In this document: piece after piece, positions 1 through 64,000 of the stretch
Numbering within the stretch: position 1 is the stretch's first letter
Layout of the letters: each line of letters starts with the position of its first letter
Sequence record: NC_023688.1
Length of the DNA: 64,000 bases
Reading direction: 5' to 3' (one strand)
The notes under the pieces: model-generated
Seen by the model: the letters and a program-made list of their open reading frames with translations, nothing else
Databases searched by the model: none
What the model was told of the DNA's origin: nothing
Made by a program: the position numbers and the translations under genes

Positions 1-51
1 TCATACGAGCTATGAACATCGCAACAAATACAATCAGAATATAATAACGCA

Positions 52-3000
52 TTACATGTCCTCCAGAATAACGATCTCACGGTCTTTCGGGTTTGCGTCA
101 TAGTCAAAGAAAGACATCACGCCATCTTTGCGAGCGGTCAAATAACCAAGATGATTATCAACTTGCTCGATTGTGTAGCCGTTTTCTTTCAGAAACATAA
201 CAACTTCTTGATGCGCGTGAGTGCGACCACACCCAGTCCAGTCAATCACAGCGGCTTTAGCACCAGCGTTGTTAGAAACAAACAGAGCATTGCGAACGTT
301 ATTCGGATTAAACATGGTGTATTCCTCTTGTCTTGATATGGTTCATTATACGCTAATGAACCATGGCGTCAATCACTTTTTCAAAGCTTTTGGATCAAAA
401 TGCCAGAATCGAACTTTTTTACCGTTGTGCATGTATTGATCAAACACGATACCATGAGTCTTGCGCATATGCTCGATGTTTTCTTCGGACTGTTTGAATG
501 CATTGCGAACGTCGCGCTCCCAAGTCTCAACCCAGCGAGTTTTAACAAACTCGTTGATCTTGTCGTCTTTTCGATTATACATGTCCAGATGTTTGTTGAA
601 ATCTGAGTTTTCGCGCAGATAATCAACGATATCATTGTTACTGAATTTCACAAACGGAACACTTTTGATAGCCGGAATAGCATACATCAGAACGGCAGCA
701 CGTACACTCAGTTTCTTTTTCATATATTAACCTCTTACGTTTTTAATTACGGATGAACCAATATCAGCGATTGTACCAACTGCGGCAATAAGCAGCACGA
801 TAACAACCACACAGAAACCAAGTGCGACACTGGCAATATAAACCCAGTTTTCGATAATCCACGAAAACACACTAACAATTGAATCAAGCATTCAAGTGAT
901 CCTTTAATACTCGAAGATGATCGGCACTCAGACCGCGAAGTTGTTTCTTCGCTTCTTCCAACAGATTGTGATCTCGATTCTGCTTTTCATCAACAACAAC
1001 ACGAAAAGAATCACCGAAAGATTTTGTGACTTTCACACCGTTTGCTTCATTCAGATGATTTGCATTCAGAACCTCAACTGGCTGAAAATTGTAGCCATAG
1101 TATGGGTTCTTTCCCTGCAACAGCAGAAGACTTACAATCTTTTTGATCTCACCAGAGTAAACACCAAGGTGACGAATTGAGCGACCTTCACAATCGCCCT
1201 CAGTTGTTACGCTATAAGTTGCCATGATTTGCCTCAGATTTTAAATTTAACGATTTCGCTTTTGTGGATAACGATCACGGTTTGACGCTTACGCCAGAAC
1301 TGATACCACTTAACTCGAACGTAATCAGCCATTTGCATTACTTGCTCGACCGATGCGGTAGTAACAGAGATCTCACCATTAGGCAGTGACATCATAACTT
1401 GGTCATTCACGATTTGCAGATTCATAATATTTTACTCAGTTGAGTTGATTCAGTAAACTAGACAGTGCTTCGGCATATGCGAGTGCCAATCCTAAAAGGA
1501 TTACAACAACAATCTTACCGAATAGTTGATCTGACATAATGATTCCTCGTTTCGATGTAGCTATATTAACAGAACCAATTAGGTACACAAGGACTTTAGG
1601 TGATTTTTTAACCAATTATTTTTCGAGACATTAAAAAACCCGCCGAAGCGGGTTTAGTCTTTCTTTGATGCTAACATAGCAGCCATCATTAGATCGTGTC
1701 GTCTTTGTTCTTCTTTCTCTTTGCGCAGATTCGGAAGAATCAACAGCAGAATGATAGAGAAAAGCGGGGTCAGAAACACAGTGATGATAAACCAACCCAG
1801 CACAGATCGACCGCGAGAGTTAGCCAACACCAAAGTTACGATCAGAAATACAAGCCACCCAATTGCGATTGTCATTTAATTACCATTATGATAGTTGATA
1901 GCGTATTCTTTCAGCTCTTGATAGAATGCTTGATACTCGATTGTTCGAATGATGTCCTTCGGACCAATGCCCTTCAAACGTCGAATATCGCTATTAGTCC
2001 GAAGATCGCTCATTTTGATATAAACAGAACGAATGTCCAGTTTAACCCGAGCTTTGTAATCTTCTTTACTTTCGCCCGGACGCTTGCTCACGTTTTCAAC
2101 GAGTTGAATCGCGTCAAGACTCATGCCGTTAGAGATCAACAGATCTCGACCGTTTTCGATGTCTTCGATGATATCGTGAGCCAATGCAGCTTGTTTGGTA
2201 GCTTCATCAGCACACTCAGGAAGTCCCTTCAAAACTGCTAGACAGTGTTCGAAATACGGGTGACCACCTTTGTCATTGACATCGGCAAATGCAGTTGCTA
2301 CCAGTGCATAAAGTTTAGATAGAGTCATGATTTATTCCTCAGTTGATTAAGTGCGACCATTATAGATCGCACTGTTTTGGACTACAAGCTATTTTAGAAC
2401 TCTGGGTTCATTTTGCTATGAGTACCGGAAACAAGAGCAAAGGTCTTGGAGTACAGCCACTGACCAGTCAGCTTTTTGCGCCAGAACACACGACCGTTAG
2501 AGGTCTTGATAGTTTTCAGACTCTCGGAGATTTTCACGATGGTACCACACGGGTAGTAATCACCATTGAAAGTCATGCTCACTTCATCACCAACTTTCGG
2601 CATTTCGATTACATCAAAGCGCGGGCTTACCCATTCGCCTTTGTCGATTGCCAGCAGGTTTTTACCTTCGAATTCATCAACGATAGCTTGAGCATTCTCC
2701 AGTGATTTGAAGTCCCAGCGAGAAACGATGTAGTGAGTACGATCAGCTTCGCGAGCTTTCATTGCGTCGGTAGCGTTGGTGTAGATTTCTTTGGTGTTCA
2801 TATTGAAGTGCAGCATGATGTAATCCTCAGAGTTTTCGTTGAGACTGTTTCGTCTTGATGTGACTATATTATCATAGCCACGCCGACGGTCAACTACTTT
2901 TTTCGAAAATTAGTAATCTTTTCCATTTCGACCGGCACTATATACCATTTCTCGATATATCTTGATGCTCTTTTCATATGGATCTGAGATGTTATCCATA

Positions 3001-4557
3001 TCTCGATAGAATTCTCGATTGTTCTTACTATCTCTGATATACTTACCGAGATAGCAACCGATACCGGTCAGATAGGTACGCATGGATTGCGTATTAAGCA
3101 TTTCAGACGGAATAGTTTGAAGTAGTGCTTTCAGTTCGTTGAAACGTTCTACCACTTTCTGGTATTGTTCATCGAACTTAGAAAACTCAGCCAGATTCAT
3201 ACGAAGTCGATTCATATGTCGGAGTTCGAACGCAAGTTCGCGAGATATTACTCCGAATTTACTTGCAAAATCAGGATTCATTTGATCTCCCTTTTAAGAT
3301 TCGCATTTCCATTTCAGCACAAGCGGCGTTATAGAAATCACGTTTGGCTTGTGCCAGTTCTGGAACAATCACGTTCATCCGATGCATATACAGATCATCA
3401 AGACGATTCAAAATCTTGACACCATCGCGAGACAACTTACCGTTTTCGGTTTGTGCTTGCTTCTCAAGCTCGATTGCTCGAATGCAGTTCAACTGATAAT
3501 CAGCCGACAATTGTCGCTCTTGCAACCGCTTGTATATTTCCAAAATATCAATTTGCATTTTTCAGTCCTATATACCACAGTTTACCAACACTGGTATGTT
3601 GATACCGTTCTTTATCCCACATACGGCGTCTAACGGCACTTGTGTGTTCATTACCACCGCTCGTTTTGTCTAGCCAGCGCATCATGATACGGAAACAGAG
3701 TCCCACGTCCATTCTGAATTCGCAAGCCATTTCATCATAAAGCTTGTCATTGACATAAAGCCGACAATGATACTTGTTGTTGATCCTTGTCAGCTTAGTC
3801 TTGGTTTTTAGTTCGCTCAAATAAGACGCTCCCCGGTTACAACAGTTTTACCACTTGAATAGTAGCCATACTGTTTCCACTTGCGATGATTGCCAATCAT
3901 GATATTCTTTGCCGCTTGTTCCGCTTTCTCCGCAGTATCATAAGAAACAGTATAATCAACACGGGAAATACCTACAGCACATACGAACGGATAAAATTTC
4001 ATGATTAGCTCCTCGATTTGATAAAGTGATTGTATCAGATTCTATCAACAACAAGCAAGTGTTATTTGATAAGAAATTCGATTGTCGGATTGGTGATGAT
4101 CTGATAGACACCAACTGATGTCAGACAAAACAAAAACATCTTGATAACACAATCAAGAAACCCTCTTGTGCTCCACCACAAGGTGATAACACCAAGAACA
4201 AAAACACTCAACAGCATATAGATAGTCAACATAATTTTCTCCTTAGTTTAAACAATCAATTTCTTGTTTCCAATGATAGAGATCAACATAACCTTTTGCC
4301 TTGATCTTTTTCATAAAAGCAGTTGCCACAGAGAAAGCATTCATATAATAGCTATCATCTTCGGCATTAACAATCTTACCACGAAAAACGTGCTTCAACC
4401 GATAACGAACCGGAGAATCAATTCCTTCCAGAATGATAGTACAGCAAAAATCATCACTCAGACCTTCTGGAGTCATACACGCAACAATGTCACCACGCTC
4501 AACAGCGAGAGCATAACGGGATTCACCAGTGCTAGTCTTTTCGTTGATGTTGATCAT
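52..4557 (-). other. Cluster of about 12 small hypothetical early phage ORFs (includes the HD protein listed separately)
   Basis: Tightly packed minus-strand ORFs of 60-150 aa with GAGG/AGGA Shine-Dalgarno sites, downstream of repeated early promoters; no family recognised. Confidence 0.7.
1876..2328 (-). CDS. HD-domain phosphohydrolase, RelA/SpoT hydrolase (Mesh1/SAH)-like
   Basis: Motifs HPYFEHCLAV, AALAHDIIED and IKMSDLRTN match the HD_4/(p)ppGpp hydrolase pattern. Confidence 0.8.
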   Translation of the reverse strand: MTLSKLYALVATAFADVNDKGGHPYFEHCLAVLKGLPECADEATKQAALAHDIIEDIENGRDLLISNGMSLDAIQLVENVSKRPGESKEDYKARVKLDIRSVYIKMSDLRTNSDIRRLKGIGPKDIIRTIEYQAFYQELKEYAINYHNGN

Positions 4558-4574
4558 TTTGATTCACTCAGTTC

Positions 4575-4616
4575 GTTTCGATGTAGCTATATTATCATGT
4601 TCACATTTGATGTCAA
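4575..4616 (-). promoter_or_regulatory. Repeated phage early promoter (representative of at least 7 copies)
   Basis: TTGAC(A/G)/TTGnnn-16 nt-TAATAT/TAAGAT-AGCTACATCGAAAC. Other copies at about 1549-1590, 2856-2893, 11269-11310, 16887-16928, 21350-21392 and 28703-28744. Confidence 0.8.
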
Positions 4617-4617
4617 C

Positions 4618-4648
4618 AAAAAAGCCACCCGAAGGTGGCTTTTATTTT
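4618..4648 (-). terminator. Repeated intrinsic terminator AAGCCACC-TTCG-GGTGGCTT-T-tract
   Basis: Same cUUCGg hairpin at about 11325, 21404, 24342 (minus) and 59207 (plus); related hairpins at 1634, 28760 and 31141. Confidence 0.85.
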
Positions 4649-6093
4649 TACGCTTGTTCGTCGCTACGTGCGCGAGCTTCGTCAAACAACTCTTTGGTGT
4701 ATTGATGGGAGCAAGTCCCGTCCATCAGATAAGTAACAAACTCGTTGCTGTGCTCATACTGAGCAAAACGCGGGTCAAGAACGTTTACAGTCTTATATTG
4801 ACCGTCAATCTTGACGAGACGCATACGACCAGCTTTAGAAGCTTTCCATGCAGCGTCTTTCGGATTCTTACGAACACCACGCCATTTGCCATTTACGCGA
4901 ATTGCAGAGCATTTGTAAGCCCACTTCTGGGTGTCGCGGTCGCATTTCTGCAACAGTCCACCACCCATACCGAAAGCAACGTTTTCGACACTGAAACCCA
5001 GTTCTTTGATGAACTTCAGGCAAGCTTCGATGTCCTTATCAGAACTCAGACCGTCGCCTTGAATCACACGATAGCTACCATGCAGAACTTTATAGCCTTT
5101 GCTGTTCACAGTGAAACCAACGTTTTTCGCGATAGTCTCCAGAGCATATCCGATATTATCAAACATGTCGCCAGAGTCAGGACGAATCACGCAAGTACCG
5201 CCGCGAGCCAGAATCTCTTTCTTGAATTCACCAGTGGTCAGACGATCAACCGCTGCTTTGTAGTCGATAGAGTCAGCAACAATCGCATAAACACCGTCGC
5301 CCCAGTTGCGAATGCTGTTCCAGAATGCTTCGTCTTCTTGTTCAGGAGTCAGCAAACCTTCATCACCATAGCAAATGGTAGTGCTATGCTCACGCGCTGG
5401 GATACTGATACCAACAGCGATATCATGAGCCATGTTATAGATGTCTTGTGCAAGAATCAGAGCTTCAACGGTATCAGTACCCATGAAGTTGATCAGATGC
5501 GCCAGACCACCCAGTTTCGCCGCTTGTTCGCAAGTCGCACCGCGAGCACCGAAGTCGTGCAGGCGAGTTTTCAGAACAAAGTCAAGATCAGCACCTTCCA
5601 GATCTGAGGTTTCTTTCAGATACTTTTTGCAAAGCTTCTTGATTTTGAAACTCAGAGTTGCAACAGAGCTGGGATACCAGTGACCGCGCAACACGAAAGT
5701 TTCGAGGTGACCACCGATGCTGAAAGCAGAACCGAAAGTCTCCAGAACCATAGTTGCATTACGACCCGGAATAACTTGACCGTCTTTTGCACCGTACATA
5801 TTAACCGGCAGTTTACCACCACGTTCAGTTGCAATTTTCATCCACATGTCATACGCGAAGATATCGCGGCCGAAGTGAGATTTGTAAAGCAAGTTTGCGC
5901 GAGTTACGTCAGCGACAGTAATACCCTGCTCCAGGACACGCGCAAGAAAGTGAAGACCAGACAACATCACAGGATCATCGATTCGCGGTTCGGCGTAGAA
6001 ACTAGCGGCATCGCTACCTTCTGGGAACTGCCAAGGATGGCTGATTTTGTAAGAGTCAGTGGAAACACACAGATTGGATTTAAATACGTTCAT
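4648..6093 (-). CDS. nadV: Nicotinamide phosphoribosyltransferase (NAD salvage)
   Basis: TDSYKISH, LHDFGARG, IPAREHST, VIRPDSGD, VIQGDG and AFGMGGGLLQ motifs. Start placed at MNVFK behind a GGAG site; the ORF track extends to 6144. Confidence 0.93.
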   Translation of the reverse strand: MNVFKSNLCVSTDSYKISHPWQFPEGSDAASFYAEPRIDDPVMLSGLHFLARVLEQGITVADVTRANLLYKSHFGRDIFAYDMWMKIATERGGKLPVNMYGAKDGQVIPGRNATMVLETFGSAFSIGGHLETFVLRGHWYPSSVATLSFKIKKLCKKYLKETSDLEGADLDFVLKTRLHDFGARGATCEQAAKLGGLAHLINFMGTDTVEALILAQDIYNMAHDIAVGISIPAREHSTTICYGDEGLLTPEQEDEAFWNSIRNWGDGVYAIVADSIDYKAAVDRLTTGEFKKEILARGGTCVIRPDSGDMFDNIGYALETIAKNVGFTVNSKGYKVLHGSYRVIQGDGLSSDKDIEACLKFIKELGFSVENVAFGMGGGLLQKCDRDTQKWAYKCSAIRVNGKWRGVRKNPKDAAWKASKAGRMRLVKIDGQYKTVNVLDPRFAQYEHSNEFVTYLMDGTCSHQYTKELFDEARARSDEQA

Positions 6094-6216
6094 TTGAAGG
6101 CTCCCTTCATTGATTGATGTTTTTGTTTTGTGATTTCTTATCACAAAAAGATTGTCTCATATCTTTAGACACAAAACAAGCTTTTTGTGAGGGGTATTTT
6201 CTACCCCTTCACGTTA

Positions 6217-6891
6217 TCAGAATACCAGTGCAGCGCCGAGAACTGCGGAGTTGTCATAACCAACGCCAGTGGTGACGGTGTGACGCATCTTGACATACGG
6301 CTGAATCATATGACCGGTGAAAGTCATTGCAACTTCATGCTCATTTGAGGTCGGAGTGTTCAGATCGAAATCGGTACGCTCATGGAAACCTTTGCGAGTG
6401 TAGTTGTAACCAACAGTCATTTCCGGATGCAGTTCATAACTAACGCCAGCTTTCACTTTGCTGTAGTCTTGACCTTCGTTCATGAAGCTATAACCGGCAC
6501 CAGCGTAGGTATACAGTTTAGCGAACGGCATATATTCAACAATGCCCTGAACGTAGGTTTCGTGATCGGTGTTGTCGCCTTCGAAAATGCCGTATTCGAC
6601 ACTCGGAACAAAGGTGAAATCATCGGACACTTGCAGGCTCTTACCCAGAACACCAGCGGTGTGTTTGTTGGTTTCGTGCTTTACTTCCATGAAGTAGTCA
6701 GCTGGCAGAGCAACACCCATACCGTATTCGGTTACATCGGTGTTAGTGTTACGCTCGATATAAACCTTTTCCAGTTGTACCTGAGCCAGTGTTTCGGTGA
6801 TTTCAGACGCTTGAACGCGCTGAGTACAACCAAAAGCGGCAGCAGCCACAGCCAAACCTACGATTACGGAGTGAACAAAATTCTTAGACAT
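6217..6891 (-). CDS. Outer-membrane beta-barrel protein with signal peptide (possibly KdgM/OmpL-like)
   Basis: N-terminal signal peptide, alternating amphipathic strands (KVKAGVSYEL, TVGYNY, QPYVK) and C-terminal Phe (GAALVF) typical of BAM substrates. Confidence 0.65.
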   Translation of the reverse strand: MSKNFVHSVIVGLAVAAAAFGCTQRVQASEITETLAQVQLEKVYIERNTNTDVTEYGMGVALPADYFMEVKHETNKHTAGVLGKSLQVSDDFTFVPSVEYGIFEGDNTDHETYVQGIVEYMPFAKLYTYAGAGYSFMNEGQDYSKVKAGVSYELHPEMTVGYNYTRKGFHERTDFDLNTPTSNEHEVAMTFTGHMIQPYVKMRHTVTTGVGYDNSAVLGAALVF

Positions 6892-7618
6892 CAAGGTATT
6901 ACCTCTTTAGTTAGTTGAAATTAAAGCAACAACAAGAATCAACATTATGATTAGTACCTTGTTGTTACTATGTTTGCTTAACGTCTCTAGTATACGATGT
7001 TCTATTGCTATTTTTTGCGATTGCTAACGGAACTATCAAAAACGTTAAGCTCAAGAACTTATGTTGATTATACATTAGTTCCAGTATATTGCAAACAATA
7101 TCGTACAAGCCCATATTGCTACGATGGTTGACGGTCGGTGAAGAAAATCAAACCAATCGTCCTTACAGTAACTCCGTCATATATCGACTATACGCGATTG
7201 TATAATCGGAGTCAAATCCAGTAATGTCGTCCCAATCTTGATTAGGGTCTACCTTGATGATAAACCCATAACCGAGAAAAGGAATTTCACTGTTTGTTGC
7301 TACGCCAACAACGGTAGCTTTATACTTGCCAACGTTGCCGACTTTCTTGGAGACAAGTTCAACTTCAACTCGATCTCCGTTTTCAAACGGTCGCATCAAA
7401 TAATCCTTGTTGTTTTGCTTGCTCGAATAGCGGGTGATTATCCGAAATCGATATATCAAGAGCTTTTATGATAAGACTAATGTCTTGTAATGTCAACTCT
7501 TTTTTCACGATTTTGTGTGTTTTCGGAATATAGATTGAACCAACCAAACTATTTCCACCGCGACGATACCAGTTTTCTCGTTGCTCGATCAATTCGTGTT
7601 GATGAAGTGCATCTTGAC

Positions 7619-8593
7619 TCACAGCAGATTACTCCTGTCACCATAGTTTACTTCTTCAACGTACATTTCGTAAAGGAAATTATCCCAGAACTCGGTATCC
7701 ACTTTTTCACGCATACCGTTTTTCTTGGCGATAACAATCTCTTTCTCGACGTCATTCATGAGCTGTTCGAGATACGGGTTAACTTCATCGACAAGACTAC
7801 GCTTTCCTAGCTTGATGTCAAGGATAAATTCGCGATGTTTCAGTGGGAATTTCAGATCACCAGTTCGATAGATCTCAAGCAGTTGCTCACCTCCGCGCAC
7901 GGCATGAGACAGTGCTTTCCAGTCAACACCGACCTCTTCTTTGGCTTTCTTAGCACGATCACCGTATTCTTCCCAGATCTTTGTGATCTGATGCTCAAAT
8001 TCAGTAAACTTGATGCCATAAAGATACTTGCGACCCAACACTTCATAGAATTGAACAACTTCACCGGTTCGACTAATTTCAGCACCCGGGAACGTGAATT
8101 CATCGGTAGGCAGTCGTCCAACGAAGCTGGACAGACGGTAGCCACGTTCGTCTTGTGGTACTGCTTTGACTACTGCCATAACTCGTTCCAGAGCGGCCAA
8201 TCGCGTACCTTTCACACCGTACTTTGTTGCTTGTTTGCGACAGTAACCCAAGAAAGCGTCCATCTTGGTAGTGTAGAACATCGAGCGTTTTTGATGAATG
8301 TAATCCCAATATTTCGTGGTTTCGATCAGTTGATTACTATGCAACATATCAATGCACATAGTTTCGCCTTTGCTTGCGAGTCGCAAGAACTGACGCAAGG
8401 ACATCATTTCGGTATCGATATCATCAACGGTATTTTTACCTTTACCGCCAGTCGATTCGTTGTAGACCTCACGTCCACCAAGAATGATTTCGCGAGCAGT
8501 AGGGATAAAGATCCCTTTATAATCTCGGTCGGATGTTGGCGTACTCAGCCCATACAAATGCGAGCCGAACACGGTTTTCATTAGAGTTTTCAT
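7619..8593 (-). CDS. DNA polymerase beta-superfamily nucleotidyltransferase (RlaP-like)
   Basis: FGSHLYGLSTPTSDRDYKGIF is the GS..(Y)G..DxD signature; C-terminal WKALSHAVR...G.L helices. Confidence 0.8.
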   Translation of the reverse strand: MKTLMKTVFGSHLYGLSTPTSDRDYKGIFIPTAREIILGGREVYNESTGGKGKNTVDDIDTEMMSLRQFLRLASKGETMCIDMLHSNQLIETTKYWDYIHQKRSMFYTTKMDAFLGYCRKQATKYGVKGTRLAALERVMAVVKAVPQDERGYRLSSFVGRLPTDEFTFPGAEISRTGEVVQFYEVLGRKYLYGIKFTEFEHQITKIWEEYGDRAKKAKEEVGVDWKALSHAVRGGEQLLEIYRTGDLKFPLKHREFILDIKLGKRSLVDEVNPYLEQLMNDVEKEIVIAKKNGMREKVDTEFWDNFLYEMYVEEVNYGDRSNLL

Positions 8594-8936
8594 TTAGTTT
8601 CCTCGAAGAAGTCAACAGATTTTGTGATTTGACTTGAACTTTCTTTGAAATAATCAACCACGGTTTGTTCGTTTCGACCCATAGCACTCATGAACATTTT
8701 TGCTTGGCTTATCGTCATTGGACCGGTAGTCCGATTCCAACCCAGAAAAACGAAATACTTCTCTTGTTCTTGAATCTGAATCCCATATCGAAGCAGATTC
8801 TTATTCAGAACCGGCAGCTTGCTCAAGAATTTATCGCGATCCAGATAGTTCATGATCTTGACGTAGACAAGACGACAAACGAGCAGGAACACGAAAAGAA
8901 TAATAACTTCTTTCAGACCAATTTCAATAACGTTCA

Positions 8937-9263
8937 TTACTGCATCGCCTTTTGTTGATAGAGTTCAGCCAAGTTTTTGTTCAGTCGCTCGATAGCTTGA
9001 TCCATAGTCTCAGCATTCGAATCATAATTATCAGCGGTCGAATCATAATGTGATGTCGATTTGCCATGATTCACAGACCAATGAGTCGAAGTTGTATCTG
9101 GGCAACGAGTCACATACAGATTTTGATCTGATTTGGATCGTAGATAAAACACTTTACAGCCAGTTAGACCTTCCGGCATTTGATATGCGTTCGTGGTCTC
9201 AGTTGTTACAGTATCGCATCCCATTAGAGCAAATGCAAGAGCAATTACAGCAAATTTTTTCAT
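8937..9263 (-). CDS. Lipoprotein
   Basis: MKKFAVIALAFALMG-C lipobox. Confidence 0.7.
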   Translation of the reverse strand: MKKFAVIALAFALMGCDTVTTETTNAYQMPEGLTGCKVFYLRSKSDQNLYVTRCPDTTSTHWSVNHGKSTSHYDSTADNYDSNAETMDQAIERLNKNLAELYQQKAMQ

Positions 9264-11350
9264 ATTTCAAGCCACTCCAGTATAGGTAAAATCGCTTTGA
9301 GAACCATGATCATGAAGTCGTTACTCCCGATCATGGCCCAGATTATCACGTTCAGAACTAACGCAATATCACATATTACATTTAATCCTTTCGCCACCAT
9401 TTGTCGTCGTCTCTCATGTCATTTGATGTATTAGATCTTATCACAACGGGAGAGGAAGTTACAAGTGGTTTTTCCATTATTTTTGTTTCGAGAGTAGCAT
9501 ATACAGGGATGTATTTCTGACTGAAATCTTGACCTTGTAACATTTTCTCGAAATTGCGCAACACAATATCTTTATTCGGTCCGCTAATGTCTTGATACTT
9601 ACTTGACATTAAACTGACGATACAGATACTTGCCAAAGATCAGCTTGTTCAGATCTTTGGCATTCTCCGCCTTTCGAAGCAGATTATAGGTTTCGTCAAT
9701 CGACAGAACCCGAGTTTGTTGACCAGCGTCACTAATAAAAGAATATCCGTTAGTGGTATCGGTCGGAATTTTCGGGATACCATACGAATCGTGAATTCGA
9801 ACGGTGATACTCTTGCTTTGCATTGCGGCAAAGATCTCGTTCCAGTGTTCGCGAATCCAAGAACGGCGCATATTGAATTGAGTTTGCGAACGTTCTTTGA
9901 AATAGCTGGCAACAAAGTAAACGATGGCAGCAAAAGCAATGAAAAGAGTTGTCATCATAGCGGCAGCGTAAGCCATTTTATTCTCCAGTTTCGTTTTTTG
10001 GAAGAGTATGAGTATCGAGATCGTCGGCGCACTGTACCCAGAAGTCAAACACTTCCGATGGATAAAGCTCACGACTCATTCGAGTTTCGGACTCAAAATA
10101 GAACGTTAGAATATTCTTTTGTTTGAGTTCATACCCTTGTTTTTTGGAATTGTGCTGAATGATATCCCAGTTTTTCTTGATTCGCCGAGAGCTATAGAAC
10201 TCAATGAACATAGTCATCAGCGAAACAACAGCAAGAATAACACCAGCGACAATACCGATTACATCAATCGACGTCAATTATACCTCCAGTTTGTAGCAGT
10301 CAATGAAAGCCTGAGCGTTTTTGTTGATGAACTCAACAATTTTATCACAAGCCAGTTCTCTGGTTTTCTGTTTCCGCAGAACTGGAAACTTCACACCGGA
10401 TTTCCACTTGCAATCACCACAGATAGCTTCAAACTTGGTTTCACCAGCATGAAGCATGAAGTGAGCCCAACGATTGTTGAAATACTCAAGATCAGAACAA
10501 CCAATCTTAGCACCAACCATGATCACTTCCATTGTCTCTTCGCCGAGTGACTTGCGAGACTTAACGCGCACGTATTCTACCAGACGAGAATCGATTTTGG
10601 ACTTTACTTGTTCAACAAGAGCTTGATTCATGATTTTCTCCTTACGCTGCTTTTTTCGGGTTATTGTAAACGTAGGTTTTGCGACGTTGTACTTTACCGG
10701 CGAACTGAGCTTCCAGTTTAGCAGCGACTTGATCGCGAACCATTTCCACAGTCTTGTCGATGTAACGACCGATGGTACGCGGGGAAACGTTCAGTTCGCG
10801 AGCTACTTGAGCTTTGGTTTTCTTAGCAGCAGTTACAGCGAAGTAGGCTTTGATTTCGATGTTGTTCATGATGTTTTCCTCAGAGTGATTGTTTCGTTTC
10901 AATGAGGCCATTATTACATGGCCTCTTAGTCGTGTCAAACTTATTTTTGAACTTTTTTCTGATTTTTCTGGATTTCTTTCCAGACTTGCTTTTGCAGCTT
11001 TTCGCGACAACCATTACGATTCATCAGATAATCGTTGGTGATCTTTTGTTGAGCGTGAAACCAGTGAGCAACAGCTTCACTCAGAATAACACGCTGTTCA
11101 GCTTCCGGGAGTTTCTTGAACTTCTCGATACCGAAGTATTTGATACGAGACACAACACCATTTGCCATACGCTCAAGCGCGTCACGATTAACATTGAACT
11201 GCTTTGCGATTGCGTCGAACTGTGCTTGAATTGCCATATCCATGATGTTTTCCTCAGTTGTGTATTTCGTTTCGATGTGTGTATAGTAACACAACGGCAG
11301 ATCGACGCAAGGACTTTTACACAAAAAAGCCACCCGAAGGTGGCTTTAGT

Positions 11351-14300
11351 TTACTTACAGGCTCTGGACAAGAATTTCTCCAAGTCTTTTCCTTTAAGTT
11401 TCTTACACATAGAATATCTATTGTATTCTGTTGACTTCGATGGAATATACACAGAAACATATGAGTCTTCGCCATACTCAAGTTCTACGCCGTTAGCCGG
11501 AACGAACTCTTTCGGGTCAACATACTCAAGAATTCCGTTCTTGCGCATCGGGATCATACCGTCATAGAAAGTATAAATCGCATAATCGCTAGTCTTGGCC
11601 ATCTTGGCTTCGGTCAGCATTTCACTGAACTTCATTGTTTTGCTTTCGTTCATGCTTCCCTTCATTTTGATTTGATGCTCTTTGTATTTGCTGAAAGTGT
11701 TCAGCTCAACTTCATAGCATTTCAAGATCTTGACTTGCTTCTTCGGATCAAACACGGCCCATTCTGGTGAACGAACTGCATGATGATCGGTTGGATTCGG
11801 ACAACCAGCAGAACGATAATCTTTTCTGCGCTCACCAAGAATGGTTTCCATTTCGAACACATAACCACGAGTCCCAGCATGACGACCATAACCATCGTTA
11901 CTCACGTATTGCAAAATCTTATCGATTTTGTTACTAAAGTAAAGACCATCGCCAAGCATACGACCAACAACCGATTTATCCTTACTCGGGATGATCTTGA
12001 AACCATAGCGAAGAACCATGTTAGCAGCGATACCACCAGTACCGTGGAAAGCTGGCACAATTTGTTCCAGTTTGCCAATAGATTCTTGAGCTTTCAAGAA
12101 CTCGTTATATTCTGGATAAGACAAGTTAACAGTGAAAGACTTGTGAATCAATGGGTAAGTGTTACCGTGTTTGCCTGCATAGTAGGTATCAACCAGATGC
12201 TTACCAATCAAATATTTCTGTTCGTCGCTGATATTGTCATCGCTAACAGCACAAGGCGGAACAACTGTGCTTGAATCAGCAGCAGATTCAACACGACGAA
12301 TATAATCACTAAAGTTTTCGCCTTTCTTAGCGCGAATCTTAGCAGCTTTTACCAGTTCGTCTGGGTCAATCTCGTTAAACTCGAACATCTTCTTAACGCG
12401 ACGCATATCAGGGGTATCAAACATGTTGATCGGACCACCAGATACTTGGTTATAGATGAACTTAACACCAGTCAAAGTATTGCGAACTTTGGTCTTGTAA
12501 TAAGTTTCCAGTTCTTCAAAGAATGCGTTAGCAACCACTTCATCTTCTTTCATACCATTATAAATGATATCAACCAGAGTTTGTTGTGCTTTCGCTTTAT
12601 CATCACGACGTCTAATACCGGTCAGATTTTCTTTGTTCATGAACTTAAATCCGAATTCGACCTCAAGAGCCATAAACTTAGCTGATGATTTTTCATCGAA
12701 ATCAATCTTGTTGATGAAGTCATATGTAAAGTCACCAACATACTGTGCGTCCATGTCATCGCCAAAGTGCTCATATGCTGCAAGCAACATCGGAACACGA
12801 ACGTGTGGTTCACATTGACCAATACGAGACACAAAGCGTCTAACGCCATCTTTTGTTTTGATGTTATTAAGCAAGAAATTAACACGCTCTTCTACCTGAG
12901 TTTCTGTTGTAGCAGAGTCAAGATAGGTCGGCATCAGTTGCATAGCGTAATGCACTTCGGCAGGATTATCAATCTTCTGCAAAATCATTTCTTGAATTTC
13001 TTTGGTCACTTCTGGGAACTTAGTCATTGACAGTTTCAGCGCCTCAAGCGGCGGATAATTCACGCTGTTCAGTTTTGTATAACGAACAACTGCCTTGGCC
13101 AATTGAGCAACTGCAATAGACGGCATGAAACGCAATGGAATATGCGTCATTTCATTTGGTTTTGCGCCTGCGGTCATCTTGTATTCATAAACGAATTCGG
13201 TATCATCAAGATACATTTTCTTGAGCCAATATTCGGAAATGAAATCAAAGTTAGCACCGGTAATATAATCGCGAGTCAGATAAACAACCATATTGCGGAA
13301 CTTGTTAATCGGCTCGGTACCCTTGCCCCATGTCGGCAGACCCGGGATTGTTGGGTAAATCTTGGCAATCTCTTCGTTACAGACTTTAACCAATGTGGCT
13401 TGTGCCTTGGTATTGGTGAAAATATCAAACTCAGAACCAAACAGTGGGTTCTGTTTCATGTCCGTGCCTTGATGTCCCATAAGCACAGTTGAAACTGTGA
13501 TGAAACTAACAGCAAATTGATCAACGATAGCGATTCTACGTTCATCTGGTGCGTTCTCAAGACGAATGGCAAGAGTGATAATCATGTCTTGTGTCATGCC
13601 ATAACTATGAGCTTCAACTTTGCTGCCGAGTTTGTCGTTGAACAGTTCACGAAGAATATCATCAGCACTAAAGCCAAACAGCCAAGATTTATTATCAACT
13701 TTGCTACCGGCAATCCCATAGATCACGGTAAACATTTCGATTGTACCGTTAAATGGATCTGCGATGCCATACAATCCGTATTTCTTGTAAAGATTTTCAA
13801 ATTCAGCGCGATTCTTAATGAAGAACGTTTCATCGTTCAGATGATAGGTACCGACATCAGACTGAATATTATCAATTGAAGACGAATGCAACTTAAACTG
13901 ACGGCAGTACGACGCGAGTTTGTTTGTCACTTCGGCAAACTGAGTTGTATATCGATCATAGATCTCTTTCTGTGCGGGATCATCAAGATCAAATTCAAAA
14001 GCAGTTGGGCTAAAGTCATCTCCCATGATGTATTCATTCGGATCAAAATCATTCATACCAGAAATACCTTGACCTTTCTGATTGATGTGTTGTTCTACGA
14101 TTGAAATAACAGCATCAGCAAATCCAGCATCGTGATTATAGGTCAGATACGCGGGTTTGACTGGTTCAGGCGCAACAACGGGAACCGGTTCAGGTGCGTC
14201 TGTGGCATCTTCTACGCTATCGACAGTATCAACGCTAGTGTCAACTTGAGAAATCGCAGCATCAGCGTCCTGAGCGTTACCAGCAGCAGTGCCAGTGGTC

Positions 14301-14911
14301 ATGGTATCCATGTTCTTGAAACGAATACGCTTGCTAACGTCCCAATATTCCATGCTGATTTCTTCGTGTTTGGTGCGTTGACGACGCATTTCTTTAGAAG
14401 CATCAATCATACTGATTGCGCCGTTCTTGAATTTCAGTAGAACGTCACGCAGTTTTGGATCTGCTTTCAACAAAGCGGTATTCTTGATATTAGCAACCCA
14501 AGCGCGAACAATATCATCATCGATAGTGTTAATAACACCGGACTTACACAGTACCAGAAAACGAGTCATTTCGTTTACTTTAGCTGTACTGATAAACATT
14601 TGCTTGTCATTCATCAGTTTGATGATCAGCGAAATGTTGTGGTTCTTGTCCTCGATATTACCAAGACGAAGTTGACCGTCGGTTTTGAAATAACGCTGAA
14701 TGAATTTCAGAGTGGTTTGATCGTTCAGTTGACGAGCAGCGTTAAAGCTCCCGAGAATACCCAAGAAGTTGAATGTAAAGGCATTGATGATAGCAGTTTC
14801 ATCATTGATGAATGCCAATTTAGTGTCTTTATCATACAAGGTATTTTCAGTCAAGAAGCGATCATAACCTTGTTCTTCTTGACGTTCGAATAATTGTTTA
14901 GTTGTTAACAT
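11351..14911 (-). CDS. Large protein with C-terminal PARP-like (H-Y-E clade) ADP-ribosyltransferase domain
   Basis: FHGTG...F...GRMLGDGLYFS..IDKILQY...SPEWAV aligns by eye with PARP WHGSR...GIYFA..SKSANY...NEYIV. Late-type CTAAATA promoter at 14941-14947. Confidence 0.8.
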   Translation of the reverse strand: MLTTKQLFERQEEQGYDRFLTENTLYDKDTKLAFINDETAIINAFTFNFLGILGSFNAARQLNDQTTLKFIQRYFKTDGQLRLGNIEDKNHNISLIIKLMNDKQMFISTAKVNEMTRFLVLCKSGVINTIDDDIVRAWVANIKNTALLKADPKLRDVLLKFKNGAISMIDASKEMRRQRTKHEEISMEYWDVSKRIRFKNMDTMTTGTAAGNAQDADAAISQVDTSVDTVDSVEDATDAPEPVPVVAPEPVKPAYLTYNHDAGFADAVISIVEQHINQKGQGISGMNDFDPNEYIMGDDFSPTAFEFDLDDPAQKEIYDRYTTQFAEVTNKLASYCRQFKLHSSSIDNIQSDVGTYHLNDETFFIKNRAEFENLYKKYGLYGIADPFNGTIEMFTVIYGIAGSKVDNKSWLFGFSADDILRELFNDKLGSKVEAHSYGMTQDMIITLAIRLENAPDERRIAIVDQFAVSFITVSTVLMGHQGTDMKQNPLFGSEFDIFTNTKAQATLVKVCNEEIAKIYPTIPGLPTWGKGTEPINKFRNMVVYLTRDYITGANFDFISEYWLKKMYLDDTEFVYEYKMTAGAKPNEMTHIPLRFMPSIAVAQLAKAVVRYTKLNSVNYPPLEALKLSMTKFPEVTKEIQEMILQKIDNPAEVHYAMQLMPTYLDSATTETQVEERVNFLLNNIKTKDGVRRFVSRIGQCEPHVRVPMLLAAYEHFGDDMDAQYVGDFTYDFINKIDFDEKSSAKFMALEVEFGFKFMNKENLTGIRRRDDKAKAQQTLVDIIYNGMKEDEVVANAFFEELETYYKTKVRNTLTGVKFIYNQVSGGPINMFDTPDMRRVKKMFEFNEIDPDELVKAAKIRAKKGENFSDYIRRVESAADSSTVVPPCAVSDDNISDEQKYLIGKHLVDTYYAGKHGNTYPLIHKSFTVNLSYPEYNEFLKAQESIGKLEQIVPAFHGTGGIAANMVLRYGFKIIPSKDKSVVGRMLGDGLYFSNKIDKILQYVSNDGYGRHAGTRGYVFEMETILGERRKDYRSAGCPNPTDHHAVRSPEWAVFDPKKQVKILKCYEVELNTFSKYKEHQIKMKGSMNESKTMKFSEMLTEAKMAKTSDYAIYTFYDGMIPMRKNGILEYVDPKEFVPANGVELEYGEDSYVSVYIPSKSTEYNRYSMCKKLKGKDLEKFLSRACK

Positions 14912-14987
14912 TTTGTCCCTCTTAATGAACTGATTTATTATATTTAGTGCGTTCGCACTGCGGCGTAAGCCGCTAAACTAACGAGAA

Positions 14988-15040
14988 GAAGAGAAGATAA
15001 AGTTCCTTATATACCTTTAATGAAGATCTATCTTCTCTTC
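14988..15040. repeat. 53-bp palindromic element, copy 1
   Basis: GAAGAGAAGATA-29 nt-TATCTTCTCTTC, identical to 44126-44178. Confidence 0.9.
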
Positions 15041-15062
15041 TTTAATGATATCAACGAGTTAG

Positions 15063-16019
15063 CTACGCAGTCGCTGGCGCGACTTTCTTGGTTTGTTCAT
15101 TATTTATGCTATTTACAACGTTTTTGCTGAATTTTTCGACAATACTATCGATCAGATCTTGACGCTTGATATTGTCAATCAACCACGAATCAAACTCTTG
15201 ACTGTTACCGCTAATCGAGCTATAAGCACCGATCATAGATCCATAAATGCTCGCAACGGTATCGCTATCTAGTCCCATATTCGCGATGCAGTAGATCCCA
15301 TATTCTTTGTGTTCGAACATCAAGAACGTGCGCCACGCGATTGTCAACGAGTCTTTGACATAGCCAGTAGGCAGACATTCGTTTTGATCAAAGAAGTGTC
15401 CAAACTCGTTTTCGAGTTGTTCCTTTTTGACGCCAGCTAGAATACGATGCATGATCTTCACATACAGTAAAGAATATTCAACGCAAATTTCTACCGGGTG
15501 TGTGAACTCAGTCATTTCTCGGACAATGCGTTCCACGCTGGCTGGATCGCGACCAAACGTTGCCAATGCAACTGGGTACATACGCATAAGCGCACCATTA
15601 CCAGCGCCTTTGGCAGCGTCACAGATGGGTTTACCGTACAGTGCGTTAAATGTAGATGCGCCGATGTCAAAGCATTCCATATTGGATGCGAATGAACCAT
15701 GCTCTACCCAAGCTCGCATTTGTCGCATGATTTGCGGAATATCAAACTCGCCGTTTTTGAAGCAATTCATAGTGATCAACGCGCAAGTGGTATCATCGGT
15801 AAAATAACCGTAGTCATGACCCCAGACATCCCTTTTAGTCTGCAACAGCTCAAGAGTCACTTTTCTGAGTTTCTTTTTTCCTTTAGTGCCAAAATTGAAT
15901 TCGTTGAATGATCCGACACAATCCCCAATGATTGCCGCTTGTGTAGTCATTCGAATTTGTTCTGCAAAGTAATTCACGTAATCTCCAAAATAAAAGGGTC
16001 TATCAATCGATAGACTCAT
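15063..16019 (-). CDS. ADP-ribosylglycohydrolase (ARH/DraG family)
   Basis: IIGDCVGSFNEF, FTDDT, GAGNGALMR, THP and DSDTVASIYGSMIGA motifs. Start uncertain (16019, or 16109 in the track). Confidence 0.88.
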   Translation of the reverse strand: MSLSIDRPFYFGDYVNYFAEQIRMTTQAAIIGDCVGSFNEFNFGTKGKKKLRKVTLELLQTKRDVWGHDYGYFTDDTTCALITMNCFKNGEFDIPQIMRQMRAWVEHGSFASNMECFDIGASTFNALYGKPICDAAKGAGNGALMRMYPVALATFGRDPASVERIVREMTEFTHPVEICVEYSLLYVKIMHRILAGVKKEQLENEFGHFFDQNECLPTGYVKDSLTIAWRTFLMFEHKEYGIYCIANMGLDSDTVASIYGSMIGAYSSISGNSQEFDSWLIDNIKRQDLIDSIVEKFSKNVVNSINNEQTKKVAPATA

Positions 16020-16044
16020 ATTGTACTTCAACTTTCTATGTAAA

Positions 16045-19000
16045 TCAACGACGATGTGGAATAATTGATTCCAGATAGTTATTGACGTAAACAACATCAC
16101 CGGCAACACGTTGCAAATTGCAATCTTCTTGCTCGGACTTGACAGAGTGAAACATTACTTGATCTTTTTCGTTTCCCGGTCGAGCGATTTTGAGCAGAAT
16201 GAATTCCTGAGTCATAGGATCGATAATCGGTTCGCCACCCATTTTCAGAACTTCCAGCTTGGAACCACCGTGACGATACAGATCGATAACATCACCCTCG
16301 GAAATTGCACGACCGGAAATAAGACCCGGATTCATTACTTTGCGTACTTTGTGAGCGTAGAAACCACCACGCTTGACCCAACCAAGTGTGCTAACATCGA
16401 TGCTTTCGTTTGTGATGCCAAAGCTAACTTTGTTAACTCGGGTAATCAGCGCGTTGCCGTTCACGATACGCATAGAAACACGTTCGTCGCCCGCTTCCAT
16501 GTTGTATACTGGCTCAACGTTATTACCAGTGCGCTCGATGTTCAACAGAACATAAGAACGATTTTGAATCTCGATTGTATCACCCGGTTGACCATCAATC
16601 AGACGAACATAGTTAATTTCGATTTGCGGCAGTGCAACTTGGTGTTTCAGATAATAAGCCATGATATTTCCTTAGTGTGTGATTTCGTTAATACGAGTTT
16701 CGTAAACTTTGATTTTACTGCGGAACAGATCGATGTTCTCGGCGTGTTCCATGATAACAGCTTGTGACAGTGCGCGTTGTGCGAATGCATGAGATTCGAT
16801 CAAAACATCTTTCTCGGATGCGAATCTACGTTTGGCGCGTTTTGCTTTCAGTTCAGCGGTAGTCATCATGATTTGTTCCTCAGTTTGTTTCGATGTAGCT
16901 ATCTTAACAGAACTGAATTTGATGTCAAGCGACTTTAGGAATTATTCTCACATAAATCTGAAAATATCCTTTCGCGTGACGTTCGCGATTGAAACTTTCT
17001 ACAAAATCTTCGCTGTTGGCACAGCTCAACTCTGGACAAAGCTTGTCAAACAACCAATAAGTGTCGCTCTTGAAATTCGCGAACTCCTGTGATTCTGCTA
17101 TCTTTTTGGATTTGGGATAGTAGTTGTTCAGAACGTTAAGCAGATACAACAATCGATTATGTAATACTGGGTGTTCAATGTAGTGTCTCGTTTCATATGC
17201 TTTCATCTTATCTCCAAAAAGGGCCCGAAGGCCCTTAATCGTGATTACAACAGTTCATCGATTGGTTCATCGATATAACCGATACCGTGTGCTTCCAATG
17301 CGCCGAGATCGTTCTTACGAATCAGAATGGTTTTGTTCTTGTCATCGCTAAGAACAACAGCGTCCTCTGTGATCAGAAGAACTTTGCAGTTTCCATTTCG
17401 ACTGGTAACTCCATCACCAATAGCAAGAGTCGGACCAACACCAATTCGATATGCGTCTTTTACGCAGAACAAACCACTGCTATTTGGCTTGCGGCTCATT
17501 CCAAGCGATTTGACGTTATGACGGCTGATTTTGTAAACACCATTGGTAAGATCAAACCGAATCACTTCGACGTCATAAGCGCCGTACAAACGGAACTGCA
17601 TTTCCATTTTACCGTCTTCGGAAACAGTTCGATAGATAGTGGAATAAGCATCACTACCAGAACCGATACCAAAACGAGCGAACGGTTTAAACATAATACC
17701 GTTAGTTTCGTCTTTGTACGGCTTTTCCATTTTGTTGATCTCTACCAGTTCGGTAGGAACGTCTTTGATGTTCGAAATACGATAAAACATTTCTTATCCT
17801 TTTGTTTTGTAGTAACCAGATTTGACTCGTTCACGATAAGCTCGACGTTGCTCCAGAGTCAAATCATCTTTCATCAGTGTTACCAGCTTATATGGTTTCG
17901 GCATTTCTGTCAACTTCAAATACCGATTTTCTTCTGGCGCCCCCGGACGTTTCTCAGATTCATAGAGGTAAGCTTTACCAAGAATCTCACAACCTTCCGA
18001 ATGAAGCTCTTTTGAATAAAGAAACTCAATCGGAGGAGAACACAATCCAGTGACATCGCGATCTTCTGCTTGATCTCGCAGTTTGTCAAACTCTTCTTTG
18101 CTTACTTCCACATAATCGTGTGTTACTTCTCCGATGTCGCAATATTCGTCGTGATCTCGAATTCGTTCTATTCTCATTAGCTATTCACCCAGCAAGAGGA
18201 GTTATCGGTAATAAAAACTTTGGTTTTATAAAACCATTTGATTGCCATATCTTTAGATTTGAATCGTTTCAGATAACTGGTGTTATCGGTTCCCTTGAAA
18301 TACAGAACGGTATTGTGCCCGCTGTCAATGAATTTTTGCTCTTTTTCTTCTTCCTCAGAAACAGGCCATTTTGAACGTTCGTTGAGCAAATGACAAGCGG
18401 CGAAGGTCCGTTCGCCAACTTTCATGCCCCAATAATCGTCTTTCTGAATTTCTATGAATCCCAAAAACGTATAGCCTGTTATTCCACTCGACATATAGTT
18501 AATGAGATTCATTTTTGGATCATCAAGGCGCTTATGAATCATGCTTTGAAACCGTAGTATTTGAAATCGACGTACTTGCCGATATAGTTACCAGTCAATT
18601 CTTGATAGATAACGGTTTGTGTTTCTCGATGTTGCAACATCGGACTCGCCTTAGTTACATCAATTGAAACTACATCAATGTTATCAAAACACGGAGGAGT
18701 TTTACCGTCTTTCGACTTGACTTCACGATCTTTCCAGATCTCGGTAACAGTCGGACGAGTTACTCCTTTAATCTTACGAATTACTTGAATCGTGAAAATA
18801 ACATCGATTTCGTGAACAACTTCAATTCGTTTCAGATAAGAACGAAGTTGCTCCAAACGAGCTTCTGTGCCATTGAAATCAGCATAACCGGAGAAGTCCA
18901 GTACCATTACATCGATTTTACGCTGACTGCCAAGCTCTACCGCAGCTTTGTGAACTGCATCCTGTATAGATGTCATAGTAGATCCGTCAACCTCACCAAC

Positions 19001-21723
19001 AGCGATCTCGCCAGTGCCAAAGTCAGTTTCGATATCAGCCATTTTCTCAATCAGGCTTTCTTGAGTTTCTTCGTTGTTCAGAAAAACAACATGACGTCCT
19101 TTCTTTGCTTCTTCGATTGCGATTTCAATTGCTTTGGTAGTTTTACCGCCATTAGCACTTGCTTTGATTACTTTAATCATTTACTTCCTCGTGATATTCT
19201 TCTAACCAGTAGTTGTCTGAGTCTTTGTTTCGACGTTTCAAATCCGCTTGAATACAGTCGATAACGTCTTGATGATTTCGCATTTTGTCGGCATGTGGCT
19301 CGACTGCGGAATCTATAGTGAATTTTATCTCACCGATTTGAACAATGCAACTCATAAAATCGCGACGTTTTACCCAAACGGTGACATCGTACTTCTTGAG
19401 TTTCGGTTTGCGCTTGAAGTAGTTAAGTAGATTCATGAGCAAAAAGCGGGAATTACTTCCCGCTCTCCAGTGCTTTTACTCGAACCGCCAGTTTATCGGC
19501 AAGACGACGAGTGTTTGCGAGTTCGATTACCAGAATCGCGCCGATCATCAAGCCACTGATTCTAAACTCGCCGGTATTTGAAAATACCAGATACGTTGCC
19601 AGCAGTTCCAACGCGATGAACAAAGAACAGGTCAACATGACAATCCCGTACCAAACGTTATCCATGCTGAAATTCCATTTGCCATCTACTTTCATTCGTG
19701 TGTCAATCATTTATTTTCCTTAGCTCATTACTAATATGAATGGACAGTTTACACAAACAGCGTACCAAAGCGCGCCACTTGCTGCCACTGGGATAAGAGT
19801 ACCGATATCAATCTTGCCGCTCAATGCTAGTTGAGCGTATGCACCAAACGCGGTAGCGAAAGATACAACAACAGCAATGACAACAAGAACAATCCAACCG
19901 AATAGAATCATACGGTAAGATCTCGATGAATCTGAGATAATGCAGTCAGTTCGTTGTCATCTTTGCATTCAAACGCAGCATCTTCAATCAGTCGCATGAT
20001 GATATCATGATGTTTAATCATGTTCATCATAACGCGACGCGCATTTTTAAAATCATTGTCGCTCATTGACTTGGGTTTACCTTGAATCCGAAGTCCATTG
20101 CGAGCATTTTCTGGTAACATTTCATTAAGAAACATATTTTACTCCTAACTTTTCAGCGATAGTTTTCAGTCGTTCTTCTCGATCAAGACGAGTCTCAATC
20201 ACCATTCGAGTATAGAACGAGTTGGCAGCAATTTCAACTAATTTCTTCGTTGCTTCTTCAACATCAGATTTCAACACCGCTTGAGAAACGGAAGTTGTTA
20301 CCATTCCGTTGACGATGTTAACATTCTTCATGTTTTCTGACGGGATACGAACCGGACTATTTTGTGCGCTGGTACCGCGAGAATCAGCAGTAACTCGAAT
20401 GTGTACCCAATCACAGTTACTTTCGTTCGGTACGTCAACGTCAATCAGCACGGTATCATCCGTTTGTAGAGACGAGAGAAATGCTAACGGTACTCGACCC
20501 AGATAACGCCCGTCAAACTTACCATCAAGATCGAAGAAGCAAACGTGGTAAACCGATTGACCTTCTACTACTTGAGAGATCGCGTAAACGTTCTTTGGAT
20601 TGCCTGACCCCGTGATAATATCACGATAACGGAACGTGACACCGTGTTCTTTCAGCATTTCGGCAATGCTATCGGTTGCTTTAGTGTTCATTTTGTTTCT
20701 CCAATTGTTCAATAAGTCCATTATATAGTGATTTGGCTTCGAGTTCAACAAAATCAGGCAAATCGAGTAAATCGAAACATAGACAACGACCGTAATCCCA
20801 ACCGAGATTATAAGCGATTGACTGCCATTTTGCTTTACTACCGAACGGTCGTTTTTCGTTTTTCAGAAACTCGATCATAGTAACAGGAACAAAGCTTTCA
20901 TCTTGATCGGAGAAATCCGAATAATACCCTTTCAGAATCATCATGAGTCGGTCTAGTTCGAATGCTCTGGGCATACGACGATTCATGATCTGTGACCAAT
21001 AAGTCACACGAAGAAGGCCAACGGCCTTCTTGTACTCTTGATCCATTTGTTTAACGAGTTTTTGATTTTTCATCATTCCGCCTTCATATCAGTTTCGTAT
21101 TTCTCGATCATCTGCATGGTGATCCACTCAGGCTTGGTTTCAAAGCTTTCGAACAGTGCTTTCATGCTTTCGATTTGTTCATCAACACTACCAGCCCACA
21201 GACGAGATTCAGAACGATTGCCGTATCCCAGAAAGAACTCACAATCGGATTTCATACGACTCAGCAGCATGTATTTGAATTCGTGGTCTGCCGGGCGAGT
21301 TGCGATAACTTCTTGAATATAGGTCATGATGTTTTCCTCAGAGTGTTTCGTTTCGATGTAGCTATATTCTCATATCACGATATCAACGTCAAGCACTAAA
21401 AACAAAAAAGCCACCCGAAGGTGGCTTAAATTTATCTTAACTGATCACTCACTATCCCAAGAACGTTTTACGTTACGTCCATCACGACGAGGGTGAGATT
21501 TGTCTTTTACCGGTTTTTCGATGTGTTCACGTTCGTCCATGATAGACTTGATCAGATCGTAATACTCGGCCAGATTGTGAGCGCGTTCCATATCCGCATC
21601 AGAACAGTCTTGATTGTCTGCATGATATTGTGCAGCAGCGCGAGACTTCAACACGGTTTTACGCAGTGCATTCAGACGTTCGGTGGTCAGATTGCGGAGT
21701 TTTTTCTCAGTCAGAAATTCCAT
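16045..21723 (-). other. Cluster of small hypothetical ORFs
   Basis: Dense minus-strand ORFs of 63-213 aa with Shine-Dalgarno sites; no family recognised apart from the P-loop protein. Confidence 0.65.
18539..19180 (-). CDS. P-loop NTPase-like protein (RecA/DnaB-like fold, tentative)
   Basis: ASANGGKTT Walker A-like motif, VVFLNNEE strand and VMVLDF Walker B-like motif. Confidence 0.5.
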   Translation of the reverse strand: MIKVIKASANGGKTTKAIEIAIEEAKKGRHVVFLNNEETQESLIEKMADIETDFGTGEIAVGEVDGSTMTSIQDAVHKAAVELGSQRKIDVMVLDFSGYADFNGTEARLEQLRSYLKRIEVVHEIDVIFTIQVIRKIKGVTRPTVTEIWKDREVKSKDGKTPPCFDNIDVVSIDVTKASPMLQHRETQTVIYQELTGNYIGKYVDFKYYGFKA

Positions 21724-21773
21724 CTTTGTTTCCTACAGGTGGTTTTTAATACACTATCACGAATGACAGATTT

Positions 21774-21893
21774 TGGCGGGGAAGACGGGACTCGAACCCG
21801 CGACCAATAGTTTAATTTGCGTTGGCTTGCTGTAAAGAATCTTCTCAGATTCCGCTTTTTGCGTCTACTGCTCTACCACTGAGCTACTTCCCC
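21774..21893 (-). ncRNA. tRNA-like RNA 1: acceptor, D and T arms, CCA end; anticodon arm replaced by hairpin + UUUACAGCAA module
   Basis: GGGGAAG/CTTCCCC-G-CCA; GCTC AGTGGTA GAGC; GCGGG TTCGAGT CCCGT; insert GAATCT-GAGA-AGATTC-TTTACAGCAA. Confidence 0.75.
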
Positions 21894-21901
21894 AAATTTT
21901 C

Positions 21902-22038
21902 ACAACACTATGCTGGCGGTGCCGGATTCGAACCGAGCGTTACAGGCTTAACAGGCGAGTATTTATTGCGGAAAACATTCTCGTCAGAATGAATTTTACA
22001 GTGTCCTACCACTAGACGAACCGCCAGCATAATGTTGT
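21902..22038 (-). ncRNA. tRNA-like RNA 2: 19-bp extended acceptor helix; anticodon arm replaced by hairpin + UUUUCCGCAA module
   Basis: ACAACATTATGCTGGCGGT/ACCGCCAGCATAGTGTTGT; Glu/Asp-type D arm GTCTAGTGGTAGGAC; TCGG TTCGAAT CCGG; insert CATTCT-GACG-AGAATG-TTTTCCGCAA. Confidence 0.72.
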
Positions 22039-22167
22039 TTGTTGTCGCGATGTTGGATTCGAACCAACGACGTTTCTCGATGTGCCCACACTATAACGGA
22101 TTCGAACCGTACTCGATACTTCTTTGCGATCAAAGGTGTTCTCCCACTGAACTAATCGCGACAACAA
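22039..22167 (-). ncRNA. tRNA-like RNA 3 with two T-loops
   Basis: 13-bp terminal helix TTGTTGTCGCGAT/ATCGCGACAACAA; D arm GTTC AGTGGGA GAAC; inner ACGG TTCGAAT CCGT and outer GTTGG TTCGAAT CCAAC. Confidence 0.7.
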
Positions 22168-22181
22168 AACTATCTTAACAC

Positions 22182-24292
22182 TTATTTCTTAGAAGGTAAA
22201 CCCTTTTCGTTGAAATTTTTCACTGCCAGCTTGAATTTCAAACGAACACACGGCTCACGATTCGGATTCATTTTCATGATCTTGGCGTTACCGCGATGAA
22301 TCAAAGCGTAAACATCTTCGATCTGATTACGTGCGACTAGCTCCGCGAATTCCTCACTGTATCGGATCTGAGTAGTGAAGTCAATGAACTCTTCACCAGA
22401 AATCAGATCTACACATTTAGTCACGGCACCATCGTACATGTAATCCGTGTTAACAACGACGCGAACATTACCAGAACCATCAAACGAGATCATGGGAATA
22501 CCAAGAGGACGTTTGTATGAAAGCATGATCAAACGATCTTTCTCTTTCTGTTCTTCGTACTCTTTGCGCTTCTGTTCGATCCCAGCCCACTTGCCTTCTT
22601 CTACGATTGCGGTATAAGTATTCGGGAACAACAGTTTTGCCAAAGCTTTCATACTCATAATAACTTCCTCTTAGTTGATGTCCCCATTATAGAGACATCG
22701 ATTTAGTTGTCAAGCGATAAAACAGGCAGCAATCAAAATTTTACAAAAAATATGTAGCGCCTGATCTTGGTGTAATCCGATTTTGCCATTACACTTAGCA
22801 TAATCGATGATCCAGTGACTTACAAGCTCTGCCAAACTCAGCCAGACGCTCTTGGTTGCAATGTAAACAACGAGCGCATGAGTAAGTTAGCCAGTAAAGC
22901 CAATGCACTCCATAGAGCGGTGAGTTGATAGGATTCTTTCCTCTTGCAATGCTATCAGTTTGCAAGACGTAATCGGCCGACCGATTATCAGCAGATAGAG
23001 CATTTCAAACATTTGACATCACCAAGAAAACATGATAACCGTTCTGTTTGATCTGTCTTATGTGGAAATTGTATCCACGTTTCAACAACTCAACATGATC
23101 ATGCTGACTAATGAAATCATGTCGATCTTGTGGATCTGTACTCACTTCATCATAGCCGATGTAATCAATGGTTCTGAGAATTCGAGTCAGATTTTCAGAC
23201 GCCATCATGTTCGATTTTCTCTTTCAGCTCTGTTTTACAGTTTGCCAAATGATGATCGATAACACGATCATCGGTAAACAGTTTCAGATTCAAACTGGTA
23301 CGATAGTGATCACCTTCGCCTTTGTGCGAGTGAAACCAGAACTCCACGTTGCCAGCATCATCAATGATAGCATCATTTGATTCCCAGTTGGAATCACCGT
23401 TCACTTTGATTTCATTCGCGTGTTCGACAATAGCTTGTTTGAAAGTCTTGATGTTATAGACCAACTCGTTTACGTTTCGCATTTTAATCCTTACATTGGA
23501 GTTGAAATTTGACCGAATTCGGCTTGCAGTCGCTTGTATTGTTCTAAGCGTTGTTGCTTCTGATTAGCTTCCCACGCTTCTTTCTTGACTCGATATTCTT
23601 CGTCTCGTTGTTTGATATGCTGGAATGAACGAGCAATCTCGGATTCGATATCTTCCAGAACATCATCAATTTCCCGATCATCAACATTTACGTCAATGCT
23701 ACAAACGTGGAAGTCGTCGTCCCAGCCAGTCTCATACGTGACGCTAATCGTCATATCTTCGAGATCCATGTTAACATTCAAATATTTGCCTGTCAACTTA
23801 CGAATGTTATCTTTATCATGGAACTGAGAAACTTTTGCGTTCCAATCAATCCGCAGTTCCTCGACTTTCGTCACGATACGTTTGCAATCTTCACTTTTGA
23901 ACATGTTATTCTCCGAATTTCTCTTTCAGTTTAAGATAGGTTTCGCGTTCTTGTTGCTCTCTTTGAGCAATTTGATTTAGTCTATCTTGCTCTTTTTTCT
24001 TGCGTTCGTCAAGCTTTGCTTTCAATCGATCCCCGAACTTAGAATTCAGATCGTTGATAATGGTATCGATGTCTTTCGTTCCGATGTCAGTTTCAACGCA
24101 GAACACGGCGCCATCTTCCCACCACATATGATCAAATGCCACGTGGACATCCAAATAAGAGAATCGGATATCAATTGTGGTAGTTCTCACTTTGAGATAA
24201 GTTTCAACGGTAGCAATATCTTGATTCCATTTGAATCGTGCGCTATCTGCCCACCGTTTTAATTTTTCGCAATCATTTTTGTTTATGAACAT
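22182..24292 (-). other. Small hypothetical ORFs
   Basis: Minus-strand ORFs of 67-158 aa with overlapping stop/start codons. Confidence 0.6.
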
Positions 24293-24368
24293 ATTGTTCT
24301 CCTTTTATGTATTCTCTCAGATCACGAAAATAATGTCAATAAAAAAGCCACCCGAAGGTGGCTTAATT

Positions 24369-25811
24369 TTAGAAATCAATACCGACGTATCGGTCGCTCA
24401 TGATCTTGTCAAGCATGATTTGCATCGGGTTAAACTCTTTTGCACTCAGGATTGTCTCCATGATTGCAGGACTAAAACCAGATACCAACGCAGTGCCTTG
24501 ATCGTCTTTGGTCACCGGATTGTTAGTCGGGCGCGGGCAAAGATTCCAGAACACAAGTTTCGGCATTTCGTAACCAGCATCGCGGTAAGTCTGACGAATC
24601 ACCTCAAAGTTGGTACGTTCGCGGTCACGCATACGATAGTATCCGCTATAACCGCCGTCTGCAACGTTGAATTCCATGTCAGACAATACAACCATCATAG
24701 ACGGCATATCAGACTGCGGAACTCGATGTTTCACGGCACGATCAAGAATGATCTTGAATGCACCAGCGAAGTTGGTAGAACCACCCCACGGAGCGCGTCC
24801 CAGATGATTCACCATGCTTTGCAGATCGTCGCCTTTCGCTTTGATGTTGTAGAACTGAGGATTATCATCGAAGGTAATCACTTCGTTCTTGAACACACCA
24901 CCAGAGCGTTCACCGATATACAGACCCAGAGAGATCGCGATATCCATAGCAGACAGACCAGCGACGGCAGTCGGGGTGCTCATAGAGCCAGAAACGTCAA
25001 CCATTGCGATTACGTTTTCAGTAGAGCCAGCCATCCAGTCGCGTTGTGCTTTCCATTGTGCATCAGCAGCAACAGAAGAACCGGTACGCAATGATTTGAT
25101 CATGTCATACGGGTACACAGCACCAGCGTTGATCTTAGCTTCGCCCTTTTTCAGAGACTCAAGATAAGCAACATAACGCTCATTCGCATTTTTCAGGAAT
25201 GCTTTCTGATATCGGGCAGATGCAACAGACGGCAGTTTACCGAAATCAATTCCATCCCACTGACGAGCACACATTTTTTGTTCAACGGTGTTCGACATAC
25301 GGACGATTGTCTGACGATACTCTTTAGCAGTCATACGCATAGCTTTGGCCAGAATACCAGCTTCTTTGCCTTTGCGAGGAGCCCACTTAGCAGCAAGACC
25401 GTTCTGTTTGATCAGAATCGCGTCCACCATGATAGCGACCGCAGCATCTTCGATTGGAGTACCAATCATTGAAACAACGTCCTTATAACGACCGATTTCC
25501 GGTGTGTTCATCAGAACGACGGTAGCGTCAACTTGATGGCGATGTGCCAGCAGTTTCAGCAGACGAATGAACTGTTCACGCTCACCAGCACCACCGCGAA
25601 TATCGCGAGCCCATTGCAGAATACGAACTGCCCAATCCGGAGATTCGGTGTAAGCTTCCACAAACATGGAACTCAGATCTTTACCGCGAGCGGAACCGAT
25701 TTGAGAAAACAGATTCAGACACTTATCACCAGTGGTATAGTTAGTAACTGCACCGTTCGCGGTACGTGCCAGTGCTTGCGCTTGAGTCATTGCATTCATA
25801 AAATTAGACAA
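24369..25811 (-). CDS. DUF2828-type protein (TROVE/Ro60-like helical domain + vWA)
   Basis: RTANGAVT...LNLF, WARDIRGGAGERE, AAKWAPR and LPSVA motifs; MIDAS VDVSGSM and VLSDMEF; TTG start with GAGG site. Confidence 0.85.
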   Translation of the reverse strand: MSNFMNAMTQAQALARTANGAVTNYTTGDKCLNLFSQIGSARGKDLSSMFVEAYTESPDWAVRILQWARDIRGGAGEREQFIRLLKLLAHRHQVDATVVLMNTPEIGRYKDVVSMIGTPIEDAAVAIMVDAILIKQNGLAAKWAPRKGKEAGILAKAMRMTAKEYRQTIVRMSNTVEQKMCARQWDGIDFGKLPSVASARYQKAFLKNANERYVAYLESLKKGEAKINAGAVYPYDMIKSLRTGSSVAADAQWKAQRDWMAGSTENVIAMVDVSGSMSTPTAVAGLSAMDIAISLGLYIGERSGGVFKNEVITFDDNPQFYNIKAKGDDLQSMVNHLGRAPWGGSTNFAGAFKIILDRAVKHRVPQSDMPSMMVVLSDMEFNVADGGYSGYYRMRDRERTNFEVIRQTYRDAGYEMPKLVFWNLCPRPTNNPVTKDDQGTALVSGFSPAIMETILSAKEFNPMQIMLDKIMSDRYVGIDF

Positions 25812-25846
25812 AGAAATTACCTCTTTCAGGTTTGTTTAAAATAGTC

Positions 25847-26425
25847 TCATTCGTGAGACAGTTTTTCTTTCCAACACTTGCGACAGAACGAAATATATCG
25901 TTGTTCAGCCCCAATGCAAATTTGTTCACCACGTTTAATAACTCGACCATCGTCGTCAATGCGAGCTACCATACATGACTTTCTTCCACAGTCACAGATC
26001 CCGGATAACTGTCTGATTTCATCAGCGATTGCTAAAAGAGTTCTTGAACCCTCAAACAAATTACCAAGAAAGTCAGTTCTTAGTCCGTAACACATAACAG
26101 GGACATCGAGCTTATCGACTACATCAGACAGTTGCCAGATCTGAGTTTCAGTTAGAAACTGTGCTTCGTCAATAAGTACACAATCAATTTTCTGTAGTTT
26201 ACTCTCTTTCTCAATCAAAGTAAACATATTTTCGTTGTGATGCACACAACGACATTCGCGATTGATCCCGATTCGAGAACCGATTGTTCCCTCAGTTCTG
26301 GTATCAAAAGCAGGTTTAAACAACAGTACGTTTTGACCGCGCTCGTTGTAGTTGTATGCAACTTGTAACAGTTGTGTACTCTTACCAACATTCATCGCGG
26401 CATGTGTAAAAAACAGCTTTGCCAT
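25847..26425 (-). CDS. tk: Thymidine kinase
   Basis: AAMNVGKST, LIDEAQF, YGLRTDF and zinc-binding CDCG...CRKC motifs. Confidence 0.95.
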   Translation of the reverse strand: MAKLFFTHAAMNVGKSTQLLQVAYNYNERGQNVLLFKPAFDTRTEGTIGSRIGINRECRCVHHNENMFTLIEKESKLQKIDCVLIDEAQFLTETQIWQLSDVVDKLDVPVMCYGLRTDFLGNLFEGSRTLLAIADEIRQLSGICDCGRKSCMVARIDDDGRVIKRGEQICIGAEQRYISFCRKCWKEKLSHE

Positions 26426-26811
26426 TAGTTCCTCGTTTTCTGTTACTATAGCTCGCCTTCCGTGGCAAGTAAACATCAGTAACAATATTTCGCTAAAAAG
26501 TTAGCTTGGTATTTGTCGTCCTTGATGTAGTATTTGATTCCATTCGAATAAACGGCTTTCAGCAACACAACGGTTTCTTGTTTGAACTCAGGCACAATCG
26601 TACAGCTACCGGTTTCTATAGTATACACTTGAATGCCGTTGTAATCAAACTCAACGCGAGCTTCTTGATAGAACTTGCCTCTCCACTCTTGTGGCTTATA
26701 TCGCGCTGCTTGTGCCGTCACTTCTCGAACCACGATTGGCTTTTCTGGTTCGCCGCACCCAGATAACAGCGCGACGAACACAAGAAACAGAACACGGATC
26801 ATAGAATTCCC

Positions 26812-27237
26812 TTACAGAACAGGCACCACGGTGATAGCGGAACTAGCGTTGTCGCCATCCATTTTCTTGGTGTAACTTACGTAAACCATGTTCATATGCT
26901 CTTTGTCATAAACACGGTCGATTACCATGTTTTTGAAGAACCAGCTTTTCTTCTGTGAGAAGATGTTTTTGCGAGAAGTCAGTTCAACGCCAGATTCGAA
27001 CGGTGCGGTCACACACTGCATGGCAACATCAGTCTGGTCTTCGATGCTCATAGAGCGAGACGGCAGGTTGACGTAACAAGTAATGTTCGGATAGTCCGGG
27101 TCGCTGAATACTTCTACACTCAGAGTATCTTTGAAGATCAGACCGGAGGTTTCTACTTCATACAGAGTATCAGCTTTAACGGCACCAACAGCCAGCATGG
27201 CACACACGAACATCACGTTTTGAATAATCTTTTTCAT
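26812..27237 (-). CDS. creA: CreA-family exported protein
   Basis: Signal peptide; F.DPDYPNITCY...Q.....C...KKSWFFK.M.I.R.YD...Y.SY...S.ITVVPV pattern. Confidence 0.75.
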   Translation of the reverse strand: MKKIIQNVMFVCAMLAVGAVKADTLYEVETSGLIFKDTLSVEVFSDPDYPNITCYVNLPSRSMSIEDQTDVAMQCVTAPFESGVELTSRKNIFSQKKSWFFKNMVIDRVYDKEHMNMVYVSYTKKMDGDNASSAITVVPVL

Positions 27238-29248
27238 TTCATTTCCTTAGCAATAAGTTTGCAGCCAGAAACCAGATAGGTTTCATTTTTGTATTTGAAT
27301 GAGATATAGTTTTGCGTAAAGGACAAATCATCCACAATTATGTCTTTTACAACTTCACCGACTTTATCGACTGCTGGCAGACGATAGAACATAGACTCGG
27401 TATTGAAATACTCTTTATACAGCGAAATTACATGCTTCATTATTGATTCCTCATTACAGAACACACAGCGTTGGTAACATAATACAATTTATTGTTGTAT
27501 CTGAATACTCATCCAATATCAATTCGATCCATAATATCGGATTGAAGATTGTTGATCAACGTGCCATCCGGTGTTTTCACATACACACCGGTTTGGAACC
27601 AGCAAGTAATAACACCTTCATATGATGCGAACACAGAGCTATTAAACAACATCAGAGCGACAAACGCAAGAACTTTTTTCATCATTCGCCCTGTACGTCC
27701 ATAAACAGATTATCAGCGCCGTAGAACTTGATAAAGCGTTGGCCAACGATTGTATACATTGTGCCATACTCGGACATGATGCTACCACAGTCGTGATACA
27801 TGTCTTTCACGAAAACGAATGGACGAACGCCAAAGACGTTTTCAAACAGTTGTTCGGCATCATCGTTGCGATTGTAGATCTTACCAAGACAATCAACGAT
27901 GCGAATCCCGATCAGATTCATTGTCAACAGTTCTTCCATATTCTTTACAAAAACTTTCATTTCGATTCCTCGTTTTCAGTTCGAATAATACTATCATAGC
28001 CATAATCGTGGCTGAATGCAATCACTTTTTGTTTGCGGTGAATGTGGTAGTAAAGTTCTAGACCACGATCCCGCTTATACAGTTCACATTCATTCGCGAA
28101 TGATACCGTGATTGTGTCAAACTGAGCTAGTTCCTCAAGAGTAAAATCCCAGAACTCTTTTGCCGAGTTAAACGTCATGTTGCGCATAATTAACCTCGTT
28201 TGTTGATATCTACGTTAAAGAAACCATTCAGAACGAAATAGTGGTCTTTCTTGACTACCAGTGTTGAATCTTCGTAACCAAAGATCATGCACTCACCGAA
28301 CATTGGTTTCCACTCCTGTTCAAGTTGACGACTGCGCTCGTATACACAATCGGACGTTTCGATCTCGGTAACGCTATCATCAATTTCAGCATACACAAGA
28401 TCGTCTAGTGTGTCAACACAAGTTTTATCAAAAAACACATCGATATCGGACGCTTTATCAACGGTAGTGTAACCACGTTCGGTAATGATATACAGTTCTG
28501 GAGATTTACCTTTGTTGATATACACGCCAGATTTATAGCCGAAACGATCTAAGATATACTGTGAGATCTTGCGGCTGTATGTGCATTTCAAAAGTGTATC
28601 ACGAAGATCATCAATAATTGCAACATGGTAACCTTCATTGAGTTCAAACGGAAACAGAAAATCGTGAATTGTAGCCATAATGTATTCCTCAAGTGATTCG
28701 TTGTTTCGATAGAGCTATCTTATCAGAACAGCGGGACAATGCAAGGAATTTTTCCAATAAAAAACCCGCCGAAGCGGGTTCTGTTTACCATTGTACGATC
28801 CAGCGGAAGGTACACGTTCTTTGTTTTCTGTCGTCAATGATGTCAGCACAATCGGAATTTTCCAAAGTGATAGCTTTAAGTTGATCTCTCACTTTAGCGC
28901 GACTCAGATTGGCATACTCTCGGCAGCTCTTGTTTGAGTAATTGCCGGTTTTGCAAACTTCGCAGTCGTATCCACGGACGATCTGATTTTTCTCACGATC
29001 ATATTCTTCATAAACGTTCATATTGATACGTTCTTGCTGAATGTGATAACGCCAGAAATCGTACTTACCAATTCGGTAATATGCGTTACAGTTCGCTTTC
29101 CAGAAGTTGTGGCCGATCAGATACTTGACTTCATTCTTGTTCTTAACTCGGGTAGTTCTTGCCATTTTGGATCTCCATTGTTAGTTAAAACAATGAAAAA
29201 ACTGTCCCTTGTGTGAAAACTTATGTCTAATCATATATTCCTTATAGA

Positions 29249-29331
29249 GGCGTCAGAAGGCGGGACTCGAACCCGCACCCCACTGGGTTTCTGCCCAGTA
29301 GCTCTTCCAATTGAGACTTACAACTAACACC
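29249..29331 (-). ncRNA. Degenerate tRNA-like element (pseudo-tRNA)
   Basis: Intact T arm GCGGG TTCGAGT CCCGC; 6-bp stem with 6-nt loop CAGAAA; mismatched inner acceptor; no CCA. Confidence 0.55.
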
Positions 29332-29928
29332 TATTATTTATTAGATCTCTTCGGCAGCGTCTGCCACCATTTCTGCTAACTTCTCTTCGTTGTCACTAAC
29401 AATCAAACAACGAGCTTCGTTGATCTCACGGCGATATGGATCCAAATCACCATAGCAGTATTCAGCACCACTTTTCATGATGTCGCGAATTTCATCCGCA
29501 CAATCTTCCAGATAATCTTCGTCCACGATATCTTTTCTGGCGAGAAATGCCACGATTTGCCAGCGTTGATGAACAACTTTCTTTTTGTAGCCTTCAATCA
29601 TCAGAATCATGTTCGTATTTCCAGTTTGCTTTGTGCAAAGCCTTGTGCATTTTAAAGTTGAAATCGTCTTTCTGTCTAGCCAGTTCTCGATTGAATGCGA
29701 ACTCACTAGCACAGGCAATCAACATCTTTTTGTCTTCTACCGCGTTAAACGGAGATTGTGCAACAAAGACAACTTTGTTTTGTTGATGCATTTCGTTGAT
29801 ATAACGACAAACCCGCTCGCCGTTGTCAAACAGTCGAGATAGATAGAGTCGTTGAAACTGAGATAATCGGACTTTCTTGTCCTTGTCAACGTCGATATAA
29901 TGCATAGCATCACCTCAAATGAATTTAG

Positions 29929-30692
29929 TGGCCCCGGTGGGAATCGAACCCACAACGAGCGGTTATTCTTTTAAGAACTCGATTATGGATTTTCCATTCT
30001 CCAATTCTTTAATTTGTGAACTTTTAAGGACGATAAGGTTTTTAACGGACTTCCACTTACAACGATCTCGTTCACGCTCATAACCTTTAACCTCTATGTA
30101 AAGATCCATAGACGGTAGATAAAAGTCCGGAAAATATAGATGTTCTCCGTTTTCCCAGCTATAAACGAAAGGAGTAATCTCGTTAGTGTATTCTATGTTA
30201 GCAGAACTTAGGCATTTTGCAACCAATAGTTCCCATTTCCCTTTAAATGTTTGTCCTTCAAACGCATACATCTTAACGCGACCAGATACGTTGTTTTGCT
30301 GTAAGAATCTGGGTTGTTTTTAACAACTTCCTTCATGACTTTCGAAAATTTAATTCTTTGTTCGTCCGTCCAAATGGTCTCATTCATACTCTTTGCGGCA
30401 TCGGATAACTTTTTCTAGTCTCTTCCGAAATGACAGGTTTATCCAAACCAAGTCTGGTCGCTTTTGTGTATTGGTTTGTGCCTTTACATCCGAGTTTCGA
30501 TGGAACGTGAAACTTTATTTTATTTTGGATTTTTGGAACAACGAACTTCGTGTTGTCTAAGTGAATTTTGTATTCTTACAGATTTTGTCGCAGTATGCGC
30601 AGTTCATTAGATTATCTCCTAGATTGTGTTATATCACTATTTATCTAAGAGATTGTGTGAGCCGCTTGCTTGAACCCTCTAGCTACGGGGCC
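29929..30692 (-). tRNA. tRNA-Ile2-like (CAU), split in the anticodon by a 692-nt insert
   Basis: 5' half 30692-30658 GGCCCCGTAGCTAGAGGGTTCAAGCAAGCGGCTCA joined to 3' half 29965-29929 TAACCGCTCGTTGTGGGTTCGATTCCCACCGGGGCCA gives a canonical cloverleaf. The GGCCCC acceptor resembles Ile2. Confidence 0.8.
29963..30606 (-). mobile_element. Homing endonuclease-like gene (Zn finger + NUMOD3-like + PD-(D/E)xK), frameshifted in its 5' half
   Basis: Intact C-terminal ORF 30271-29963 with PDFYLP...IEVKG. The upstream part reads MNCAYCDKICK..SLRQHEVRC...SEETRKKLSDAAK...YSKNNVSGRVK once four single-A indels are corrected. Confidence 0.75.
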
Positions 30693-30732
30693 TTGTTTAT
30701 AGGAACCATTATTACATAGTCCCTATTTGTTG

Positions 30733-31125
30733 TCAACCTTTAAGATTCAGTTTGTATCGAATAGAACTCATGAAACTCATGATGTCTTCCAACAGATTTA
30801 CCAGATCGAAATGACGTTTGGTTTCCAGATACTCATGCACCATAGTACACTCTTGTAGGAAATTGTCAATCAACATTTCAACTTCAACTTCCGCATGTGA
30901 CACAGAAAATGTCTGAGCATAACCGCGAGCAATAGAAGCCTCAGCAAACGCATCTACCAACTCAGGTAAGCTTGTGTAATATTCGTTTAGTGCCATATGT
31001 CTGCTATAGACGGTCGTCACCAGATGATTGTGGTGAACGTAGGCCACGCTTTTCAACAGCTTGCAGATTAGATCACCAACGCTTGAGTTCGTATCGCCTT
31101 TGAAATCTTTAAATGAACTACTCAT
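30733..31125 (-). CDS. Ferritin/Dps-like four-helix protein (tentative)
   Basis: HHNHL...RHMALNEYY...LVDAFAE...DLVNLLEDI pattern. Confidence 0.55.
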   Translation of the reverse strand: MSSSFKDFKGDTNSSVGDLICKLLKSVAYVHHNHLVTTVYSRHMALNEYYTSLPELVDAFAEASIARGYAQTFSVSHAEVEVEMLIDNFLQECTMVHEYLETKRHFDLVNLLEDIMSFMSSIRYKLNLKG

Positions 31126-31172
31126 TGTATTCTCCTAATGAAAAAGGGAGCCGAAGCTCCCTTTTATTTATC

Positions 31173-31257
31173 TGGTGCGGATGGTCGGACTCGAACCGAC
31201 ATGCCCGGAGGCGCTAGATCCTAAATCTAGTGTGACTGCCAATTTCACCACATCCGC
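31173..31257 (-). tRNA. tRNA-Leu(UAG)
   Basis: CTAGA TT TAG GA TCTAG, long V arm, CCA. Confidence 0.95.
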
Positions 31258-31263
31258 ATTATT

Positions 31264-31351
31264 TGGAGGAGAAAGTGGGATTCGAACCCACGGACTCTTG
31301 CGGGCCTACGAATTAGCAATCCGCTACGTTCGGCCTCTCTGTCATTTCTCC
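31264..31351 (-). tRNA. tRNA-Ser(GCU)
   Basis: GCGGA TT GCT AA TTCGT, long V arm, CCA. Confidence 0.9.
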
Positions 31352-31707
31352 ATGTTCTTTAATGTATTCGGCAGCTCGTTTAATCTGTTCCCATTGAGAA
31401 TCAGTAACACACTGACCGGATAACACGAACGAGGCTCTTACGTTTTCCTCGATCTCTTGTTTTAAGCTTTGCAATAGTGAGTTCCTCTTCGAACAAAACC
31501 GCCAAAGTCTTTTTGTCCAATGCAATGAACACCGCGACTAACTTTGATAAGTCCAAGTTTTAACAGCTTTTCAATCTGTTGATTGGTACACTTAGCATCA
31601 CCTTGAGTAGTAGCGAAACCGTATGAATCAGCTTTATCAGCGAAACGGGATGCCAGCTCAAGATCTTGTTTTGTTGCTTTCATGATATAACTCTCTATTG
31701 TTTGATT

Positions 31708-31799
31708 TGGCGGAAGCGATCCGATTCGAACGGATGGACGGGGTTAACCGCCGACACTTTTCAAGAGTGTTGCAATAAGCCGGACTCTGCCACGCTTCC
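31708..31799 (-). tRNA. tRNA-Ser(UGA)
   Basis: ACACT CT TGA AA AGTGT, long V arm, G73-CCA. Confidence 0.95.
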
Positions 31800-31940
31800 A
31801 AATTCTTCGACACGGCTTTATGTCGTCGTGATTCTTGATCATTACGATCTGGCTACACACGCGCATCACCTTCCCGTTTGATAATTTAACGAGCTACGGG
31901 AATCATAGCAGCTCATTTAGCCTTTAGCAAGCTAAAAATG

Positions 31941-32013
31941 CGGGGGTAACTGGGCTCGAACCAGTGCATGACGGAATCAAAGTCCGTTGCCTTACCAACT
32001 TGGCTATACCCCT
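31941..32013 (-). tRNA. tRNA-Gln(UUG)
   Basis: ACGGA CT TTG AT TCCGT; no encoded CCA. Confidence 0.92.
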
Positions 32014-32126
32014 ATAAACTGGGACGAATATGAACGTTTAACGTGGGTCATCGTCTTATCGTTTCGGTAACTTAATCCTACTTTGTGTAACCCCACATCA
32101 TTCAACGCAACGCTGAATCAATTTTG

Positions 32127-32200
32127 TCCGTCATATAGGATTTGAACCTATGACCCTCTGATCCCAAACCAGATGCGCTACCGGACTGCGCTAATGACGG
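32127..32200 (-). tRNA. tRNA-Pro(UGG)
   Basis: TCTGG TT TGG GA TCAGA; 3' end CAA. Confidence 0.92.
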
Positions 32201-32214
32201 AGTATTCTTTATAA

Positions 32215-32321
32215 TAGGACGCTAAGGTAGAGAATCGAACTCTACATGAAATCAATACCGACGGGGCAATCTATATCCCGACTTTCGAGAAGCTATCTCA
32301 TTGCACTTAAAAGCATTAGCG
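32215..32321 (-). ncRNA. tRNA-like RNA retaining only an acceptor-like stem and T arm
   Basis: CGCTAA/TTAGCG terminal stem, GTAGAG TTCGATT CTCTAC T arm, about 70 nt non-tRNA interior. Confidence 0.55.
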
Positions 32322-32346
32322 ATTTCACCTTTCAAAGCGATTAAAC

Positions 32347-32423
32347 TGGTGCATCGGACTGGACTTGAACCAGTGACCAGCGGATTTTCAATCCGCCACT
32401 CTACCATACTGAGTTACCGATGC
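32347..32423 (-). tRNA. tRNA-Phe(GAA)
   Basis: GCGGA TT GAA AA TCCGC, CCA. Confidence 0.95.
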
Positions 32424-32430
32424 AAAATTT

Positions 32431-32507
32431 TGGGGTGGCGGACGGGCTTCGAACCCGTGACTATCAGGATCACAACCTGAAGTTCTACCAAACTGAACTA
32501 CCGCCAC
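32431..32507 (-). tRNA. tRNA-His(GUG)
   Basis: TCAGG TT GTG AT CCTGA, C73-CCA. Confidence 0.95.
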
Positions 32508-32588
32508 ATAAATGATCACTCGAAAGAAATCATTTATGTAACGAGTTACATACCAGATGCTACAAACGGGGCATCTGGATCCCTCTTA

Positions 32589-32673
32589 TGGTGCTCGGCA
32601 CAAGATTCGAACTTGCGATGCCTTTCGGTCTGGATTACAAAACCAGTGCATTCAACCACTCTGCCAACCGAGC
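32589..32673 (-). tRNA. tRNA-Thr(UGU) with an atypical long variable arm
   Basis: CTGGT TT TGT AA TCCAG; V arm ACCGAAAGGCATC; CCA. Confidence 0.8.
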
Positions 32674-32682
32674 GTTTTAAAT

Positions 32683-32774
32683 TGGTGGATGCGGTAGGAT
32701 TCGAACCTACAACGTTTACCCTGTGGGGCCAGATTTACAGTCTGGTGCAATACCACCGTCATTGCAGCACATCC
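32683..32774 (-). tRNA. tRNA-Tyr(GUA)
   Basis: CCAGA CT GTA AA TCTGG, long V arm, CCA. Confidence 0.95.
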
Positions 32775-32799
32775 ATTATTCTTTATTTAGTACGCTAAG

Positions 32800-32873
32800 A
32801 AGCGAGTACCTGATTCGAACAGGTGATCTCTGGGATATGAGCCCAGCGAGGACGGCCTCTCCTCCAACTCGCA
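32800..32873 (-). tRNA. Initiator-type tRNA-fMet(CAU)
   Basis: CTGGG CT CAT AT CCCAG (three G-C pairs); unpaired 1:72; no CCA. Confidence 0.85.
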
Positions 32874-32893
32874 TCTTAGCGCACTAATCAATT

Positions 32894-32969
32894 TGGTTCT
32901 CCGTATGGAATTCGAATCCATGTTACCGCCGTGAAAGGGCAGTGTCCTAGTCCACTAGACGAACGGAGA
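32894..32969 (-). tRNA. tRNA-Glu(UUC)
   Basis: CTGCC CT TTC AC GGCGG, CCA. Confidence 0.93.
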
Positions 32970-33248
32970 TCTGTCAGTAAGCGAAACTAAACAATCGTCT
33001 TTGTTTTGCTTTTAAGTCTTCTTCGACAACAGAGACATTATCGCATGTTTCCGCAGTAGAGTAAACATCTTTTTGTTTTTCTTTTTCAGCGGCTTCCGCT
33101 GCTTTCTTTCTAGCAAGTGGGCCAACGTTTTTCCACAAAGGCGCGTTGTACCATGCTGCACTACATTGATTGCCAGAGCCACGATTGGCGCGAGCGTCTA
33201 AATCATTACTCATTATAAACTCCTTTAATAGCAAGTCTATTTAGTACC

Positions 33249-33381
33249 AAATTTAAATGCACTGTCTAGATCCCCGCAGGTGGTTCCCACCTACTAGCCT
33301 TTGTTCGCACAAGCTTGCGGCTCTTAGCTACATACGAGGGCTTATCTCGTCACATTTAGGTTAGGGCAATGCACTTAAATT
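33249..33381 (-). ncRNA. Candidate structured ncRNA (about 130 nt)
   Basis: Terminal helix AAATTTAAGTGCA/TGCATTTAAATTT enclosing several hairpins; no ORF. Confidence 0.5.
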
Positions 33382-33455
33382 TGGTGGAGACGACGGGATT
33401 TCCGCCCGTATCTCAGATCCCAGTGACCTGCGATTATGAAGTTATCTACGTCCCC
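33382..33455 (-). ncRNA. Non-canonical cloverleaf with Ala identity (G3.U70, A73, CCA)
   Basis: GGGGACG/CGTCTCC-A-CCA; CAGGT CACTGGG ATCTG; T-like arm ACGGG CGGAAAT CCCGT; lacks U33, G18G19 and TTC. Confidence 0.65.
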
Positions 33456-33502
33456 GAGAAGGCTTAAACGTAACGAGTCAGAGGTTTAAGCGCGATTGAA
33501 TT

Positions 33503-33577
33503 TGGTGGTGCATAGTAGATTTGAACTACTGACCGACGGCGTATGAAACCGCAGCTCTACCACTGAGCTAATGCACC
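33503..33577 (-). tRNA. tRNA-Met(CAU), elongator type
   Basis: GCGGT TT CAT AC GCCGT, CCA. Confidence 0.88.
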
Positions 33578-33769
33578 AGACGGTATCAAGAGTCGATACC
33601 GAGGCAATAATATTGATTGAACTTATACTACCGCTATATAGGCCGCAGTATAAGAAGCGCGTTGGTGTCAATAGTAACGTTTAAGTTATTCGCCACACAC
33701 AACAATCACCGCTTTTTATAGCCTATCGCCACGCAATAAGTATATAGCCTATTGCTTGACTCGACTATT

Positions 33770-33845
33770 TGGTCCGCCGTGGTGGGTATGATCCACCAAC
33801 CTATCGGTTAAAAGCCGATTGCTCTACCAGTTGAGCTAACGGCGG
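33770..33845 (-). tRNA. tRNA-Lys(UUU) with atypical T loop
   Basis: ATCGG CT TTT AA CCGAT; T loop ATCATAC; CCA. Confidence 0.9.
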
Positions 33846-33853
33846 TTTGTTCT

Positions 33854-33924
33854 CAGGGGCGGTAGGAGTCGAACCCACCTCAACGGATTTGGAATCCGCC
33901 GCATAACCGATTTGCTACGCCCCT
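33854..33924 (-). tRNA. tRNA-Trp(CCA)
   Basis: GCGGA TT CCA AA TCCGT; no encoded CCA end. Confidence 0.9.
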
Positions 33925-34740
33925 ATATTCTTACCAGCTATCAAAATCCGTAATAGGAACGCTCTTTGCTCCATCTTTGACAGCTTTAGCACTAACTACA
34001 GTACCGATTGAGCCGCTTTGATATTCAACATCAATCAAGTTCGTTTCGTGCATCTGCATGAGTTCCATCATACGCTGAATCTCAAGCTTTGTAAACCTTA
34101 CTTTATTCATTTTTCACCTACAGAATAGGAGCTTCGATTGTGACATCAAGAACGGAATAATACGTGCCGTAATCCGAACTTTTATCGTTGTAATGTGCGC
34201 GAACTTTACAATCGGCATCATCCACATCTTCCGCTTCTACCAACTTAATGGTATCGAATGACTTAGATGATCCCATGTATTCGCTTTTCATATAACGTAT
34301 CTTAGCAAGAAACAACATCGGTGTCAACCCTTAGCGTATAGATTTTCGAAGTATGTTCAGACATAGGCTGAACACCGCAAATTTCATCAGCAATCAGCTT
34401 TGGAGCGAGTCTAGGACTAACAGAAAGTCTATTGAAGATCACTTGATTTCCTTTATCCCAATACTGTTGTCTTTTAATCGCCGAAATCTGCTTAGACTTG
34501 ATTTCCGTCTCTTCTGCTTTCAGAAGTTCGAATTCCAAATCATCGCTATAGACAACACCATACGCGATTACGCTATCAAAGTCAATAGGACATTCAGGCG
34601 TTTCTGTATATCTAATGATCTGCCTCAGTGTTCGAACATCATCTTGAAACCAACCGCAGTTGATAAAGCAGTGTCCAACACAATCGCCGTTCTTCATGAA
34701 CAGCGCCCAACTAGGTGCGCTCATAACTTATTTCTCAATT

Positions 34741-34815
34741 TGGAGCACAGGATCTGGATCGAACAGACGATAAAGTGATTTGCAATCACTTGCCTTACCT
34801 CTTGGCTACCTGCGC
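34741..34815 (-). tRNA. tRNA-Cys(GCA)
   Basis: AGTGA TT GCA AA TCACT, U73-CCA. Confidence 0.95.
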
Positions 34816-34824
34816 ATGTTAAAT

Positions 34825-34898
34825 TGGAGCCTCATTCGGGAATCGAACCCGACACTACGACTTGGAAGGACGGTATGTGACCACTACACCAATGAGGC
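34825..34898 (-). tRNA. tRNA-Gly(UCC)
   Basis: CT TCC AA loop (anticodon stem with two mismatches), U73-CCA. Confidence 0.85.
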
Positions 34899-34967
34899 AC
34901 TTCGAGTAGTCGAGCCGACTTATCCGTATTCTTTCAACGGTGAGCTGATAGCTACTCTAAAAATTTG

Positions 34968-35041
34968 TGGAGGTTAAGGGGCTCGAACCCTTGACCTACT
35001 GGTTGCAAACCAGTCGCTCGTTCCAACTGAGCTAAACCCCC
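34968..35041 (-). tRNA. tRNA-Ala(UGC)
   Basis: ACTGG TT TGC AA CCAGT; G3.U70. Confidence 0.93.
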
Positions 35042-35079
35042 AAATTCTAATAGATACTCGCAAGTATACATTAGAATAG

Positions 35080-35202
35080 GCACTTTATGCAAGTACCTAC
35101 GCAAGTCTTCGGATTCACATACGGGAGTGGTGACTAACCCACGTTACTTTTACCTGCTGTTCCCTCTCAGCCGCACATCCAACTACCGAAGTAAAGGAGT
35201 GC
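35080..35202 (-). ncRNA. Candidate structured ncRNA with CUGAGA and ACAGCAG loops
   Basis: GCAC..TTTA/TAAAGTGC, CTTCGG/CCGAAG, GGGA/TCCC and GTGG/CCAC stems; no ORF. Confidence 0.5.
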
Positions 35203-35316
35203 TATCTTTTAATAGTAGATTTGAAGTTTTGTATTGGTTGCAGAAGTGAATCCATGCATTTTCAAAGAACATTGAACTACTGTCGGGTAAGTTCATTTTT
35301 CCTACTAGGTAGAAAC

Positions 35317-35393
35317 TGGCAGTGACGACGGGGCTCGAACCCGCGCTCTCCGACGTGACAGGCCGGAATTTTAACCAACTAAACTACGTCACT
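35317..35393 (-). tRNA. tRNA-Asp(GUC)
   Basis: CCGGC CT GTC AC GTCGG, G73-CCA. Confidence 0.95.
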
Positions 35394-35399
35394 AGAAAC

Positions 35400-35474
35400 T
35401 GGTAGCCATGGGCAGGATTGAACTGCCGACCCCACCCTTATCAGGGGTGTGCTCTACCACTGAGCTACATGGCT
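35400..35474 (-). tRNA. tRNA-Ile(GAU)
   Basis: CACCC CT GAT AA GGGTG, CCA. Confidence 0.95.
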
Positions 35475-35481
35475 ATAAACT

Positions 35482-35588
35482 GGAAGACTTTTAACTGCCA
35501 CCTGGACTCTTGTGCTAGAGAGTTGAGGAATCGAACCTCACTGTTTTCTTGTTAATAGAAAAATTCGAATGGTTTGCTGAAATCTTCC
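35482..35588 (-). ncRNA. YrlA-like (Y RNA-like) permuted tRNA mimic with CAGCAA motif
   Basis: GGAAGATTT/AAAGTCTTCC terminal stem, then CAGCAA, T arm TGAGG TTCGATT CCTCA, closed acceptor-like ACTCT..AGAGT, and D-like loop CCAGGTGGCAG. Confidence 0.68.
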
Positions 35589-35611
35589 GTAGCACGGTAA
35601 ATTGTTATTTG

Positions 35612-35692
35612 CGGAGACGGCTGGACTCGAACCAGCATAGAGTTAACCTCACGGATTAACAGTCCGTCGCTCAACCTTTGAGCCACGTCTCC
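35612..35692 (-). tRNA. tRNA-Asn(GUU) with an atypical long variable arm
   Basis: ACGGA CT GTT AA TCCGT; V arm GAG-GTTAA-CTC; no CCA. Confidence 0.88.
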
Positions 35693-35718
35693 CAAATAAC
35701 AACTTGCAAATAAGAAAC

Positions 35719-35781
35719 AGAGTGAACTTTATAGGCTATTTCAAAATAATGGCTTTTTAAGTTGGTTGCTGAAATCACTCT
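35719..35781 (-). ncRNA. Short stem-CAGCAA RNA (element B)
   Basis: AGAGTGA-TTTCAGCAA...TCACTCT; own TTTACA-17-TATAGT promoter. Confidence 0.62.
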
Positions 35782-35793
35782 TTATCTTTGTTT

Positions 35794-36009
35794 ACTATAC
35801 ACTACTATTTAGTGATTGTAAAACAAAGACTTCTTAAATCTTTACTCTAACAGGCTCACTTTTGTTTTTCATCCGCAGAAAAGTTTTGATTGCTGAATGG
35901 AGCCTTATAAAGATTGTATCACGGTTTATCAACGCTGTAAACTATCTTTTATTTATGCTCTACTTTAAGAGCATGTGATAATGATAGCACAGTGTTTTAA
36001 TAGAGTAAA
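35794..36009 (-). promoter_or_regulatory. Three tandem sigma70-type promoters
   Basis: -35/-10 at 35822-17/35799-94 (TTTACA/TATAGT), 35941-36/35918-13 (TTTACA/TACAAT) and 36009-04/35986-81 (TTTACT/TATCAT); all have 17-bp spacers. Confidence 0.75.
35852..35905 (-). ncRNA. Short stem-CAGCAA RNA (element C)
   Basis: AGGCTC-CATTCAGCAA...GAGCCT; own TTTACA-17-TACAAT promoter. Confidence 0.62.
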
Positions 36010-36277
36010 CAATCTTTTTCTCGATATCCCCACATTGTTTCATGCTACTGCCGGTTGAGTCCGAAGACCGAATAAGGGTTCACTTCCACGTTAGGTTTAC
36101 GGCATACCGAGAAAAAGACAGTCCGCATCACAGTGTTAGCGCAAGGGGTTCCACTGTCACTAAGTTATTTAGTGTCTACTGTCAACCAGCTAGGTGGGCG
36201 CTGGTCCCGTCCATACGAGCATGATGCCACCAATACATGCTCGGAAAGATCTTACGGTTTCTCGAATCTCGAAATCT

Positions 36278-38627
36278 TTACTTGTCGTAATAATATGGCT
36301 TGCATTGACCTTCGAACTTGGTTTGACCACCGAAGAATCCAACGCGATTCTCGCCATATGTATCTTGTGCATTTTCTTCCGCGACTTTCAGCGCGGCTCT
36401 GCACTCTGCTTCGGTGTCGAACTTCTCAATTGCATGACTATGTGAGCCATAATTGGTACCAAAGTTAACGAACAACGAAGTAATCAACAAGAACTTAATC
36501 ATACTACACCTTTATTTAGTAGTAAACATTTAACGAGTTTCGCAGGAATACACTTCTTTCACGCGAGTTACAGAACGTTTGGTAACGTTAATGGAGCTAC
36601 CCTGATACCAGCGAGACTCAGAGTCCAACACTTTATCAACAATCGCCTCAGACTTAGGCAGAATCGCGGCAGTTTTCATTCTTCAATCTCCACAACTCGA
36701 TTTGTTTTTACAAGATGATCCCACAGCTTTTGATAAGGGATTGAATAATCTTCCTTTTCGTTGCAGCAAGAACAACCTTGTTCATAGTAAACGGTGATCC
36801 AGTTCATGTCAAGCTTGTATCCGTATCCGTAGAAGTGACGACTGCCATGATTTGGTTTGCCCAGCTCATAATTTACGACCTCTTCCAATGCGGTATCAAT
36901 ACCGTCGGAGTCGATAAAGTCTTCCGGTGCGTCTTGCTTACGCAAAGCGTCCATAAAGTCAAACAGATTATCAATTTTCATTTTCATTTCCTCATTAGCC
37001 ATAGTAATACGTTATCGCATTAATATGGCGGCTCTTTCGAGCCACCTCTTAGAAATCAGGTCATTCGTCTTTCACGATTAGACCTCCTTGAACTCCACGA
37101 TATTTGAAATCTCGTTGAACTCACCGTATTTCCTCATTGACGGAACAAGATTACCGTTCTCGTCATGAATCAGATCCGGGTTTTCTTTCCACTTATTAGC
37201 TGATACGTATTCTGACACAGCATCCGCATTCAAGTCAACAACTAATTTCGGATGAATTTTCAGCGGGTATTCGCGAGACTGATCATTCTCAGCACCAGCT
37301 ACCACGATTCGAGTCATCAGATCGGCGTGATAAAGATGATCATTGTCCTGACTGCCGTATTGCTGCGGGTTAAACTCGATGTTAAGTTCACACAACATGC
37401 TAACAAACTTACGAAGTCCGATATGCAGCTCTGCATTAGCGGCAGTGAATTTAATAACACGATTTGTCAAATTGTTTTTAGAGTAAGGACCCATTCCAAT
37501 GTTGATAACACTATCGTATTCCCAAGAGAAACCCATACTGAGATATTCATTACACAGATCATTTGTCAGTTCAGCACGAATGATTTCAGGCGCTTTCTCG
37601 ATTTCTTCCATTCTCAACTGTAATTCTTCTTTAGTCAAGCGTTTTTTATCTGGATCTCGAATTTCAAGCTTGGCGAAGACTTCACGAATCTTTTTGTGAG
37701 ACTCGATAGCGTAATCTTTGTTCCAAGATTGTTCCAATGTGCGGTCGTACTCCGCTACCATCAGATCATAGACTTTGCGCTTGATTACCATGAACATGAC
37801 TGGCGATTTCTTTGAACCCATAAACGAGGAAGCCGGTTGAATAAACAATTGTTCCCCGTGCATTAAGTCCTGATAAATCAGCTTGTTCGGATCAAACAGA
37901 TCATCAATGTTGATCTTGCGATCTTCGTCACAAACGATATGCGTCTTTACCATGTCTTGAAACGCTTGATATGCGTCGTTGTCTTCGATATCGAAGTTGC
38001 CATAGTCATCATAAGTCGCATACAGTGGAAGATGCATGGCAAGCTGGTATCGATCCCAGTTATAGCAACCCGGAGCGGCTGGAATTGTTTCGCCGTGACA
38101 GACAAGCGCGAGTAAAACAACCGGCTCACCACAAGTCACGATATGACGACTGACACCACAAATAGTATTGAAAGAACCCACGATATTTTCCCTTTGATAA
38201 GTTACAAAAAAGCCCCAGTTAAGGGGCTTCCAAATTGTTAAGCAATAGCTTCCAGAACAGCGTCGATGGATTCTTCAATCATCAGACGGGTCGGACGCTC
38301 GAACTCAGCGACGCGAATACTCAGCATAACTTCGCCTTGCACGTTTTCATGCAGACCGACGATCTTTTCGGCATTCACAACGAACTTGGCGACACCGCGA
38401 CTTTCGACCGGAGTAACAACAGTTCGTTTGATAAAGCAGTCTTTCAGCTTGAGTGCCAGATCTTCGAACTTCTCGGCAACTTGATAAACAGTCGGCAGTT
38501 GACCTTCAACTTTAACAGTGATCAGAGTCTGACCGCCGTGAGTTTTAACCAGACCAACTACTTTTTCGGAGTTGACTACGAAACGAGTGATGTTACCAGC
38601 AACCGGAGATACGATAAAACGAGACAT
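36278..38627 (-). other. Hypothetical ORFs (74-367 aa) within the tRNA region
   Basis: Minus-strand ORFs 36278-36502, 36676-37002, 37078-38181 and 38238-38627; the last has two tandem similar halves. Confidence 0.6.
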
Positions 38628-38894
38628 TATAATTCCTTAAACAGTTATAGAAAATACGTGTTGGCCATTCTGAATGATTCCAACGTTGTTGTCAACGAAA
38701 ACTTTAAAATTCATTTCCTTTGACATTTCGATGTGAGCGTTCGCAGCTTCTAGCGCGACTACACTCGGGTATTCATGTCTTTCACCAGCGAAGATACAGA
38801 TGCCGTTTAGACCGTAAACACGTCCACTAAAGCTTCCGTCTTCATCTTGGTCTAGTATACAGATCAATTTCAACGTGTCAATCTCTTTTTTGTT

Positions 38895-38979
38895 TGGTGC
38901 GGATAGTGGGACTCGAACCCACACGCCCGAAGACTTGGGATTTTAAATCCCCTGCGGCTACCGATTACGCCATATCCGC
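38895..38979 (-). tRNA. tRNA-Leu(UAA)
   Basis: GGGGA TT TAA AA TCCCA, long V arm, CCA. Confidence 0.93.
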
Positions 38980-38987
38980 GAAATTCG

Positions 38988-39069
38988 TGGGAGATACCGG
39001 ACTCGAACCGGTACGTCAGAAGACGGTAGATTTTGAATCCACTGCGGCTACCAATTACACCAATCTCCC
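38988..39069 (-). tRNA. tRNA-Leu(CAA)
   Basis: GTGGA TT CAA AA TCTAC, long V arm. Confidence 0.93.
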
Positions 39070-39161
39070 AAAATAATGCGCGTCCGGAACTCTCTTGTAT
39101 AAAATTGGACTTTATGAGTGTCAGTTCCGACGCGACTTTTTCTGTTGTGTAAAACACATTG

Positions 39162-39261
39162 TCGAGGCGACTGGATTCGAACCAGCGACCGAGTGCTTCT
39201 TATGTGCTCTCGTAAAAGTTCATAAGAAGGCACTTGCTCTATCCGTCTGAGCTACGCCCCG
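39162..39261 (-). tRNA. tRNA-Arg(UCU) with a 26-nt insert between positions 36 and 37
   Basis: AGTGC CT TCT [TATGAACTTTTACGAGAGCACATAAG] AA GCACT; acceptor, D and T arms canonical. Confidence 0.82.
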
Positions 39262-39286
39262 GCAATGTGTTCTTGAATGACTGGAA

Positions 39287-39784
39287 TCAAGGACTCCAGT
39301 CAAAATTTAAATCTTCTGTATACTCTTCAAGTATACGCAAGTTGTAATCGATTGTAAACGACTTTGGCAAAACAAAATCAGGGCCAACATCATAACTAGC
39401 GGTAATGTGTGGATGATAATCAGGATAATCATGAGTTGCCCCATGTTTCTCTCTGATCTCTTTGTGTCTAGCGCCAAACCAAGGGTCTGTGAGCTTTAGC
39501 ACAAGAGCACGTTTGCCGCTTTGTGTTTCGAAGATATCAGGAATCATGACACCTTGCAACGTTTTTTCCATAGTACCATACGCTTTGAAATCAGGCAAGT
39601 ATTTTCTGGAGTAAACCAACGTGGTGTGCATCTTATCATAGGGTACCAGATTAGGGATACCCATTTCGCGACATCTTCTAACAATAGCCATAGCAGTGCG
39701 AGGCTTGTAACGAACTGCTACATAAGTGCCTCGCGTTTCTTTTTGCTCCGTCGTCTCAGTGAATTCTGAAAACGACAGCATCAT
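39287..39784 (-). CDS. 57B: gp57B / Acb1-like 2H phosphoesterase
   Basis: Two HxT motifs (MHTTLVYSR, HPHITASY) and ATHDYPDY; synteny with 57A and 1. Confidence 0.9.
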   Translation of the reverse strand: MMLSFSEFTETTEQKETRGTYVAVRYKPRTAMAIVRRCREMGIPNLVPYDKMHTTLVYSRKYLPDFKAYGTMEKTLQGVMIPDIFETQSGKRALVLKLTDPWFGARHKEIREKHGATHDYPDYHPHITASYDVGPDFVLPKSFTIDYNLRILEEYTEDLNFDWSP

Positions 39785-39785
39785 A

Positions 39786-40019
39786 TTACTCGCTTACCAG
39801 CTCGCCGTCAACTGCTTTCGGAGCTTTCAGCTCTGCAATCTTAGCCAGATATGCTTCCGGTTGAGTTGCAGCTTCGCCTTCCAGTCCCAGCTCTTTAGCC
39901 AGTTGAGCGAAGAAACCTTGATAAAACTCAGATTCTTGAGTGCGAGCTTCTTGAGCATCAAACAGACGAACTTTCAGACTGTTCAGTTGTGCTTGCAGTT
40001 GTTGAACTTGTTCTTGCAT
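39786..40019 (-). CDS. 57A: gp57A tail-fibre chaperone
   Basis: LKVRLFDAQE coiled coil; position between 1 and 57B. Confidence 0.8.
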   Translation of the reverse strand: MQEQVQQLQAQLNSLKVRLFDAQEARTQESEFYQGFFAQLAKELGLEGEAATQPEAYLAKIAELKAPKAVDGELVSE

Positions 40020-40672
40020 TTCAATTCCTTATATGTAGTTAAGACTTTCTCACAAAATGACGTCAAATCGGCATCATTGTGAATGATTGGTTCATGTTCT
40101 AACGGATCTAATCCCCGTTCTGTAATGTGATTATCACACAGTTTTGTGTCGCGATAAACAAACATCATACTCCCGTTATTGCGTATGAACTCAATTTCAT
40201 GAGTCTGACGAACATCAGGAATAATTATATCTTTATTTAGTGACTCTTTCATTAGCGGTATAAGCCAGTAATTAGTCTTGACTTGTACCATGATATCGGT
40301 GCCTAGAGTCTGCATCATCTGACGAATGGTCCAAGGCTCGTTATAATCGAGTTTCTCCGCGATCTCACAAGCTTTATACCAGTCTTCGATTTCCATTCTG
40401 TTATATGACAGATGCAAATATCTGAGACAATCAAGCATCATACCGAAATCAATAGTAAACAAATCAGTGTCTCGATTGACATTAGTTTTTCCATCGAAAT
40501 CATCGAATGTAAGACCGATTGTTCTACCGATGCCAAAATTCAATGCGAGCTTAATAGGAAACGCCAGAGAATAAATCTCTGCATTGCCACCAATATCAAC
40601 TTCGTAATTTCTAACAAAACGAGCGGCAGTATCTTTGCCGCTCCGTTTCTTACCGTGTATTCCAAGAAGCAT
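39983..40672 (-). CDS. 1: dNMP kinase
   Basis: GIHGKKRSGKDTAA, RQMMQTLGTDI and IIPDVRQTHE motifs. Confidence 0.92.
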   Translation of the reverse strand: MLLGIHGKKRSGKDTAARFVRNYEVDIGGNAEIYSLAFPIKLALNFGIGRTIGLTFDDFDGKTNVNRDTDLFTIDFGMMLDCLRYLHLSYNRMEIEDWYKACEIAEKLDYNEPWTIRQMMQTLGTDIMVQVKTNYWLIPLMKESLNKDIIIPDVRQTHEIEFIRNNGSMMFVYRDTKLCDNHITERGLDPLEHEPIIHNDADLTSFCEKVLTTYKELKCKNKFNNCKHN

Positions 40673-40680
40673 TATAAGCC

Positions 40681-41250
40681 TTATGCGTGAGAATAAAATG
40701 GGTGTAATTTAGGTGCACTGCCGTTTGAGCCAGCGATGTACGGTCTAATTTCAATCCCGTCTTTCTCAATCACAAACGACTTATACATAAATGTTACAGG
40801 CAACACAATAGGACTATTACTCTCGTCCGTATAAGTAAATTCAACTTCACCCAAATTAGAGGGCCAAGCATCAATAAACTTGAACGTTAGTACGATCTTT
40901 TTCTTTGAGTTGTCTAAAACGTGCAACAACAGAGTTCGAGGAACTGTTCCATCAATCTGTGCTGTGCTGTTCATCTTTGCATAGTCTACTACAGAAAGCA
41001 TCCATTTGTAAACTTCCACATATGCGGATAGATTCTCGTCCATGAGCACTCTAATATTCAGCGGCTCAAAGTCAACGGCAGTTCCGGGTATTTTACCGAC
41101 TGTCATTGGGTTAACTGGAATTTCGATTGGGTTGATATTAATGCCGGGGATCGCGACCCCCTGCACTGCCATTTCAAACGCAATGGTACCACCAGAGTCT
41201 GGAATATCCAATCTAAAGTTCGTTACATGAGCTGGGTTACTGTGAATCAT
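40681..41250 (-). CDS. 3: Tail tube terminator / sheath stabiliser gp3
   Basis: NFRLDIPD...IPG...FEPLNIRVLMDENL..Y.E.YKWM...F.DAWP motifs. Confidence 0.88.
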   Translation of the reverse strand: MIHSNPAHVTNFRLDIPDSGGTIAFEMAVQGVAIPGININPIEIPVNPMTVGKIPGTAVDFEPLNIRVLMDENLSAYVEVYKWMLSVVDYAKMNSTAQIDGTVPRTLLLHVLDNSKKKIVLTFKFIDAWPSNLGEVEFTYTDESNSPIVLPVTFMYKSFVIEKDGIEIRPYIAGSNGSAPKLHPFYSHA

Positions 41251-43103
41251 CTATTTTGTACTCCATGTGGTGTTGAGTTGGAATATGGGTGATCTGACTG
41301 GAACCCAAATCCGCTGGTATAGACGCTGGTATTATTGTTGCTCACATTACTGACCATTGCCATTCTTGCTTGAGTTGCGGCAGCTTCTCTCTGACGGTCG
41401 CGCTCTTTCTTTTCAGTCTCAGCGCGTTTCAGATTTTCGCCACTCTGTTCTACAGAAGCACTTTCTGGTGCCATGCCACTTTGAATATTAGCAACCGGAG
41501 ATAATTTCTCTTTAATAGCCGATCCAGCATCTTCTACCATTTCGGTGACTTTGCCACCAGATACATAATCCGCGATGTCATACAGATCACTAAGCAATAA
41601 TGCCGTACCAACGAATGGGATAAATCTAGCAGCGACAGAACCGACAACTTTAGCAGCTCCTTTTAATGCAGCTTTCCCGCCGAGTCTCTCCATAATACCT
41701 TTTGTTCCAGCGGCAGCGGCTTTTGACCCAGCTTTACCTTCTACAGTCTCCGCAGCTTCGCCAAGAGCTTTACCCGGTTTCATTTCTGGTGCATTTGGCT
41801 TTCCGGGTTCAACTGTCTTCGGTTTCCCATCAGCGTCAATTTCAACATTAGGCTTTGGTTTCCCTTTTGCATCAGTCTTTGTTTTACCATCGGCATCAAC
41901 ATCGGGTTTCGGTTTTGGTTTTCCATTCTTATCAACGTCTGGAGTTTTTCCCATTTTCTTTTTGAAATCTGGGAATACTTTGTCGAACATACCAGCCAAT
42001 GCTGTTTTCATCGCACCAGCAAATTTAGCAGCTAAACCACCAAGAGTCGTAATCAATAATCCAAATCGAGAGAATAGACCAGTTCCCAACATAGAAAGAC
42101 TACCCAACAAACCGCTGAACATTTTCATAATACCACCGATCAAGATCATTTTACCAAGATCTTTCAACACAGTGATTAACGATTTATGACGTTTGTCGTT
42201 CTCGCCACGTTCTTGTCTGTTTTCGTTTCTCTCTTGTTTCTGTTCTTTAGCCTCGGTATTAGCTTGTTCATCTTGAGTTCGTTCTTGACCAGATGTACCA
42301 CGTTCTTCGTGAAACTTACTGATCTCTTTCTGCTTGTCTCGTTGAAAGCTACTCTCTTTATATTTCTCAATAAGCTTACTTCCACCAGTCTTGACCATTT
42401 TACCAGTCGCGCCAGCGGCACCGAGTACAGCACCTTTAGCCATGCCATATCCGGGAATATCTTTGAACACAGCACTTTCAACACCAGACACCATTGTACC
42501 AATCGCGTTGCTAACTGTGCTCATTGCACCTTTGGCAATATATTGAATTCCGGCGATTCCGGCGTCGCGAACTTCACGAACAATGAAATTCATCTTGGCA
42601 TCTTTGTCTTTCTTGTCGCTAACTCGTTTGTCGTCCCGTTCTTTTCTGGACGTCATACCGCGCTCTTTGAGATACTTCGCTAGTGCTGCATCAACATCAT
42701 CAGCGGGCTTGGCAGGCGACGGCTCAGGCGCTGTATCTGGCGATGTCGGTTGACTTTCACCACTAGCAACTTGTTCCGAATATCTAACAATCGGAGATTG
42801 TTTACTGATCTTATTTTCTAACTCTGTTCTACGCTGTAATGCCTTTTGATAATCGTCCTCTATTGCCGCGCTATTGCGTTGAGAATAAGCTACCGTATCA
42901 ATATACTCGGTAGCTCGTTCTGTTGCTTTGGTCTTATCTGTAATTGACTTGACCAACTTGTCTTCCGCTTTAGCAACATCGAGACTCGAATCGGTAGTCA
43001 TATCGAATGCCGTTTCTAAGTCTCTTGCTTGTTTTCTGGTATCATCAAGCTGAACAGCGAGCTTCAAACTAGAGTCTTCTAAGATTTCATTTGATTCTTT
43101 CAT
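41247..43103 (-). CDS. Baseplate hub / tail-length protein (gp29-like)
   Basis: 618-aa low-complexity, helical, Gly/Ala/Lys-rich protein with RFIPFVGTAL motif, next to 51 and 26. Confidence 0.6.
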   Translation of the reverse strand: MKESNEILEDSSLKLAVQLDDTRKQARDLETAFDMTTDSSLDVAKAEDKLVKSITDKTKATERATEYIDTVAYSQRNSAAIEDDYQKALQRRTELENKISKQSPIVRYSEQVASGESQPTSPDTAPEPSPAKPADDVDAALAKYLKERGMTSRKERDDKRVSDKKDKDAKMNFIVREVRDAGIAGIQYIAKGAMSTVSNAIGTMVSGVESAVFKDIPGYGMAKGAVLGAAGATGKMVKTGGSKLIEKYKESSFQRDKQKEISKFHEERGTSGQERTQDEQANTEAKEQKQERNENRQERGENDKRHKSLITVLKDLGKMILIGGIMKMFSGLLGSLSMLGTGLFSRFGLLITTLGGLAAKFAGAMKTALAGMFDKVFPDFKKKMGKTPDVDKNGKPKPKPDVDADGKTKTDAKGKPKPNVEIDADGKPKTVEPGKPNAPEMKPGKALGEAAETVEGKAGSKAAAAGTKGIMERLGGKAALKGAAKVVGSVAARFIPFVGTALLLSDLYDIADYVSGGKVTEMVEDAGSAIKEKLSPVANIQSGMAPESASVEQSGENLKRAETEKKERDRQREAAATQARMAMVSNVSNNNTSVYTSGFGFQSDHPYSNSTPHGVQNR

Positions 43104-43273
43104 GACTCACTAGCCTCCTTAGCTCGTTTATTTCTGTCATTAACGAATAGAGTACGATAAATGGCACGTTCAAAAGGAGTTGTTAATTCCAACTCGTCAA
43201 TTGCCCATCCCTCTTTATGCATTTCGAAATTTACGGTGAATAGATCGTAAATCGAATCATTAACGAGGGTCAA
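43100..43273 (-). CDS. 51: gp51 baseplate hub assembly protein (57 aa, absent from the ORF track)
   Basis: TTG start overlapping the gp26 stop; LTLVNDSIYDLFTVNFEMHKEGWAIDELELTTPFERAIY, matching the short gp51 NF...H...E.E...P.ER.IY pattern. Confidence 0.72.
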   Translation of the reverse strand: MTLVNDSIYDLFTVNFEMHKEGWAIDELELTTPFERAIYRTLFVNDRNKRAKEASES

Positions 43274-44046
43274 TCGAAAAAATCAGACAATCCTCGCAAT
43301 GTATACGCCTCTGAATGACCGCAGTGTGGACATTTAACAGCAACATCAAGAGTCGTCTGTGGAATATCGTTTACAAACTTAGCCATTTTTTCATAGCCGT
43401 TCGCATCAATATAATCCAGCAATTCGATCAACTCATTCGGCTGAATATCTTCTCCGACTTTCATAATCTCGCCGTTCATGTGAACTTCTTCGACACAGCG
43501 CATTGTGATATCAAATAGATCTGACTCTTTTTCTACGTTAAAGAATTCAGATTCATATACGGTTGGATAGCGCATCTTGACATTAATCTTGTCACTCAGT
43601 TTAATCATGCTCTCTGGAACTCTTGACAACTTAGCGCGAGCCAAGTTAGCGTTGACTTTAATCGGCGTTGAGCACTGACGTTGCGCAACGTGATCTCCAT
43701 GCATAACCGGATTACCTTCGTCGTCAAGTTCGTCAACCATGTTCTGACAGATAAACGACACAGGAACCACTGAGGTGCCCTTAGACAGCTTCCATACTGT
43801 CAAGTATAACGTCTCTATGTCAAAGATCGGCAACGTCTCTACGTCGATACCAGCATTATCTACAATGCAATTTTTCAATACCTGCATCATTGCGTCTTCC
43901 ATAGAAGATTCGCTCTCATTAGCCAACATCATAATTTTGTACTCTTTCATTAAGAAAGCACGTACTTTCATTTTTTTACCATTAGACAGCTTGACAGATG
44001 ATTGTTGAACTGCTTCCAATAGCATATCTTTAGTGAACTTAGCCAT
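43270..44046 (-). CDS. 26: Baseplate hub subunit gp26
   Basis: RAFLMKEYKIM, LPIFDIETLY, MRYPT and C-terminal CPHCGH...LRGLSDFF. Confidence 0.85.
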   Translation of the reverse strand: MAKFTKDMLLEAVQQSSVKLSNGKKMKVRAFLMKEYKIMMLANESESSMEDAMMQVLKNCIVDNAGIDVETLPIFDIETLYLTVWKLSKGTSVVPVSFICQNMVDELDDEGNPVMHGDHVAQRQCSTPIKVNANLARAKLSRVPESMIKLSDKINVKMRYPTVYESEFFNVEKESDLFDITMRCVEEVHMNGEIMKVGEDIQPNELIELLDYIDANGYEKMAKFVNDIPQTTLDVAVKCPHCGHSEAYTLRGLSDFFD

Positions 44047-44125
44047 TCATAACTCCTTCGTTTTGTAAACTTATTTAGATAAATCGTGTCGATAGACTGC
44101 GAGCGTAGCGAGCTAAATGTTAAAA

Positions 44126-44178
44126 GAAGAGAAGATAAAGTTCCTTATATACCTTTAATGAAGATCTATCTTCTCTTC
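44126..44178. repeat. 53-bp palindromic element, copy 2
   Basis: Identical to 14988-15040; both copies are followed by GTTAGCTACGCAGTCGCTGGCGCGACTT. Confidence 0.9.
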
Positions 44179-44260
44179 ACCTTTAATTTCAATAGGTTAG
44201 CTACGCAGTCGCTGGCGCGACTTCCTAGAGAAGTATACTATTTGTACCGTTGTCAACTGA

Positions 44261-45250
44261 TTATGCGTTTTTGATCCCACGAATCATGCCTTTAGCACGA
44301 TTATAGAAGGACTCAACACTATTGACCAGATTATCTTTACCAGCATGTGCTGCTTGTGTCATGGTACTGACCGTGAACTCTACTTCAAAGGTAGCGATTT
44401 GATTATTATTCTCATAATCAAGCTGAACATCGCCAACATGAACTGGGAAACATCCATCGCTATGAACAACCGATGTCATTACACCTCGTCTGTTCAATGT
44501 CACAATATCGATATCTCTCGCATAGTTGCTATAAAACCCGAATGTCCCGTTCTTCGGATTATGAATAGAGTTCATCCAAGTTAAGAACCAAATACGCTCT
44601 GCATAATCGGACGAACAATAGAAAGTCATTCTGATGTTATCGACTGATCTGTTTCTTACTTCGGTAAATGGCTTGCGTTCGTTATAATTGACTTGCGTAT
44701 CGAAATTCGTTCCCGGCAAGTTGACTGATTTTACCATCAACGCTAAATCTCGGTTGACATCATAATCAGAACCCAAGAAACCATCTAACAACTCACCAGC
44801 TCCCGGAATCATTCTAACTAAAGTTGGGTCAATCGCCCCCATAATATTCTTGATCTTCGGACTAAGCAGTTTCTTGCCCTGATTCATTGCGATATCTTGA
44901 ATTCGATGCCACTGAAAACTCGTTCCACCAAAGAAACCACCAGTTGACTTGTTGATTGCGTCACCAACGCCACCAATCACATCACCAAGAGGTCCAAGAT
45001 GATTTAGAATACCATCAGACGCTGCTACACTTCGGAAGTCACCAAAGCGCACCAGAAACGTGTTTGCGCGAGCCAGATCTTTATTCTCAATCACTCGCAT
45101 GAAGCGAGCAAAGTCCGGCGTTGAATTTGGATCGTCTGCTAATCTATCAGCAATGTAATCAATGCCATCTGACATCGCTTTACTCGCTAATCCCGGAATC
45201 TTACCGGGAATCTCTTTAATATAACCTGCGGCTGTATCTAATAAGCCCAT
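44261..45250 (-). CDS. 54: Baseplate-tail tube initiator gp54
   Basis: DLARANTFLVRF, SVNLPG, YARDIDI and NNQIATFEVEF; tube-like fold motifs. Confidence 0.8.
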   Translation of the reverse strand: MGLLDTAAGYIKEIPGKIPGLASKAMSDGIDYIADRLADDPNSTPDFARFMRVIENKDLARANTFLVRFGDFRSVAASDGILNHLGPLGDVIGGVGDAINKSTGGFFGGTSFQWHRIQDIAMNQGKKLLSPKIKNIMGAIDPTLVRMIPGAGELLDGFLGSDYDVNRDLALMVKSVNLPGTNFDTQVNYNERKPFTEVRNRSVDNIRMTFYCSSDYAERIWFLTWMNSIHNPKNGTFGFYSNYARDIDIVTLNRRGVMTSVVHSDGCFPVHVGDVQLDYENNNQIATFEVEFTVSTMTQAAHAGKDNLVNSVESFYNRAKGMIRGIKNA

Positions 45251-45296
45251 TATGATTCTCCTAATAAAAAGGCGGCATATGCCGCCCTTGTGTAAA

Positions 45297-46295
45297 TTAA
45301 TAACCCTTCCAAACTTTCTGCGCACCAAACGATTTGCTCTGGGGTCCAGAAACAAATTTTTGTGATGGTAAGTAGATAACATTTACCCAGTCTTGTGGCT
45401 TGATCTCAATCATGCCACCTTTAATTCTCTGAGGAATATATGCCTTGATCATATGCTCTGCTCCGCGCATCGATTTAACCTTGTCCCAGTTAATCTTTAG
45501 TGCGGTCTTGTTGGTAATGCGATCTGTGCTTGCGTATTTCAACAACTCTTCCAGAAAGTCTTTACGTGCTTTCGGCGGAATATAGTGCAAGTTCAAACCC
45601 ATCATCAGTCCCGGATATCTCAGACTCGGGCCAAGATATACAATCAAAGGATATACGTCCCAATATGGGAGTGTGTCTTTATGCTTTGCATCATAGATAT
45701 AGGTATATAGTTTTCCAATCGTTGGTTTGTTCGGTTTAAATCCACGAACGTTTTTCTTGATAACATCACTAAACCATTCGTTGGACTTTTTCTCATTCTT
45801 CTGAACAGAGTCCCGAGTTCTTGATTTAACTTGAGCGTTGAAATCTTGTTTCAACAAATCATATTTCTGCTTCGCAGTCAACTTGGATTTATTTTTCATC
45901 GAGTCTTCCAGATTCTTCTTGATGATAATATCATCCCTGAATTTTCTGAATGCTCTACTCATTGTCTCTTGATTGAGTTTCTTTTCTGCTGCGAATTTCG
46001 CAGGAGTCATTCCCTTTTCTTTCGCTCTCAGATAAGCAACTCCCAACTCTACCCATTGAGCTTTATTTTTGTTCGGGTTAATCGCGCTATAATATTCCTT
46101 GATGTCGTCTTTATATCGACGCATAGCGCGACCAAACGTTTCATATTTCAGTCCGTTGTCGTCTGCGAACTTCTTGACTGTTAAGCTTGGTGTCTTTTTC
46201 TTAGCATCGAGGAACTTCACGCCGATCGCCACCCACGAAGAACGATTTCGTTTTTCTGCTGGCGTTTCTGGAATTTCAATCTCTTCAAATATCAT
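45297..46295 (-). CDS. 2: DNA end protector protein gp2
   Basis: IGKLYTYIYDAKHKDTLPYWDVYPL...GLNLHYIPP motif. Confidence 0.92.
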   Translation of the reverse strand: MIFEEIEIPETPAEKRNRSSWVAIGVKFLDAKKKTPSLTVKKFADDNGLKYETFGRAMRRYKDDIKEYYSAINPNKNKAQWVELGVAYLRAKEKGMTPAKFAAEKKLNQETMSRAFRKFRDDIIIKKNLEDSMKNKSKLTAKQKYDLLKQDFNAQVKSRTRDSVQKNEKKSNEWFSDVIKKNVRGFKPNKPTIGKLYTYIYDAKHKDTLPYWDVYPLIVYLGPSLRYPGLMMGLNLHYIPPKARKDFLEELLKYASTDRITNKTALKINWDKVKSMRGAEHMIKAYIPQRIKGGMIEIKPQDWVNVIYLPSQKFVSGPQSKSFGAQKVWKGY

Positions 46296-46755
46296 CCTTC
46301 ACTCCTTTAAATCCCATTCTCTTTAGAACATCTTCGGTTATGATATTAAATTTCCAACCCTTTTTCTGACACACATCGATTGTCGCTTTCCATTTCGATG
46401 TATTCACACCCCAAGTATAAACTTGATCCGCGAATCGTTTCTTTGCTGCTGCTGTATTTCGTGATGGTATAGCAGGCGGACGAGTCTCTGCGGCTGGCTT
46501 GACTTCCCAGAGTGAAATGTTACCGTCTTTCCAACAGATAGTCATATCAATAAAATATCTTCTTTTCTTTCCATCTGATTCTGAGAAATAAGGTATTACT
46601 GTGATCTCACTTCCCCACCATTTAACTTCTGTGTTTCTATCAAGCATTTTCATGATAAAAAGCTCCCAGCTACTTCTGTATGTGATTTTGGAGTAATCAC
46701 CTCTGTATTTTTCTTTATTTTCGGGTACAAATTTACCCTTATATGCTTGTGACAT
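46285..46755 (-). CDS. 4: Head completion protein gp4
   Basis: YKGKFVPEN.EKY.GD...YRSSWE...RYFID...EVKP motif. Confidence 0.92.
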   Translation of the reverse strand: MSQAYKGKFVPENKEKYRGDYSKITYRSSWELFIMKMLDRNTEVKWWGSEITVIPYFSESDGKKRRYFIDMTICWKDGNISLWEVKPAAETRPPAIPSRNTAAAKKRFADQVYTWGVNTSKWKATIDVCQKKGWKFNIITEDVLKRMGFKGVKDDI

Positions 46756-46773
46756 AATTAACCTCTTTATATG

Positions 46774-46787
46774 TATTTAGCTAAATA
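46774..46787. promoter_or_regulatory. Back-to-back divergent late promoters
   Basis: TATTTAG-CTAAATA palindrome between gene 4 (-) and gene 48 (+). The same CTAAATA occurs at 14941, 44072 and 59243 (T4 late consensus is TATAAATA). Confidence 0.7.
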
Positions 46788-46809
46788 ATCATAAAAGGAG
46801 TCGTTAATA

Positions 46810-47883
46810 ATGGCACAGAAAATCACCATGCTCAATAATGGCGTGAAGACGATCTCGGATGCTGCTGGTAAATTCATCGGCAACTTTCTGAGTTCACCCG
46901 CCGGCGATGCTGGCATTCAAGCTCTACAATATCCATTGGCCATGAAAGGCGAAATAGAGCGACACAAAAACTATCTATGTTTCTATTGCGTCGAAGCAAT
47001 GGGACAAGGACTATCAAACGCTGATATTCAAAAACGAAGTCTGAACAGCGTTACTGGTAAGTTCAACGAAAAGACATTAGCAGTCATTCAAATGTATATG
47101 CCGAACTTAAACCAAAACGTCAGTCACGAATATAGCGATAATGACGGCGGTTTCTTGCAAGATATGGCAATGAATTATGCTGGTTCTGCCGGCTCTGGTG
47201 TTATCGAGGGCGCGAAAGATCTTGGCAACGCATTCATGACAACCGCAATGCAACAAATCAGTGTTAATATTGGTAAAGCATCACAACAATACAACTCACA
47301 GATCTCCGGCAAAGTTCTTGGGAATCGCTCTGCTAATATGTATAAAAATACATCACTTAGAACTCAGACATTCTTGTATAACTTTCGACCAAAAAACGTT
47401 GCTGAACTCAAAGAAGTTGGACAAATTATTCGTGCGTTCTTAATCTATAGTTCGCCGTCAAATGCTGGAGTGACATCTGTCAATCAGATGCTCGATAAAA
47501 TCGGCGGTGCTGCTACATCACTGAAAACCGAAGCTGGTAATACAGGCGGTACAGAAAGTATTCAAGTTCTAAAAGTGCCACCTCTGTGGTATTTGGAAGA
47601 GCGTGTTAATAGTCAGTCTGATGTTGCCGAGATTAGATACACCCCAAAATTCGCAATGGGGCCCTGTGCGTTGTCGAATATTCGAATCACAAGCACTCCA
47701 GAACAGATTTATAACTCGTTCGCTGGTACTGCTGGTGACCCTATTGCAATCGATCTTGAACTGACATTCACAGAACTGCGCCCAGTTTTCAGAGAATATT
47801 GGGAATCGTTGACTGCCAACTTGGGTGGACAGGACTCTGGACAATTCTTCTTTGGTTCATTTAGTGGTAAGGATAGCAAATAA
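46810..47883 (+). CDS. 48: Baseplate tail tube cap gp48
   Basis: LQYPL...QMYMP...F.YNFRPKN..E...II..F...P...GPCALSNI...LELTFTE motifs. Confidence 0.8.
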   Translation: MAQKITMLNNGVKTISDAAGKFIGNFLSSPAGDAGIQALQYPLAMKGEIERHKNYLCFYCVEAMGQGLSNADIQKRSLNSVTGKFNEKTLAVIQMYMPNLNQNVSHEYSDNDGGFLQDMAMNYAGSAGSGVIEGAKDLGNAFMTTAMQQISVNIGKASQQYNSQISGKVLGNRSANMYKNTSLRTQTFLYNFRPKNVAELKEVGQIIRAFLIYSSPSNAGVTSVNQMLDKIGGAATSLKTEAGNTGGTESIQVLKVPPLWYLEERVNSQSDVAEIRYTPKFAMGPCALSNIRITSTPEQIYNSFAGTAGDPIAIDLELTFTELRPVFREYWESLTANLGGQDSGQFFFGSFSGKDSK

Positions 47884-48449
47884 TGTTGATGCAATTTTTT
47901 GACCCAATCAAATATAACGGTATACCAACAGCTAATATTTTCAAGAGCTATGGCAAATATTTTAACGAAGTGGCAGGTAGCTTTGTGTTGCGCAAGTATT
48001 TCGTTTCTGGTGACCCCAGACCCGAGCTATTAGCGCATAATCTATATGGCGACGTAAACTATTATTGGATCTTGTTGATGCTTAATAACATCTATGACCC
48101 ATTTCACGGATGGATTAAGTCTCAAGAACAGGTACACAGCTCTGCTATTCAGAAATATAAAAACATGCCTGATAAAGAAAACACAGTTCTTTATCACGTA
48201 GATGCAAATGGTAAGGTTTATTGGAGACTGACTGAATTCCCAGTCGGTTCTAAAAACTGGTATGACATCGGAGACACAGCACATCGCTTTATCCAGCACA
48301 CTGGAGCATTAGCACCCGTTAGTGCTATTGAGCACGAACTAAACGAGAATGAGAACAAGCGTAATATTCTCATTCTGAGTCCGAGCGATCTGCAAACGTT
48401 TCTCGATATGTTGACCAGACGAATGGAGAAAGTACGTCGTGGCAGTTGA
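47883..48449 (+). CDS. 53: Baseplate wedge gp53
   Basis: RPELLAHNLYGDVNYYWILLMLNNIYDPF LysM-like motif. Confidence 0.92.
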   Translation: MLMQFFDPIKYNGIPTANIFKSYGKYFNEVAGSFVLRKYFVSGDPRPELLAHNLYGDVNYYWILLMLNNIYDPFHGWIKSQEQVHSSAIQKYKNMPDKENTVLYHVDANGKVYWRLTEFPVGSKNWYDIGDTAHRFIQHTGALAPVSAIEHELNENENKRNILILSPSDLQTFLDMLTRRMEKVRRGS

Positions 48450-49665
48450 AAGAGTTAGTGCCAGTTCCTTAGAGAACTTCACAATCGAGCGTATTCTTAT
48501 TATGCAAGGCGACACTGGCTATGAAGCCAGTGAAGCTTTCTACTCGTTGGAAATAAACGAGGGAATGACAAAAGGATTCATGACTGGCGTTCTTACAATC
48601 AAGAACGATATGGACTTTTTGGATAGTGCAATGAACCCACGTGGCGATGAATACATCGAACTAAGTTTTTATCACAAATATCCGGGTGGAAGTCCCGGCA
48701 AAAAGTTCACCAAGTTGTTTCGTATTAACTCTTATAAAGAGTTGACAGATGCAAACACGATGAATCGTGGGTTAATTGAGTTTCATTTTGAGAGTGCTGG
48801 ATCGGTAGAGAATGATTTTGTTCGAGTGTCTAAGTCTTATTCAAGTGTTGGTACTCATATTATCGTGGCTGATATGCTGAAATTGCTTGGATATAGAGAA
48901 GATCAGATCAAGGTTGAGCAAACGCTTTATAACAAAGACATCGTGATCCCAAATATTACACCAGTTGAGGTGATTTCGCATTTGGTTGATAACTCTCAGT
49001 CTGGAGAGTCCACAAGTAAAGGCGATAGTAATTTCTATTTCTTTGAAAATAGAGACGCTGTTAACTTTGTTAGTGGGTCAAGTCTTGTTAATACCGATCC
49101 CGTTGCGAGTTATGTTTATAGCATGACAAGCGATCAAAATTTTAATGGCAAAGTCATTAAGTTTGTTCGTGATCGCGGATATAACTTGAGAGATCAAGCC
49201 AGAAGTGGTGCATTTGGATTAACTGTTATTTCGAATAGTCTTGTTGACAAGAGTTATAAAGTCACACCTCTTGAGGTCGAGAGTGTGAAAGATGTTTATA
49301 AAACTCTCAACACCGACAAATGGTACGGTGGTACTATCGGGAACAATCGTAAAGCTTGTGTAGTAATGAGCTGTGAAGATCAGATGTATCAATTCTTGAA
49401 CATGGGATCAAATGGTAACAGTCTTGGTATTCAACGTGTAAATAGAGCAAACTTAAACGCTAAACGCGCATTCGCTCGCATTGGCGGAAATACAGATATC
49501 ACAAGTGGTAATGTCATTGACTTGAAAGTTCCAAGTATGGGTGGGAATAATAACATGAGAGACACAGGCAAATGGCTGGTGTTTTCCATTCGTCATATCA
49601 TGACAAGAGAAAGATATACAATGGACCTGGAATTATTGAGTGATTCTGACATTAGGAGAACATAA
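48439..49665 (+). CDS. Baseplate hub protein (gp27-like, tentative)
   Basis: Position between 53 and 5; FYFFEN and GKWLVFSIRH motifs typical of hub proteins. Confidence 0.6.
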   Translation: MAVERVSASSLENFTIERILIMQGDTGYEASEAFYSLEINEGMTKGFMTGVLTIKNDMDFLDSAMNPRGDEYIELSFYHKYPGGSPGKKFTKLFRINSYKELTDANTMNRGLIEFHFESAGSVENDFVRVSKSYSSVGTHIIVADMLKLLGYREDQIKVEQTLYNKDIVIPNITPVEVISHLVDNSQSGESTSKGDSNFYFFENRDAVNFVSGSSLVNTDPVASYVYSMTSDQNFNGKVIKFVRDRGYNLRDQARSGAFGLTVISNSLVDKSYKVTPLEVESVKDVYKTLNTDKWYGGTIGNNRKACVVMSCEDQMYQFLNMGSNGNSLGIQRVNRANLNAKRAFARIGGNTDITSGNVIDLKVPSMGGNNNMRDTGKWLVFSIRHIMTRERYTMDLELLSDSDIRRT

Positions 49666-51479
49666 TGTTTTACGGATTAAATTATAAATGGTTTGAGGGT
49701 GTGGTCGAAGATCGTTTCGACCCACTTGATCTCGGTCGCGTTCGCGTTCGTGTAATGGGAATTCATAGCGATCAAAAAGCAAAAAATGACGTAGATGGTA
49801 TTCCAACTGATGAACTGTTGTGGATGCATCCGATGATGCCTATTACATCTGCTTCGATGTCTGGCATTGGTCAGAGTCCAACTGGATTAGTAGAGGGTTC
49901 ACACGTTGTCGGATATTTCAGAGATAAGTTCTGTCAAGATGGCGTTATTATCGGATCTCTGCCTGGGATTTACAAAAATAAACCGGATTCTAGTAAAGGA
50001 TTCAGCGACCCGAATGGTCAATACCCTCGATATGTTGGCAACGATGTCAATATTCTAGCGGGTGGTGGTCAAGCTGGTTCTGGCGGCACCGGCAGTGGTG
50101 CCATGGTTGGTGAGGATGGGACGCCACTGTCTGTATACACTCAGAACGAAAACGCTGGTATCGCGATTAAGCCAGACGATACGCCGGTTGGTGATTATGT
50201 CGCTGATGATGATCCCAATTTCACAATCGAGGAAATGTTAGTTCAAGATGAAGGTGTTCGGAATAAATGGTATCTTGACTCAGAAGGCTACCCAACTATC
50301 GGTATCGGACATTTGATTATTCATCAGAATACAAGCAATCTTGTAACCATCAACTCTATTCTGAGTGCTCAACTTGGACGAGTTGTTACTGGTGGGACTA
50401 TTACAAAAGAAGAAATAAGCAAGTTATTTGCGCAAGACTTGAATAAAGTTCGAGCTGATATTATGCGATTCACTTCCATCGCTCAAGTCTATATGAAAGC
50501 CAATAGATCTCGTCAGATGGCAATTGAGAACATGTGCTTCCAAATGGGTGCGGGTGGTCTTGCTAAGTTCAAGAACACATTAGCAGCAATGGCAAGAGAA
50601 GATTGGCCAGCCGCTTATTCTGGATTGCGAGATTCACTATGGGCTAGACAAACCCCCGGTCGTTCTGCGAGAGTCGCAAAGATCATTCTTACTGGCAACC
50701 TAGAGTCGTATGGCGTGATGGTACCAGATGCAGCACCCAAGCTATCAAAGCGAAGTAAAGAAGATGCCAGCGGGTCAACCGCGAGCTTTAAAGCTGTAGA
50801 TGTTGGTGATGATCCAGAAAACCCGCCAGTAGAAGCTAAATCGAGAATTATGTTTGAGGAACCAAAGTCGAGTTATGGTGCTCAATATCCGTACAATCAC
50901 GTTTATGAGTCTGAGAGTGGACATATTCAAGAGTTTGACGATACTCCCGGCAAAGAGCGTTATCACAGAAAACACCCAACTGGGACTTTTGAAGAAATTC
51001 GACCAGATGGCTCAAGATTAATCAAGATCGTTGGCGAAGATTATTTGATCGTCAAGAACGGTAGAAACGTGAATGTCAAGGGTAATCTGAAAGTTGTTAT
51101 CGAGGGTAATGCTGAACTGTATTACATGGGTAATGTGACACAGACTGTTGATGGGAATATGACTCAGTTGATTAGAGGAAACGTGACAGAAACAATTGAC
51201 GGAAACGTGTTTCAAACTGTTCATGGTAACGTCGATGAATCTATTGATGGAAACGTTAACCAGTTAATCAAAGGGAACGTCGGTCAATCTATTGACGGTA
51301 ATGTGACTCAGCGAATCAAAGGGAATCAGACTGCTAACGTTGATGGCGATTATAAACTCTCTGTTAAGGGAAACTATGATGTCGCTGCAACTGGTAATGC
51401 CAAAATGAAAGGAGCCAACGCTACTATGGAAGCACAAGGCACCGCTCAAATTAGTGGCGCAACAATTAACATGAACTAA
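49665..51479 (+). CDS. 5: Baseplate hub needle and tail lysozyme gp5
   Basis: OB fold (DPLDLGRVRVR), T4-lysozyme DEG...YLDSEGYPTIGIGH, YPYNHVYES.SGH and VxGN beta-helix repeats. Confidence 0.96.
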   Translation: MFYGLNYKWFEGVVEDRFDPLDLGRVRVRVMGIHSDQKAKNDVDGIPTDELLWMHPMMPITSASMSGIGQSPTGLVEGSHVVGYFRDKFCQDGVIIGSLPGIYKNKPDSSKGFSDPNGQYPRYVGNDVNILAGGGQAGSGGTGSGAMVGEDGTPLSVYTQNENAGIAIKPDDTPVGDYVADDDPNFTIEEMLVQDEGVRNKWYLDSEGYPTIGIGHLIIHQNTSNLVTINSILSAQLGRVVTGGTITKEEISKLFAQDLNKVRADIMRFTSIAQVYMKANRSRQMAIENMCFQMGAGGLAKFKNTLAAMAREDWPAAYSGLRDSLWARQTPGRSARVAKIILTGNLESYGVMVPDAAPKLSKRSKEDASGSTASFKAVDVGDDPENPPVEAKSRIMFEEPKSSYGAQYPYNHVYESESGHIQEFDDTPGKERYHRKHPTGTFEEIRPDGSRLIKIVGEDYLIVKNGRNVNVKGNLKVVIEGNAELYYMGNVTQTVDGNMTQLIRGNVTETIDGNVFQTVHGNVDESIDGNVNQLIKGNVGQSIDGNVTQRIKGNQTANVDGDYKLSVKGNYDVAATGNAKMKGANATMEAQGTAQISGATINMN

Positions 51480-51488
51480 GAGGAAATA

Positions 51489-52040
51489 ATGGCTACAATA
51501 ACACCGCCGGTTGGTGGTTGGGATCAATATGCCAACATCTATGAGTTCTATGAAGGAGCGGGCGCTTTGCCCGTTTCTCATGAATTTGAATTTGGAGTCA
51601 GTTTAGACCCCGGAGAATCAATAGCGTCTAAATCTGTTCAAATATCAATCCCAATCGAAACATATGGAGGCTCTCGCCTCGGAACGAAAGTGGTATCTAA
51701 GTTTGTTGATTATTTCGAAAGAAATGGTGCTGTTATGACACTTAAATATCGAGACAGAAAAACCTTAGAAATAAAGACTGTCAACGGTTTCAATAATCTT
51801 CCGGCTGATGCGTCGTCGTGTGACGTTATTGAGTTCAACCCACCGGGAGAATTGACTGCTCAAATTGTATACACACCAACAGCAACAATAAGAAAGATTG
51901 ATTTACTGAATCCCGCATTACCTCCAACCGTGTATATCGTAACTGCGAAATACACTCAAACGCTCCATGGAACATATCAGGGGTGGGCCAATAAACTCGT
52001 TGATTACATAAATAAGAGTGGACCATTTCCGAGGATTTAA
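51489..52040 (+). CDS. Hypothetical baseplate-region protein (gp5.1-like position)
   Basis: ORF with Shine-Dalgarno site between 5 and 5.4. Confidence 0.6.
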   Translation: MATITPPVGGWDQYANIYEFYEGAGALPVSHEFEFGVSLDPGESIASKSVQISIPIETYGGSRLGTKVVSKFVDYFERNGAVMTLKYRDRKTLEIKTVNGFNNLPADASSCDVIEFNPPGELTAQIVYTPTATIRKIDLLNPALPPTVYIVTAKYTQTLHGTYQGWANKLVDYINKSGPFPRI

Positions 52041-52042
52041 AT

Positions 52043-52336
52043 ATGGCAGGCATAGTATTAAACATGGCCCCTACAATTGGACCGGGGCCATGGAAACCAT
52101 CTAAAGTTGTTGGCACAAGCTCTACGGTATTCGCAGAGGGTCAACAAATCGTAGTCAAACAAGACGATCAAGTAATAAAACACGAAAGACCAGACGGACC
52201 TGATTGGAAACAAGGCAAAGTTATTGCGAGAACTTCCAAAGTTTTTATTGAGGGAAAACCAATAGCACAAATTGGAGACATATGTACCGATGGTGAAATA
52301 TTGGTAAAGTCTGCCAATAGCGTATTTGCATCATAA
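52043..52336 (+). CDS. 5.4: PAAR-like spike tip gp5.4
   Basis: S.TVFAEG...H...SKVFIEGKPIAQIGD.C...S..VFA motif. Confidence 0.85.
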   Translation: MAGIVLNMAPTIGPGPWKPSKVVGTSSTVFAEGQQIVVKQDDQVIKHERPDGPDWKQGKVIARTSKVFIEGKPIAQIGDICTDGEILVKSANSVFAS

Positions 52337-52346
52337 GGAGGAAATC

Positions 52347-52769
52347 ATGAGTGCATTTGGAAATAGACTGCGAATGTTGGCAGTCGAATCGAAACAATAT
52401 TATTCTGATATCGACGCTATGATGGGTCGAGATTTTCGAGACAACGATATCGTTAATATTACAAACGTCTCTGCTGTTCAGCAATCAATGGCAGGGATTA
52501 TTGGAACAAGACGAGGTGAACGTCCATTTGATCCAAACTTTGGATGTGATATTCATAACTCTCTGTTCGAGAACATGAACGAAGCGGCAGCAACCGCGAT
52601 TGAGCGTTCAATCTATGATGCTATTGGCAACTATGAGCCGAGAGTTAGAATGAAAAACGTATCGGTTGTTCCAATTTATGATCGTAACGAATATGTCGTT
52701 ACTCTTTATTACCGGTTGATCACCGACTTAAACTATTTGTATGAATTAAAAATGGGAGTTACCGGCTGA
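52347..52769 (+). CDS. 25: Baseplate wedge gp25
   Basis: YSDID...GERPFDPNFGC...NYEPRV motif. Confidence 0.93.
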   Translation: MSAFGNRLRMLAVESKQYYSDIDAMMGRDFRDNDIVNITNVSAVQQSMAGIIGTRRGERPFDPNFGCDIHNSLFENMNEAAATAIERSIYDAIGNYEPRVRMKNVSVVPIYDRNEYVVTLYYRLITDLNYLYELKMGVTG

Positions 52770-54724
52770 TGGCTAATAGAATTAATGCGGTAGATTTACC
52801 GAAGGATTTTACTGGCGCCTCGTTTGAGCAAATTAAATCAAAGCTTATTAAGTGGCTACAGAATCAAGACGAATTTAAAGATTATAACTTTGCTGGTAGT
52901 AGAATGTCTGTATTGACAGATCTGTTGACTTATGCGACTCTGTATATTCAACAATTCGGCAATGCTGCTGTTTTTGAAAGTTTCTTGCGACTTGCTCAAT
53001 TGCGCTCGTCTGTTGTTCAACACGTTCAAGATCAAGGCTATTTGCCATCAACTGCCAGTGCAAGCGGAACGACTGTTCGATTTACTGGTTATCACAGCCC
53101 GATGAAGAGTAGTCCTATTTCAATCACGATTCCACGTGGGACTAAATTTACTGGGTCCATCGAGAACGTAGATTTCTATGATTACGTTACTTGGGACGAT
53201 GTTCAAGTTATTCGCGGAATCAATAACAGATACATTACCGATTTAGCTCTGAAACAAGGTCGAATCATTCGTCAAGAAATGATTTATCAGAAAGATAGCA
53301 TCATTGAGATTAACGATAAGAGCATTGATCGAAACTATGTTCGTGTTTATATCGACGGCGCTCTTTGGACTGACTGGACAACCAAGCCTCTTGTTAATAC
53401 TGGCGGCACAAGCACTGTATTTTATCAACGCGAGACAATCGACGGATACACAGAGATTTTCTTCGGGGAAGGCGAAAAGACAGTTAAAGCAAATGGACAA
53501 CTGGCGTCTAGTTTCGTTGGCGGGCTGAAACCATCTGTTGGTTCCACAATCGTTCTTGAGTATTTGAGCACAGACGGCAAATCCGCTAACGGTTGTCGTA
53601 ATTTTGCATACGTTGATACCATCGAGAATATCGTTGTTGAGCGTATCGAAGAAAACCCAACTTCTACTCTCGGAAAAGACGACCCAAATTATACTGGTGC
53701 TGCCGGCGGTGGTGAAGAAGAAGACATCGAACGTCTTCGCGAACTGGGTCCAATTATGCGTGAAACTCAGCGTCGTGCTGTTACTCGTTCTGACTATGAA
53801 GCATTCGTGAACTATCGTTTTGGTAATATCGTGCAAGCTGTTCAATGCTATACAGACTCAGAAAAGCCAGGGTATGCATTCATTGCGATTAAGCCAAGAG
53901 ACGGATTATATCTGACGACCGTTCAGAAAGAAGATATTCAAAACTTCTTGCGCGAATACAACGTCGCTACTATTACTCCGGTTGTTCATAGTCCGAATTA
54001 TCTGTATGTCAAGTCAAACGTCAAAGTAACTTACGCGATGAATAACTTGAGTCAGACAGAAGAATGGTTACAGGGTAAAGTGTTGGACGCTATTGATCGT
54101 TATTACATCGAAGAAGTTGAAATTTTCAACAATGGTTTCTATACATCCAAATTGAATGGTCGTATTGATGATTCTGATATTTCTATTTTGGGTACAACTA
54201 CTAATGTTGGACTTGTTCGTGAGATTGAGAACTTCTATTCCGCCCCGATGATTGGTATTAAATACTTGAATAAGATCAACGAAGGTTCTGTATACGGCTC
54301 GGATATTAAATACACACCAAGAGTTGGAACAAGCTATTCTATTCATTACGTCGGCACAAAGAAGAACAAGGTCGCGTTTAATGGAAAAGTAAATGAGAAT
54401 GCCGGTTTGATGTTGATTGGTCCTTTTGCTGCTGGCGATGTGACTGGATTAACAGCGTATGCCGGGACCGACTTTGACAAAAAGATTATTGACGGTAGAA
54501 ATCTTTATTACGTGGTTGGAGAAGTTGACTATGTAGCAGATGAAATCAGTTTTAACTTGAGCGTTCTTAATCAGAACATCGACAAGTTTAGCGCGGCTTA
54601 CATCGAATTACACGCAACACCAACCGAGGATAATATCTATACGTCCGACGGTACAATGATTGTGTTTGAGAATAACCTCAGACCACAATATACAAACATC
54701 CAGATGGAGGCGGTAGTTCGCTAA
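52769..54724 (+). CDS. 6: Baseplate wedge gp6
   Basis: F.DYNFAGS...DLL.Y...F.GEG...QRRAVT..DY motifs. Confidence 0.95.
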   Translation: MANRINAVDLPKDFTGASFEQIKSKLIKWLQNQDEFKDYNFAGSRMSVLTDLLTYATLYIQQFGNAAVFESFLRLAQLRSSVVQHVQDQGYLPSTASASGTTVRFTGYHSPMKSSPISITIPRGTKFTGSIENVDFYDYVTWDDVQVIRGINNRYITDLALKQGRIIRQEMIYQKDSIIEINDKSIDRNYVRVYIDGALWTDWTTKPLVNTGGTSTVFYQRETIDGYTEIFFGEGEKTVKANGQLASSFVGGLKPSVGSTIVLEYLSTDGKSANGCRNFAYVDTIENIVVERIEENPTSTLGKDDPNYTGAAGGGEEEDIERLRELGPIMRETQRRAVTRSDYEAFVNYRFGNIVQAVQCYTDSEKPGYAFIAIKPRDGLYLTTVQKEDIQNFLREYNVATITPVVHSPNYLYVKSNVKVTYAMNNLSQTEEWLQGKVLDAIDRYYIEEVEIFNNGFYTSKLNGRIDDSDISILGTTTNVGLVREIENFYSAPMIGIKYLNKINEGSVYGSDIKYTPRVGTSYSIHYVGTKKNKVAFNGKVNENAGLMLIGPFAAGDVTGLTAYAGTDFDKKIIDGRNLYYVVGEVDYVADEISFNLSVLNQNIDKFSAAYIELHATPTEDNIYTSDGTMIVFENNLRPQYTNIQMEAVVR

Positions 54725-57700
54725 TGATTAAAGCACCCACTATTACCAGCTTGAGAGTGTTCAAGCTTGGTGCAAACTTCTTGCACTTAAAATGGGATGA
54801 TGTGGGTTCTAACTTCTTTTATATCGTGGAATACGCTATCGACAATAACGATGGTGTATATTCATGGACTCAGCGAGGGGTCACACCAGACCCCGAGTGG
54901 TTTGAAGATAGAATCCTTGCCCCGAATACAAAATACATTTTCAGAATCTCGACTACATTTAAAGGATTCGATCCATCAGATTGGGTTTATTCTGAATCTC
55001 TTGAGACATTCGACACAAACGCTTATTCTATCAGCACAATGTCACAGCTTATTCCGAATAACGTTTTCGTTAAAAACAAACTGACTGATAATAAATCTTA
55101 TGTGAATTTCAACAAGGACCCGATTTATGCAACTCTGATGAATGAGAACTTTGTTTATGACCCGGGTATTGCAAACATCACAAACATTGAAAACTATGTC
55201 GCCGCTGATGAAGAATCGCATCTTGTTCAGGACACAGTTGAGAAAGTTTGTGTTAGCGTTGATCGCACTTACTTGGGATATAAGGATGATGTTCTTTATA
55301 CATTCGAGCGTTATCAGAATATGGCCAAAGTATCAAATGATGGTGGTCAAAACTGGTGGTATTATCAAGCTCTGACTGGTCGCATCGGCTATCCTATTGC
55401 AAGAACAATCATGTATCAGAACTCGAATAGTAGTTTCTTGTTGGGATATGATGATGTCTTTTATGGTCGTCAATCAGATGAAATTCGCTTTAGTAGCAAC
55501 ACACATTATTGGTCTGACGATCAAATCACGTTTGTGCGTATGGACGTGGATGCCAGTATCCCCTTTAAGACTTTGGTGTTCGGTCGATACACCTCATACC
55601 CAGACATCATCCGACGCAAGGTAGAGGCTCAGGCAGCGTCTAATCAATGGATATATGCAGTTGCAGAAGATAATTTCAAACGCATTCTGGTTAAAAACGC
55701 ACCGATCGGAACTGACGGGGCTGGTAACACCGTAAGAATGTGGGACACAACTGATTATCATATCACTGGCAATCCTCTTTGTGTAACGAAAAAGCTTGAC
55801 GTATTCAAAGACAAATGCTATGCGCTTGTGACTGGTAAAGTTGCGACAATGGAAACGGATCGTCGTAATCCCAATAATGTTCTACCCGCTACAGAGGCTG
55901 GTATTTATCGCTTTGATGAAGTTTATATTCCGGAGGTTTTCAAACTCGGAAATATTAACACCGGTGGTTATACTGCTGGAATCGACTTTGATAAAATGAT
56001 CGTTACTTTTGCTGGCGGTTCACATGCTGGTAAAGTCAACACATCTTGGGAAAATAGAGTGTTTCGTGGTAAGAACGGTGTTCAAATGACTGTAGTACGT
56101 ACTATTAGCAGCAAGAACAAAGACGCCTTTATTTTTGATGCGGATTTGAAAGATGCTGATGGTAACTTAGTTCAATCCAAAGTGAATGCATTTAAAGCTG
56201 CATTTGCTAACCCCAACGAGTTTAGTCTTATTATGGAAAACGGAGCCATTGTTGCGCCGGGTATCCCAAATGGCGGTTCTTGGGTTAAAGTATTTGGAAA
56301 AACAGAAAAAGAACGTCAAAGTATCGAACACAAATTCAGTAACATGAGCACAGACGGAGAAAGAGTGTTTGTTAGCTCTGCTGCATACGAGTTTGATGAA
56401 ACTGTTATTGATGAAGATCTCCCACAGAAATATCCAGATGACGTCAGTTCTGCCGTGAAATATAGTTCCGAATATCCTTATCTGTCATATAAGAGACATC
56501 ACTTTTATGTGTGGAAATCAGAAGATGGAGAGACATACGAACGTAGACCACAGACTTATTACAACGAAGCGAACTTTAGCTGGATGGCTACACATGGTCA
56601 ACGCTGCTGGATCTCACATGATAATAAAGCTGTTGTTATTAACCCGAGAAAGTCGCACACATATAGACTTGATCCAGAATTCAAGATAAACAAAGAAGTC
56701 TGGGATAAAGGGAATGTTAAGTTCTATCTTGAGAACGTGAAATTTGCTGGGTTCACGCAATACTGTAACGGTATCATGATTCACAAGGGATTTGATCGCG
56801 AACGTAATGCCGGAGGCGAAATCGTAGCTTATTACGAGTATCCATATCGTGTTCGAGATAATGCTGCCATTGTCTGGCGTCCAGAGTTGGTTATGATGGA
56901 AGCAAGTCTTCAAGATCAAATTAGAGAGTTGCCACCCGTCGTTGAAGACGACACTGGTTTAGTTGACCCCGATCTGAGTCACTTTATTCGCATCATGGGT
57001 CCAGAGGCGTATTTTGATGATGAATCAAACTTCACTAAGTTTGGCGAATATTATTTGAAATATATCTCAGAAGGTACTGATACTTATTACAATAGATTGC
57101 TCAATCTGATCAAGAACAAGTATCCAAGAGAAAGCGATAACTTTGAATATTTGTGGTCGGAAATCAGACGTAGAAACATCTATCTGGATCAAGAGAAACG
57201 CGACGCTGTTATTAGATTCTTTGAGTCTAAAGCCGCAAACTTCTATAGCTCAAAGGGTACAGAAGCGAGTTATAAATTCTTGTTTAAGTTGCTGTATGAT
57301 GCTGATGTTGAAATTGAGGTTGAAAGCTCGGTAGGCATCGATTATGACATCGTGGTTAAGTCTGCTAACGTCGATCAAGATCTCGTCGGTAGAACCATTT
57401 ATACAAAGACTGGTCGCGCTAACGTGACTTATATCGAGCGTATCTATGACAACGGATTGCTTCGCTGGAAAATCACATTGCATAACTTGATTGGTAAGTA
57501 TGTTGAAGGTCAGATTATTAAGTCCGAATCAACTGCATTTGAGGGTGAAATTGTTCGTGGCGTTAAAGGCAAAGAACTTGCTTATTCTGACATCGACTAT
57601 ATCAACCGCAATCGCTCATACTATGTAATGAAAATTCGTTCCGAGTTGAACACCGCCAGATATCGCGATGATATTCTTCGTTTTGTTCACCCAGTCGGTT

Positions 57701-58215
57701 TTGGATTTATCGGAATTGCGATGCTAACTGTTTTCATTAACGGCGGTATTAGTATGGTTCCACAGCAAACAATGATCGAGATAAATAAAACATACAGATG
57801 GGATTCCGGTCTTCCAAGTGTTACTCCGAAACTGAAAACGAGTGTTAACCCAGATTCTCCATTAACCGATCCAGATCCTTTGTTTGACGCAAAGACTGGC
57901 GAATTAATTGAAGTCTCTGTTCCACAAACAGCATTCAACATCACAACTTGGCAAAACGCCAAAGGTGAAAATGGCGTTGCTTATGGCGGACGCAATTATG
58001 ATGCAAACGAAACTAACGTGACTTGGAACAACAAAGTTTATAAGCCATCAGAACGTCGTTTAGAATGGAGCCCGTTATTCAGCGACTTTAGCACACGTTT
58101 TAGTGATTATCGTAGATTAGTCGAACAACGACTTAAAGATGATATGAAAGATCCGCGTGATGTTAGTCATTTGGTAACACTGAAAGAACCGTCACAAACA
58201 AGAATTGGAGAATAA
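54724..58215 (+). CDS. 7: Baseplate wedge gp7
   Basis: L.WDDVG.NFFY..E, FY..KGT..SY.FLFKLLY and VHPVGFGF motifs. Confidence 0.92.
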   Translation: MIKAPTITSLRVFKLGANFLHLKWDDVGSNFFYIVEYAIDNNDGVYSWTQRGVTPDPEWFEDRILAPNTKYIFRISTTFKGFDPSDWVYSESLETFDTNAYSISTMSQLIPNNVFVKNKLTDNKSYVNFNKDPIYATLMNENFVYDPGIANITNIENYVAADEESHLVQDTVEKVCVSVDRTYLGYKDDVLYTFERYQNMAKVSNDGGQNWWYYQALTGRIGYPIARTIMYQNSNSSFLLGYDDVFYGRQSDEIRFSSNTHYWSDDQITFVRMDVDASIPFKTLVFGRYTSYPDIIRRKVEAQAASNQWIYAVAEDNFKRILVKNAPIGTDGAGNTVRMWDTTDYHITGNPLCVTKKLDVFKDKCYALVTGKVATMETDRRNPNNVLPATEAGIYRFDEVYIPEVFKLGNINTGGYTAGIDFDKMIVTFAGGSHAGKVNTSWENRVFRGKNGVQMTVVRTISSKNKDAFIFDADLKDADGNLVQSKVNAFKAAFANPNEFSLIMENGAIVAPGIPNGGSWVKVFGKTEKERQSIEHKFSNMSTDGERVFVSSAAYEFDETVIDEDLPQKYPDDVSSAVKYSSEYPYLSYKRHHFYVWKSEDGETYERRPQTYYNEANFSWMATHGQRCWISHDNKAVVINPRKSHTYRLDPEFKINKEVWDKGNVKFYLENVKFAGFTQYCNGIMIHKGFDRERNAGGEIVAYYEYPYRVRDNAAIVWRPELVMMEASLQDQIRELPPVVEDDTGLVDPDLSHFIRIMGPEAYFDDESNFTKFGEYYLKYISEGTDTYYNRLLNLIKNKYPRESDNFEYLWSEIRRRNIYLDQEKRDAVIRFFESKAANFYSSKGTEASYKFLFKLLYDADVEIEVESSVGIDYDIVVKSANVDQDLVGRTIYTKTGRANVTYIERIYDNGLLRWKITLHNLIGKYVEGQIIKSESTAFEGEIVRGVKGKELAYSDIDYINRNRSYYVMKIRSELNTARYRDDILRFVHPVGFGFIGIAMLTVFINGGISMVPQQTMIEINKTYRWDSGLPSVTPKLKTSVNPDSPLTDPDPLFDAKTGELIEVSVPQTAFNITTWQNAKGENGVAYGGRNYDANETNVTWNNKVYKPSERRLEWSPLFSDFSTRFSDYRRLVEQRLKDDMKDPRDVSHLVTLKEPSQTRIGE

Positions 58216-58217
58216 AA

Positions 58218-59204
58218 GTGTCCTCTATTATCTATCGCTCGATAGTAACAAATAAGTTCAGAACCGAAAACCTTCTGAACTTTTACAACTCGATTGGTGA
58301 TGGTGCAGACGAACATACGATTTACGCAACATTTGGCCGCCCAGATAAATGGGCGGACAATGAAACGGATTCTAAGTTTGCTCCGCCATATCCAGATGAT
58401 TCAATCGAAGGTATTGCCGACGTTTGGTCAAGAATGCTTGGTGCTGTTAAAATTCAACAAGAGCTATTACGACCTGTCGTTCCTCGCGACGATTGGGGTG
58501 ATCAGCGTTTCGCAGACCCGTTTATTCATCACATCGGTGATATTGTAGTAACCAATAGTGCCCCTTATAACAGAACTGAGATTGGTTCTGGTTGGATGGT
58601 ATATCGTTGCGTTGACGTCCCCAACGTCGGACAATGTAGTATCAAAACAATTGTTGAGAAGGGAGAATGTATGAAAATCGGTGGTATTTGGACACCGAGT
58701 CGCGAATCTCTTTTGCCAGTCGGTAAGAGTGATGGCGTTGATATGAAAGATGGCTACATTTGGGAATATCTTTATATGATCCCGTCGGATGTTGCAATTA
58801 ACGAATGTACGAATGAGCACATCGTTGTTCCAACTCCACAAGAACTCGTAACTAATCCAACTCGCTGGGGATATCAGCACGTATTGAAATGGTACCCTGC
58901 CAAATACGATGTTATTTTTAGAATGAAATGTCATACTTTGCGATTTAGAGCATACATTGACAGTATCTATTTTAAAGAAGCGTCTATGGTTGGTAACAAG
59001 GGGTTCAGACAATTGAGTGTTATTTTGGACCCAGTTTTGTTGAAAGATAATCCAGCGACCGCTGATGTTAAAGCAAAGGCAGCTAATTATCTACCTACTC
59101 AACTTGAGAGACATTCGGGAGAAATGATTTACATGGAAAATAGACAGCCTATTATTCGTTCGAGAGATCAAACCGAAGAATTTAACTTAGTGTTTGAGTT
59201 TTAA
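58218..59204 (+). CDS. 8: Baseplate wedge gp8
   Basis: KFRTENLLNFY...MDGYIWEYLY.IP...SGEMIYMENR.PI.RS.DQTE motifs. Confidence 0.93.
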   Translation: MSSIIYRSIVTNKFRTENLLNFYNSIGDGADEHTIYATFGRPDKWADNETDSKFAPPYPDDSIEGIADVWSRMLGAVKIQQELLRPVVPRDDWGDQRFADPFIHHIGDIVVTNSAPYNRTEIGSGWMVYRCVDVPNVGQCSIKTIVEKGECMKIGGIWTPSRESLLPVGKSDGVDMKDGYIWEYLYMIPSDVAINECTNEHIVVPTPQELVTNPTRWGYQHVLKWYPAKYDVIFRMKCHTLRFRAYIDSIYFKEASMVGNKGFRQLSVILDPVLLKDNPATADVKAKAANYLPTQLERHSGEMIYMENRQPIIRSRDQTEEFNLVFEF

Positions 59205-59276
59205 TCAAGCCACCTTCGGGTGGCTTTTTCGTAAGCAATCTACTAAATAAAGTATAGAAACACAGGAGAATATATA

Positions 59277-60203
59277 ATGCAACTTACAAAATTGTTGATC
59301 GATACCGGCGAAGAAGGTGTTGAAGGTACTGGCGACACTCTATATCAGGGTGGTACTTCGCTAAATCGAAACTTGAACAGTATGTATAACGTATTTGGCG
59401 ATTACAGACAATTCAAGTCTGATGCCGGACAAGGAAATCAGATAATGACGCTTCATGCCGGCGGATATTATCAAAAACACTCTCGCGCATATTATGCTGG
59501 AGCAGAACAGCCGAGTGGAAACCCAGTTGAATTTGGATCACTACACGATCTGTCTGTTATTCGTGATGGTGCTGGCGATCTAGTGGTAACTCTGCCAGCT
59601 GGTAATGCTCATGCTGGGGAATATGTTCACTTTATTAATACCGACGGTTCTGTTGGAGTTGGTACTGGTAAAGAAGTTATTATTCGTGTGAGTGGATCTG
59701 GTGACAGTATCGGGACTCTCGGAACACAGATGAAAATTCAGAAATCGTATTTCTCGATTCGATTCTGGGTTGATAAATCAAACCCAACCGGCTCGCACTG
59801 GAGCTATAAAGTTGAGAGTTTGTTTGGTGATGAGTCTGTGCCATATAACTCAACGATCCCGAATATCGGTACTGGTGTAACTAAAGACATCCCGTTATTC
59901 AACAAATTTCAATATAATGCAGTTAAGCACATGGTATTTGTTACCGAGCGTGGTACCAATATTCAACAAGAGGCAAGTGAAGTTCTTGTACTCGTAAATA
60001 ACAGCAACACAAACGACAATAACGTTTATATGACCGAATACGCAAGAATTAGAACAAAATCAACGGCTAACTCCAAAGATGATTTGCTATACGAGGCAGA
60101 TTACAAAATCGTTAGCGGCGTGGTTCGTATGTATGTTAAAAACATCGGTTCAACTGCGATTGACGTGACCGTCAAGGCGATTGAATCAATTGGAGGACAA
60201 TAA
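59277..60203 (+). CDS. 9: Baseplate wedge tail-fibre connector gp9
   Basis: IDTG..G..GTGDTLY.GG...N.N; HAGGYYQK motifs. Confidence 0.88.
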   Translation: MQLTKLLIDTGEEGVEGTGDTLYQGGTSLNRNLNSMYNVFGDYRQFKSDAGQGNQIMTLHAGGYYQKHSRAYYAGAEQPSGNPVEFGSLHDLSVIRDGAGDLVVTLPAGNAHAGEYVHFINTDGSVGVGTGKEVIIRVSGSGDSIGTLGTQMKIQKSYFSIRFWVDKSNPTGSHWSYKVESLFGDESVPYNSTIPNIGTGVTKDIPLFNKFQYNAVKHMVFVTERGTNIQQEASEVLVLVNNSNTNDNNVYMTEYARIRTKSTANSKDDLLYEADYKIVSGVVRMYVKNIGSTAIDVTVKAIESIGGQ

Positions 60204-62356
60204 TGAGTAAGCAGTTAATTATTCTTGGTAATGCTGTTGATGATGGTACCGGCGATTATATGCGTCGCGGTGGTCAAAAGATCAACGGAAACTTTACTGA
60301 GTTATACGACGAACTGGGCGACGGAACATCGCCTCATGCCGCTGGTGCATGGAAACGTTATTCCACAGTAGGAACACCACTCACAGTTGTATTTGGTAAA
60401 GCATACACAATCGATACAACTGGCGGTCAGATTACAGTAAATCTTCCAGCTGGTAAGCCATCTGATTACGGCAAAGTTATTCGTCTTCGCGATGTCAATG
60501 GTTCGTGGGCAACTAACCCAGTTAGTCTTGTTCCGGGTGGCACTGATACTGTAAAAGGTTCAACAAAGAAACATAAGCTTTGGAAAAACTATCTCGACGC
60601 CGAGCTGGTATATTGCAGTCCCGGTAAATGGGAATATGCTGATAATAAGCGTGTGAACGGAATTAGCACCGCTAACGGTGCTACCGTTTCTCGTAAAGAA
60701 ATTATCGCAACTGCTGGTCAAACTGACTTCGTGAACATTTTCGAAACCAGTTATAATCCAGGCGCTGTTGAAGTATATCGTCGCGGTAACTTGCTATATT
60801 ACGGGGATCGTATAAACGAAAACACCGACTATGGTTCAATGACAGCAAAAACACCAACTGTTAGTAACGTAATTATTACTGGTGGTGTTAAAGGAAATAT
60901 TGCTGGGTATTCAACTGGTGTTGTTGGTACTATTAACGCAACATCAAACAAAGTCGAAGGTCTTATTATCGTTGATTTCAAAGCTGAAATCGCAACTAAT
61001 ACCGTGCTGTTGCAATTCTCTGGTGGTGTTAAGCCTATGGATGCAAACGTGATTTACGTCGAAAATGGAACTGGGTCTTGGTTCTTGCAATATGATTCAA
61101 GTCGCACCGCTTATACCGTTGTTGCTGCCGATCTAACAACCAAGCTTAAAGGAACTGGTAGTCAAACTTATAAAGTCTCTGTCTACAAGCTTAATACACT
61201 CGATGGATATTCTATTCGTCTGAATGATCCTTGTGAAGCTGGAGACGTCGTTACTATCGTTACTTTCTTGGATGGTATTGCGTCATATCGTAGTTCTTAT
61301 CAACGTTATACTCTGAGAGTATATGACGAAAAGATGACTACCGAAGATATTACTACCGTTCCCGGTCAGCGTTGGGTTGGTGATTTGAGTAAGAAATCTC
61401 GTTTCAGTTTGAACGACTTTGATTTGCTTGAAAACGAAACTTATAATCCATTCAGCATGGAGATCATTTTGAATGGTCGTGCGCTAACCAGAGCTGGCGA
61501 GGGCGATTTGCCTGCTTTCGTGTGTGAAGGTGCGAGTGCTAACGATGAAACCTCTTGTATCGCTTTAGGTGGTGCTTGGGTGCCGTCTGGTGGTGACTTC
61601 TCTACTGTTACCGATCTGAATGATAGATATCGTGAATTTGTGATTAACCAAGATTTGAATCACAAAGACATTATTACCATTCGTTGGTACAATAACGACA
61701 TCGGGACAACTCTTGATTGGGATGGAGACGGCGGTATTCAAGAAAAATCAGATGCCAGATATCTTGTGTCAGAAAACAAGTTCAATCGCTCTAATAAAAT
61801 CATGTATACCGATGTAAATGATCCAAGTGCATCAACTGCTGTTCCAAATCCGGAATTAGAAGAATCAATTAGATTTACTAGCGTCGATAGTCTTCTGGAA
61901 TCTGTATACCCAGTAGGCTCAATTTACATCAATGCAAATAACCCAAATAACCCAAGAAGCTATATGGGATTTGGAGAATGGAGACGTTTTGGTCAGGGTA
62001 AAGTTCCAGTTTCTTGGAACGAAGATAATCCTAACGACCCCAACTTCGGTTTGAACGTAAACGATAAAGACGTAAATGGCAACCCAAGACATTCTGCCGG
62101 TAATACTGGTGGATCAACATCAAACACACTCGGTATCACTAATATTCCACCTATTAGCTCAAGCGAAAAGGCACTTATTGTTGATCCTGCTGGTGATGTT
62201 TTGGTTGGTGGATGTCAATTTGATCCAGACGACGAGGGTCCTGGATTTAAGCGTTACAGAGAAGATTTGGTTAAAGCGCGTCCGAGTGAGATCGCGTTGC
62301 CAGTTAATAACCTGCAACCGTTTATTACGGTTCATATGTGGATAAGGGTTCTATAA
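60203..62356 (+). CDS. 10: Baseplate wedge subunit and tail pin gp10
   Basis: KQ.I.LGNAVDDGTGDYMR.GG.KIN; YPVGSIY...NP...MGFG.W and C-terminal LQPFITVHMWIRV. Confidence 0.93.
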   Translation: MSKQLIILGNAVDDGTGDYMRRGGQKINGNFTELYDELGDGTSPHAAGAWKRYSTVGTPLTVVFGKAYTIDTTGGQITVNLPAGKPSDYGKVIRLRDVNGSWATNPVSLVPGGTDTVKGSTKKHKLWKNYLDAELVYCSPGKWEYADNKRVNGISTANGATVSRKEIIATAGQTDFVNIFETSYNPGAVEVYRRGNLLYYGDRINENTDYGSMTAKTPTVSNVIITGGVKGNIAGYSTGVVGTINATSNKVEGLIIVDFKAEIATNTVLLQFSGGVKPMDANVIYVENGTGSWFLQYDSSRTAYTVVAADLTTKLKGTGSQTYKVSVYKLNTLDGYSIRLNDPCEAGDVVTIVTFLDGIASYRSSYQRYTLRVYDEKMTTEDITTVPGQRWVGDLSKKSRFSLNDFDLLENETYNPFSMEIILNGRALTRAGEGDLPAFVCEGASANDETSCIALGGAWVPSGGDFSTVTDLNDRYREFVINQDLNHKDIITIRWYNNDIGTTLDWDGDGGIQEKSDARYLVSENKFNRSNKIMYTDVNDPSASTAVPNPELEESIRFTSVDSLLESVYPVGSIYINANNPNNPRSYMGFGEWRRFGQGKVPVSWNEDNPNDPNFGLNVNDKDVNGNPRHSAGNTGGSTSNTLGITNIPPISSSEKALIVDPAGDVLVGGCQFDPDDEGPGFKRYREDLVKARPSEIALPVNNLQPFITVHMWIRVL

Positions 62357-62358
62357 AA

Positions 62359-63333
62359 ATGATCAACATTTATCAACAACCCGCTTCGATTACATTTGCA
62401 CAAGGTTCAAGATTTACATTTTCTATCGGTGCAAACACAGATATCGATGATGGTTACGTTACTTATCGCTGGGAGTGGACTGCTCCCGGCACATCAAACT
62501 GGGCTGCTATTCAGCATCCCAGTGCCACTCTAATGAGTGTTATTGTTATCCCGTCTATGGCTAACGTATATGGTACAAATGACTTTCGTTGTGTTGTTAC
62601 AGAATACGATGCTCTTGGGGTAAAGAAAACTGAATTGATTTCTGCCATCGCAAAAGGCATTAAGTTCGACGGAAGAACCACAGTAGCTAAAACCAAAACG
62701 AGTGATGCCGTTCTGATTCGTTCTAGATTGAGTCGTCATTCTGAGTTTGAAATGCATCCGTCACTCGATAACACTTTCTTGAGTGATAATATTGGTCTTG
62801 CTACATTGCAAGACTCCGAAGATAATATTACGCATCCGAACGTTCAATCTGCGATTGTTGATCTTGCTGATGGTATGACTATGCCGATTGGCGCGGTTAT
62901 TATCGAAAGAAAGAATAACGATCCGAGCGGAAAAGCACAGCAAACAGTATTGCAGTTTGACGGAATCGTTGCTTCTCCTGTCGGTGGAACAGATGCGATC
63001 ATTAGTGCTTTTGGTCGTAGAATTAAAATCGCTGATAAATCAATTGCTGCTCAAGTAAAAGATCAAGTTTTGACTATTCTTGCTGATTATGAGAATGCCG
63101 GTTTATATGTTAAGAACGTTATTTCTGCTTCTGCGACTTCTATTTCATTTGAACATAGAGATCACAAGTCGCATGTTCCTCCTGCGTGGACGCAATGCGG
63201 GATTACAATGACCGGTCTTGTTGCGTCGCCAGCATCAAAGGGATATGGACAATGGCAGAAGTTCGCAGAAACAAATATCACTGGTTTAGACGCCGCCGTT
63301 TCTAAACTGTATTACTGGGAGAGAATTTCGTGA
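62359..63333 (+). CDS. 11: gp11 baseplate subunit with N-terminal Ig-like domain
   Basis: N-terminal Ig-like pattern (QP.S......F......YRW.W......W...FRCVV), then gp11-like SRL..H.EF...NVQSAI...FSG/FDG...YYWER. Confidence 0.8.
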   Translation: MINIYQQPASITFAQGSRFTFSIGANTDIDDGYVTYRWEWTAPGTSNWAAIQHPSATLMSVIVIPSMANVYGTNDFRCVVTEYDALGVKKTELISAIAKGIKFDGRTTVAKTKTSDAVLIRSRLSRHSEFEMHPSLDNTFLSDNIGLATLQDSEDNITHPNVQSAIVDLADGMTMPIGAVIIERKNNDPSGKAQQTVLQFDGIVASPVGGTDAIISAFGRRIKIADKSIAAQVKDQVLTILADYENAGLYVKNVISASATSISFEHRDHKSHVPPAWTQCGITMTGLVASPASKGYGQWQKFAETNITGLDAAVSKLYYWERIS

Positions 63334-64000
63334 GAACTAATAATATCACACAACACATTAGCTCTAAAGCGGGGTCGGTTGTATTCGACCCCACTAAAGC
63401 TGCCGCATTCGATAACACAATTACCGATTTGCAAAAACTCGGAGAAAAGATTGACGCTCATGCCACAAAAGCATTGCCAAATGCAACAGAAACCGCAAGT
63501 GGTATTGCTGAATTGGCTACCGTCGATGAAGTTCTTTTGGGAAATGACAAAACAAAAATCGTTACTCCATTTGCTTTGAATCAGAAATGGATTCGTCCAA
63601 ATGCGAGCGATACAATATACGGTCTTGTTCGATATAATACCGTAGCAGAGCGAGAAGAAGCGGCTGCTAAGGTTGACGTCACTGTTAACACAACAACTCT
63701 ATGGGACGTTGTGCGCAACAAGGCCACGTCCTCTGAGTCTAAGCGTGGGTCTGTTAGTCTTTCTACTTTGGTCGCTGCCAAAGCAGGCGTAGACGACACC
63801 ACAGCGATGACACCAGCTAAAGTCAAAGCAGCAATTGACACATTCGCAGTAACTAGCGTTTCTGGAGCTACCGAGAGTGTTACCGGAACAGTTAAAAACT
63901 CGTCGGCTCTTATTACCAACGCCGCATTGCACAATGGGTATGCTGTTACTCCAAAAGGATTTATTGAGACAAGAGCCGCACAGAATCGCGTTGGTACCGT
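63330..64000 (+). CDS. 12: Short tail fibre gp12 (3' truncated by window end)
   Basis: GTG start; MRTNNITQHISSKAGSVVFDP...AT...EV..G.D..K.VTP repeats, similar to T4 gp12. Confidence 0.88.
   Translation, partial: MRTNNITQHISSKAGSVVFDPTKAAAFDNTITDLQKLGEKIDAHATKALPNATETASGIAELATVDEVLLGNDKTKIVTPFALNQKWIRPNASDTIYGLVRYNTVAEREEAAAKVDVTVNTTTLWDVVRNKATSSESKRGSVSLSTLVAAKAGVDDTTAMTPAKVKAAIDTFAVTSVSGATESVTGTVKNSSALITNAALHNGYAVTPKGFIETRAAQNRVGT

What the first reader, a model, noticed from the sequence alone, without database searches (positions are those of the whole stretch)
21774..35905. Candidate phage Ro/Y-like ribonucleoprotein system: DUF2828 protein plus a family of stem-C(A/C)GCAA small RNAs
Seen in sequence: at least five minus-strand ncRNA elements share a helix ending in a U tract followed by unpaired C(A/C)GCAA. 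They are 21774-21893 (UUUACAGCAA), 21902-22038 (UUUUCCGCAA), 35482-35588, 35719-35781 and 35852-35905 (UUCAGCAA). A weaker variant lies at 35216-35254 (UUCUGCAA). The flanking stems differ in sequence but keep their pairing. A DUF2828-type gene with a vWA MIDAS motif lies between the two RNA clusters. Established: bacterial Ro60 (Rsr; TROVE+vWA) binds Y RNAs such as the tRNA-mimicking YrlA and is linked to RNA repair. Inference: DUF2828 is a Ro-like ring and these RNAs are its Y-type partners, with a recognition motif unlike the canonical Ro-binding stem.
Basis: partly seen in the sequence, partly recalled or inferred. Interest (0 to 1): 0.88.

Follow-up and report, generated by a model that had tools for sequence, protein, structure and literature searches.

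The report
Phage Ro-like protein with partner RNAs
This T4-like Aeromonas phage encodes a predicted doughnut-shaped RNA-binding protein resembling the Ro60 autoantigen, plus six small RNAs (some tRNA look-alikes) that share one short structural tag; the same tag sits beside the same protein in many unrelated phages, so they probably form a previously undescribed RNA-protein particle.

Summary
The window is Aeromonas phage PX29.

A covariance model trained only on distant phages ranks four window elements (E4, E5, E3, E6) as its top four hits. The module is circularly permuted in E1 and E2, where it forms a hairpin in the anticodon position of tRNA-like RNAs.

The gene at 24369-25799 (DUF2828 + DUF7788/vWA, intact MIDAS) gives a confident AlphaFold model. 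Its only full-length PDB matches are Ro60 structures.

Across 79 other DUF2828 loci, the model finds 149 hits, all on the DUF2828 strand, and 72 of 79 loci have a significant one. In 100 control viral loci, the only significant hit lies in the one locus that also encodes DUF2828. T4's syntenic region has neither.

The module also flanks DUF2828 in Felix O1-like, Listeria, Staphylococcus, Campylobacter, Enterococcus, Bacillus and mycobacteriophage genomes. It often encloses a permuted tRNA (YrlA-like) or abuts the gene's own ribosome-binding site.

Binding itself is inferred, not shown. I rate this a new variant of the Ro60/Y RNA kind.

The parts
24369..25799 (-). DUF2828 + DUF7788 (vWA, MIDAS) protein of 476 aa, predicted to be a Ro60-like ring. 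An alternative TTG start at 25811 has better Shine-Dalgarno spacing and gives 480 aa.
   Evidence: Pfam DUF7788 1.4e-50, DUF2828 6e-29, VWA_2 1.5e-5, and no TROVE hit. PHROG 850 'RNA-binding protein' 1.5e-163. AF2 pLDDT 85.5. Foldseek top nine PDB hits are all Ro60. MIDAS residues are invariant in 35 homologues.
35851..35911 (-). E5: short module RNA. Helix AGGCUC/GAGCCU, linker CAUU, core CAGCAA at 35895-35890, 32-nt insert, 3' G at 35851. It starts a few bases after a sigma-70-like promoter.
   Evidence: R1 39.2 bits, E 7e-7. phiAS5 has the compensatory pair AGGCUG/CAGCCU. Promoter 35941-35913.
35718..35787 (-). E4: short module RNA. Helix AGAGUGA/UCACUCU, linker UUU, core CAGCAA at 35771-35766, 40-nt insert, 3' G at 35718. 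It lies directly after a second promoter and ahead of tRNA-Asn.
   Evidence: R1 40.3 bits, E 3.7e-7. Aeh1, Ah1 and phiAS5 have GGAAUGA/UCAUUCC, which is two compensatory changes. Promoter 35822-35794.
35480..35595 (-). E3: module RNA between tRNA-Asn and tRNA-Ile. The 9-bp terminal helix GGAAGAUUU/AAGUCUUCC is flush with core CAGCAA at 35579-35574. The 83-nt insert holds a T-arm (GAGGUUCGAUUCCUC).
   Evidence: R1 26.0 bits, E 9e-4. Compensatory changes occur in Aeh1 (G-C to A-U) and phiAS5 (G-C to C-G). The fold gives the terminal helix with z -2.3.
35110..35259 (-). E6: module RNA between tRNA-Asp and tRNA-Ala. Helix (U)GGAUUCAC/GUGAAUCC(G), linker UU, core CUGCAA at 35243-35238 (CAGCAA in phiAS5), and a strongly conserved 119-nt insert.
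   Evidence: R1 23.6 bits, E 3.5e-3. Alignment of four phages. Full strict signature.
21902..22038 (-). E2: tRNA-like RNA with acceptor, D arm, T arm and a terminal helix extended to 19 bp. A permuted module hairpin replaces the anticodon arm at 21992-21966: UCAUUCU-GACG-AGAAUGU-UUU-CCGCAA.
   Evidence: Fold -51.2 kcal/mol, z -5.0. 94% column identity across four phages; the core is CCGCAA or CUGCAA. KVP40 has a relative with GAUACU-GACA-AGUAUC...CAGCAC and the shared GCCUGUUAAGC.
21774..21893 (-). E1: tRNA-like RNA with normal ends and an encoded CCA. A 54-nt block replaces the anticodon loop and holds the permuted module at 21853-21827: GGAAUCU-GAGA-AGAUUCU-UUA-CAGCAA. RefSeq annotates it as tRNA-Leu with an intron.
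   Evidence: Rfam tRNA 54.3 bits with a 54-nt insertion in the anticodon loop. Hairpin covariation: PX29 GAAUCU/AGAUUC, phiAS5 GAUUCU/AGAAUC, L004 CAAACU/AGUUUG. No U33-type 7-nt anticodon loop can be reconstituted (sequence).
35913..35941 (-). Sigma-70-like promoter TTTACA-17-TACAAT driving E5.
   Evidence: 10 of 12 matches, TG extension. It is conserved in relatives.
35794..35822 (-). Sigma-70-like promoter TTTACA-17-TATAGT driving E4 and the downstream tRNA cluster.
   Evidence: It is nearly invariant in four phages.

Best explanation
The DUF2828/vWA protein is a divergent, phage-borne relative (by predicted fold) of the Ro60 ring. It forms ribonucleoprotein particles with a set of phage-encoded Y-RNA-like small RNAs.

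Each RNA displays the same docking module: a 7-bp helix with an invariant G-C second pair, a 3-nt linker, unpaired CNGCAA on the 5' strand, and a G after the 3' arm. By analogy with Ro60, which reads the 5' strand of a bulged helix, I infer that the protein recognises this module on its outer surface.

The variable insert is the cargo. It can be nothing much (E4, E5), a conserved structured domain (E6), or a tRNA mimic. In most phages the tRNA mimic is circularly permuted, as in YrlA. In PX29, Aeh1 and KVP40 the topology is inverted: a normal-ended tRNA body carries the module as a hairpin in place of its anticodon loop (E1, E2).

In PX29 the RNAs are made from early-type promoters as part of tRNA-cluster transcripts. 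They are presumably released by the tRNA-processing enzymes. The tRNA-like cargo would then tether or decoy tRNA-binding host factors such as exoribonucleases, processing enzymes or tRNA-directed defence nucleases.

In many other phages (not clearly in PX29) a minimal copy of the module ends 0-6 nt before the Shine-Dalgarno sequence of the DUF2828 gene. Excess protein would then shut off its own translation.

**Shown here:** the motif, its covariation, the predicted fold, and co-occurrence with strand linkage.
**Inferred:** binding, processing, the tether or decoy role, and autoregulation.
For: - **Fold.** AF2 model pLDDT 85.5. Foldseek against PDB gives nine full-length Ro60 matches with E 2.7e-8 to 3.5e-6, then only vWA domains. 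The MIDAS motif is invariant.
- **Module in the window.** R1, trained without the window, ranks E4, E5, E3 and E6 first to fourth.
- **Covariation across phages.** 71 distinct modules show six of seven pairs with double-sided changes and an invariant G:C at pair 2. Cells changed on both sides number 191, against 48 +/- 7 in shuffles.
- **Covariation among close relatives** in E1, E3, E4 and E5.
- **Unselected test.** Of distinct CAGCAA hexamers next to DUF2828 on its strand, 57% have a perfect fixed-register helix, against 10% on the other strand. The full signature is 46/95 against 0/389.
- **Co-occurrence.** 149 of 149 R1 hits in 79 loci lie on the DUF2828 strand, and 72 of 79 loci have a hit with E < 0.01. 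In 100 control viral loci, the only hit with E < 0.01 lies in L122, the one locus with a DUF2828 homologue.
- **Phage groups unseen in training.** Staphylococcus 6ec, Campylobacter CP30A, Enterococcus EF5 and Bacillus Izhevsk have modules abutting the gene. Listeria A511, mycobacteriophage Snenia and Felix O1-like warpig also have them.
- **Negative control.** T4's syntenic region has no DUF2828 and no module.
- **tRNA-like cargo.** Rfam YrlA aligns to the insert of Snenia's second module (39 bits, E 2.6e-7 locally). 18 of 77 signature modules contain a T-loop.
- **Autoregulation.** Module 3' arms abut the Shine-Dalgarno sequence in at least 8 distinct loci.
- **Literature.** Bas63 gp130, described as Ro60-like and lying upstream of tRNAs, counters the ppl defence (PMC11482910). 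The canonical phage Ro60 binds adjacent Yrl RNAs and host PNPase (PMC12135203).
Against: - There is no binding, expression or processing data for any of these RNAs.
- Sequence methods do not link DUF2828 to TROVE. Pfam gives no TROVE hit. An HMM profile against PDB matches only the vWA part, at E 0.1.
- The TM-score of about 0.6 comes from a predicted model.
- In PX29 the RNAs are not adjacent to the gene. E1 and E2 lie 2.3-2.6 kb downstream, and E3-E6 lie 9.3-10.1 kb upstream.
- Two DUF2828 phages (Sinorhizobium phiM19, Serratia BF) show no R1 hit within 6 kb, and 7 of 79 loci have none.
- The case for the permuted modules of E1 and E2 rests on few lineages. A loose hairpin search is at chance level.
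- The covariation alignment was selected for pairing, so its 100% paired figure is by construction.
Confidence: 0.75

Rival explanations
1. The module is a host- or phage-RNase processing or stability signal, or a leader element, for tRNA-cluster and early transcripts. It lies near DUF2828 only because that gene sits in the same early/tRNA region. DUF2828 does not bind it.
For: In PX29 the canonical modules lie in tRNA-cluster spacers and directly after promoters. The 3' arm is often followed by GUUU, resembling RNase E or terminator contexts.
Against: The module follows DUF2828, not tRNA clusters:
- T4's tRNA cluster and its syntenic region lack it.
- Staphylococcus 6ec, Campylobacter CP30A and mycobacteriophage Snenia have it directly flanking DUF2828, with few or no tRNAs nearby.
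- It is conserved across hosts with different RNase repertoires.
- The one control locus with significant hits is the one that has DUF2828.
Confidence: 0.07
2. The modules are only cis-acting operators. The protein binds them to control translation or stability of its own and neighbouring messages. There is no trans-acting Y-RNA-like particle.
For: Minimal copies with 7-14-nt inserts sit in the DUF2828 5' UTR, with the 3' arm touching the Shine-Dalgarno sequence, in many loci.
Against: - Most copies enclose structured cargo, such as permuted tRNAs or conserved 70-280-nt domains.
- They carry their own promoters and terminators.
- They can lie 10 kb from the gene (PX29, KVP40).
- PX29 itself has no convincing 5' UTR copy.
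Confidence: 0.1
3. E1 and E2 are ordinary tRNA genes interrupted by introns or insertion remnants, or decaying pseudo-tRNAs. Their resemblance to the other elements is coincidental.
For: RefSeq annotates E1 as tRNA-Leu joined from two pieces, and Aeh1's copy as tRNA-Val. A neighbouring tRNA-like gene at 39162-39261 does have an intron-like insert.
Against: - No canonical 7-nt anticodon loop with U33 can be formed after removing any single block.
- The insert holds the module at exactly the 10-nt helix-to-core spacing, with the CU-G and A-AG signature.
- The hairpin covaries in phiAS5 and L004.
- E1- and E2-like RNAs are conserved in Vibrio phage KVP40.
Confidence: 0.05
4. A different protein binds the module, and DUF2828 is a syntenic passenger.
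For: Binding was not tested. Several small uncharacterised ORFs surround the gene in PX29.
Against: Neighbouring genes differ completely between lineages: tk in PX29, small terminase in 6ec, tRNAs in Felix O1-like phages, an exonuclease in CP30A. DUF2828 is the only constant partner, and it has a predicted RNA-binding Ro fold.
Confidence: 0.05

Closest known systems
Ro60 (Rsr, TROVE + vWA) with Y RNAs, especially bacterial and phage YrlA/Yrl RNAs (Rfam RF02553; Chen et al. 2014, PMC4201824; Thermus phage phiLo Ro60, PMC12135203)
   Same: - Predicted helical-repeat ring plus a vWA domain with MIDAS.
- Small RNA genes on the same strand next to the gene, often several per locus.
- A docking site made of a terminal helix with conserved unpaired bases on the 5' strand.
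- A tRNA-mimicking cargo domain (T arm, closed acceptor stem, D arm) with permuted topology in many lineages.
   Different: - No TROVE match by sequence. The protein is shorter (about 476 aa against 500-540).
- The docking motif is a 7-bp helix, a 3-nt linker and CNGCAA, not GNCGAAN0-1G / CGAA.
- No element reaches the YrlA gathering score.
- More RNAs per genome (six in PX29), with more diverse cargo.
- In PX29, Aeh1 and KVP40 the topology is inverted: a normal tRNA body carries the module in the anticodon position.
- Frequent copies occur in the protein's own 5' UTR.
Escherichia phage Bas63 gp130 (PhageMaP preprint, PMC11482910)
   Same: A phage protein noted as structurally Ro60-like and located directly upstream of a tRNA cluster. 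The authors speculated that some 'tRNAs' are Y RNAs. Felix O1-like phages carry a DUF2828 homologue in that position.
   Different: - I did not verify that gp130 itself is the DUF2828 homologue.
- No RNA motif was defined there.
- The RNAs found here in the Felix O1-like phage warpig are unannotated spacers between tRNA genes, not annotated tRNAs.
T4 stable RNAs species 1 and 2 (rnaC, rnaD)
   Same: Small RNAs of about 120-140 nt encoded with the tRNA cluster of a T4-type phage. They are similar in size and position to E1 and E2.
   Different: T4 has no DUF2828 gene and no module hit in the 45-kb syntenic region. The rnaC and rnaD sequences contain no CNGCAA module.
Translational autorepressors that bind an operator overlapping the Shine-Dalgarno sequence (T4 RegA and gp32, ribosomal proteins)
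   Same: A protein-binding RNA element sits immediately 5' of, or overlapping, the ribosome-binding site of the protein's own mRNA, and it mimics the protein's other RNA ligands.
   Different: Purely inferred here, and not evident in PX29 itself.

Membership tests
Ro60 / TROVE protein family | TROVE domain detectable by sequence (Pfam PF05731) | tested here: not met
   Pfam finds only DUF2828, DUF7788 and VWA_2. phmmer and profile searches against PDB match only the vWA part of the phiLo TROVE protein, at E 0.1-0.8.
Ro60 / TROVE protein family | Helical-repeat ring closed by a C-terminal vWA domain (fold) | tested here: met
   AF2 pLDDT 85.5, pTM 0.85. The Foldseek top nine PDB hits are all full-length Ro60 (E 2.7e-8 to 3.5e-6, TM 0.44-0.63). 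The next hits are vWA domains only. This rests on a prediction, not a solved structure.
Ro60 / TROVE protein family | MIDAS motif DxSxS...T...D in the vWA domain | tested here: met
   D268, S270, S272, T342 and D374 are invariant in 35 homologues.
Ro60 / TROVE protein family | Binds Y RNA on the outer surface and single-stranded RNA ends in the central cavity | not testable with these tools
   Needs EMSA, CLIP or a structure.
Ro60 / TROVE protein family | Partner RNA genes on the same strand close to the gene (criterion of Chen et al. 2014: within 4 kb) | tested here: met
   149 of 149 R1 hits lie on the gene's strand, and 72 of 79 loci are positive within the DNA held for each locus (up to 10 kb per side). 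The core motif peaks 0-100 and 400-500 nt after the stop codon. In PX29, E1 and E2 lie 2.3-2.6 kb downstream, but E3-E6 lie 9-10 kb upstream.
YrlA (Rfam RF02553) | Score at or above the gathering threshold (69 bits) | tested here: not met
   There is no YrlA hit on E0-E2, even at E <= 10. The only window hits are 32.7 and 22.5 bits, and both span adjacent true tRNAs. Snenia's module RNA scores 39.3 bits.
YrlA (Rfam RF02553) | GNCGAAN0-1G motif near the 5' end | tested here: not met
   It is replaced by CNGCAA at a fixed 10-nt distance from the outer helix pair.
YrlA (Rfam RF02553) | tRNA-like domain (T arm, D arm, acceptor stem) | tested here: met
   E1 scores 54 bits on the Rfam tRNA model. 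E2 has acceptor, D and T arms. E3 has only a T arm. Permuted tRNA domains occur in Snenia, warpig and many metagenomic loci.
YrlA (Rfam RF02553) | 5' and 3' ends form the protein-binding stem (permuted tRNA topology) | tested here: inconclusive
   This holds for E3-E6 and for most relatives. E1 and E2 have the opposite topology, with ends at the acceptor stem and the module as an internal hairpin. The true RNA ends are unmapped.
Genuine tRNA (for E1, annotated tRNA-Leu with intron) | A 7-nt anticodon loop with U33 and a purine at 37, before or after removal of one intron | tested here: not met
   The 54-nt block between the anticodon-stem strands offers no such loop. Different annotators call Leu (PX29) and Val (Aeh1).

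The most novel reading that the evidence does not exclude
DUF2828 proteins and their module RNAs form a widespread phage counter-defence or RNA-surveillance particle. Its adaptors are tRNA mimics, including a class not described before: tRNA bodies with normal ends and an encoded CCA whose anticodon loop is replaced by the protein-docking hairpin. The particle would capture or decoy tRNA-directed host nucleases, or recruit host exoribonucleases, while a copy of the docking module in the protein's own leader sets its dosage. Because DUF2828 also occurs in plants and fungi, the same RNA code might point to unknown eukaryotic partners.
Probability: 0.3. Interest if true: 0.92.

Novelty: new variant of a known kind. 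Interest (0 to 1): 0.8.

Why it matters
Ro60/Y RNA particles are known in animals, in about 5% of bacteria and in a handful of phages, and their function is still debated. This result would add a second, sequence-unrecognisable Ro-like family that is present in at least 710 sequenced phage genomes. These include well-studied and biocontrol phages such as Felix O1-like, Listeria A511, KVP40 and Campylobacter phages.

It also gives that family a precise and easily mutated RNA recognition code and a catalogue of candidate partner RNAs. The following become directly testable in laboratory phage-host pairs:
- what a phage Ro-like particle does;
- why phage tRNA clusters contain unexplained spacers and 'intron-containing' or pseudo-tRNAs;
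- whether the reported anti-defence phenotype of a Ro60-like phage protein depends on these RNAs.

It also corrects annotations: E1 is not a tRNA-Leu with an intron.

Tried and rejected
- **Simple word statistics.** TTYMSGCAA is at chance level and TTCAGCAA is only mildly enriched.
- **Free helix search around CNGCAA.** A 6-bp helix within 300 nt occurs by chance in about 55% of cases. I replaced this with a fixed-register test.
- **Whole-collection pattern scans.** My first pattern had the wrong spacing (6 N instead of 5 N), so I kept it as a negative control: 1 of 118 hits had pairing plus the G. The correct spacing gave 11 of 113. The loci held are too short to test for DUF2828 on the same contig.
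- **Rfam.** No known family other than tRNA was found in the window or in seven related loci.
- **An alternative 3' arm for E1.** AAAAUCUG after the CCA does not covary, so I rejected it.
- **A 5' UTR module for PX29's own gene.** There is only a weak UCGCAA/CCGCAA candidate inside the end of tk, with no R1 hit.
- **A generic search for permuted hairpins.** It is at chance level. Only the copies carrying the CU-G...A-AG signature are credible.
- **E0 (22042-22161) as a module carrier.** Its UCGCAA lies in an anticodon-like hairpin with no module helix, so I did not include it.

Full report
**Source and layout**

The window is identical to Aeromonas phage PX29, a T4-like member of the Straboviridae (genus Angelvirus). 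Window position equals record position minus 62000. Every feature discussed lies on the minus strand.

ARAGORN and Rfam find a large tRNA cluster at 31173-35692, plus outliers. The gene at 24369-25799 sits directly after thymidine kinase. It is annotated 'RNA-binding protein' in RefSeq.

**What the six elements share**

Reading the six elements showed that they share more than a U tract and C(A/C)GCAA. The picture became clear only after looking at distant homologues of the protein.

I collected 6397+ homologues and fetched 80 viral loci encoding them. The 400 nt upstream, or the first few hundred nt downstream, of the gene hold one to four copies of a helix-xxA-CAGCAA element in very different phages.

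Tabulating these copies gave a fixed geometry:
- a 7-bp helix at positions -10 to -4 relative to the core;
- an outer pair that is usually A-U;
- a second pair that is an invariant G-C;
- five freely covarying pairs;
- a 3-nt linker, most often UUA;
- the core C-N-G-C-A-A;
- an insert of 7 to about 300 nt;
- the 3' arm;
- then G.

**Is it more than chance?**

- *Position.* The core hexamer is 4-5 times enriched on the gene's strand just upstream and just downstream of the gene.
- *Pairing among unselected hexamers.* Among distinct CAGCAA hexamers close to the gene on its strand, 54 of 95 have a perfect fixed-register 7-bp partner within 320 nt, and 46 of 95 carry the full signature. On the opposite strand the figures are 38 of 389 and 0 of 389.
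- *Covariation.* In an ungapped alignment of 71 distinct modules, six of seven pairs show changes on both sides. There are 191 doubly changed cells, against 48 +/- 7 in shuffles. Sliding the partner by one to three columns collapses pairing to 32-42%. These sequences were selected for pairing, so the covariation and the slid control are the informative numbers, not the 100% paired figure.

**An independent test of the window**

I built covariance model R1 from 55 real module sequences of distant phages. None came from the window or from Aeh1, Ah1 or phiAS5.

Over the whole window, both strands, without filters, its top four hits are E4, E5, E3 and E6 (E 3.7e-7 to 3.5e-3). The fifth is the core region of E1. 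Nothing else scores below E 0.2.

The close relatives add compensatory changes:

| Element | PX29 | Relatives |
|---|---|---|
| E4 | AGAGUGA/UCACUCU | GGAAUGA/UCAUUCC |
| E5 | AGGCUC/GAGCCU | AGGCUG/CAGCCU |
| E3 | reference helix | G-C to A-U, and G-C to C-G |
| E1 hairpin | GAAUCU/AGAUUC | GAUUCU/AGAAUC; CAAACU/AGUUUG in metagenomic locus L004 |

**E1 and E2**

E1 scores 54 bits on the Rfam tRNA model, with a 54-nt block in place of the anticodon loop. E2 folds with acceptor, D and T arms and a 19-bp terminal helix.

In both, the module is circularly permuted. The 3' arm comes first, followed by G, one to three bases and A as a loop, then the 5' arm, the linker and the core. The same 10-nt spacing is kept.

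Vibrio phage KVP40 and locus L004 have related tRNA-like RNAs with the same arrangement. No canonical anticodon loop can be recovered, so the 'tRNA-Leu with intron' annotation is not tenable.

A loose search for such hairpins is at chance level. This part therefore rests on the signature and on few lineages.

**The protein**

Pfam assigns DUF2828 and DUF7788 (vWA) and gives no TROVE hit. Sequence searches of the PDB reach only the vWA domain of the Thermus phage phiLo TROVE protein, at non-significant E-values.

An AlphaFold2 model built on 35 homologues is confident (pLDDT 85.5, pTM 0.85). Foldseek against the PDB returns nine Ro60 entries over the full length: Xenopus 1yvr, 1yvp and 2i91; the 9nf8, 9nfa and 9nep cryo-EM entries; and phage phiLo 9l5y. 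Their E-values run from 2.7e-8 to 3.5e-6, with TM up to 0.63. Below them is a sharp drop to vWA-only hits. The MIDAS residues are invariant.

The Ro-like nature of the protein is already implied by database names: 'RNA-binding protein' in RefSeq and PHROG 850, and 'Ro-like RNA binding protein' in mycobacteriophage records.

**Co-occurrence**

- R1 finds 149 hits with E <= 1 in 79 DUF2828 loci (1.29 Mb). Every one lies on the gene's strand. Of these, 112 have E < 0.01, and they fall in 72 loci.
- In 100 control viral loci (0.83 Mb), the only hit with E < 0.01 and the next best hit both lie in L122. L122 is the single control locus with a DUF2828 homologue.
- Phage groups absent from training also show modules abutting the gene. 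Staphylococcus phage 6ec has three in tandem after the stop codon. Campylobacter CP30A has two just upstream. Enterococcus EF5 and Bacillus Izhevsk also have them.
- Listeria A511, mycobacteriophage Snenia and the Felix O1-like phage warpig have them too.
- Sinorhizobium phiM19 and Serratia BF gave no hit.
- T4's 45-kb syntenic region (tk, the tRNA cluster, rnaC, rnaD) has no DUF2828 and no hit below E 0.16.

**Cargo and regulation**

Many inserts are circularly permuted tRNAs (T arm, closed acceptor stem, D arm). The Rfam YrlA model aligns to Snenia's copy at 39 bits, below its threshold, and only over the tRNA-like part.

Other inserts are conserved non-tRNA domains.

Minimal modules with 7-14-nt inserts end 0-6 nt before the Shine-Dalgarno sequence of the DUF2828 gene in at least eight distinct loci. 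This suggests translational feedback. PX29 lacks a convincing copy of this kind.

In PX29, E5 and E4 each follow a sigma-70-like promoter. E3 and E6 fill spacers between tRNA genes. tRNA processing would therefore release them with the module helix at their ends.

**Relation to the literature**

- Chen et al. 2014 searched only genomes annotated with TROVE proteins and defined GNCGAAN0-1G as the likely Rsr-binding motif (PMC4201824).
- The phiLo study used the CGAA bulge to find Yrl1 and Yrl2, and showed binding to the phage Ro60 and to host PNPase (PMC12135203).
- A preprint notes that Bas63 gp130 is structurally Ro60-like, lies upstream of tRNAs and counters the ppl defence. It guesses that some tRNAs may be Y RNAs (PMC11482910).
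- LeBron gp53, named Ro-like, is moderately toxic when overexpressed (PMC13148394).
- Full-text searches for DUF2828, and for Ro60 with phage terms, found no description of this RNA module. Rfam 15 has no matching family.

**Verdict**

The system works like Ro60/Y RNA. It fails the sequence-defined membership tests for both TROVE and YrlA, so I file it as a new variant of a known kind. Binding, RNA ends and function remain to be shown.

Noticed in passing
window 39162-39261 (-): A tRNA-like gene carries a structured 26-28-nt insert in the anticodon loop, at or next to the canonical intron position. The phiAS5 orthologue lacks the insert and reads as a normal tRNA-Arg(UCU). The insert's stem covaries between PX29 and Aeh1/Ah1. 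Annotators call it tRNA-Lys with an intron (PX29) or tRNA-Glu (Aeh1). It is too short for a group I intron and carries no CNGCAA module.
   Followed up: partly
window 22042-22161 (-): E0 is an odd tRNA-like element conserved in four phages. It has one acceptor-type closing helix, a D arm, an anticodon-like hairpin and two consecutive T arms (GGUUCGAAUCC twice). ARAGORN calls part of it tRNA-Ala(cgc). Rfam tRNA gives only 22 bits.
   Followed up: partly
L012, L017, L019-L023, L026 and relatives, about 80-400 nt after the DUF2828 stop: A conserved RNA of about 280 nt, closed by a module helix (GGAUCG/CGAUCC plus UACAGCAA) and ending in a terminator, follows a short module RNA directly after the gene in an AT-rich metagenomic phage clade. 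It has no Rfam match at gathering score.
   Followed up: partly
L018, L049, L060, L074, L077: about 250-300 nt upstream of the DUF2828 start (about 580 nt in L060): A module RNA with a 72-77-nt insert contains the strongly conserved stretch AACCUUUCYGGAGGGGAAAGCAAAAACUCGCC. This is a second, non-tRNA cargo class. A third class (AGAGUGG...CCACUCU, insert of about 190-230 nt) lies further upstream in the same phages.
   Followed up: no
window 39287-39784 (-): The gene annotated '57B RNA ligase' matches Pfam Acb1 (the anti-CBASS 2H phosphodiesterase) at 9e-36. The RNA-ligase label looks outdated.
   Followed up: no
L083 (Listeria A511), L324 (Serratia BF), L084 (Snenia): DUF2828 neighbourhoods often contain RNA-repair or translation-related genes. 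A511 has an RtcB-type 'tRNA splicing ligase', an HD phosphohydrolase and a ribosome-associated inhibitor. Serratia BF has an RNA ligase, a CCA-adding enzyme/phosphodiesterase and a hibernation factor.
   Followed up: no
window 21767-21774 (-), and the same place in Aeh1 and L004: The sequence AAAAUCUG directly follows the encoded CCA of the E1-type RNA in PX29, Aeh1 and the distant locus L004. It resembles a module 3' arm plus G, but it does not covary with the 5' arm. Its role is unexplained.
   Followed up: partly
L322 (Sinorhizobium phiM19), L324 (Serratia BF): These two phages encode DUF2828 homologues (36-40% identity) but show no R1 hit within 6 kb on either side. Their partner RNAs may be elsewhere in the genome, may use a variant motif, or may be absent.
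   Followed up: no

Follow-up and report, generated by a model that had tools for sequence, protein, structure and literature searches.

An endonuclease cassette without a detectable ribozyme in the anticodon of the tRNA-Ile2(CAU) gene of Aeromonas phage PX29

A tRNA gene that is interrupted within its own anticodon poses the question of whether the insert is removed from the transcript, leaving a usable tRNA, or has cost the phage the gene. We addressed this question for an insert in a 64,000-nt stretch of sequence record NC_023688.1 (the window), which was 100% identical to Aeromonas phage PX29, a T4-like Angelvirus, over the 2-kb stretch compared; adding 62,000 to a window position gives the GenBank coordinate. 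The original prediction placed a tRNA-Ile2(CAU) gene at 29929-30692, split by an insert at 29966-30657, and offered two readings: an intronless homing element that killed the tRNA, or tRNA halves that are joined by protein enzymes. Both pairs of coordinates proved to be exact.

The split tRNA-Ile2 gene and its uninterrupted alleles

The split gene lies on the minus strand, as do all of the parts of it described below. The 5' half of the tRNA (nucleotides 1-35; 30658-30692; 35 nt) reads GGCCCCGTAGCTAGAGGGTTCAAGCAAGCGGCTCA from 30692 to 30658 and comprises the 5' strand of the acceptor stem, a 3-bp D arm, the 5' strand of the anticodon stem, and C32-U33-C34-A35. It is followed by the 692-nt insert (29966-30657), an endonuclease cassette that consists of a leader and a degenerate open reading frame (ORF) and contains no ribozyme, and then by the 3' half (nucleotides 36-73; 29929-29965; 37 nt), which reads TAACCGCTCGTTGTGGGTTCGATTCCCACCGGGGCCA from 29965 to 29929 and supplies U36-A37-A38, the 3' strand of the anticodon stem, the variable loop, the T arm, the 3' strand of the acceptor stem, and the discriminator A. 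The next three nucleotides (29926-29928) are CTA, in place of the CCA present in all uninterrupted Aeromonas-phage alleles, which corresponds to a change of C75 to T. When joined, the 35-nt and 37-nt halves form a clean canonical 72-nt cloverleaf with the anticodon CAU, as had been predicted; the proposed CA/U junction is subject to a one-base ambiguity, the insertion point being either C34/A35 or A35/U36.

Uninterrupted tRNA-Ile2 genes collinear with the split gene are found in phages Aeh1, avDM12-TAAL, Ah1, and phiWae14, flanked by the same two genes as in PX29, mobD.6 and a gp315 homolog, so the uninterrupted allele that the original prediction suggested looking for does exist in related phages. 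Because the two halves match the Aeh1 gene at 30 of 35 and 35 of 37 positions and the flanking genes are the same, the halves cannot be put down to chance resemblance. The joined tRNA has a CAU cloverleaf with a GGCCCC acceptor stem and is syntenic with the Aeh1 gene annotated as 'Ile-tRNA if modified', which identifies it as tRNA-Ile2. Two further CAU tRNA genes are present in the window, one at 32799-32873 that is initiator-like (unpaired 1-72, GGG/CCC anticodon stem) and one at 33503-33577 that is elongator-Met-like, which leaves the split gene as the sole Ile2-like tRNA of the window, as originally proposed.

With default settings, ARAGORN listed 23 tRNAs and missed the split tRNA-Ile2, which was detected in place in the program's intron mode. 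ARAGORN parsed the gene as Val-CAC with an intron at 37/38; we rejected this parse, as well as other junction offsets, since the anticodon loop of the uninterrupted alleles is CUCAUAA. The records of PX29 and of phages AM101 and AC4 carry no tRNA annotation at the split site, indicating that phage tRNA annotation overlooks genes split in such a fashion.

An insert of 691-692 nt is present at the identical point in all four sequenced Angelvirus genomes (PX29, AsFcp_1, AsFcp_2, and AsFcp_4), none of which has an intact copy of tRNA-Ile2, and it is absent from Aeh1-like Aeromonas phages. PX29 and AsFcp_1 are 97-100% identical in the flanks and only 71-80% identical in the insert, where conservation follows the pattern of a coding sequence; it follows that different cassette alleles entered, or were exchanged at, one site. 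The halves themselves have changed at positions that are invariant in all uninterrupted alleles: the CTA 3' end is common to PX29, AsFcp_2, and AsFcp_4, and AsFcp_1 has a C72A change that breaks the G1-C72 pair. Both substitutions may reflect relaxed constraint on the split tRNA. We also considered testing for constraint by measuring how far the halves have diverged, and dropped this approach, since the PX29 and AsFcp_1 flanks are ~99% identical and the comparison is consequently powerless.

The inserted cassette and its nuclease family

The leader of the insert contains a predicted hairpin (11 bp; -13 kcal/mol) whose 5' arm, ATCTCTTAGAT (30643-30653), pairs with the Shine-Dalgarno region in the 3' arm, ATCTAGGAGAT (30614-30624), which includes the AGGAG ribosome binding site at 30620-30616. 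The hairpin is formed wholly from insert sequence, and its closing pair is A-T in PX29 and G-C in AsFcp_1, a compensatory change. A late-promoter-like box, GATAAATA (30638-30645), spans the boundary between the 5' arm and the loop of the hairpin; the corresponding box of AsFcp_1 is the canonical T4 late promoter, TATAAATA. Matches to TATAAATA at seven or more of eight positions were present in 23 of 51 distinct 60-nt leaders of the family, compared to ~1.4 expected. Some T4 genes are known to be regulated by such a combination of a late promoter and a hairpin that masks the ribosome binding site. In the cassette, the hairpin would probably keep read-through early transcripts untranslated, while a late transcript starting from the promoter-like box would lose most of the 5' arm and thus expose the ribosome binding site.

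The original description of the insert as a late-type promoter-like sequence (30645-30638), an AGGAG site (30620-30616), and a nuclease gene starting at an ATG (30607) holds for each of these parts, except that the gene is a pseudogene with a stop after 16 codons. The first fragment (30557-30607) encodes MNCAYCDKICKNTKFT, containing the CxxC start of a zinc finger, and ends in TAG; relative to AsFcp_2 and AsFcp_4 it has an additional A in PX29. An A-run, AGAAAAAGT (30408-30416), carries a frameshift common to PX29, AsFcp_2, and AsFcp_4 with respect to the intact frame of AsFcp_1. Downstream, a 59-aa fragment beginning MNETIWTDEQRIKFSKVMKEVVKNNPDSYSK lies in another frame (30208-30387), and a 102-aa C-terminal fragment (29963-30271) contains the PD-(D/E)xK core and matches phrog_15137 (E = 6e-26) and, below the Pfam cut-off, Phage_endo_I (E = 2e-4). 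This last fragment includes the PD...ExK motif PDFYLPSMDLYIEVKG (30083-30130), which aligns with T7 endonuclease I; the upstream catalytic Glu lies within WELLVAK (30235-30215). As was noted in the original prediction, its TAA stop codon (29965-29963) is U36-A37-A38 of the tRNA.

The state of the gene differs among the four genomes. The ORF of AsFcp_1 is intact (212 aa) and ends in a TGA 7 nt ahead of the UAA of the tRNA, and those of AsFcp_2 and AsFcp_4 are broken by an in-frame TAA and the A-run frameshift. PX29 has the AsFcp_2/4 frameshift and three more 1-nt indels, leaving fragments of 16, 59, and 102 codons; the indels lie in A-runs, and the catalytic motif has been kept.

The best-named family for the full-length protein is phrog_15137 'endonuclease' (E = 1e-40). 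Scores against Pfam Phage_endo_I (PF05367) were 16.6-22 bits, short of the gathering cut-off of 29.1, and a match to DUF7487 was likewise below the Pfam cut-off; judged by its sequence, the nuclease is a distant relative of PF05367 and not a Pfam member. A profile of 45 family members matched T7 endonuclease I (1m0d) at E = 2.7e-4 with E, PD, and ExK aligned, and the catalytic residues (E, D, E, and K) do not vary among the 45. An AlphaFold model (pLDDT 87.5) had the catalytic domain of I-Bth0305I (3r3p) as its top Foldseek match in the PDB (probability 1.0), so that the E, PD, and ExK elements occur in order in a protein with a matching PD-(D/E)xK fold. Models of C2H2 fingers matched 16 of the 45 members and NUMOD3 matched 10. 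The zinc-finger, NUMOD3, and PD-(D/E)xK calls of the original prediction thus stand at the level of the family, as C2H2, NUMOD3, and a T7-endonuclease-I-like E..PD..ExK arrangement, respectively.

Occupied, replaced, and empty sites in other phages

Homologs of the nuclease were detected by tblastn in 89 phage records from many hosts. All five annotated contexts that we examined lie in a tRNA region, and four of the five adjoin a tRNA(CAU) gene. The family appears to be a widespread one whose predicted targets are tRNA(CAU) genes. A full-text search of the literature returned no description of this nuclease family or of a phage tRNA split by an endonuclease.

In Acinetobacter phage AM101, the anticodon of an Ile2-like tRNA is interrupted at the same position by an insert of 666 nt. 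The nuclease homolog within this insert is intact and 51% identical, and its stop codon is again U36-A37-A38. Among Lazarusvirus, the insert occurs in seven records (AM101 and six related phages), while many ~99% identical phages have an intact tRNA. Presence and absence at one precise site among near-identical genomes, as expected of a homing gene, is at the sequence level the classic signature of an active homing element.

A different arrangement prevails in most of the 64 distinct homologs that we recovered from the best 80 of 260 IMG/VR loci. In the common plan, an orphan tRNA 5' half that ends in ...ACTC (C34), and that is often shortened from its own 5' end, stands upstream of a 25-50-nt leader with a hairpin, a late-promoter-like box, and a ribosome binding site. 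The nuclease ORF comes next, and its end is overlapped by a complete tRNA(CAU), with the TAG stop apparently forming U8-A9-G10 of this cassette-borne tRNA in 14 cases. The consequence for the resident gene can be seen in Kuttervirus, where the cassette region of phage PhaxI is covered to 80% or more in seven of 264 matching records, and LPEK22, which lacks the endonuclease, offers an empty site with an Ile2-like tRNA. Compared to LPEK22, PhaxI retains just the first 27 nt and the last ~7 nt of the resident tRNA; these remnants flank the leader, the nuclease gene, another tRNA(CAU) that is complete and differs from the resident one, and a further ~60 nt. From the orphan halves, the tRNA(CAU) that accompanies them, and the PhaxI/LPEK22 comparison, we conclude that the usual cassette destroys the resident tRNA and supplies a substitute. 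True splits without a substitute tRNA were found in PX29, in AM101, and at one locus (L053) among the best 80 of the 260 IMG/VR loci.

The halves form a perfect cloverleaf in PX29, AM101, AC4, and L053. The exon haplotype of AC4 includes two compensatory T-stem pairs that are absent from all sampled uninterrupted alleles. We considered these changes as possible proof of selection after insertion and rejected them as such, since they are clustered and a co-converted patch explains them equally well.

Splicing or disruption

Group I introns are known in the anticodon loops of bacterial tRNA-Ile(CAU), tRNA-fMet, tRNA-Leu(UAA), and tRNA-Arg(CCU) (references listed in PMC3984707), and a cryptic self-splicing element, whether a group I or group II intron or two small self-cleaving ribozymes acting as a pair, could in principle overlap the endonuclease frame. 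Our observations make this very improbable. Scanned permissively against Rfam, the region and four homologous inserts yielded only tRNAs and no ribozyme at E<=1, including no Intron_gpI covariance-model match that would indicate a group I core (P3-P9). The non-coding part of the insert comprises only ~50 nt, and the 71-80% identity between the PX29 and AsFcp_1 inserts is of the coding type. The U/G rule of group I introns fails at every junction that preserves CAU: in PX29, the 5' site of such a junction is preceded by C34 or A35 and the insert ends in A, and in AM101, where U36 is possible as the end of the 5' exon, the insert would then end in T. There was likewise no Rfam match to a group II intron, the insert starting with (A)CACAA and its ORF encoding a PD-(D/E)xK nuclease. 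The original statement that the insert leaves no room for a group I or group II intron agrees with these findings.

Whether proteins might remove the insert is a separate matter. An endoribonuclease of the host or phage could cut on both sides, with the halves held together through the acceptor and anticodon stems, and phage Pnk/Rnl1 or host RtcB could then heal and seal the break to give a functional tRNA-Ile2; the cassette would in that case be a ribozyme-free tRNA intron. The insertion is precise, the halves are intact in several lineages, and rnlA (RNA ligase 1), pseT (polynucleotide kinase), and a tRNA nucleotidyltransferase (CCA-adding enzyme) are annotated in PX29. T4 Rnl1 and Pnk are known to reseal breaks in anticodon loops. 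However, the termini of the Ile2 insert show no helix, bulge-helix-bulge, or similar splice-site structure, and their pairing in PX29, AsFcp_1, AM101, and L053 was not above chance relative to dinucleotide shuffles (z from -1.3 to +1.2), nor do the junctions of these four share a sequence motif. The insert lies at 34/35 or 35/36, and not at 37/38 as in protein-spliced introns of archaea and eukaryotes. No EndA-like or other candidate excising endonuclease was found in the PX29 annotation outside record positions 140-172 kb. Two annotated proteins that we considered as splicing enzymes were rejected: the 57B 'RNA ligase' beside an odd tRNA-Arg is Acb1, an anti-CBASS phosphodiesterase, and a 476-aa 'RNA-binding protein' considered as RtcB is a DUF2828/DUF7788/VWA protein. 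The replacement tRNA carried by most family members, which would be needless if inserts were spliced out, is in our view the strongest indirect evidence against repair of the insertion at the RNA level, and the C75T change in the PX29 lineage and the C72A change in AsFcp_1 also argue against a tRNA in use. On balance, we consider excision and ligation by proteins unlikely.

Two other tRNA-like genes of the window also contain conserved inserts in the anticodon loop. In a tRNA-Arg(UCU)-like gene (39162-39261), a conserved 26-28-nt hairpin insert follows U36, with a 2-nt stagger between its two junctions across the helix, the geometry of an RNase III product; the corresponding loop is uninterrupted in phage phiAS5. 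The second, a 117-nt gene (21777-21893), likewise has a conserved insert in its anticodon loop. Since these inserts are conserved and structured, PX29-type phages may process inserts of this kind, and in this respect they count in favor of protein-only splicing. If the Ile2 cassette were spliced as well, it would, together with the tRNA-Arg(UCU)-like insert, point to a protein-only pathway of bacterial tRNA splicing that is exploited by a homing endonuclease, and a joining of the halves would constitute the first ribozyme-free tRNA splicing seen in bacteria.

The split might also persist because the halves have some use, to cassette or phage, other than in translation, as handles for RNase P or 3' processing, stabilizers of the endonuclease mRNA, homology arms, or decoys for tRNA-targeting defenses. 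Many relatives retain the 3' part of the orphan half (GGTTAGAGCA-N5-ACTCC) and lose the 5' part, and the CTCC of the retained part pairs with GGAG of the ribosome binding site in those relatives; moreover, PX29 and AsFcp_1 have differing endonuclease alleles between near-identical halves. The masking hairpin of PX29, by contrast, draws on no tRNA sequence. This proposal, to which we give little credence as the reason for the split, is compatible with a homing cassette and does not exclude it. As for an artefact of assembly or sequencing, the indels private to PX29 lie in homopolymer A-runs and could in part be sequencing errors, but the same architecture recurs in four independent Angelvirus genomes and seven Acinetobacter phage records, and one frameshift is common to three assemblies. 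The four independent Angelvirus assemblies with the insert at one point rule out misassembly, and an artefact of any kind can be set aside with near certainty.

We favor, with a probability of about three in four, the explanation that an intron-less homing cassette has inactivated a dispensable phage tRNA-Ile2 and is itself now decaying. According to this explanation, a cassette with a Zn-finger/NUMOD3/PD-(D/E)xK gene was probably copied by double-strand-break repair into the anticodon of tRNA-Ile2(CAU). Its nuclease would cut tRNA(CAU) genes within an intact anticodon region, the occupied site would be protected against further cutting, and the split tRNA gene would be non-functional. The basis for this reading consists of the precise insertion, the uninterrupted alleles in close and distant relatives, the lack of a ribozyme, the intact nuclease copy in close relatives, and the occupation of the same site, polymorphically, in other phages. 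In the laboratory, T4-type phages can do without their tRNA genes, and the host has a tRNA-Ile2 of its own. Loss of the split tRNA would be tolerated because the host supplies tRNA-Ile2, and once the Angelvirus lineage had run out of uncut targets, the nuclease gene of PX29 would decay in its turn. Several observations weigh against inactivation: the halves still form perfect cloverleaves in PX29, AM101, AC4, and L053; PX29 has no other Ile2-like tRNA, and none of the sequenced Angelvirus genomes has an intact copy; AC4 has compensatory pairs, though a co-converted patch fits these equally; and PX29 encodes rnlA, pseT, and a CCA-adding enzyme and has two other anticodon-loop inserts. Of the two readings originally offered, that of an intronless element that killed the tRNA is nonetheless well supported by the lack of a ribozyme, the polymorphism of the insert, and the replacement tRNAs.

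Relation to known homing systems

The original comparison with SegB and mobE is apt as analogy, although the nuclease family differs in both cases. Like the free-standing endonucleases of T4-type phages (SegB in the tRNA cluster, and SegF and SegG in intronless homing), the cassette is a selfish nuclease gene with late signals of its own, sporadic among related phages, located in the tRNA region, and probably passed on, along with flanking markers, through break repair. Seg genes adjoin their target, and most members of the present family similarly have a tRNA allele, presumably a resistant one, next to them. Unlike Seg, the nuclease is a Zn-finger/NUMOD3/PD-(D/E)xK protein and not GIY-YIG, and in PX29 and AM101 its gene lies inside the target, at the anticodon, and not beside it. 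The mobE gene in nrdA of Aeromonas phage Aeh1, from the same phage group, is likewise a free-standing gene within a gene, with neither intron nor intein. In that case, however, the nuclease is of the HNH type and an active enzyme is restored when the two NrdA polypeptides come together, whereas a tRNA whose anticodon loop is open can decode only after its two halves have been ligated. The system thus resembles the free-standing phage endonucleases and mobE/nrdA in the way it works and differs from them in its nuclease and in its position inside a tRNA.

The PD-(D/E)xK enzyme I-Ssp6803I, which is encoded by a group I intron of this anticodon-loop type in cyanobacterial tRNA-fMet(CAU), also has both its gene and its target in the anticodon loop of a CAU tRNA. 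It is housed in a self-splicing intron, so that the tRNA stays functional, whereas the PX29 insert has no ribozyme, and our searches of the PDB gave no sequence match to I-Ssp6803I. T7 endonuclease I (PF05367) has the nuclease core in common with the family and is a junction resolvase without finger or NUMOD3; I-Bth0305I (3r3p), the best fold match, is an intron-encoded member of the EDxHD family. Replacement of a disrupted sequence also has precedents, in Allomyces mitochondria, where an endonuclease ORF comes with a foreign 3' end of atp6, and in phage attP sites, which restore the 3' ends of tRNAs. PhaxI, Kuja, and many IMG/VR loci resemble these cases in leaving an orphan fragment and bringing a substitute tRNA(CAU), but differ in that what they bring is an entire tRNA gene, which overlaps the stop codon of the nuclease. 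PX29 and AM101, unlike members of the PhaxI/Kuja type, have no substitute.

To our knowledge, homing endonucleases are thought to persist in essential or useful genes only inside introns or inteins, and otherwise beside their target. Members of the present family are found beside tRNA(CAU), in place of a resident tRNA for which they carry a substitute, and, in PX29 and AM101, naked in the anticodon. Because AM101-type phages with the insert and DP45-type phages without it are almost identical, these Acinetobacter phages provide a ready-made system for crosses. The family thus offers a natural series of invasion states with which to test how a target is invaded and how the cost of the invasion is met, and this series bears on the origin of mobile introns.

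Structured inserts in two tRNA-like genes

Directly after gene 57B, on the minus strand, lies a tRNA-Arg(UCU)-like gene (window 39162-39261) that carries a 26-nt insert after U36. The gene scored 52 bits as a tRNA with Rfam and was not detected by ARAGORN at default settings. ARAGORN predicted no tRNA-Arg elsewhere in the window, and databases label this gene "tRNA-Lys" or "tRNA-Glu" with an intron. Inserts of 26-28 nt occupy the identical position in Aeh1, Ah1, AsFcp_4, and phiWae14, and the phiAS5 allele has an uninterrupted CUUCUAA loop. The insert forms a helix of 8-12 bp that lengthens the anticodon stem and is maintained by compensatory changes. Its two junctions lie opposite one another with a 2-nt 3' stagger, the geometry of an RNase III product. 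The acceptor stem is lengthened as well, by an invariant inverted repeat, ACACATTG...CAATGTGT.

In a second tRNA-like gene, of 117 nt (window 21777-21893, minus strand; 54 bits with Rfam tRNA), the normal anticodon loop is replaced by a structured insert of ~47 nt, which is also kept in Aeh1 and phiAS5. The internal hairpin of this insert shows a compensatory change (GGAATCT/AGATTCT vs. GGATTCT/AGAATCT). RefSeq labels the gene a tRNA-Leu with an intron.

Neighboring genes and RNA-related proteins

Aeh1, Ah1, avDM12, and phiWae14 carry an ORF of ~216 nt after tRNA-Ile2, and comparison with loci L003 (2280-2516) and L006 placed a clean deletion of this ORF in PX29 at window 29906-29928, where the sister phage AsFcp_1 has about 210 additional nt. 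Directly upstream of the split tRNA of Acinetobacter phages (L011 1333-1407 and its Lazarusvirus relatives) is a suppressor-type tRNA with the anticodon CUA, annotated as tRNA-Pyl/TERM.

Gene 57B (window 39287-39784, minus strand) is named "RNA ligase" in RefSeq, an assignment that we rejected; it encodes Acb1, an anti-CBASS phosphodiesterase (Pfam E 9e-36). Also on the minus strand are a gene for an RlaP-family "RNA repair pathway" nucleotidyltransferase (window 7619-8593) and one for a 476-aa DUF2828/DUF7788/VWA protein annotated as "RNA-binding protein" (window 24369-25799). Weak YrlA-like Rfam matches at 32374-32480 and 33800-33911 overlap adjacent tRNAs.

Core and flanks of cassette-borne tRNA(CAU)-like RNAs

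Among the IMG/VR loci compared (the best 80 of 260 homolog loci), seven (L017, L020, L021, L022, L023, L027, and L040) carry, within the cassette, a tRNA(CAU)-like RNA of about 77 nt that has a rearranged core and overlaps the final part of the endonuclease ORF (for example, L022 978-1054). Here the anticodon arm is enclosed by a 3-bp D-like helix, and the D-loop-like sequence AATYGGTYA comes after it. Across the seven sequences, all 19 pairs were 100% paired, with changes on both sides in 16, and these RNAs reached only 31.8 bits with Rfam tRNA. We know of no description of a tRNA core with this topology.

At L035, L078, L081, L082, and L085, also from IMG/VR, the final endonuclease codons, AAGGATGYTTTGT, are complementary to the post-tRNA trailer, ACAAARCATCYTT, a pairing that lengthens the acceptor stem of the cassette-borne tRNA by about 11 bp. 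This extension may be a processing site.

What the first reader, a model, noticed from the sequence alone, without database searches (positions are those of the whole stretch)
35482..35588. Same tRNA-mimic RNA present in two circular permutations
Seen: element 35482-35588 runs stem5'-CAGCAA, T arm, closed acceptor-like hairpin, D-like loop, stem3', which is the YrlA order. RNAs at 21774-21893 and 21902-22038 run in normal tRNA order (open acceptor, D arm, T arm). In these, the motif stem is capped by a tetraloop (GAGA or GACG) in place of the anticodon arm and is followed by CAGCAA/CCGCAA. Joining their acceptor ends and opening the tetraloop gives the topology of the 35482 element. Inference: these are permuted isoforms of one RNA class, possibly showing how Y RNAs arise from tRNAs. 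RNA 1 keeps a CCA end and might be aminoacylated or CCA-repaired.
Basis: partly seen in the sequence, partly recalled or inferred. Interest (0 to 1): 0.8.

Follow-up and report, generated by a model that had tools for sequence, protein, structure and literature searches.

The report
Phage Y-like RNAs, two circular permutations
This Aeromonas phage encodes several small tRNA-mimicking RNAs that share one conserved module (a helix followed by CNGCAA), belong to a widespread and apparently undescribed RNA family encoded next to a phage Ro60-like protein, and occur in the same genome in both a Y-RNA-like (permuted) and a tRNA-like (unpermuted) connectivity.

Summary
The window is Aeromonas phage PX29 (T4-like), bases 62001-126000. 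Element 35482-35588 (minus strand) has a 9-bp terminal helix, then CAGCAA, a hairpin, a T arm, a closed acceptor-like hairpin and a GG loop. RNAs at 21774-21893 and 21910-22030 are tRNA-shaped, with a capped helix plus CAGCAA/CCGCAA in place of the anticodon loop.

A gene 2.3 kb upstream of these two on the same strand (24369-25799, Pfam DUF2828) models as a full-length Ro60 fold. I searched 78 other phage contigs carrying this gene. Permuted tRNA-like RNAs with the same 5' module (about AAAGAAUCnnUUyCNGCAA) lie beside the gene, and all 38 matches are on its strand. All five helices covary: 95.5% of cells are paired, against 33-39% when partners are slid.

The family also occurs in mycobacteriophage LeBron, a Felix-O1-like phage and a Bacillus phage.

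A profile of that module, built without window sequences, ranks the two unpermuted RNAs 3rd and 4th of 127,964 window positions.

Rfam YrlA does not reach threshold, and the motif differs from YrlA's GNCGAA.

I conclude these are Y-RNA-like partners of a phage Ro60-like protein. This is a new variant of a known kind, with a genuine natural circular permutation. Binding, function and the direction of evolution are inferred, not shown.

The parts
35482..35588 (-). RNA4. Permuted (Y-RNA-order) member with a reduced tRNA-like domain. It has a 9-bp terminal helix, CAGCAA, a variable-arm-like hairpin, a T arm, a closed acceptor-like hairpin and a GG loop. It has no D stem. It lies between tRNA-Asn and tRNA-Ile.
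   Evidence: Sequence. Covariation. Model R2 scores 28.7 bits full length.
21774..21893 (-). RNA1. tRNA-order member with an open 7-bp acceptor, D arm, anticodon-like stem and T arm. The helix GGAAUCU/AGAUUCU is capped by GAGA and followed by UUACAGCAA. It ends in an encoded N-CCA.
   Evidence: Module profile rank 4. Annotated in GenBank as tRNA-Leu with an intron.
21910..22030 (-). RNA2. tRNA-order member with an acceptor helix of 7+4 bp and no CCA. The helix CAUUCU/AGAAUG is capped by GACG and followed by UUUUCCGCAA. The T stem covaries among relatives.
   Evidence: Module profile rank 3. An orthologous RNA is at L079 9570-9687.
35717..35783 (-). RNA5. Mini member with no tRNA-like domain (compare YrlB). 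Terminal helix AGAGUGA/UCACUCU, then UUUCAGCAA.
   Evidence: R2 29.8 bits. Terminal helix changes compensatorily to GGAAUGA/UCAUUCC in relatives. Profile rank 1. A promoter-like site ends at 35794.
35850..35907 (-). RNA6. Mini member. Terminal helix AGGCUC/GAGCCU, then CAUUCAGCAA, with an internal hairpin.
   Evidence: R2 32.1 bits. Helix changes C-G to G-C in phiAS5. Profile rank 2. A promoter-like site ends at 35913.
35109..35255 (-). RNA7 (candidate). An 8-bp terminal helix, GGAUUCAC (35253-35246) with GUGAAUCC (35118-35111). UUCUGCAA follows the 5' strand and GA follows the 3' strand. The interior is about 125 nt and is not obviously tRNA-like.
   Evidence: Profile rank 5. Sequence and fold. 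Conserved in Ah1 and Aeh1 without informative variation.
24369..25799 (-). Gene for a Ro60-like protein (Pfam DUF2828 + DUF7788/vWA, 476 aa). It is the inferred protein partner of the RNAs.
   Evidence: Pfam. AlphaFold model pLDDT 85. Best structural matches are Ro60 over the full length, E about 2e-7, TM 0.6. Homologues occur in 694 phage records.
35794..35941 (-). Two sigma-70-like promoter matches, 35941->35913 and 35822->35794, each 10 of 12 positions. Each is placed 6-10 nt upstream of the predicted 5' end of RNA6 or RNA5.
   Evidence: These are consensus matches only: 3 found against 1.4 expected.

Best explanation
The element at 35482-35588 and the RNAs at 21774-21893 and 21910-22030 are non-coding RNAs of the Y-RNA kind. 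At least three further RNAs in the window belong with them.

They share one module: a 6-9 bp helix whose one strand is followed, after about 0-5 mostly U residues, by CNGCAA, with an A-rich stretch on the opposite strand. I infer that this module is the docking site for the phage's own Ro60-like protein (gene 24369-25799). The inference rests on analogy with the GNCGAA/CGAA module of bacterial and phage Y RNAs.

Attached to the module is a tRNA-like body:
- In the permuted form the RNA ends sit in the module helix and the acceptor stem is closed by a loop. This is the common form in other phages. Element 35482-35588 is a reduced version of it.
- In the unpermuted form the module helix is capped by a tetraloop and the acceptor is open. 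RNA1 then looks like a CCA-ended tRNA lacking an anticodon loop.

What is shown: the architecture, the covariation, the genomic linkage to the gene and the permutation relationship.

What is inferred:
- The protein binds the module.
- The resulting particle acts on RNA during infection. By analogy with Ro60/Y RNA/PNPase complexes, and given the frequent neighbourhood of tRNA clusters and RNA ligases, it may tether the Ro-like ring to tRNA-handling or RNA-decay enzymes, or gate its cavity.
- RNA4 is released from the tRNA precursor by the tRNA-processing nucleases. Its 3' end lies 7 nt before tRNA-Ile and its 5' end 22 nt after tRNA-Asn.
For: (1) Protein.
- The PX29 protein matches DUF2828, DUF7788 and vWA.
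- Its AlphaFold model (pLDDT 85) matches Ro60 structures 1yvr, 2i91 and 9nf8 over about 570 columns. E is about 2e-7 and TM about 0.6, far ahead of vWA-only matches.

(2) Family.
- Model R1 was built from 5 seeds in other phage contigs. It found 22 full-length RNAs.
- 95.5% of cells are paired. There are 153 double-change cells against 43+-6 in shuffles. Slid controls give 33-39% paired. All five helices covary (alignment).

(3) Linkage.
- 38 of 38 R2 matches (E<0.01) in 78 loci are on the gene's strand.
- Many lie 15-100 nt upstream of the start codon: L080, L086, L059, L090, L083, L027.

(4) Breadth. The family occurs in LeBron just 3' of gp53 (72 bits), in Felixounavirus PK6 (62 bits), in Bacillus phage Izhevsk (45 bits) and in a KVP40-like contig.

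(5) Window members.
- R2 scores RNA4 28.7, RNA5 29.8 and RNA6 32.1 bits.
- The module profile ranks RNA5, RNA6, RNA2 and RNA1 as positions 1-4 of 127,964, and RNA4 as 11.

(6) Permutation.
- R2 matches across the RNA2/RNA1 junction at 38.9 bits. Its terminal-helix and acceptor pairs are flagged non-canonical there, so the real units are in tRNA order.
- Capped helices covary: GGAAUCU/AGAUUCU, GGAUUCU/AGAAUCU, CAUUCU/AGAAUG and UUAUACU/AGUAUAA.
- The conserved G after the 3' strand of the terminal helix in permuted RNAs is the first loop base (G) of all capped forms.

(7) Precedent.
- YrlA RNAs have the motif near the 5' end, a permuted tRNA-like domain, and lie within 4 kb of rsr on the same strand (PMC4201824).
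- Thermus phage phiLo Ro60 binds two upstream Y-like RNAs, and single substitutions in their CGAA motif lower affinity 3-4 fold (PMC12135203).
Against: - No binding or expression data exist for any of these RNAs or for the DUF2828 protein.
- The Ro60 assignment rests on a predicted fold. Pfam TROVE did not match at E<=0.01.
- RNA4 lies 9.7 kb from the gene. It scores modestly and lacks the D arm and anticodon-like stem.
- Only 27 of 78 DUF2828 loci gave a model match, although many contigs are short.
- Same-strand bias is partly expected in phage gene blocks, where tRNAs are co-oriented too.
- The covariation counts were made on an alignment fitted to the model.
- Rfam YrlA does not reach threshold.
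Confidence: 0.7

Rival explanations
1. RNA1 and RNA2 are ordinary decoding tRNAs interrupted by a short intron in the anticodon loop, as the GenBank records imply. Element 35482-35588 would then be unrelated.
For: - PX29 annotation calls 21777-21893 'tRNA-Leu' joined from two pieces.
- Aeh1 annotates the orthologue as tRNA-Val CAC.
- Rfam tRNA scores it 54.3 bits with an insertion.
Against: - The two annotations disagree on the anticodon.
- ARAGORN calls no tRNA there, and RNA2 gets no Rfam tRNA match at E<=10.
- The insert is about 45-50 nt, far below group I intron size (established knowledge). No 7-nt anticodon loop can be restored.
- The insert carries the class-specific module, which ranks 3rd and 4th in the whole window with a profile from unrelated phages.
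- The capped helix covaries.
Confidence: 0.05
2. The elements are decayed or rearranged tRNA pseudogenes, scars of recombination in a tRNA cluster with no function of their own.
For: - They sit in or beside tRNA clusters.
- RNA4 has lost the D arm.
- Permuted models also hit tRNA-tRNA junctions by construction. Rfam YrlA matches 32374-32480 and 33800-33911.
Against: - Compensatory changes maintain every helix across phages whose Ro-like proteins are only 30-50% identical.
- A non-tRNA sequence module is conserved.
- The elements are consistently placed next to one gene family and on its strand.
Confidence: 0.05
3. The RNAs are cis-acting. They could be leader or trailer structures that regulate or stabilise the mRNA of the DUF2828 gene, for example by autoregulatory binding, or processing signals within tRNA precursors. 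They would not be trans-acting Y-like RNAs.
For: - In many loci the RNA ends 15-100 nt before the start codon of the gene.
- RNA4 is flanked within 7-22 nt by tRNAs.
Against: - In PX29 none of the six RNAs adjoins the gene. They lie 2.3 kb downstream and 9-10 kb upstream.
- In LeBron and PK6 the RNA is downstream of the gene.
- RNA5 and RNA6 have their own promoter-like sites.
- Several copies per genome are usual: four in L024, two each in L090, L013 and L058.
- Co-transcription with later processing is also how yrlA/yrlB are made, so adjacency does not argue against a trans role (PMC4201824).
Confidence: 0.12
4. The module is recognised by some other factor, such as a host tRNA enzyme, a nuclease of a defence system, or the ribosome. 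The RNAs would then be decoys or inhibitors working independently of the Ro-like protein.
For: - tRNA mimicry and location in tRNA clusters fit this.
- An anti-defence gene (Acb1) lies nearby.
- Phage tRNAs are known to counter anticodon nucleases (my own knowledge, not checked here).
Against: - The tight genomic linkage to DUF2828 genes holds across very different phages.
- The module sits where Ro60-binding motifs lie in known Y RNAs (PMC4201824, PMC12135203).
- The two ideas are not exclusive.
Confidence: 0.1

Closest known systems
YrlA / bacterial Y RNAs (Rfam RF02553; Chen et al. 2014, PMC4201824)
   Same: - The 5' and 3' ends pair.
- A short conserved motif sits on the 5' strand.
- The tRNA-like domain runs in permuted order: variable region, T arm, closed acceptor-like hairpin, D arm.
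- The RNA is encoded beside a Ro60-type gene on the same strand.
- Smaller companion RNAs without the tRNA domain exist (compare YrlB).
   Different: - The motif is CNGCAA preceded by about GAAUCnnUU, not GNCGAA(N)G.
- The Rfam model stays far below its gathering score: none at E<=10 on RNA4, and 24.7 and 39.8 bits on relatives against 69.
- The partner protein belongs to Pfam DUF2828 rather than TROVE.
- An unpermuted, CCA-ended isoform exists.
Thermus phage phiLo Ro60 with Yrl1/Yrl2 (PMC12135203)
   Same: A phage-encoded Ro60-type ring protein has its own small RNAs encoded next to the gene. A stem plus internal-loop motif is needed for binding.
   Different: - The phiLo RNAs carry CGAA and were not described as tRNA-like.
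- The phiLo protein is a recognisable TROVE protein.
- Binding and PNPase recruitment were shown experimentally there. Nothing is shown here.
Naturally circularly permuted structured RNAs: two-piece (permuted) tmRNA, permuted tRNA genes of the red alga Cyanidioschyzon, and permuted forms of hammerhead and twister ribozymes (my own knowledge; Rfam holds tmRNA_permuted, seen)
   Same: The same fold is encoded with the chain ends moved to a different helix.
   Different: - Both connectivities coexist in one genome here.
- No sign of circular intermediates or of splicing-type processing was looked for or found.
M. smegmatis YrlA cleaved by RNase P with CCA added (PMC4201824)
   Same: It produces a Ro-bound RNA with an open, CCA-ended acceptor stem, which is the end state that RNA1 encodes directly.
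   Different: - There the open acceptor arises by cleavage, giving a two-piece RNA.
- Here it is a one-piece RNA, because the other helix is capped.
T4 stable RNAs species 1 and 2 in the tRNA cluster (my own knowledge, not checked)
   Same: Small stable non-tRNA RNAs are encoded within the tRNA cluster of a T4-type phage.
   Different: No sequence comparison was made. As far as I recall, T4 has no DUF2828 gene.

Membership tests
Rfam YrlA (RF02553) | Covariance-model score at or above the gathering score of 69 bits | tested here: not met
   - No match at E<=10 on 35482-35588, or on RNA1/RNA2 as units.
- Relatives score 24.7 bits (L042) and 39.8 bits (LeBron, E 2e-5).
Rfam YrlA (RF02553) | GNCGAA(N0-1)G motif near the 5' end (PMC4201824) | tested here: not met
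   The conserved motif is C[A/C/G/U]GCAA, occasionally GCAU, and it lies after the terminal helix.
Rfam YrlA (RF02553) | tRNA-like domain in the order V region, T arm, closed acceptor-like hairpin, D arm | tested here: met
   - Met with covariation for the family.
- For 35482-35588 the T arm and closed hairpin are present, but the D arm is reduced to a GG loop.
Rfam YrlA (RF02553) | Encoded within about 4 kb of a Ro60 orthologue on the same strand | tested here: inconclusive
   - RNA1 and RNA2 lie 2.3-2.6 kb downstream on the same strand.
- 35482-35588 lies 9.7 kb away on the same strand.
- In other phages the RNA is usually within 1.5 kb.
- The gene is Ro60-like by predicted fold only.
Y RNA (functional definition) | Bound by a Ro60-family protein in vivo | not testable with these tools
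   Needs immunoprecipitation or gel-shift experiments.
tRNA (RF00005), for RNA1 and RNA2 | Cloverleaf with a 7-nt anticodon loop, recognised by tRNA finders | tested here: not met
   - RNA1 scores 54.3 bits on Rfam tRNA only by treating about 46 nt as an insertion.
- ARAGORN does not call it.
- RNA2 has no Rfam tRNA match at E<=10.
- Neither RNA has an anticodon loop.
Ro60 / TROVE proteins, for gene 24369-25799 | HEAT-repeat ring plus C-terminal vWA domain | tested here: met
   - The predicted structure (pLDDT 85) aligns with Ro60 structures over the full length, E about 2e-7, TM about 0.6.
- This is a predicted structure, not a solved one.
Ro60 / TROVE proteins, for gene 24369-25799 | Match to the Pfam TROVE profile | tested here: not met
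   - Pfam reports only DUF7788, DUF2828 and VWA_2 at E<=0.01.
- phmmer against PDB gives only E about 0.8 to the phiLo TROVE protein, in the vWA part.

The most novel reading that the evidence does not exclude
The same Ro-docking module is displayed on two topologically different carriers with different fates.

- One carrier is a closed tRNA mimic (Y-RNA topology).
- The other is a one-piece body that is processed by RNase P and ends in CCA (RNA1). It can enter tRNA pathways such as the CCA-adding enzyme, elongation factor, tRNA repair ligases or anticodon-nuclease surveillance while carrying the Ro-like ring.

The tandem arrays of these RNAs would then record how tRNA-shaped and Y-shaped RNAs interconvert, by duplication followed by trimming.
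Probability: 0.3. Interest if true: 0.85.

Novelty: new variant of a known kind. Interest (0 to 1): 0.72.

Why it matters
Ro60 and Y RNAs are known from animals, from about 5% of bacteria and from a few phages. How Y RNAs evolved and why bacterial ones mimic tRNA remain open questions.

- **A partner for a large orphan protein family.** DUF2828 is found in 694 of 50,697 phage records and in over 6,000 protein clusters. It would gain a candidate RNA partner and a testable binding motif.
- **Tractable laboratory systems.** These include Felix-O1-like coliphages on E. coli K-12 and LeBron on M. smegmatis.
- **A natural experiment on topology.** Permuted and unpermuted forms coexist in one genome. 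This allows a test of which functions need the tRNA ends and which need only the Ro module.
- **Annotation.** It explains several 'tRNA with intron', 'tRNA-OTHER' and pseudo-tRNA calls in phage genomes.

Tried and rejected
- **Rfam.** A gathering-threshold scan of the whole window, and E-value scans of 21000-40000 and of nine related loci, gave no family other than tRNA at threshold. The YrlA hits in the window (32374-32480 and 33800-33911) are tRNA-tRNA junction artefacts.
- **Naive hairpin search.** A regex search for a hairpin followed by CNGCAA over the loci was too noisy: 78 hits on the gene strand against 55 on the other. I dropped it in favour of T-arm-anchored and covariance-model searches.
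- **First seed alignment (A4).** It misaligned L057 by one column in the D/anticodon stems. I rebuilt it without L057 and L086 (A5).
- **Pair counts on alignments A9 and A10.** I did not count pairs on these MAFFT alignments. phiAS5/Wae14 in A9 and the KVP40-like rows in A10 are shifted by one column or by a gap in the terminal helix. Those helices were read per sequence instead.
- **Third covariance model.** I did not build one for the tRNA-order form. A descriptor search already showed only the Aeromonas phages and L079.
- **RNA3 (22041-22165).** It contains UCGCAA in PX29, but Aeh1 has a different loop, so it is not counted as a motif-bearing member.
- **Literature.** I found no paper on partner RNAs of DUF2828 proteins. 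Three sources could not be read:
  - Burroughs & Aravind 2016;
  - the Sim et al. 2020 review;
  - the supplementary tables of Chen et al. 2014.

  Prior mention there cannot be excluded.
Full report
**Identity of the window**

The window is identical to Aeromonas phage PX29 (NC_023688.1, Straboviridae), bases 62001-126000. All 23 tRNA genes found by ARAGORN and the 22 Rfam tRNA matches lie on the minus strand. The elements of the finding must be read on that strand.

**The observation**

Read 5'->3' on the minus strand, 35588->35482 has these parts in order:
- GGAAGAUUU, which pairs with AAGUCUUCC at the 3' end (9 bp);
- CAGCAA;
- a spacer;
- a 6-bp hairpin (UUUUCU/AGAAAA);
- a T arm (UGAGG-UUCGAUU-CCUCA);
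- a closed 5-bp hairpin (ACUCU...AGAGU);
- a loop holding GG.

The RNA at 21893->21774 has a 7-bp acceptor stem, a D arm, a 6-bp anticodon-like stem, a T arm and an encoded N-CCA. Where the anticodon loop should be, it has an A-rich strand, the hairpin GGAAUCU-GAGA-AGAUUCU, then UUACAGCAA and a linker.

The RNA at 22030->21910 is built the same way, with CAUUCU-GACG-AGAAUG followed by UUUUCCGCAA. Its acceptor helix is extended to 11 bp and it has no CCA.

So the description is accurate. There are three small corrections:
- the bounds of the second RNA;
- the anticodon-like stem is kept, and only the loop is replaced;
- 35482-35588 has neither a D stem nor an anticodon-like stem.

**Conservation of the flagged element**

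Orthologues of 35482-35588 exist in Ah1, Aeh1, phiAS5 and avDM12. They also exist in two KVP40-like contigs (L016 3610-3728 and L018 2141-2258).

| Helix | PX29 | Relatives |
|---|---|---|
| Terminal helix | GGAAGAUUU/AAGUCUUCC | GAAAGAUUU/AAGUCUUUC, GGAACAUUU/AAGUGUUCC, GGAACAUUG/CAGUGUUCC, GAGUGUU/AACACUC |
| T stem | UGAGG/CCUCA | UGGGG/CCCUA |
| Closed hairpin | ACUCU/AGAGU | GCUCG/CGAGU, CAGAG/CUCUG, CAGUG/CACUG |
| Extra hairpin | UUUUCU/AGAAAA | UUUUUC/GAAAAA |

CAGCAA is invariant. This is a selected RNA structure, not a chance fold.

**The neighbouring gene**

The gene at 24369-25799 is on the same strand, and RNA1 and RNA2 lie 2.3-2.6 kb downstream of it. GenBank calls it 'RNA-binding protein'.
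- It matches Pfam DUF2828, DUF7788 and (marginally) VWA_2, but not TROVE.
- An AlphaFold2 model built from 28 homologues has mean pLDDT 85.
- Its six best PDB matches are Ro60 structures aligned over the whole length, with E about 2e-7 and TM about 0.6. Next come isolated vWA domains at E>1e-3.
- Homologues are common. More than 6,000 clusters pass E<=1e-5.
- They occur in 694 phage records. These include Felix-O1-like, Listeria, Staphylococcus, Campylobacter, Bacillus, Vibrio and cluster-L mycobacteriophages. In the mycobacteriophages the gene is annotated 'Ro-like RNA binding protein'.

**A family of RNAs beside that gene**

I fetched 80 viral contigs encoding 44-50%-identical homologues, plus PX29 and Aeh1 themselves. 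T arms that are not part of tRNAs often carry CNGCAA 27-50 nt upstream: 35 of 100 on the gene strand against 8 of 42 on the other strand. Many are followed by a closed acceptor-like hairpin and a normal D arm. A helix formed with the strand just 5' of the motif closes the whole RNA.

A covariance model from five such RNAs (R1) found 22 full-length members.

| Measure on that alignment | Value |
|---|---|
| Pair cells forming standard pairs | 95.5% |
| Same, with partners shuffled | 65.7% |
| Same, with partners slid 1-3 columns | 33-39% |
| Pairs with double changes | 23 of 28 |
| Cells with double changes | 153, against 43+-6 in shuffles |

Each of the five helices covaries: terminal, anticodon-like, T, closed acceptor and D. 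The alignment was fitted to the model, which favours the structure, but the compensatory changes are plain by eye.

The conserved sequence is 5' AAAGAAUCnnUUyC(A/C)GCAAu at the start and an A-rich stretch followed by UGAUUCUGA at the end.

A second model from these 22 (R2) gave 38 matches at E<0.01 in 78 loci. All are on the gene's strand. Many lie within 15-100 nt of the start codon.

R2 also finds the RNA in distant phages:
- 107 nt downstream of LeBron gp53 (72 bits);
- in the tRNA cluster after the gene of Salmonella phage PK6 (62 bits);
- in the tRNA cluster of Bacillus phage Izhevsk (45 bits).

**Membership of the window's RNAs**

R2, which contains no window sequence, matches 35479-35591 over its full length at 28.7 bits. 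The terminal helix, motif, T arm and closed hairpin are aligned, and the D arm is deleted.

It also matches two short RNAs, 35717-35783 (29.8 bits) and 35850-35907 (32.1 bits). These have only the terminal helix, the motif and an A-rich return strand. Both short RNAs show compensatory changes in relatives. Each has a sigma-70-like promoter match ending 6-10 nt before its predicted 5' end.

I built a 19-position profile of the 5' module from the 22 foreign RNAs and scanned both strands of the window:

| Rank (of 127,964 positions) | Element |
|---|---|
| 1 | RNA5 |
| 2 | RNA6 |
| 3 | RNA2 |
| 4 | RNA1 |
| 5 | further candidate at 35109-35255 (8-bp terminal helix) |
| 11 | RNA4 |

So the tRNA-order RNAs carry the family's specific, non-tRNA module.

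**The permutation**

In both connectivities the order is the same around the circle: helix strand, U-rich spacer, CNGCAA, linker, anticodon-stem 3' strand, variable loop, T arm, acceptor 3' strand, then acceptor 5' strand, D arm, anticodon-stem 5' strand, A-rich strand, helix strand. The only difference is which helix is capped and which is open.

Three results fit this:
- R2 matches 21845-21983 (38.9 bits). This is the 3' half of RNA2 joined to the 5' half of RNA1. The terminal-helix and acceptor pairs are flagged as non-canonical there. That is what a tandem pair of permuted units should give, and it shows that the true units are the tRNA-order ones.
- The capped helix covaries among tRNA-order RNAs.
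- The base after the 3' strand of the terminal helix is an invariant G in the permuted family. It is the first base of the capping loop in every tRNA-order RNA: GAGA, GAUUA, GUCA, GACG, GAUA and GUUA. Joining typical permuted ends (...CU-GA and AA-AG...) would give a GAAA-type tetraloop.

**Distribution of the two forms**

A descriptor search for tRNA-order members found only RNA1 and RNA2 in the six Aeromonas phages, plus one RNA in the metagenomic contig L079 (9570-9687). The search required a perfect or near-perfect 7-bp open acceptor, a capped helix, the motif and a T arm. The L079 RNA shares the linker AUACUCGCnUGnUAAGCC with RNA2.

The permuted form is therefore the general one, and the tRNA-order form looks derived. 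Tandem copies of permuted RNAs are common (L090, L024, L013, L058). This makes permutation by duplication and trimming plausible, but that is inference.

**Comparison with known families**

The architecture is that of YrlA as described by Chen et al. (PMC4201824):
- paired ends;
- V, T, acceptor-like and D elements in that order;
- a gene for a Ro60 orthologue within 4 kb on the same strand;
- smaller companion RNAs.

Membership fails on two tested points.
- The Rfam YrlA model gives nothing at E<=10 for 35482-35588. It gives only 24.7 and 39.8 bits for relatives, against a gathering score of 69.
- The motif is CNGCAA, not GNCGAA.

The LeBron match (E 2e-5) shows that the two families are related at the level of the tRNA-like domain.

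Phage Ro60 with Y-like RNAs is itself known:
- mycobacteriophages, CcrColossus and Bacillus phage G, as cited in PMC12135203;
- Thermus phage phiLo, where CGAA mutations weaken binding and host PNPase is recruited.

LeBron gp53 inhibits M. smegmatis growth when over-produced (PMC13148394).

I found no paper describing RNA partners of DUF2828 proteins, the CNGCAA module or an unpermuted Y-like RNA. Three relevant sources could not be read.

**Mechanism**

*Shown:* structure, conservation, linkage and permutation.

*Inferred:*
- The helix plus CNGCAA docks the Ro-like protein.
- The tRNA-like body recruits or imitates tRNA partners, or stabilises the RNA.
- RNA4 is cut out of the tRNA precursor by tRNA-processing enzymes.
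- RNA1 is matured like a tRNA.
- The particle acts in RNA surveillance, repair or decay during infection.

Context that fits this, without proving it:
- DUF2828 genes sit beside tRNA clusters in PK6, LP-124, Izhevsk and the Rhizobium phage.
- RtcB and RNA ligases lie nearby in LP-124 and the Rhizobium phage.
- LeBron has an RNA ligase and a polynucleotide kinase.

Aminoacylation of RNA1 is unlikely. It has no anticodon and no G3:U70, and its discriminator base varies.

**Verdict**

The elements are best filed as a new variant of the Y-RNA/YrlA kind, tied to a very common phage Ro60-like protein family, with a natural circular permutation present in one genome.

Noticed in passing
window 22041-22165 (-): RNA3, a third tRNA-like RNA directly upstream of RNA2.
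- It has an 11-bp acceptor helix (7+4 bp) and a D arm.
- A short tetraloop hairpin stands in place of a 7-nt anticodon loop.
- It has two T arms (ACGG-UUCGAAU-CCGU and GUUGG-UUCGAAU-CCAAC).
- ARAGORN calls it tRNA-Ala(cgc), and Rfam tRNA gives only 22 bits.
- It is conserved in all six Aeromonas phages.
- It has no conserved CNGCAA. Function unknown.
   Followed up: partly
window 39162-39261 (-): A tRNA-like RNA annotated as tRNA-Lys with an intron; Rfam tRNA scores it 52 bits. Its anticodon stem is prolonged by a 9-bp helix (CUUCUUAUG/CAUAAGAAG). That helix carries a 16-nt loop containing CUUUUA. A normal tRNA-Lys(UUU) exists at 33770-33845. It could be an unusual tRNA or a decoy.
   Followed up: no
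window 35109-35255 (-): RNA7, a candidate sixth motif-bearing RNA. It lies in the 275-nt gap between tRNA-Asp and tRNA-Ala. It has an 8-bp terminal helix and UUCUGCAA. Its interior of about 125 nt does not look tRNA-like. It is conserved in Ah1 and Aeh1.
   Followed up: partly
window 39287-39784 (-): RefSeq annotates this gene as '57B RNA ligase'. It matches Pfam Acb1 (anti-CBASS protein) at E 9e-36, so the product name looks wrong.
   Followed up: partly
window 32374-32480 and 33800-33911 (-): The Rfam YrlA model gives weak matches (32.7 and 22.5 bits) spanning the 3' half of one tRNA and the 5' half of the next. This artefact is expected from the permuted architecture of the model. It is a caution for anyone scanning tRNA clusters with YrlA.
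   Followed up: yes
window 29260-29276, 29937-29953 and 32228-32244 (-): Orphan T-arm-like hairpins with perfect 5-bp stems and a UUCGAnU loop, lying outside any called tRNA. The first lies under a weak tRNA-Sec match and the second under a tmRNA 3'-end fragment match. Model R2 matches none of them.
   Followed up: no
L048 11614-11743, L060, L066, L071, L077, L085 (about 200-350 nt after the DUF2828 gene); also L048 11404-11560: In one group of contigs, pairs of AU-rich RNAs of about 55-65 nt with the terminal helix and motif follow the gene directly. A larger RNA with ACUGCAA, a T arm and a closed hairpin precedes them. This suggests mini and tRNA-like members are commonly encoded together.
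   Followed up: partly
L093 (Listeria phage LP-124) 7845-11500; L097 (Rhizobium phage) 10735-11407: RtcB-like ligase and RNA ligase genes lie within a few kb downstream of the DUF2828 gene. This echoes the rsr-yrlBA-rtcBA arrangement of Salmonella.
   Followed up: no
window 34302-34724 (-): A 140-aa ORF inside the tRNA cluster is annotated 'major head protein' in RefSeq. That is implausible for its size and place. Not checked.
   Followed up: no

Follow-up and report, generated by a model that had tools for sequence, protein, structure and literature searches.

The DNA analysed here, a stretch of 64,000 nucleotides referred to below as the window, matches Aeromonas phage PX29 (GU396103) with 100% identity across the 3 kb around the gene under study; the compared stretch, window 38000–41000, corresponds to record positions 100000–103000, and the window coordinate is the GU396103 coordinate minus 62000. 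PX29 is a T4-like myovirus with a genome of 222 kb, and its host is Aeromonas salmonicida. The minus strand of the window carries a putative tRNA-Arg(UCU) gene that is split within its anticodon loop by a short insert, and its parts are as follows.

39162..39261, minus strand: putative interrupted tRNA-Arg(UCU) gene, 100 nt (Rfam RF00005; ARAGORN tRNA-Arg(tct) after removal of the insert)
39261 and 39162, minus strand: tRNA position 1 and discriminator A73, respectively; CCA is not encoded
39225..39261, minus strand: 5' exon, tRNA positions 1–36 (read from the sequence; junction set by the insert-less orthologue of phage phiAS5)
39227..39225, minus strand: anticodon UCU, within the 5' exon
39199..39224, minus strand: 26-nt insert, a putative mini-intron, between U36 and A37 (absent from phiAS5)
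39162..39198, minus strand: 3' exon, A37 to A73 (read from the sequence; comparison with phiAS5)

The Rfam tRNA model RF00005 covers 39162..39261 (minus strand) end to end with a score of 52 bits (E 5e-9; gathering score 29; model positions 1–71 matched). Read on the minus strand, the acceptor stem is CGGGGCG/CGCCUCG, and without the insert an anticodon stem AGUGC/GCACU encloses the loop CUUCUAA, which is the AGTGC-CT-TCT-AA-GCACT arrangement that the preliminary description of this DNA had seen restored upon removal of the insert. In E. coli, the arginine identity set comprises A20 in a GGAUA D-loop, C35 and a purine at position 73. The arginine identity elements present in the PX29 sequence are the D-loop AGACGGAUA (a GGAUA D-loop), C35, A73 and the variable loop CGGUC, and the variable loop is of the short class I kind proper to a tRNA-Arg(UCU). 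Judged by its mature loop and its identity elements, all of them read from sequence, the gene is a putative tRNA-Arg(UCU).

Existing annotation gives a different picture of the gene. In GenBank, the PX29 feature (PX29t025) is a two-piece join labelled tRNA-Lys and the Aeh1 copy is a 105-nt ‘tRNA-Glu (UUC)’, both of which we consider mislabelled for a tRNA-Arg(UCU) gene. ARAGORN at default settings does not report the interrupted tRNA gene of PX29; with introns allowed, it does report a tRNA interrupted by 26 nt, though the register is wrong and the call becomes Leu-AAG. As default finders overlook these genes and their GenBank labels are Lys or Glu, the published tRNA tables for these phages are without Arg-UCU, as is seen for Aeh1 (PMC1524935), and the error carries over into work on codon usage that relies on phage tRNA sets. 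ARAGORN finds no other tRNA-Arg in the window, in keeping with what had first been noticed, and none is annotated across the 222-kb PX29 genome. Among the codons for arginine in 44 long ORFs taken from the window, AGA ranks second with 26% (13 per 1000); in the high-GC Aeromonas hosts the codon is rare. Considering this heavy AGA use and the lack of another tRNA-Arg, the phage appears to need the tRNA.

Taken alone, the PX29 sequence is ambiguous with regard to the anticodon, since removal of 26 nt in different registers gives AAG, UAG, UCG or UCU. The orthologue in phiAS5, found at the same site with the same flanks, is without the insert and reads CUUCU|AAGC as part of an ordinary tRNA-Arg(UCU) that is identical to the PX29 exons at 67 of 74 positions. 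A second, independent pair, consisting of a metagenomic gene with a 26-nt insert (L022) and the uninterrupted tRNA-Arg of cyanophage S-TIM5 (97% identical to the L022 5' exon), has the same junction. Moreover, the insert always begins with a pyrimidine and ends in G, which means that sliding the junction, for example to 37/38, would cost A37 or U36. When the inserts are conceptually removed, ARAGORN calls tRNA-Arg(tct) in all 13 genes tested. At the level of sequence comparison, the junction at 36/37 is fixed by the two insert-bearing/insert-less pairs; the coordinates and register first given for the 26-nt insert were correct, as the insert-less orthologues join at U36|A37.

Eight cultured Aeromonas phages share the gene at a single site, where 57B lies on one side and two tRNA-Leu genes on the other; the flanks hardly vary and are better conserved than the tRNA itself. 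Seven of the eight carry an insert of 26–28 nt at the same position, that of Aeh1 being 28 nt long, and phiAS5 is the sole exception. Three insert types with five distinct sequences occur in this set, all ending in AG; the set was found by synteny and is thus unbiased in this respect, whereas the IMG/VR pattern scan and the prokaryotic scan described below had AG written into the pattern. PX29 and AsFcp_4 are 95.5% identical over the 3-kb region, yet they differ in both tRNA body and insert. In IMG/VR, a pattern scan (GCCUUCU, 20–34 nt, AGAAGC, 9–18 nt, GUUCGA; insert length allowed 22–36 nt) returned 61 loci, 17 of which are intact interrupted tRNAs, namely those of PX29, Ah1 and Aeh1 and those of 14 uncultured viral contigs, which range from 6 to 170 kb and in several cases contain tRNA clusters. 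The viral inserts measure 24–29 nt (23–30 nt over all 16 genes folded), and those of the uncultured contigs have no sequence in common with the Aeromonas inserts while being alike in architecture. Searches for cultured relatives of the metagenomic insert types L025 and L023 found none, and with L022 the matches were confined to the Aeromonas copies and to cyanophage genes that lack an insert.

When one genome from each of 185,579 prokaryotic species was scanned with a stricter pattern, the AG end being forced, only three real cases came out. The first is a 239-kb Chitinophagaceae contig, CBDFGC010000016.1, on which the interrupted gene is solitary and has a terminator-like hairpin; its neighbours (dehydrogenase, topoisomerase IB and cNMP-regulator genes) are ordinary chromosomal ones, and a phage ligase is not in view. 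The second, a 4-kb contig assigned to a Clostridia genome bin, looks phage-like by its tRNA cluster, and the third is a Woesearchaeota contig. A looser viral scan that left the AG end free revealed no further hairpin of this class among the at least 120 matches listed. Other Arg-UCU genes among those matches have inserts of 25–35 nt that start with A (L090/L121, L100, L129, L089). Intron calls made by ARAGORN in L034/L055 (Val, Thr, ‘Pyl’) were set aside, as they fall in repeated tRNA-like elements of doubtful nature. The preliminary description had called for a survey of related phages and had named a drifting insert together with a decaying tRNA body as the outcome that would speak against it; we find the insert position fixed in all relatives and its sequence variable, and neither drift nor decay was seen. 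A single common ancestor may account for all examples.

Selection on the gene was assessed by counting base pairs in 14 distinct sequences (six of them alleles from Aeromonas phages, the other eight metagenomic; 13 insert-bearing) over 26 pairs, comprising the cloverleaf and the first five pairs of the helix that extends from the anticodon into the insert. Of all cells, 97.8% are paired; 19 of the 26 pairs have changed on both sides, with 88 double-change cells in total, and none of 500 shuffles reached the observed values. Sliding the partners by one to three columns lowers the pairing to 34–49%. Every acceptor and D-stem pair covaries, and the heavy compensatory change in the tRNA bodies points to tRNA genes that are conserved and under selection. 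The pairs U33:A38, U34:A37, C35 with the last insert base G and U36 with the penultimate insert base A are invariant (13–14 of the 14 sequences), whereas the next pair out, formed by the first insert base and its partner, covaries. The seven anticodon-loop bases (32–38) and the last two bases of the insert do not vary, while the rest of the insert keeps pairing only, and the boundary between sequence constraint and pairing constraint falls exactly at the inferred splice junctions.

These patterns can be weighed against the idea that the insert is a selfish palindromic DNA element lodged in the anticodon loop, and the gene a pseudogene. Such an element would be consistent with the rejection of the gene by default tRNA finders; and an identical 26-nt insert is found in L021/L061 and in L022, whose tRNA bodies differ at many positions, which hints that the insert itself is mobile. 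The retention of cloverleaf pairing through the 88 double changes in 14 sequences, the occupation of one position by at least ten different insert sequences with conserved length and fold, and the conservation of the flanking processing signals together make this explanation highly improbable.

The 161-nt precursor region has an MFE fold of −63 kcal/mol (z = −6.6 vs shuffles). The structural elements of the fold, and two further elements upstream, are listed here.

39221..39228, minus strand: extension helix, 5' strand, formed by U33 U34 C35 U36 and the first four insert bases (MFE folds)
39197..39204, minus strand: extension helix, 3' strand, formed by the last six insert bases and A37 A38 (MFE folds)
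39207..39218, minus strand: distal stem-loop of the insert (CUUU / UACG / AGAG), beyond a 2x2 internal loop (MFE fold)
39263..39273, minus strand: leader strand of an 11-bp leader-trailer helix (MFE fold)
39151..39161, minus strand: trailer strand of the leader-trailer helix (MFE fold and Aeromonas phage comparison)
39280..39300, minus strand: conserved 9-bp hairpin located past the 57B stop codon and ahead of the tRNA leader (MFE fold and comparison)
39330..39358, minus strand: sigma-70-like promoter match, TTTACA, 17-nt spacer, TATACT (consensus scan, 10/12 matches; a pattern match only)

The MFE fold of PX29 contains the 8-bp pairing UUCUUAUG/CAUAAGAA, a bulged C32 and a distal CUUU/AGAG stem with a UACG cap, so that both the pairing of the insert with the anticodon and the UACG-capped stem, as initially described, are borne out; the CUUU/AGAG stem is also present in the Ah1/Aeh1 insert type. 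Against shuffled inserts, the PX29 anticodon arm has z = −3.8, and the range over the 16 folded arms is −2.5 to −6.3. All 16 follow a common plan, in which a 5-bp anticodon stem and the bulged C32 lead to a helix that runs from U33:A38 into the insert, usually with one mismatch or small internal loop, and on to a distal stem with a loop of 3–8 nt (mostly 3–4). The arms comprise 17–21 stacked layers, mostly 19–20, a count that includes the bulge and usually an internal loop or mismatch. As modelled, the insert converts the anticodon arm to a rod of about 19–20 base pairs, and stacking on the D stem could lengthen the helix. Every copy folded has its anticodon loop fully paired, and both junctions lie inside continuous helix in 16 of 16 predicted folds, the single bulge being C32. 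At the other end of the molecule, the leader-trailer helix prolongs the acceptor stem across a C/A73 mismatch. Its leader strand is near-invariant in all eight Aeromonas phages despite the differing tRNA body between the flanks, and the 14-base trailer word at 39148–39161, which spans the trailer strand, has a single occurrence in the window. The sigma-70-like match precedes the tRNA by ~70 nt and falls inside 57B, at the 3' end of that gene.

An anticodon loop that is wholly paired in every copy would also suit an RNA that is never spliced, that is, a tRNA mimic with a buried anticodon, which might act as a stable structural RNA or might occupy anticodon nucleases or other host factors that bind tRNA, in the manner of a decoy or sponge. 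The PX29 genome has a second tRNA-shaped RNA, likewise with a non-decoding insert; on one of the uncultured contigs (L054), the main tRNA cluster includes an ordinary tRNA-Arg(UCU), 7 kb from the interrupted copy; and phage tRNAs are proposed to counter tRNA-targeting defences (PMC10264068). Selection for shape only, however, predicts covariation at 33:38, 34:37, 35:G and 36:A, and what is found instead is invariance and a perfect CUUCUAA. The insert-less orthologues at the same site are ordinary tRNA-Arg(UCU) genes, and a copy that stayed masked would leave PX29 without a tRNA-Arg despite heavy AGA use. By the established rules of arginine identity, moreover, a paired C35 would be unreadable by arginyl-tRNA synthetase. 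Taking both sides together, we regard the unspliced RNA as clearly unlikely. The preliminary description had offered a protein-spliced intron or a masked decoy as alternatives; the comparative evidence favours the first, while the second leaves the invariant loop 32–38 unexplained. Our main reading is that the 26-nt insert is excised to yield a working tRNA-Arg(UCU), for which the comparisons of sequence and predicted fold suggest a probability of roughly 0.7.

The position of the junctions within the rod suggests how excision might be achieved. On the 5' side the junction comes directly after U36, and on the 3' side directly after the last base of the insert, which is paired to C35. Junctions and pairing register together predict, in every copy, that both products have 2-nt 3' overhangs: the exon product would end at the pair U34:A37 with C35-U36 overhanging, and in the hairpin product the last two insert bases would overhang. 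Between the cuts lie C35:G and U36:A, of which one is C-G; both pairs are formed in 13 of the 13 insert-bearing sequences. A transcriptome-wide map of RNase III sites in E. coli describes double cleavage with 2-nt 3' overhangs and 3'-OH/5'-P ends, and the rules derived from it include a binding valley of ~22 bp and base pairing at both positions that separate the cuts, as a rule with one G-C pair or more (PMC6212723). The predicted junction stagger and the paired C35:G/U36:A match this double-cleavage pattern, the stagger being the less independent evidence because it follows in part from the pairing of the insert's AG with C35 and U36. Compared to the ~22 bp in PMC6212723, the rod with its 17–21 layers is a few pairs shorter; it contains a bulge and in most cases a mismatch or internal loop, and the folded tRNA attached to it could impede RNase III. 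The E. coli map has no RNase III sites within tRNAs outside of the rRNA operons (PMC6212723).

The preliminary description had advised testing candidate phage endonuclease and ligase genes outside the window; Rnl1, Rnl2 and Pnkp are encoded there in the PX29 genome, and no RNase III is. The PX29 record annotates rnlA, rnlB, pseT and a CCA-type tRNA nucleotidyltransferase. Pfam identifies PX29 Rnl1 by RNA_lig_T4_1 and T4_Rnl1_C (1e-40), the latter being the tRNA-specific C-terminal domain, and it confirms Rnl2 as well as Pnkp with its HAD_PNKP (phosphatase) and kinase domains. A tblastn search for phage RNase III with E. coli Rnc gave 14 phage records, none of them from Aeromonas phages, and the PX29 record has no annotated EndA/TSEN-family endonuclease. 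Since PX29 is without RNase III, a double-strand endonuclease would have to be that of the host. No candidate endonuclease adjoins the gene in PX29 or at five metagenomic loci, and no recurrent RNA-related neighbours were found at the metagenomic loci with PHROGs and Pfam. The sole repeat among these neighbours is DUF6878 in two related contigs; one metallophosphoesterase was also seen. The upstream gene 57B, an ‘RNA ligase’ in RefSeq, was considered as splicing ligase and rejected: Pfam assigns it to Acb1, an anti-CBASS phosphodiesterase (9e-36), and its match to 2H-ligase is sub-threshold.

We tentatively propose, at a little below even odds, that the insert is excised by host RNase III and the tRNA sealed by phage Rnl1. 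The folded transcript would be a cloverleaf bearing two rods, one the extended anticodon arm and the other the 11-bp leader-trailer helix, which RNase III may open first. Binding of the host enzyme to the anticodon rod and cleavage of both strands would then generate 3'-OH and 5'-phosphate ends, with the hairpin released carrying a 5' phosphate. The remaining tRNA would be nicked between U36-OH and pA37, in a now-normal 7-nt loop, with its halves held by the anticodon stem, and phage Rnl1 would close the nick in the anticodon loop. Rnl1 is known to act naturally on tRNAs broken in the anticodon loop. The ends would be finished by host RNase P, 3' trimming and the CCA-adding enzyme. Conceivably, the masked precursor might represent a nuclease-proof store of an essential tRNA. 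The Chitinophagaceae chromosomal copy, with no phage ligase in view, counts against the Rnl1 route, and RtcB, a widespread bacterial ligase, requires end chemistry other than 3'-OH/5'-P. The wider proposition, that phages and at least one bacterium splice a tRNA through hairpin excision by RNase III and resealing by a T4-type ligase, is offered with more reserve and as possible rather than probable.

A true intron might also be removed by other enzymes, through a phage or host endonuclease that leaves 2',3'-cyclic phosphate and 5'-OH ends, followed either by healing and sealing with phage Pnkp plus Rnl1, as in T4 tRNA repair, or by direct joining with a host RtcB-type ligase. The window encodes an RlaP-family nucleotidyltransferase and a DUF2828/vWA Ro-like protein (RNA-binding in RefSeq), and proteins of these two kinds, discussed as parts of phage RNA-repair kits (PMC7824862), would give PX29 components of an RNA-repair system fitting such a route. 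Pnkp, with kinase and phosphatase, and Rnl1 are likewise at hand; sealing of the RtcB type would suit the Chitinophagaceae chromosomal copy, and also the small phage contigs if these are ligase-less; and all evidence for excision as such is shared. The junctions, however, lie within continuous helix in every predicted fold, and the metal-independent tRNA nucleases known to us cut single-stranded loops. Combined with the lack of a candidate endonuclease next to the gene, and with a conserved rod length and a 2-nt 3' stagger that would go unexplained, this renders excision by other enzymes somewhat unlikely.

Placed among known systems, the insert resembles the protein-spliced introns of Archaea and Eukarya (EndA/TSEN, then RtcB or Trl1) in being a short, non-catalytic, anticodon-paired loop insert of fixed position and free sequence that would need an endonuclease and a ligase. 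It differs from them in its position at 36/37 rather than the canonical 37/38, in the predicted 3'-OH/5'-P ends as opposed to cyclic phosphate/5'-OH, and in having no bulge-helix-bulge. That motif consists of two 3-nt bulges, which contain the splice sites, around a 4-bp helix; its absence, noted earlier for PX29, extends to 16 of 16 folded arms. We know of no splicing endonuclease in the domain of the gammaproteobacterial host. Group I introns (in cyanobacterial tRNA-Leu, tRNA-fMet, proteobacterial tRNA-Arg and others) also interrupt the anticodon loop of bacterial-type tRNAs, but the PX29 insert has 26 nt and no conserved core, and Rfam searched over 30000–41000 returned no group I model even at E up to 1 and no family but tRNA. 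With a group I catalytic core of roughly 100 nt or more (PMC4033280), the initial view of the insert as too small for a ribozyme is upheld, as is the view that a protein-spliced intron would be unusual for a bacterial host, self-splicing group I being the sole type of tRNA intron that reviews give for Bacteria (PMC4033280).

For the proposed cutting step, the nearest bacterial precedent would by analogy be the removal of intervening sequences from 23S rRNA (Salmonella, Campylobacter, Rhodobacter and others), where an extra loop helix is removed by a double-strand-specific nuclease: RNase III cuts these intervening helices out (PMC8708148). They are 100–200 nt long, reside in rRNA and leave the 23S fragmented (PMC8708148), whereas resealing is required here because a tRNA cut in the anticodon loop must be rejoined to work. 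In the restriction-repair system of T4, host PrrC cuts the anticodon loop of tRNA-Lys 5' of the wobble base, and Pnkp and Rnl1 heal and seal the break. PX29 encodes the same enzymes, and the proposed substrate, a tRNA nicked in the anticodon loop, is Rnl1's speciality; the T4 case, unlike the programmed, hairpin-releasing maturation suggested here, involves damage by the host at another loop position with nothing removed. The closest phage parallel is provided by the tRNA introns of Lak megaphages, which are also non-group-I inserts found via comparison of genes with and without them; their authors called them enigmatic and phage tRNA introns previously unreported (Devoto et al. 2019, PMC6784885). 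Lak introns occur in tRNA-Tyr, -Thr, -Phe and -Gly of uncultured phages, one of them may encode a tRNA (PMC6784885), and the one example compared here in detail, in tRNA-Tyr, is ~90 nt (93 nt), as compared to the plain, anticodon-paired hairpins of 24–29 nt present here in cultured phages. A literature search, with most subscription journals outside its scope, produced no account of the short hairpin class and, within the same scope, no splicing role described for RNase III or Rnl1; the Lak paper was the single account it gave of phage tRNA introns outside group I. The insert is best filed as a tRNA intron in the bacterial world with a new predicted splicing route.

Lastly, the finding bears on how tRNA genes of bacteria and their phages are viewed. 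Reviews portray bacterial tRNA genes as uniform and their introns as self-splicing only (PMC4033280), and a short, non-catalytic insert departs from that picture. Since it is carried by cultivable phages, the question of protein-dependent tRNA splicing in the world of bacteria can be put to direct test. If the proposed enzymes are right, T4-type RNA ligase 1 would gain a physiological substrate in routine tRNA maturation besides damage repair, and excision by RNase III, as known from rRNA, would be tied to a pathway of cutting and rejoining. On that same premise, the finding would bear on the possible origin of protein-spliced tRNA introns.

The interrupted tRNA-Arg(UCU) gene of Aeromonas phage PX29 lies between flanks that are almost invariant across the eight phages compared in alignment A1.

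Window 39263-39300: 9-bp hairpin, then the leader of the tRNA-Arg gene
Window 39148-39161: trailer of the tRNA-Arg gene

Between these near-invariant flanks the same alignment contains at least three diverged alleles of the tRNA itself, and PX29 and AsFcp_4, another cultured Aeromonas phage, carry different ones despite 95.5% identity around the gene. The pattern resembles the outcome of cassette exchange, or of diversifying selection on the tRNA. As regards annotation of the region, RefSeq calls gene 57B (window 39287-39784, minus strand) an 'RNA ligase' in PX29, Aeh1, phiAS5 and Ah1 alike, a misleading name, given that its Pfam match (9e-36) is to Acb1, the anti-CBASS phosphodiesterase.

Interrupted tRNA-Arg genes from uncultured viral contigs bear on a possible mobility of the insert, three of them sharing one and the same.

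L021:3420-3518, L061:115-213 and L022:5741-5841: interrupted tRNA-Arg genes with a common insert
L054:4148-4220: uninterrupted tRNA-Arg(UCU)
L054:11459-11562: interrupted tRNA-Arg(UCU)

The 26-nt insert is identical in L021/L061 and in L022, and the tRNA-Arg bodies around it are of two kinds, with differences at numerous positions; the genes occupy the same locus, adjoining tRNA-Leu(UAA), in related contigs. This identity is a hint of movement between genes, either of the insert or of the anticodon arm. Both forms are found together on contig L054, where the uninterrupted gene sits within a cluster of 23 tRNAs and the interrupted copy, with a different body, is located 7 kb off.

A gene of the same kind as that of PX29 was recovered from the scan of prokaryotic genomes.

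L232:284-384, minus strand: interrupted tRNA-Arg(UCU), 27-nt hairpin, Rfam tRNA score 56.7 bits

Its home is a 239-kb bacterial contig (CBDFGC010000016.1) of a Chitinophagaceae MAG. On the one side of the gene that was covered, the neighbours are ordinary chromosomal genes, and the tRNA is followed by a terminator-like hairpin.

Other tRNA-Arg(UCU)-like genes of viral contigs (L090/L121, L100, L129, L089) contain inserts, 25-35 nt long, whose first base is A and whose 3' end is not AG, and pairing with the anticodon is thus not achieved in the same way. They may represent further classes of phage tRNA insert. Other tRNA-like elements lie on two contigs and in PX29 itself.

L034:995-4773 and L055: run of tRNA-like elements
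Window 22087-22161, minus strand: 'tRNA-Ala(CGC)' by ARAGORN, Rfam tRNA score 22.3 bits, below threshold
Window 21777-21893, minus strand: second interrupted tRNA-shaped gene of PX29, Rfam tRNA score 54.3 bits

The elements of L034/L055 have one acceptor stem and T arm in common but aberrant anticodon regions; ARAGORN assigns the elements to Ile, Thr and 'Pyl' and predicts odd introns in them. They have the look of degenerate tRNA-like units in repeated copies, adjoining the interrupted tRNA-Arg. The 'tRNA-Ala(CGC)', labelled 'tRNA-OTHER' in RefSeq, is a doubtful or aberrant tRNA.

The second interrupted gene, given in GenBank as a 'tRNA-Leu' join in PX29 and as 'tRNA-Val' in Aeh1, has canonical acceptor, D and T arms, with ∼45 extra nt separating the halves of the anticodon stem. 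This extra part contains a conserved and covarying GGAAUCU/AGAUUCU hairpin followed by UUUAC-GCAA, and the same module recurs in LAh_6, an unrelated Aeromonas phage, where the tRNA body around it is a different one. Because no anticodon is readable in it, the gene seems to specify a tRNA-like RNA and not a tRNA with an intron. Candidate protein partners are encoded in the same window.

Window 24369-25799, minus strand: DUF2828/DUF7788/vWA protein, 476 aa, RefSeq name 'RNA-binding'
Window 7619-8593, minus strand: RlaP-family nucleotidyltransferase, of a type found in RNA-repair systems

The former, whose gene lies 2.5 kb from the tRNA-like RNA, may be Ro/TROVE-like, and the two proteins together suggest a ribonucleoprotein of the Ro type, in which a tRNA-like RNA would be the partner.
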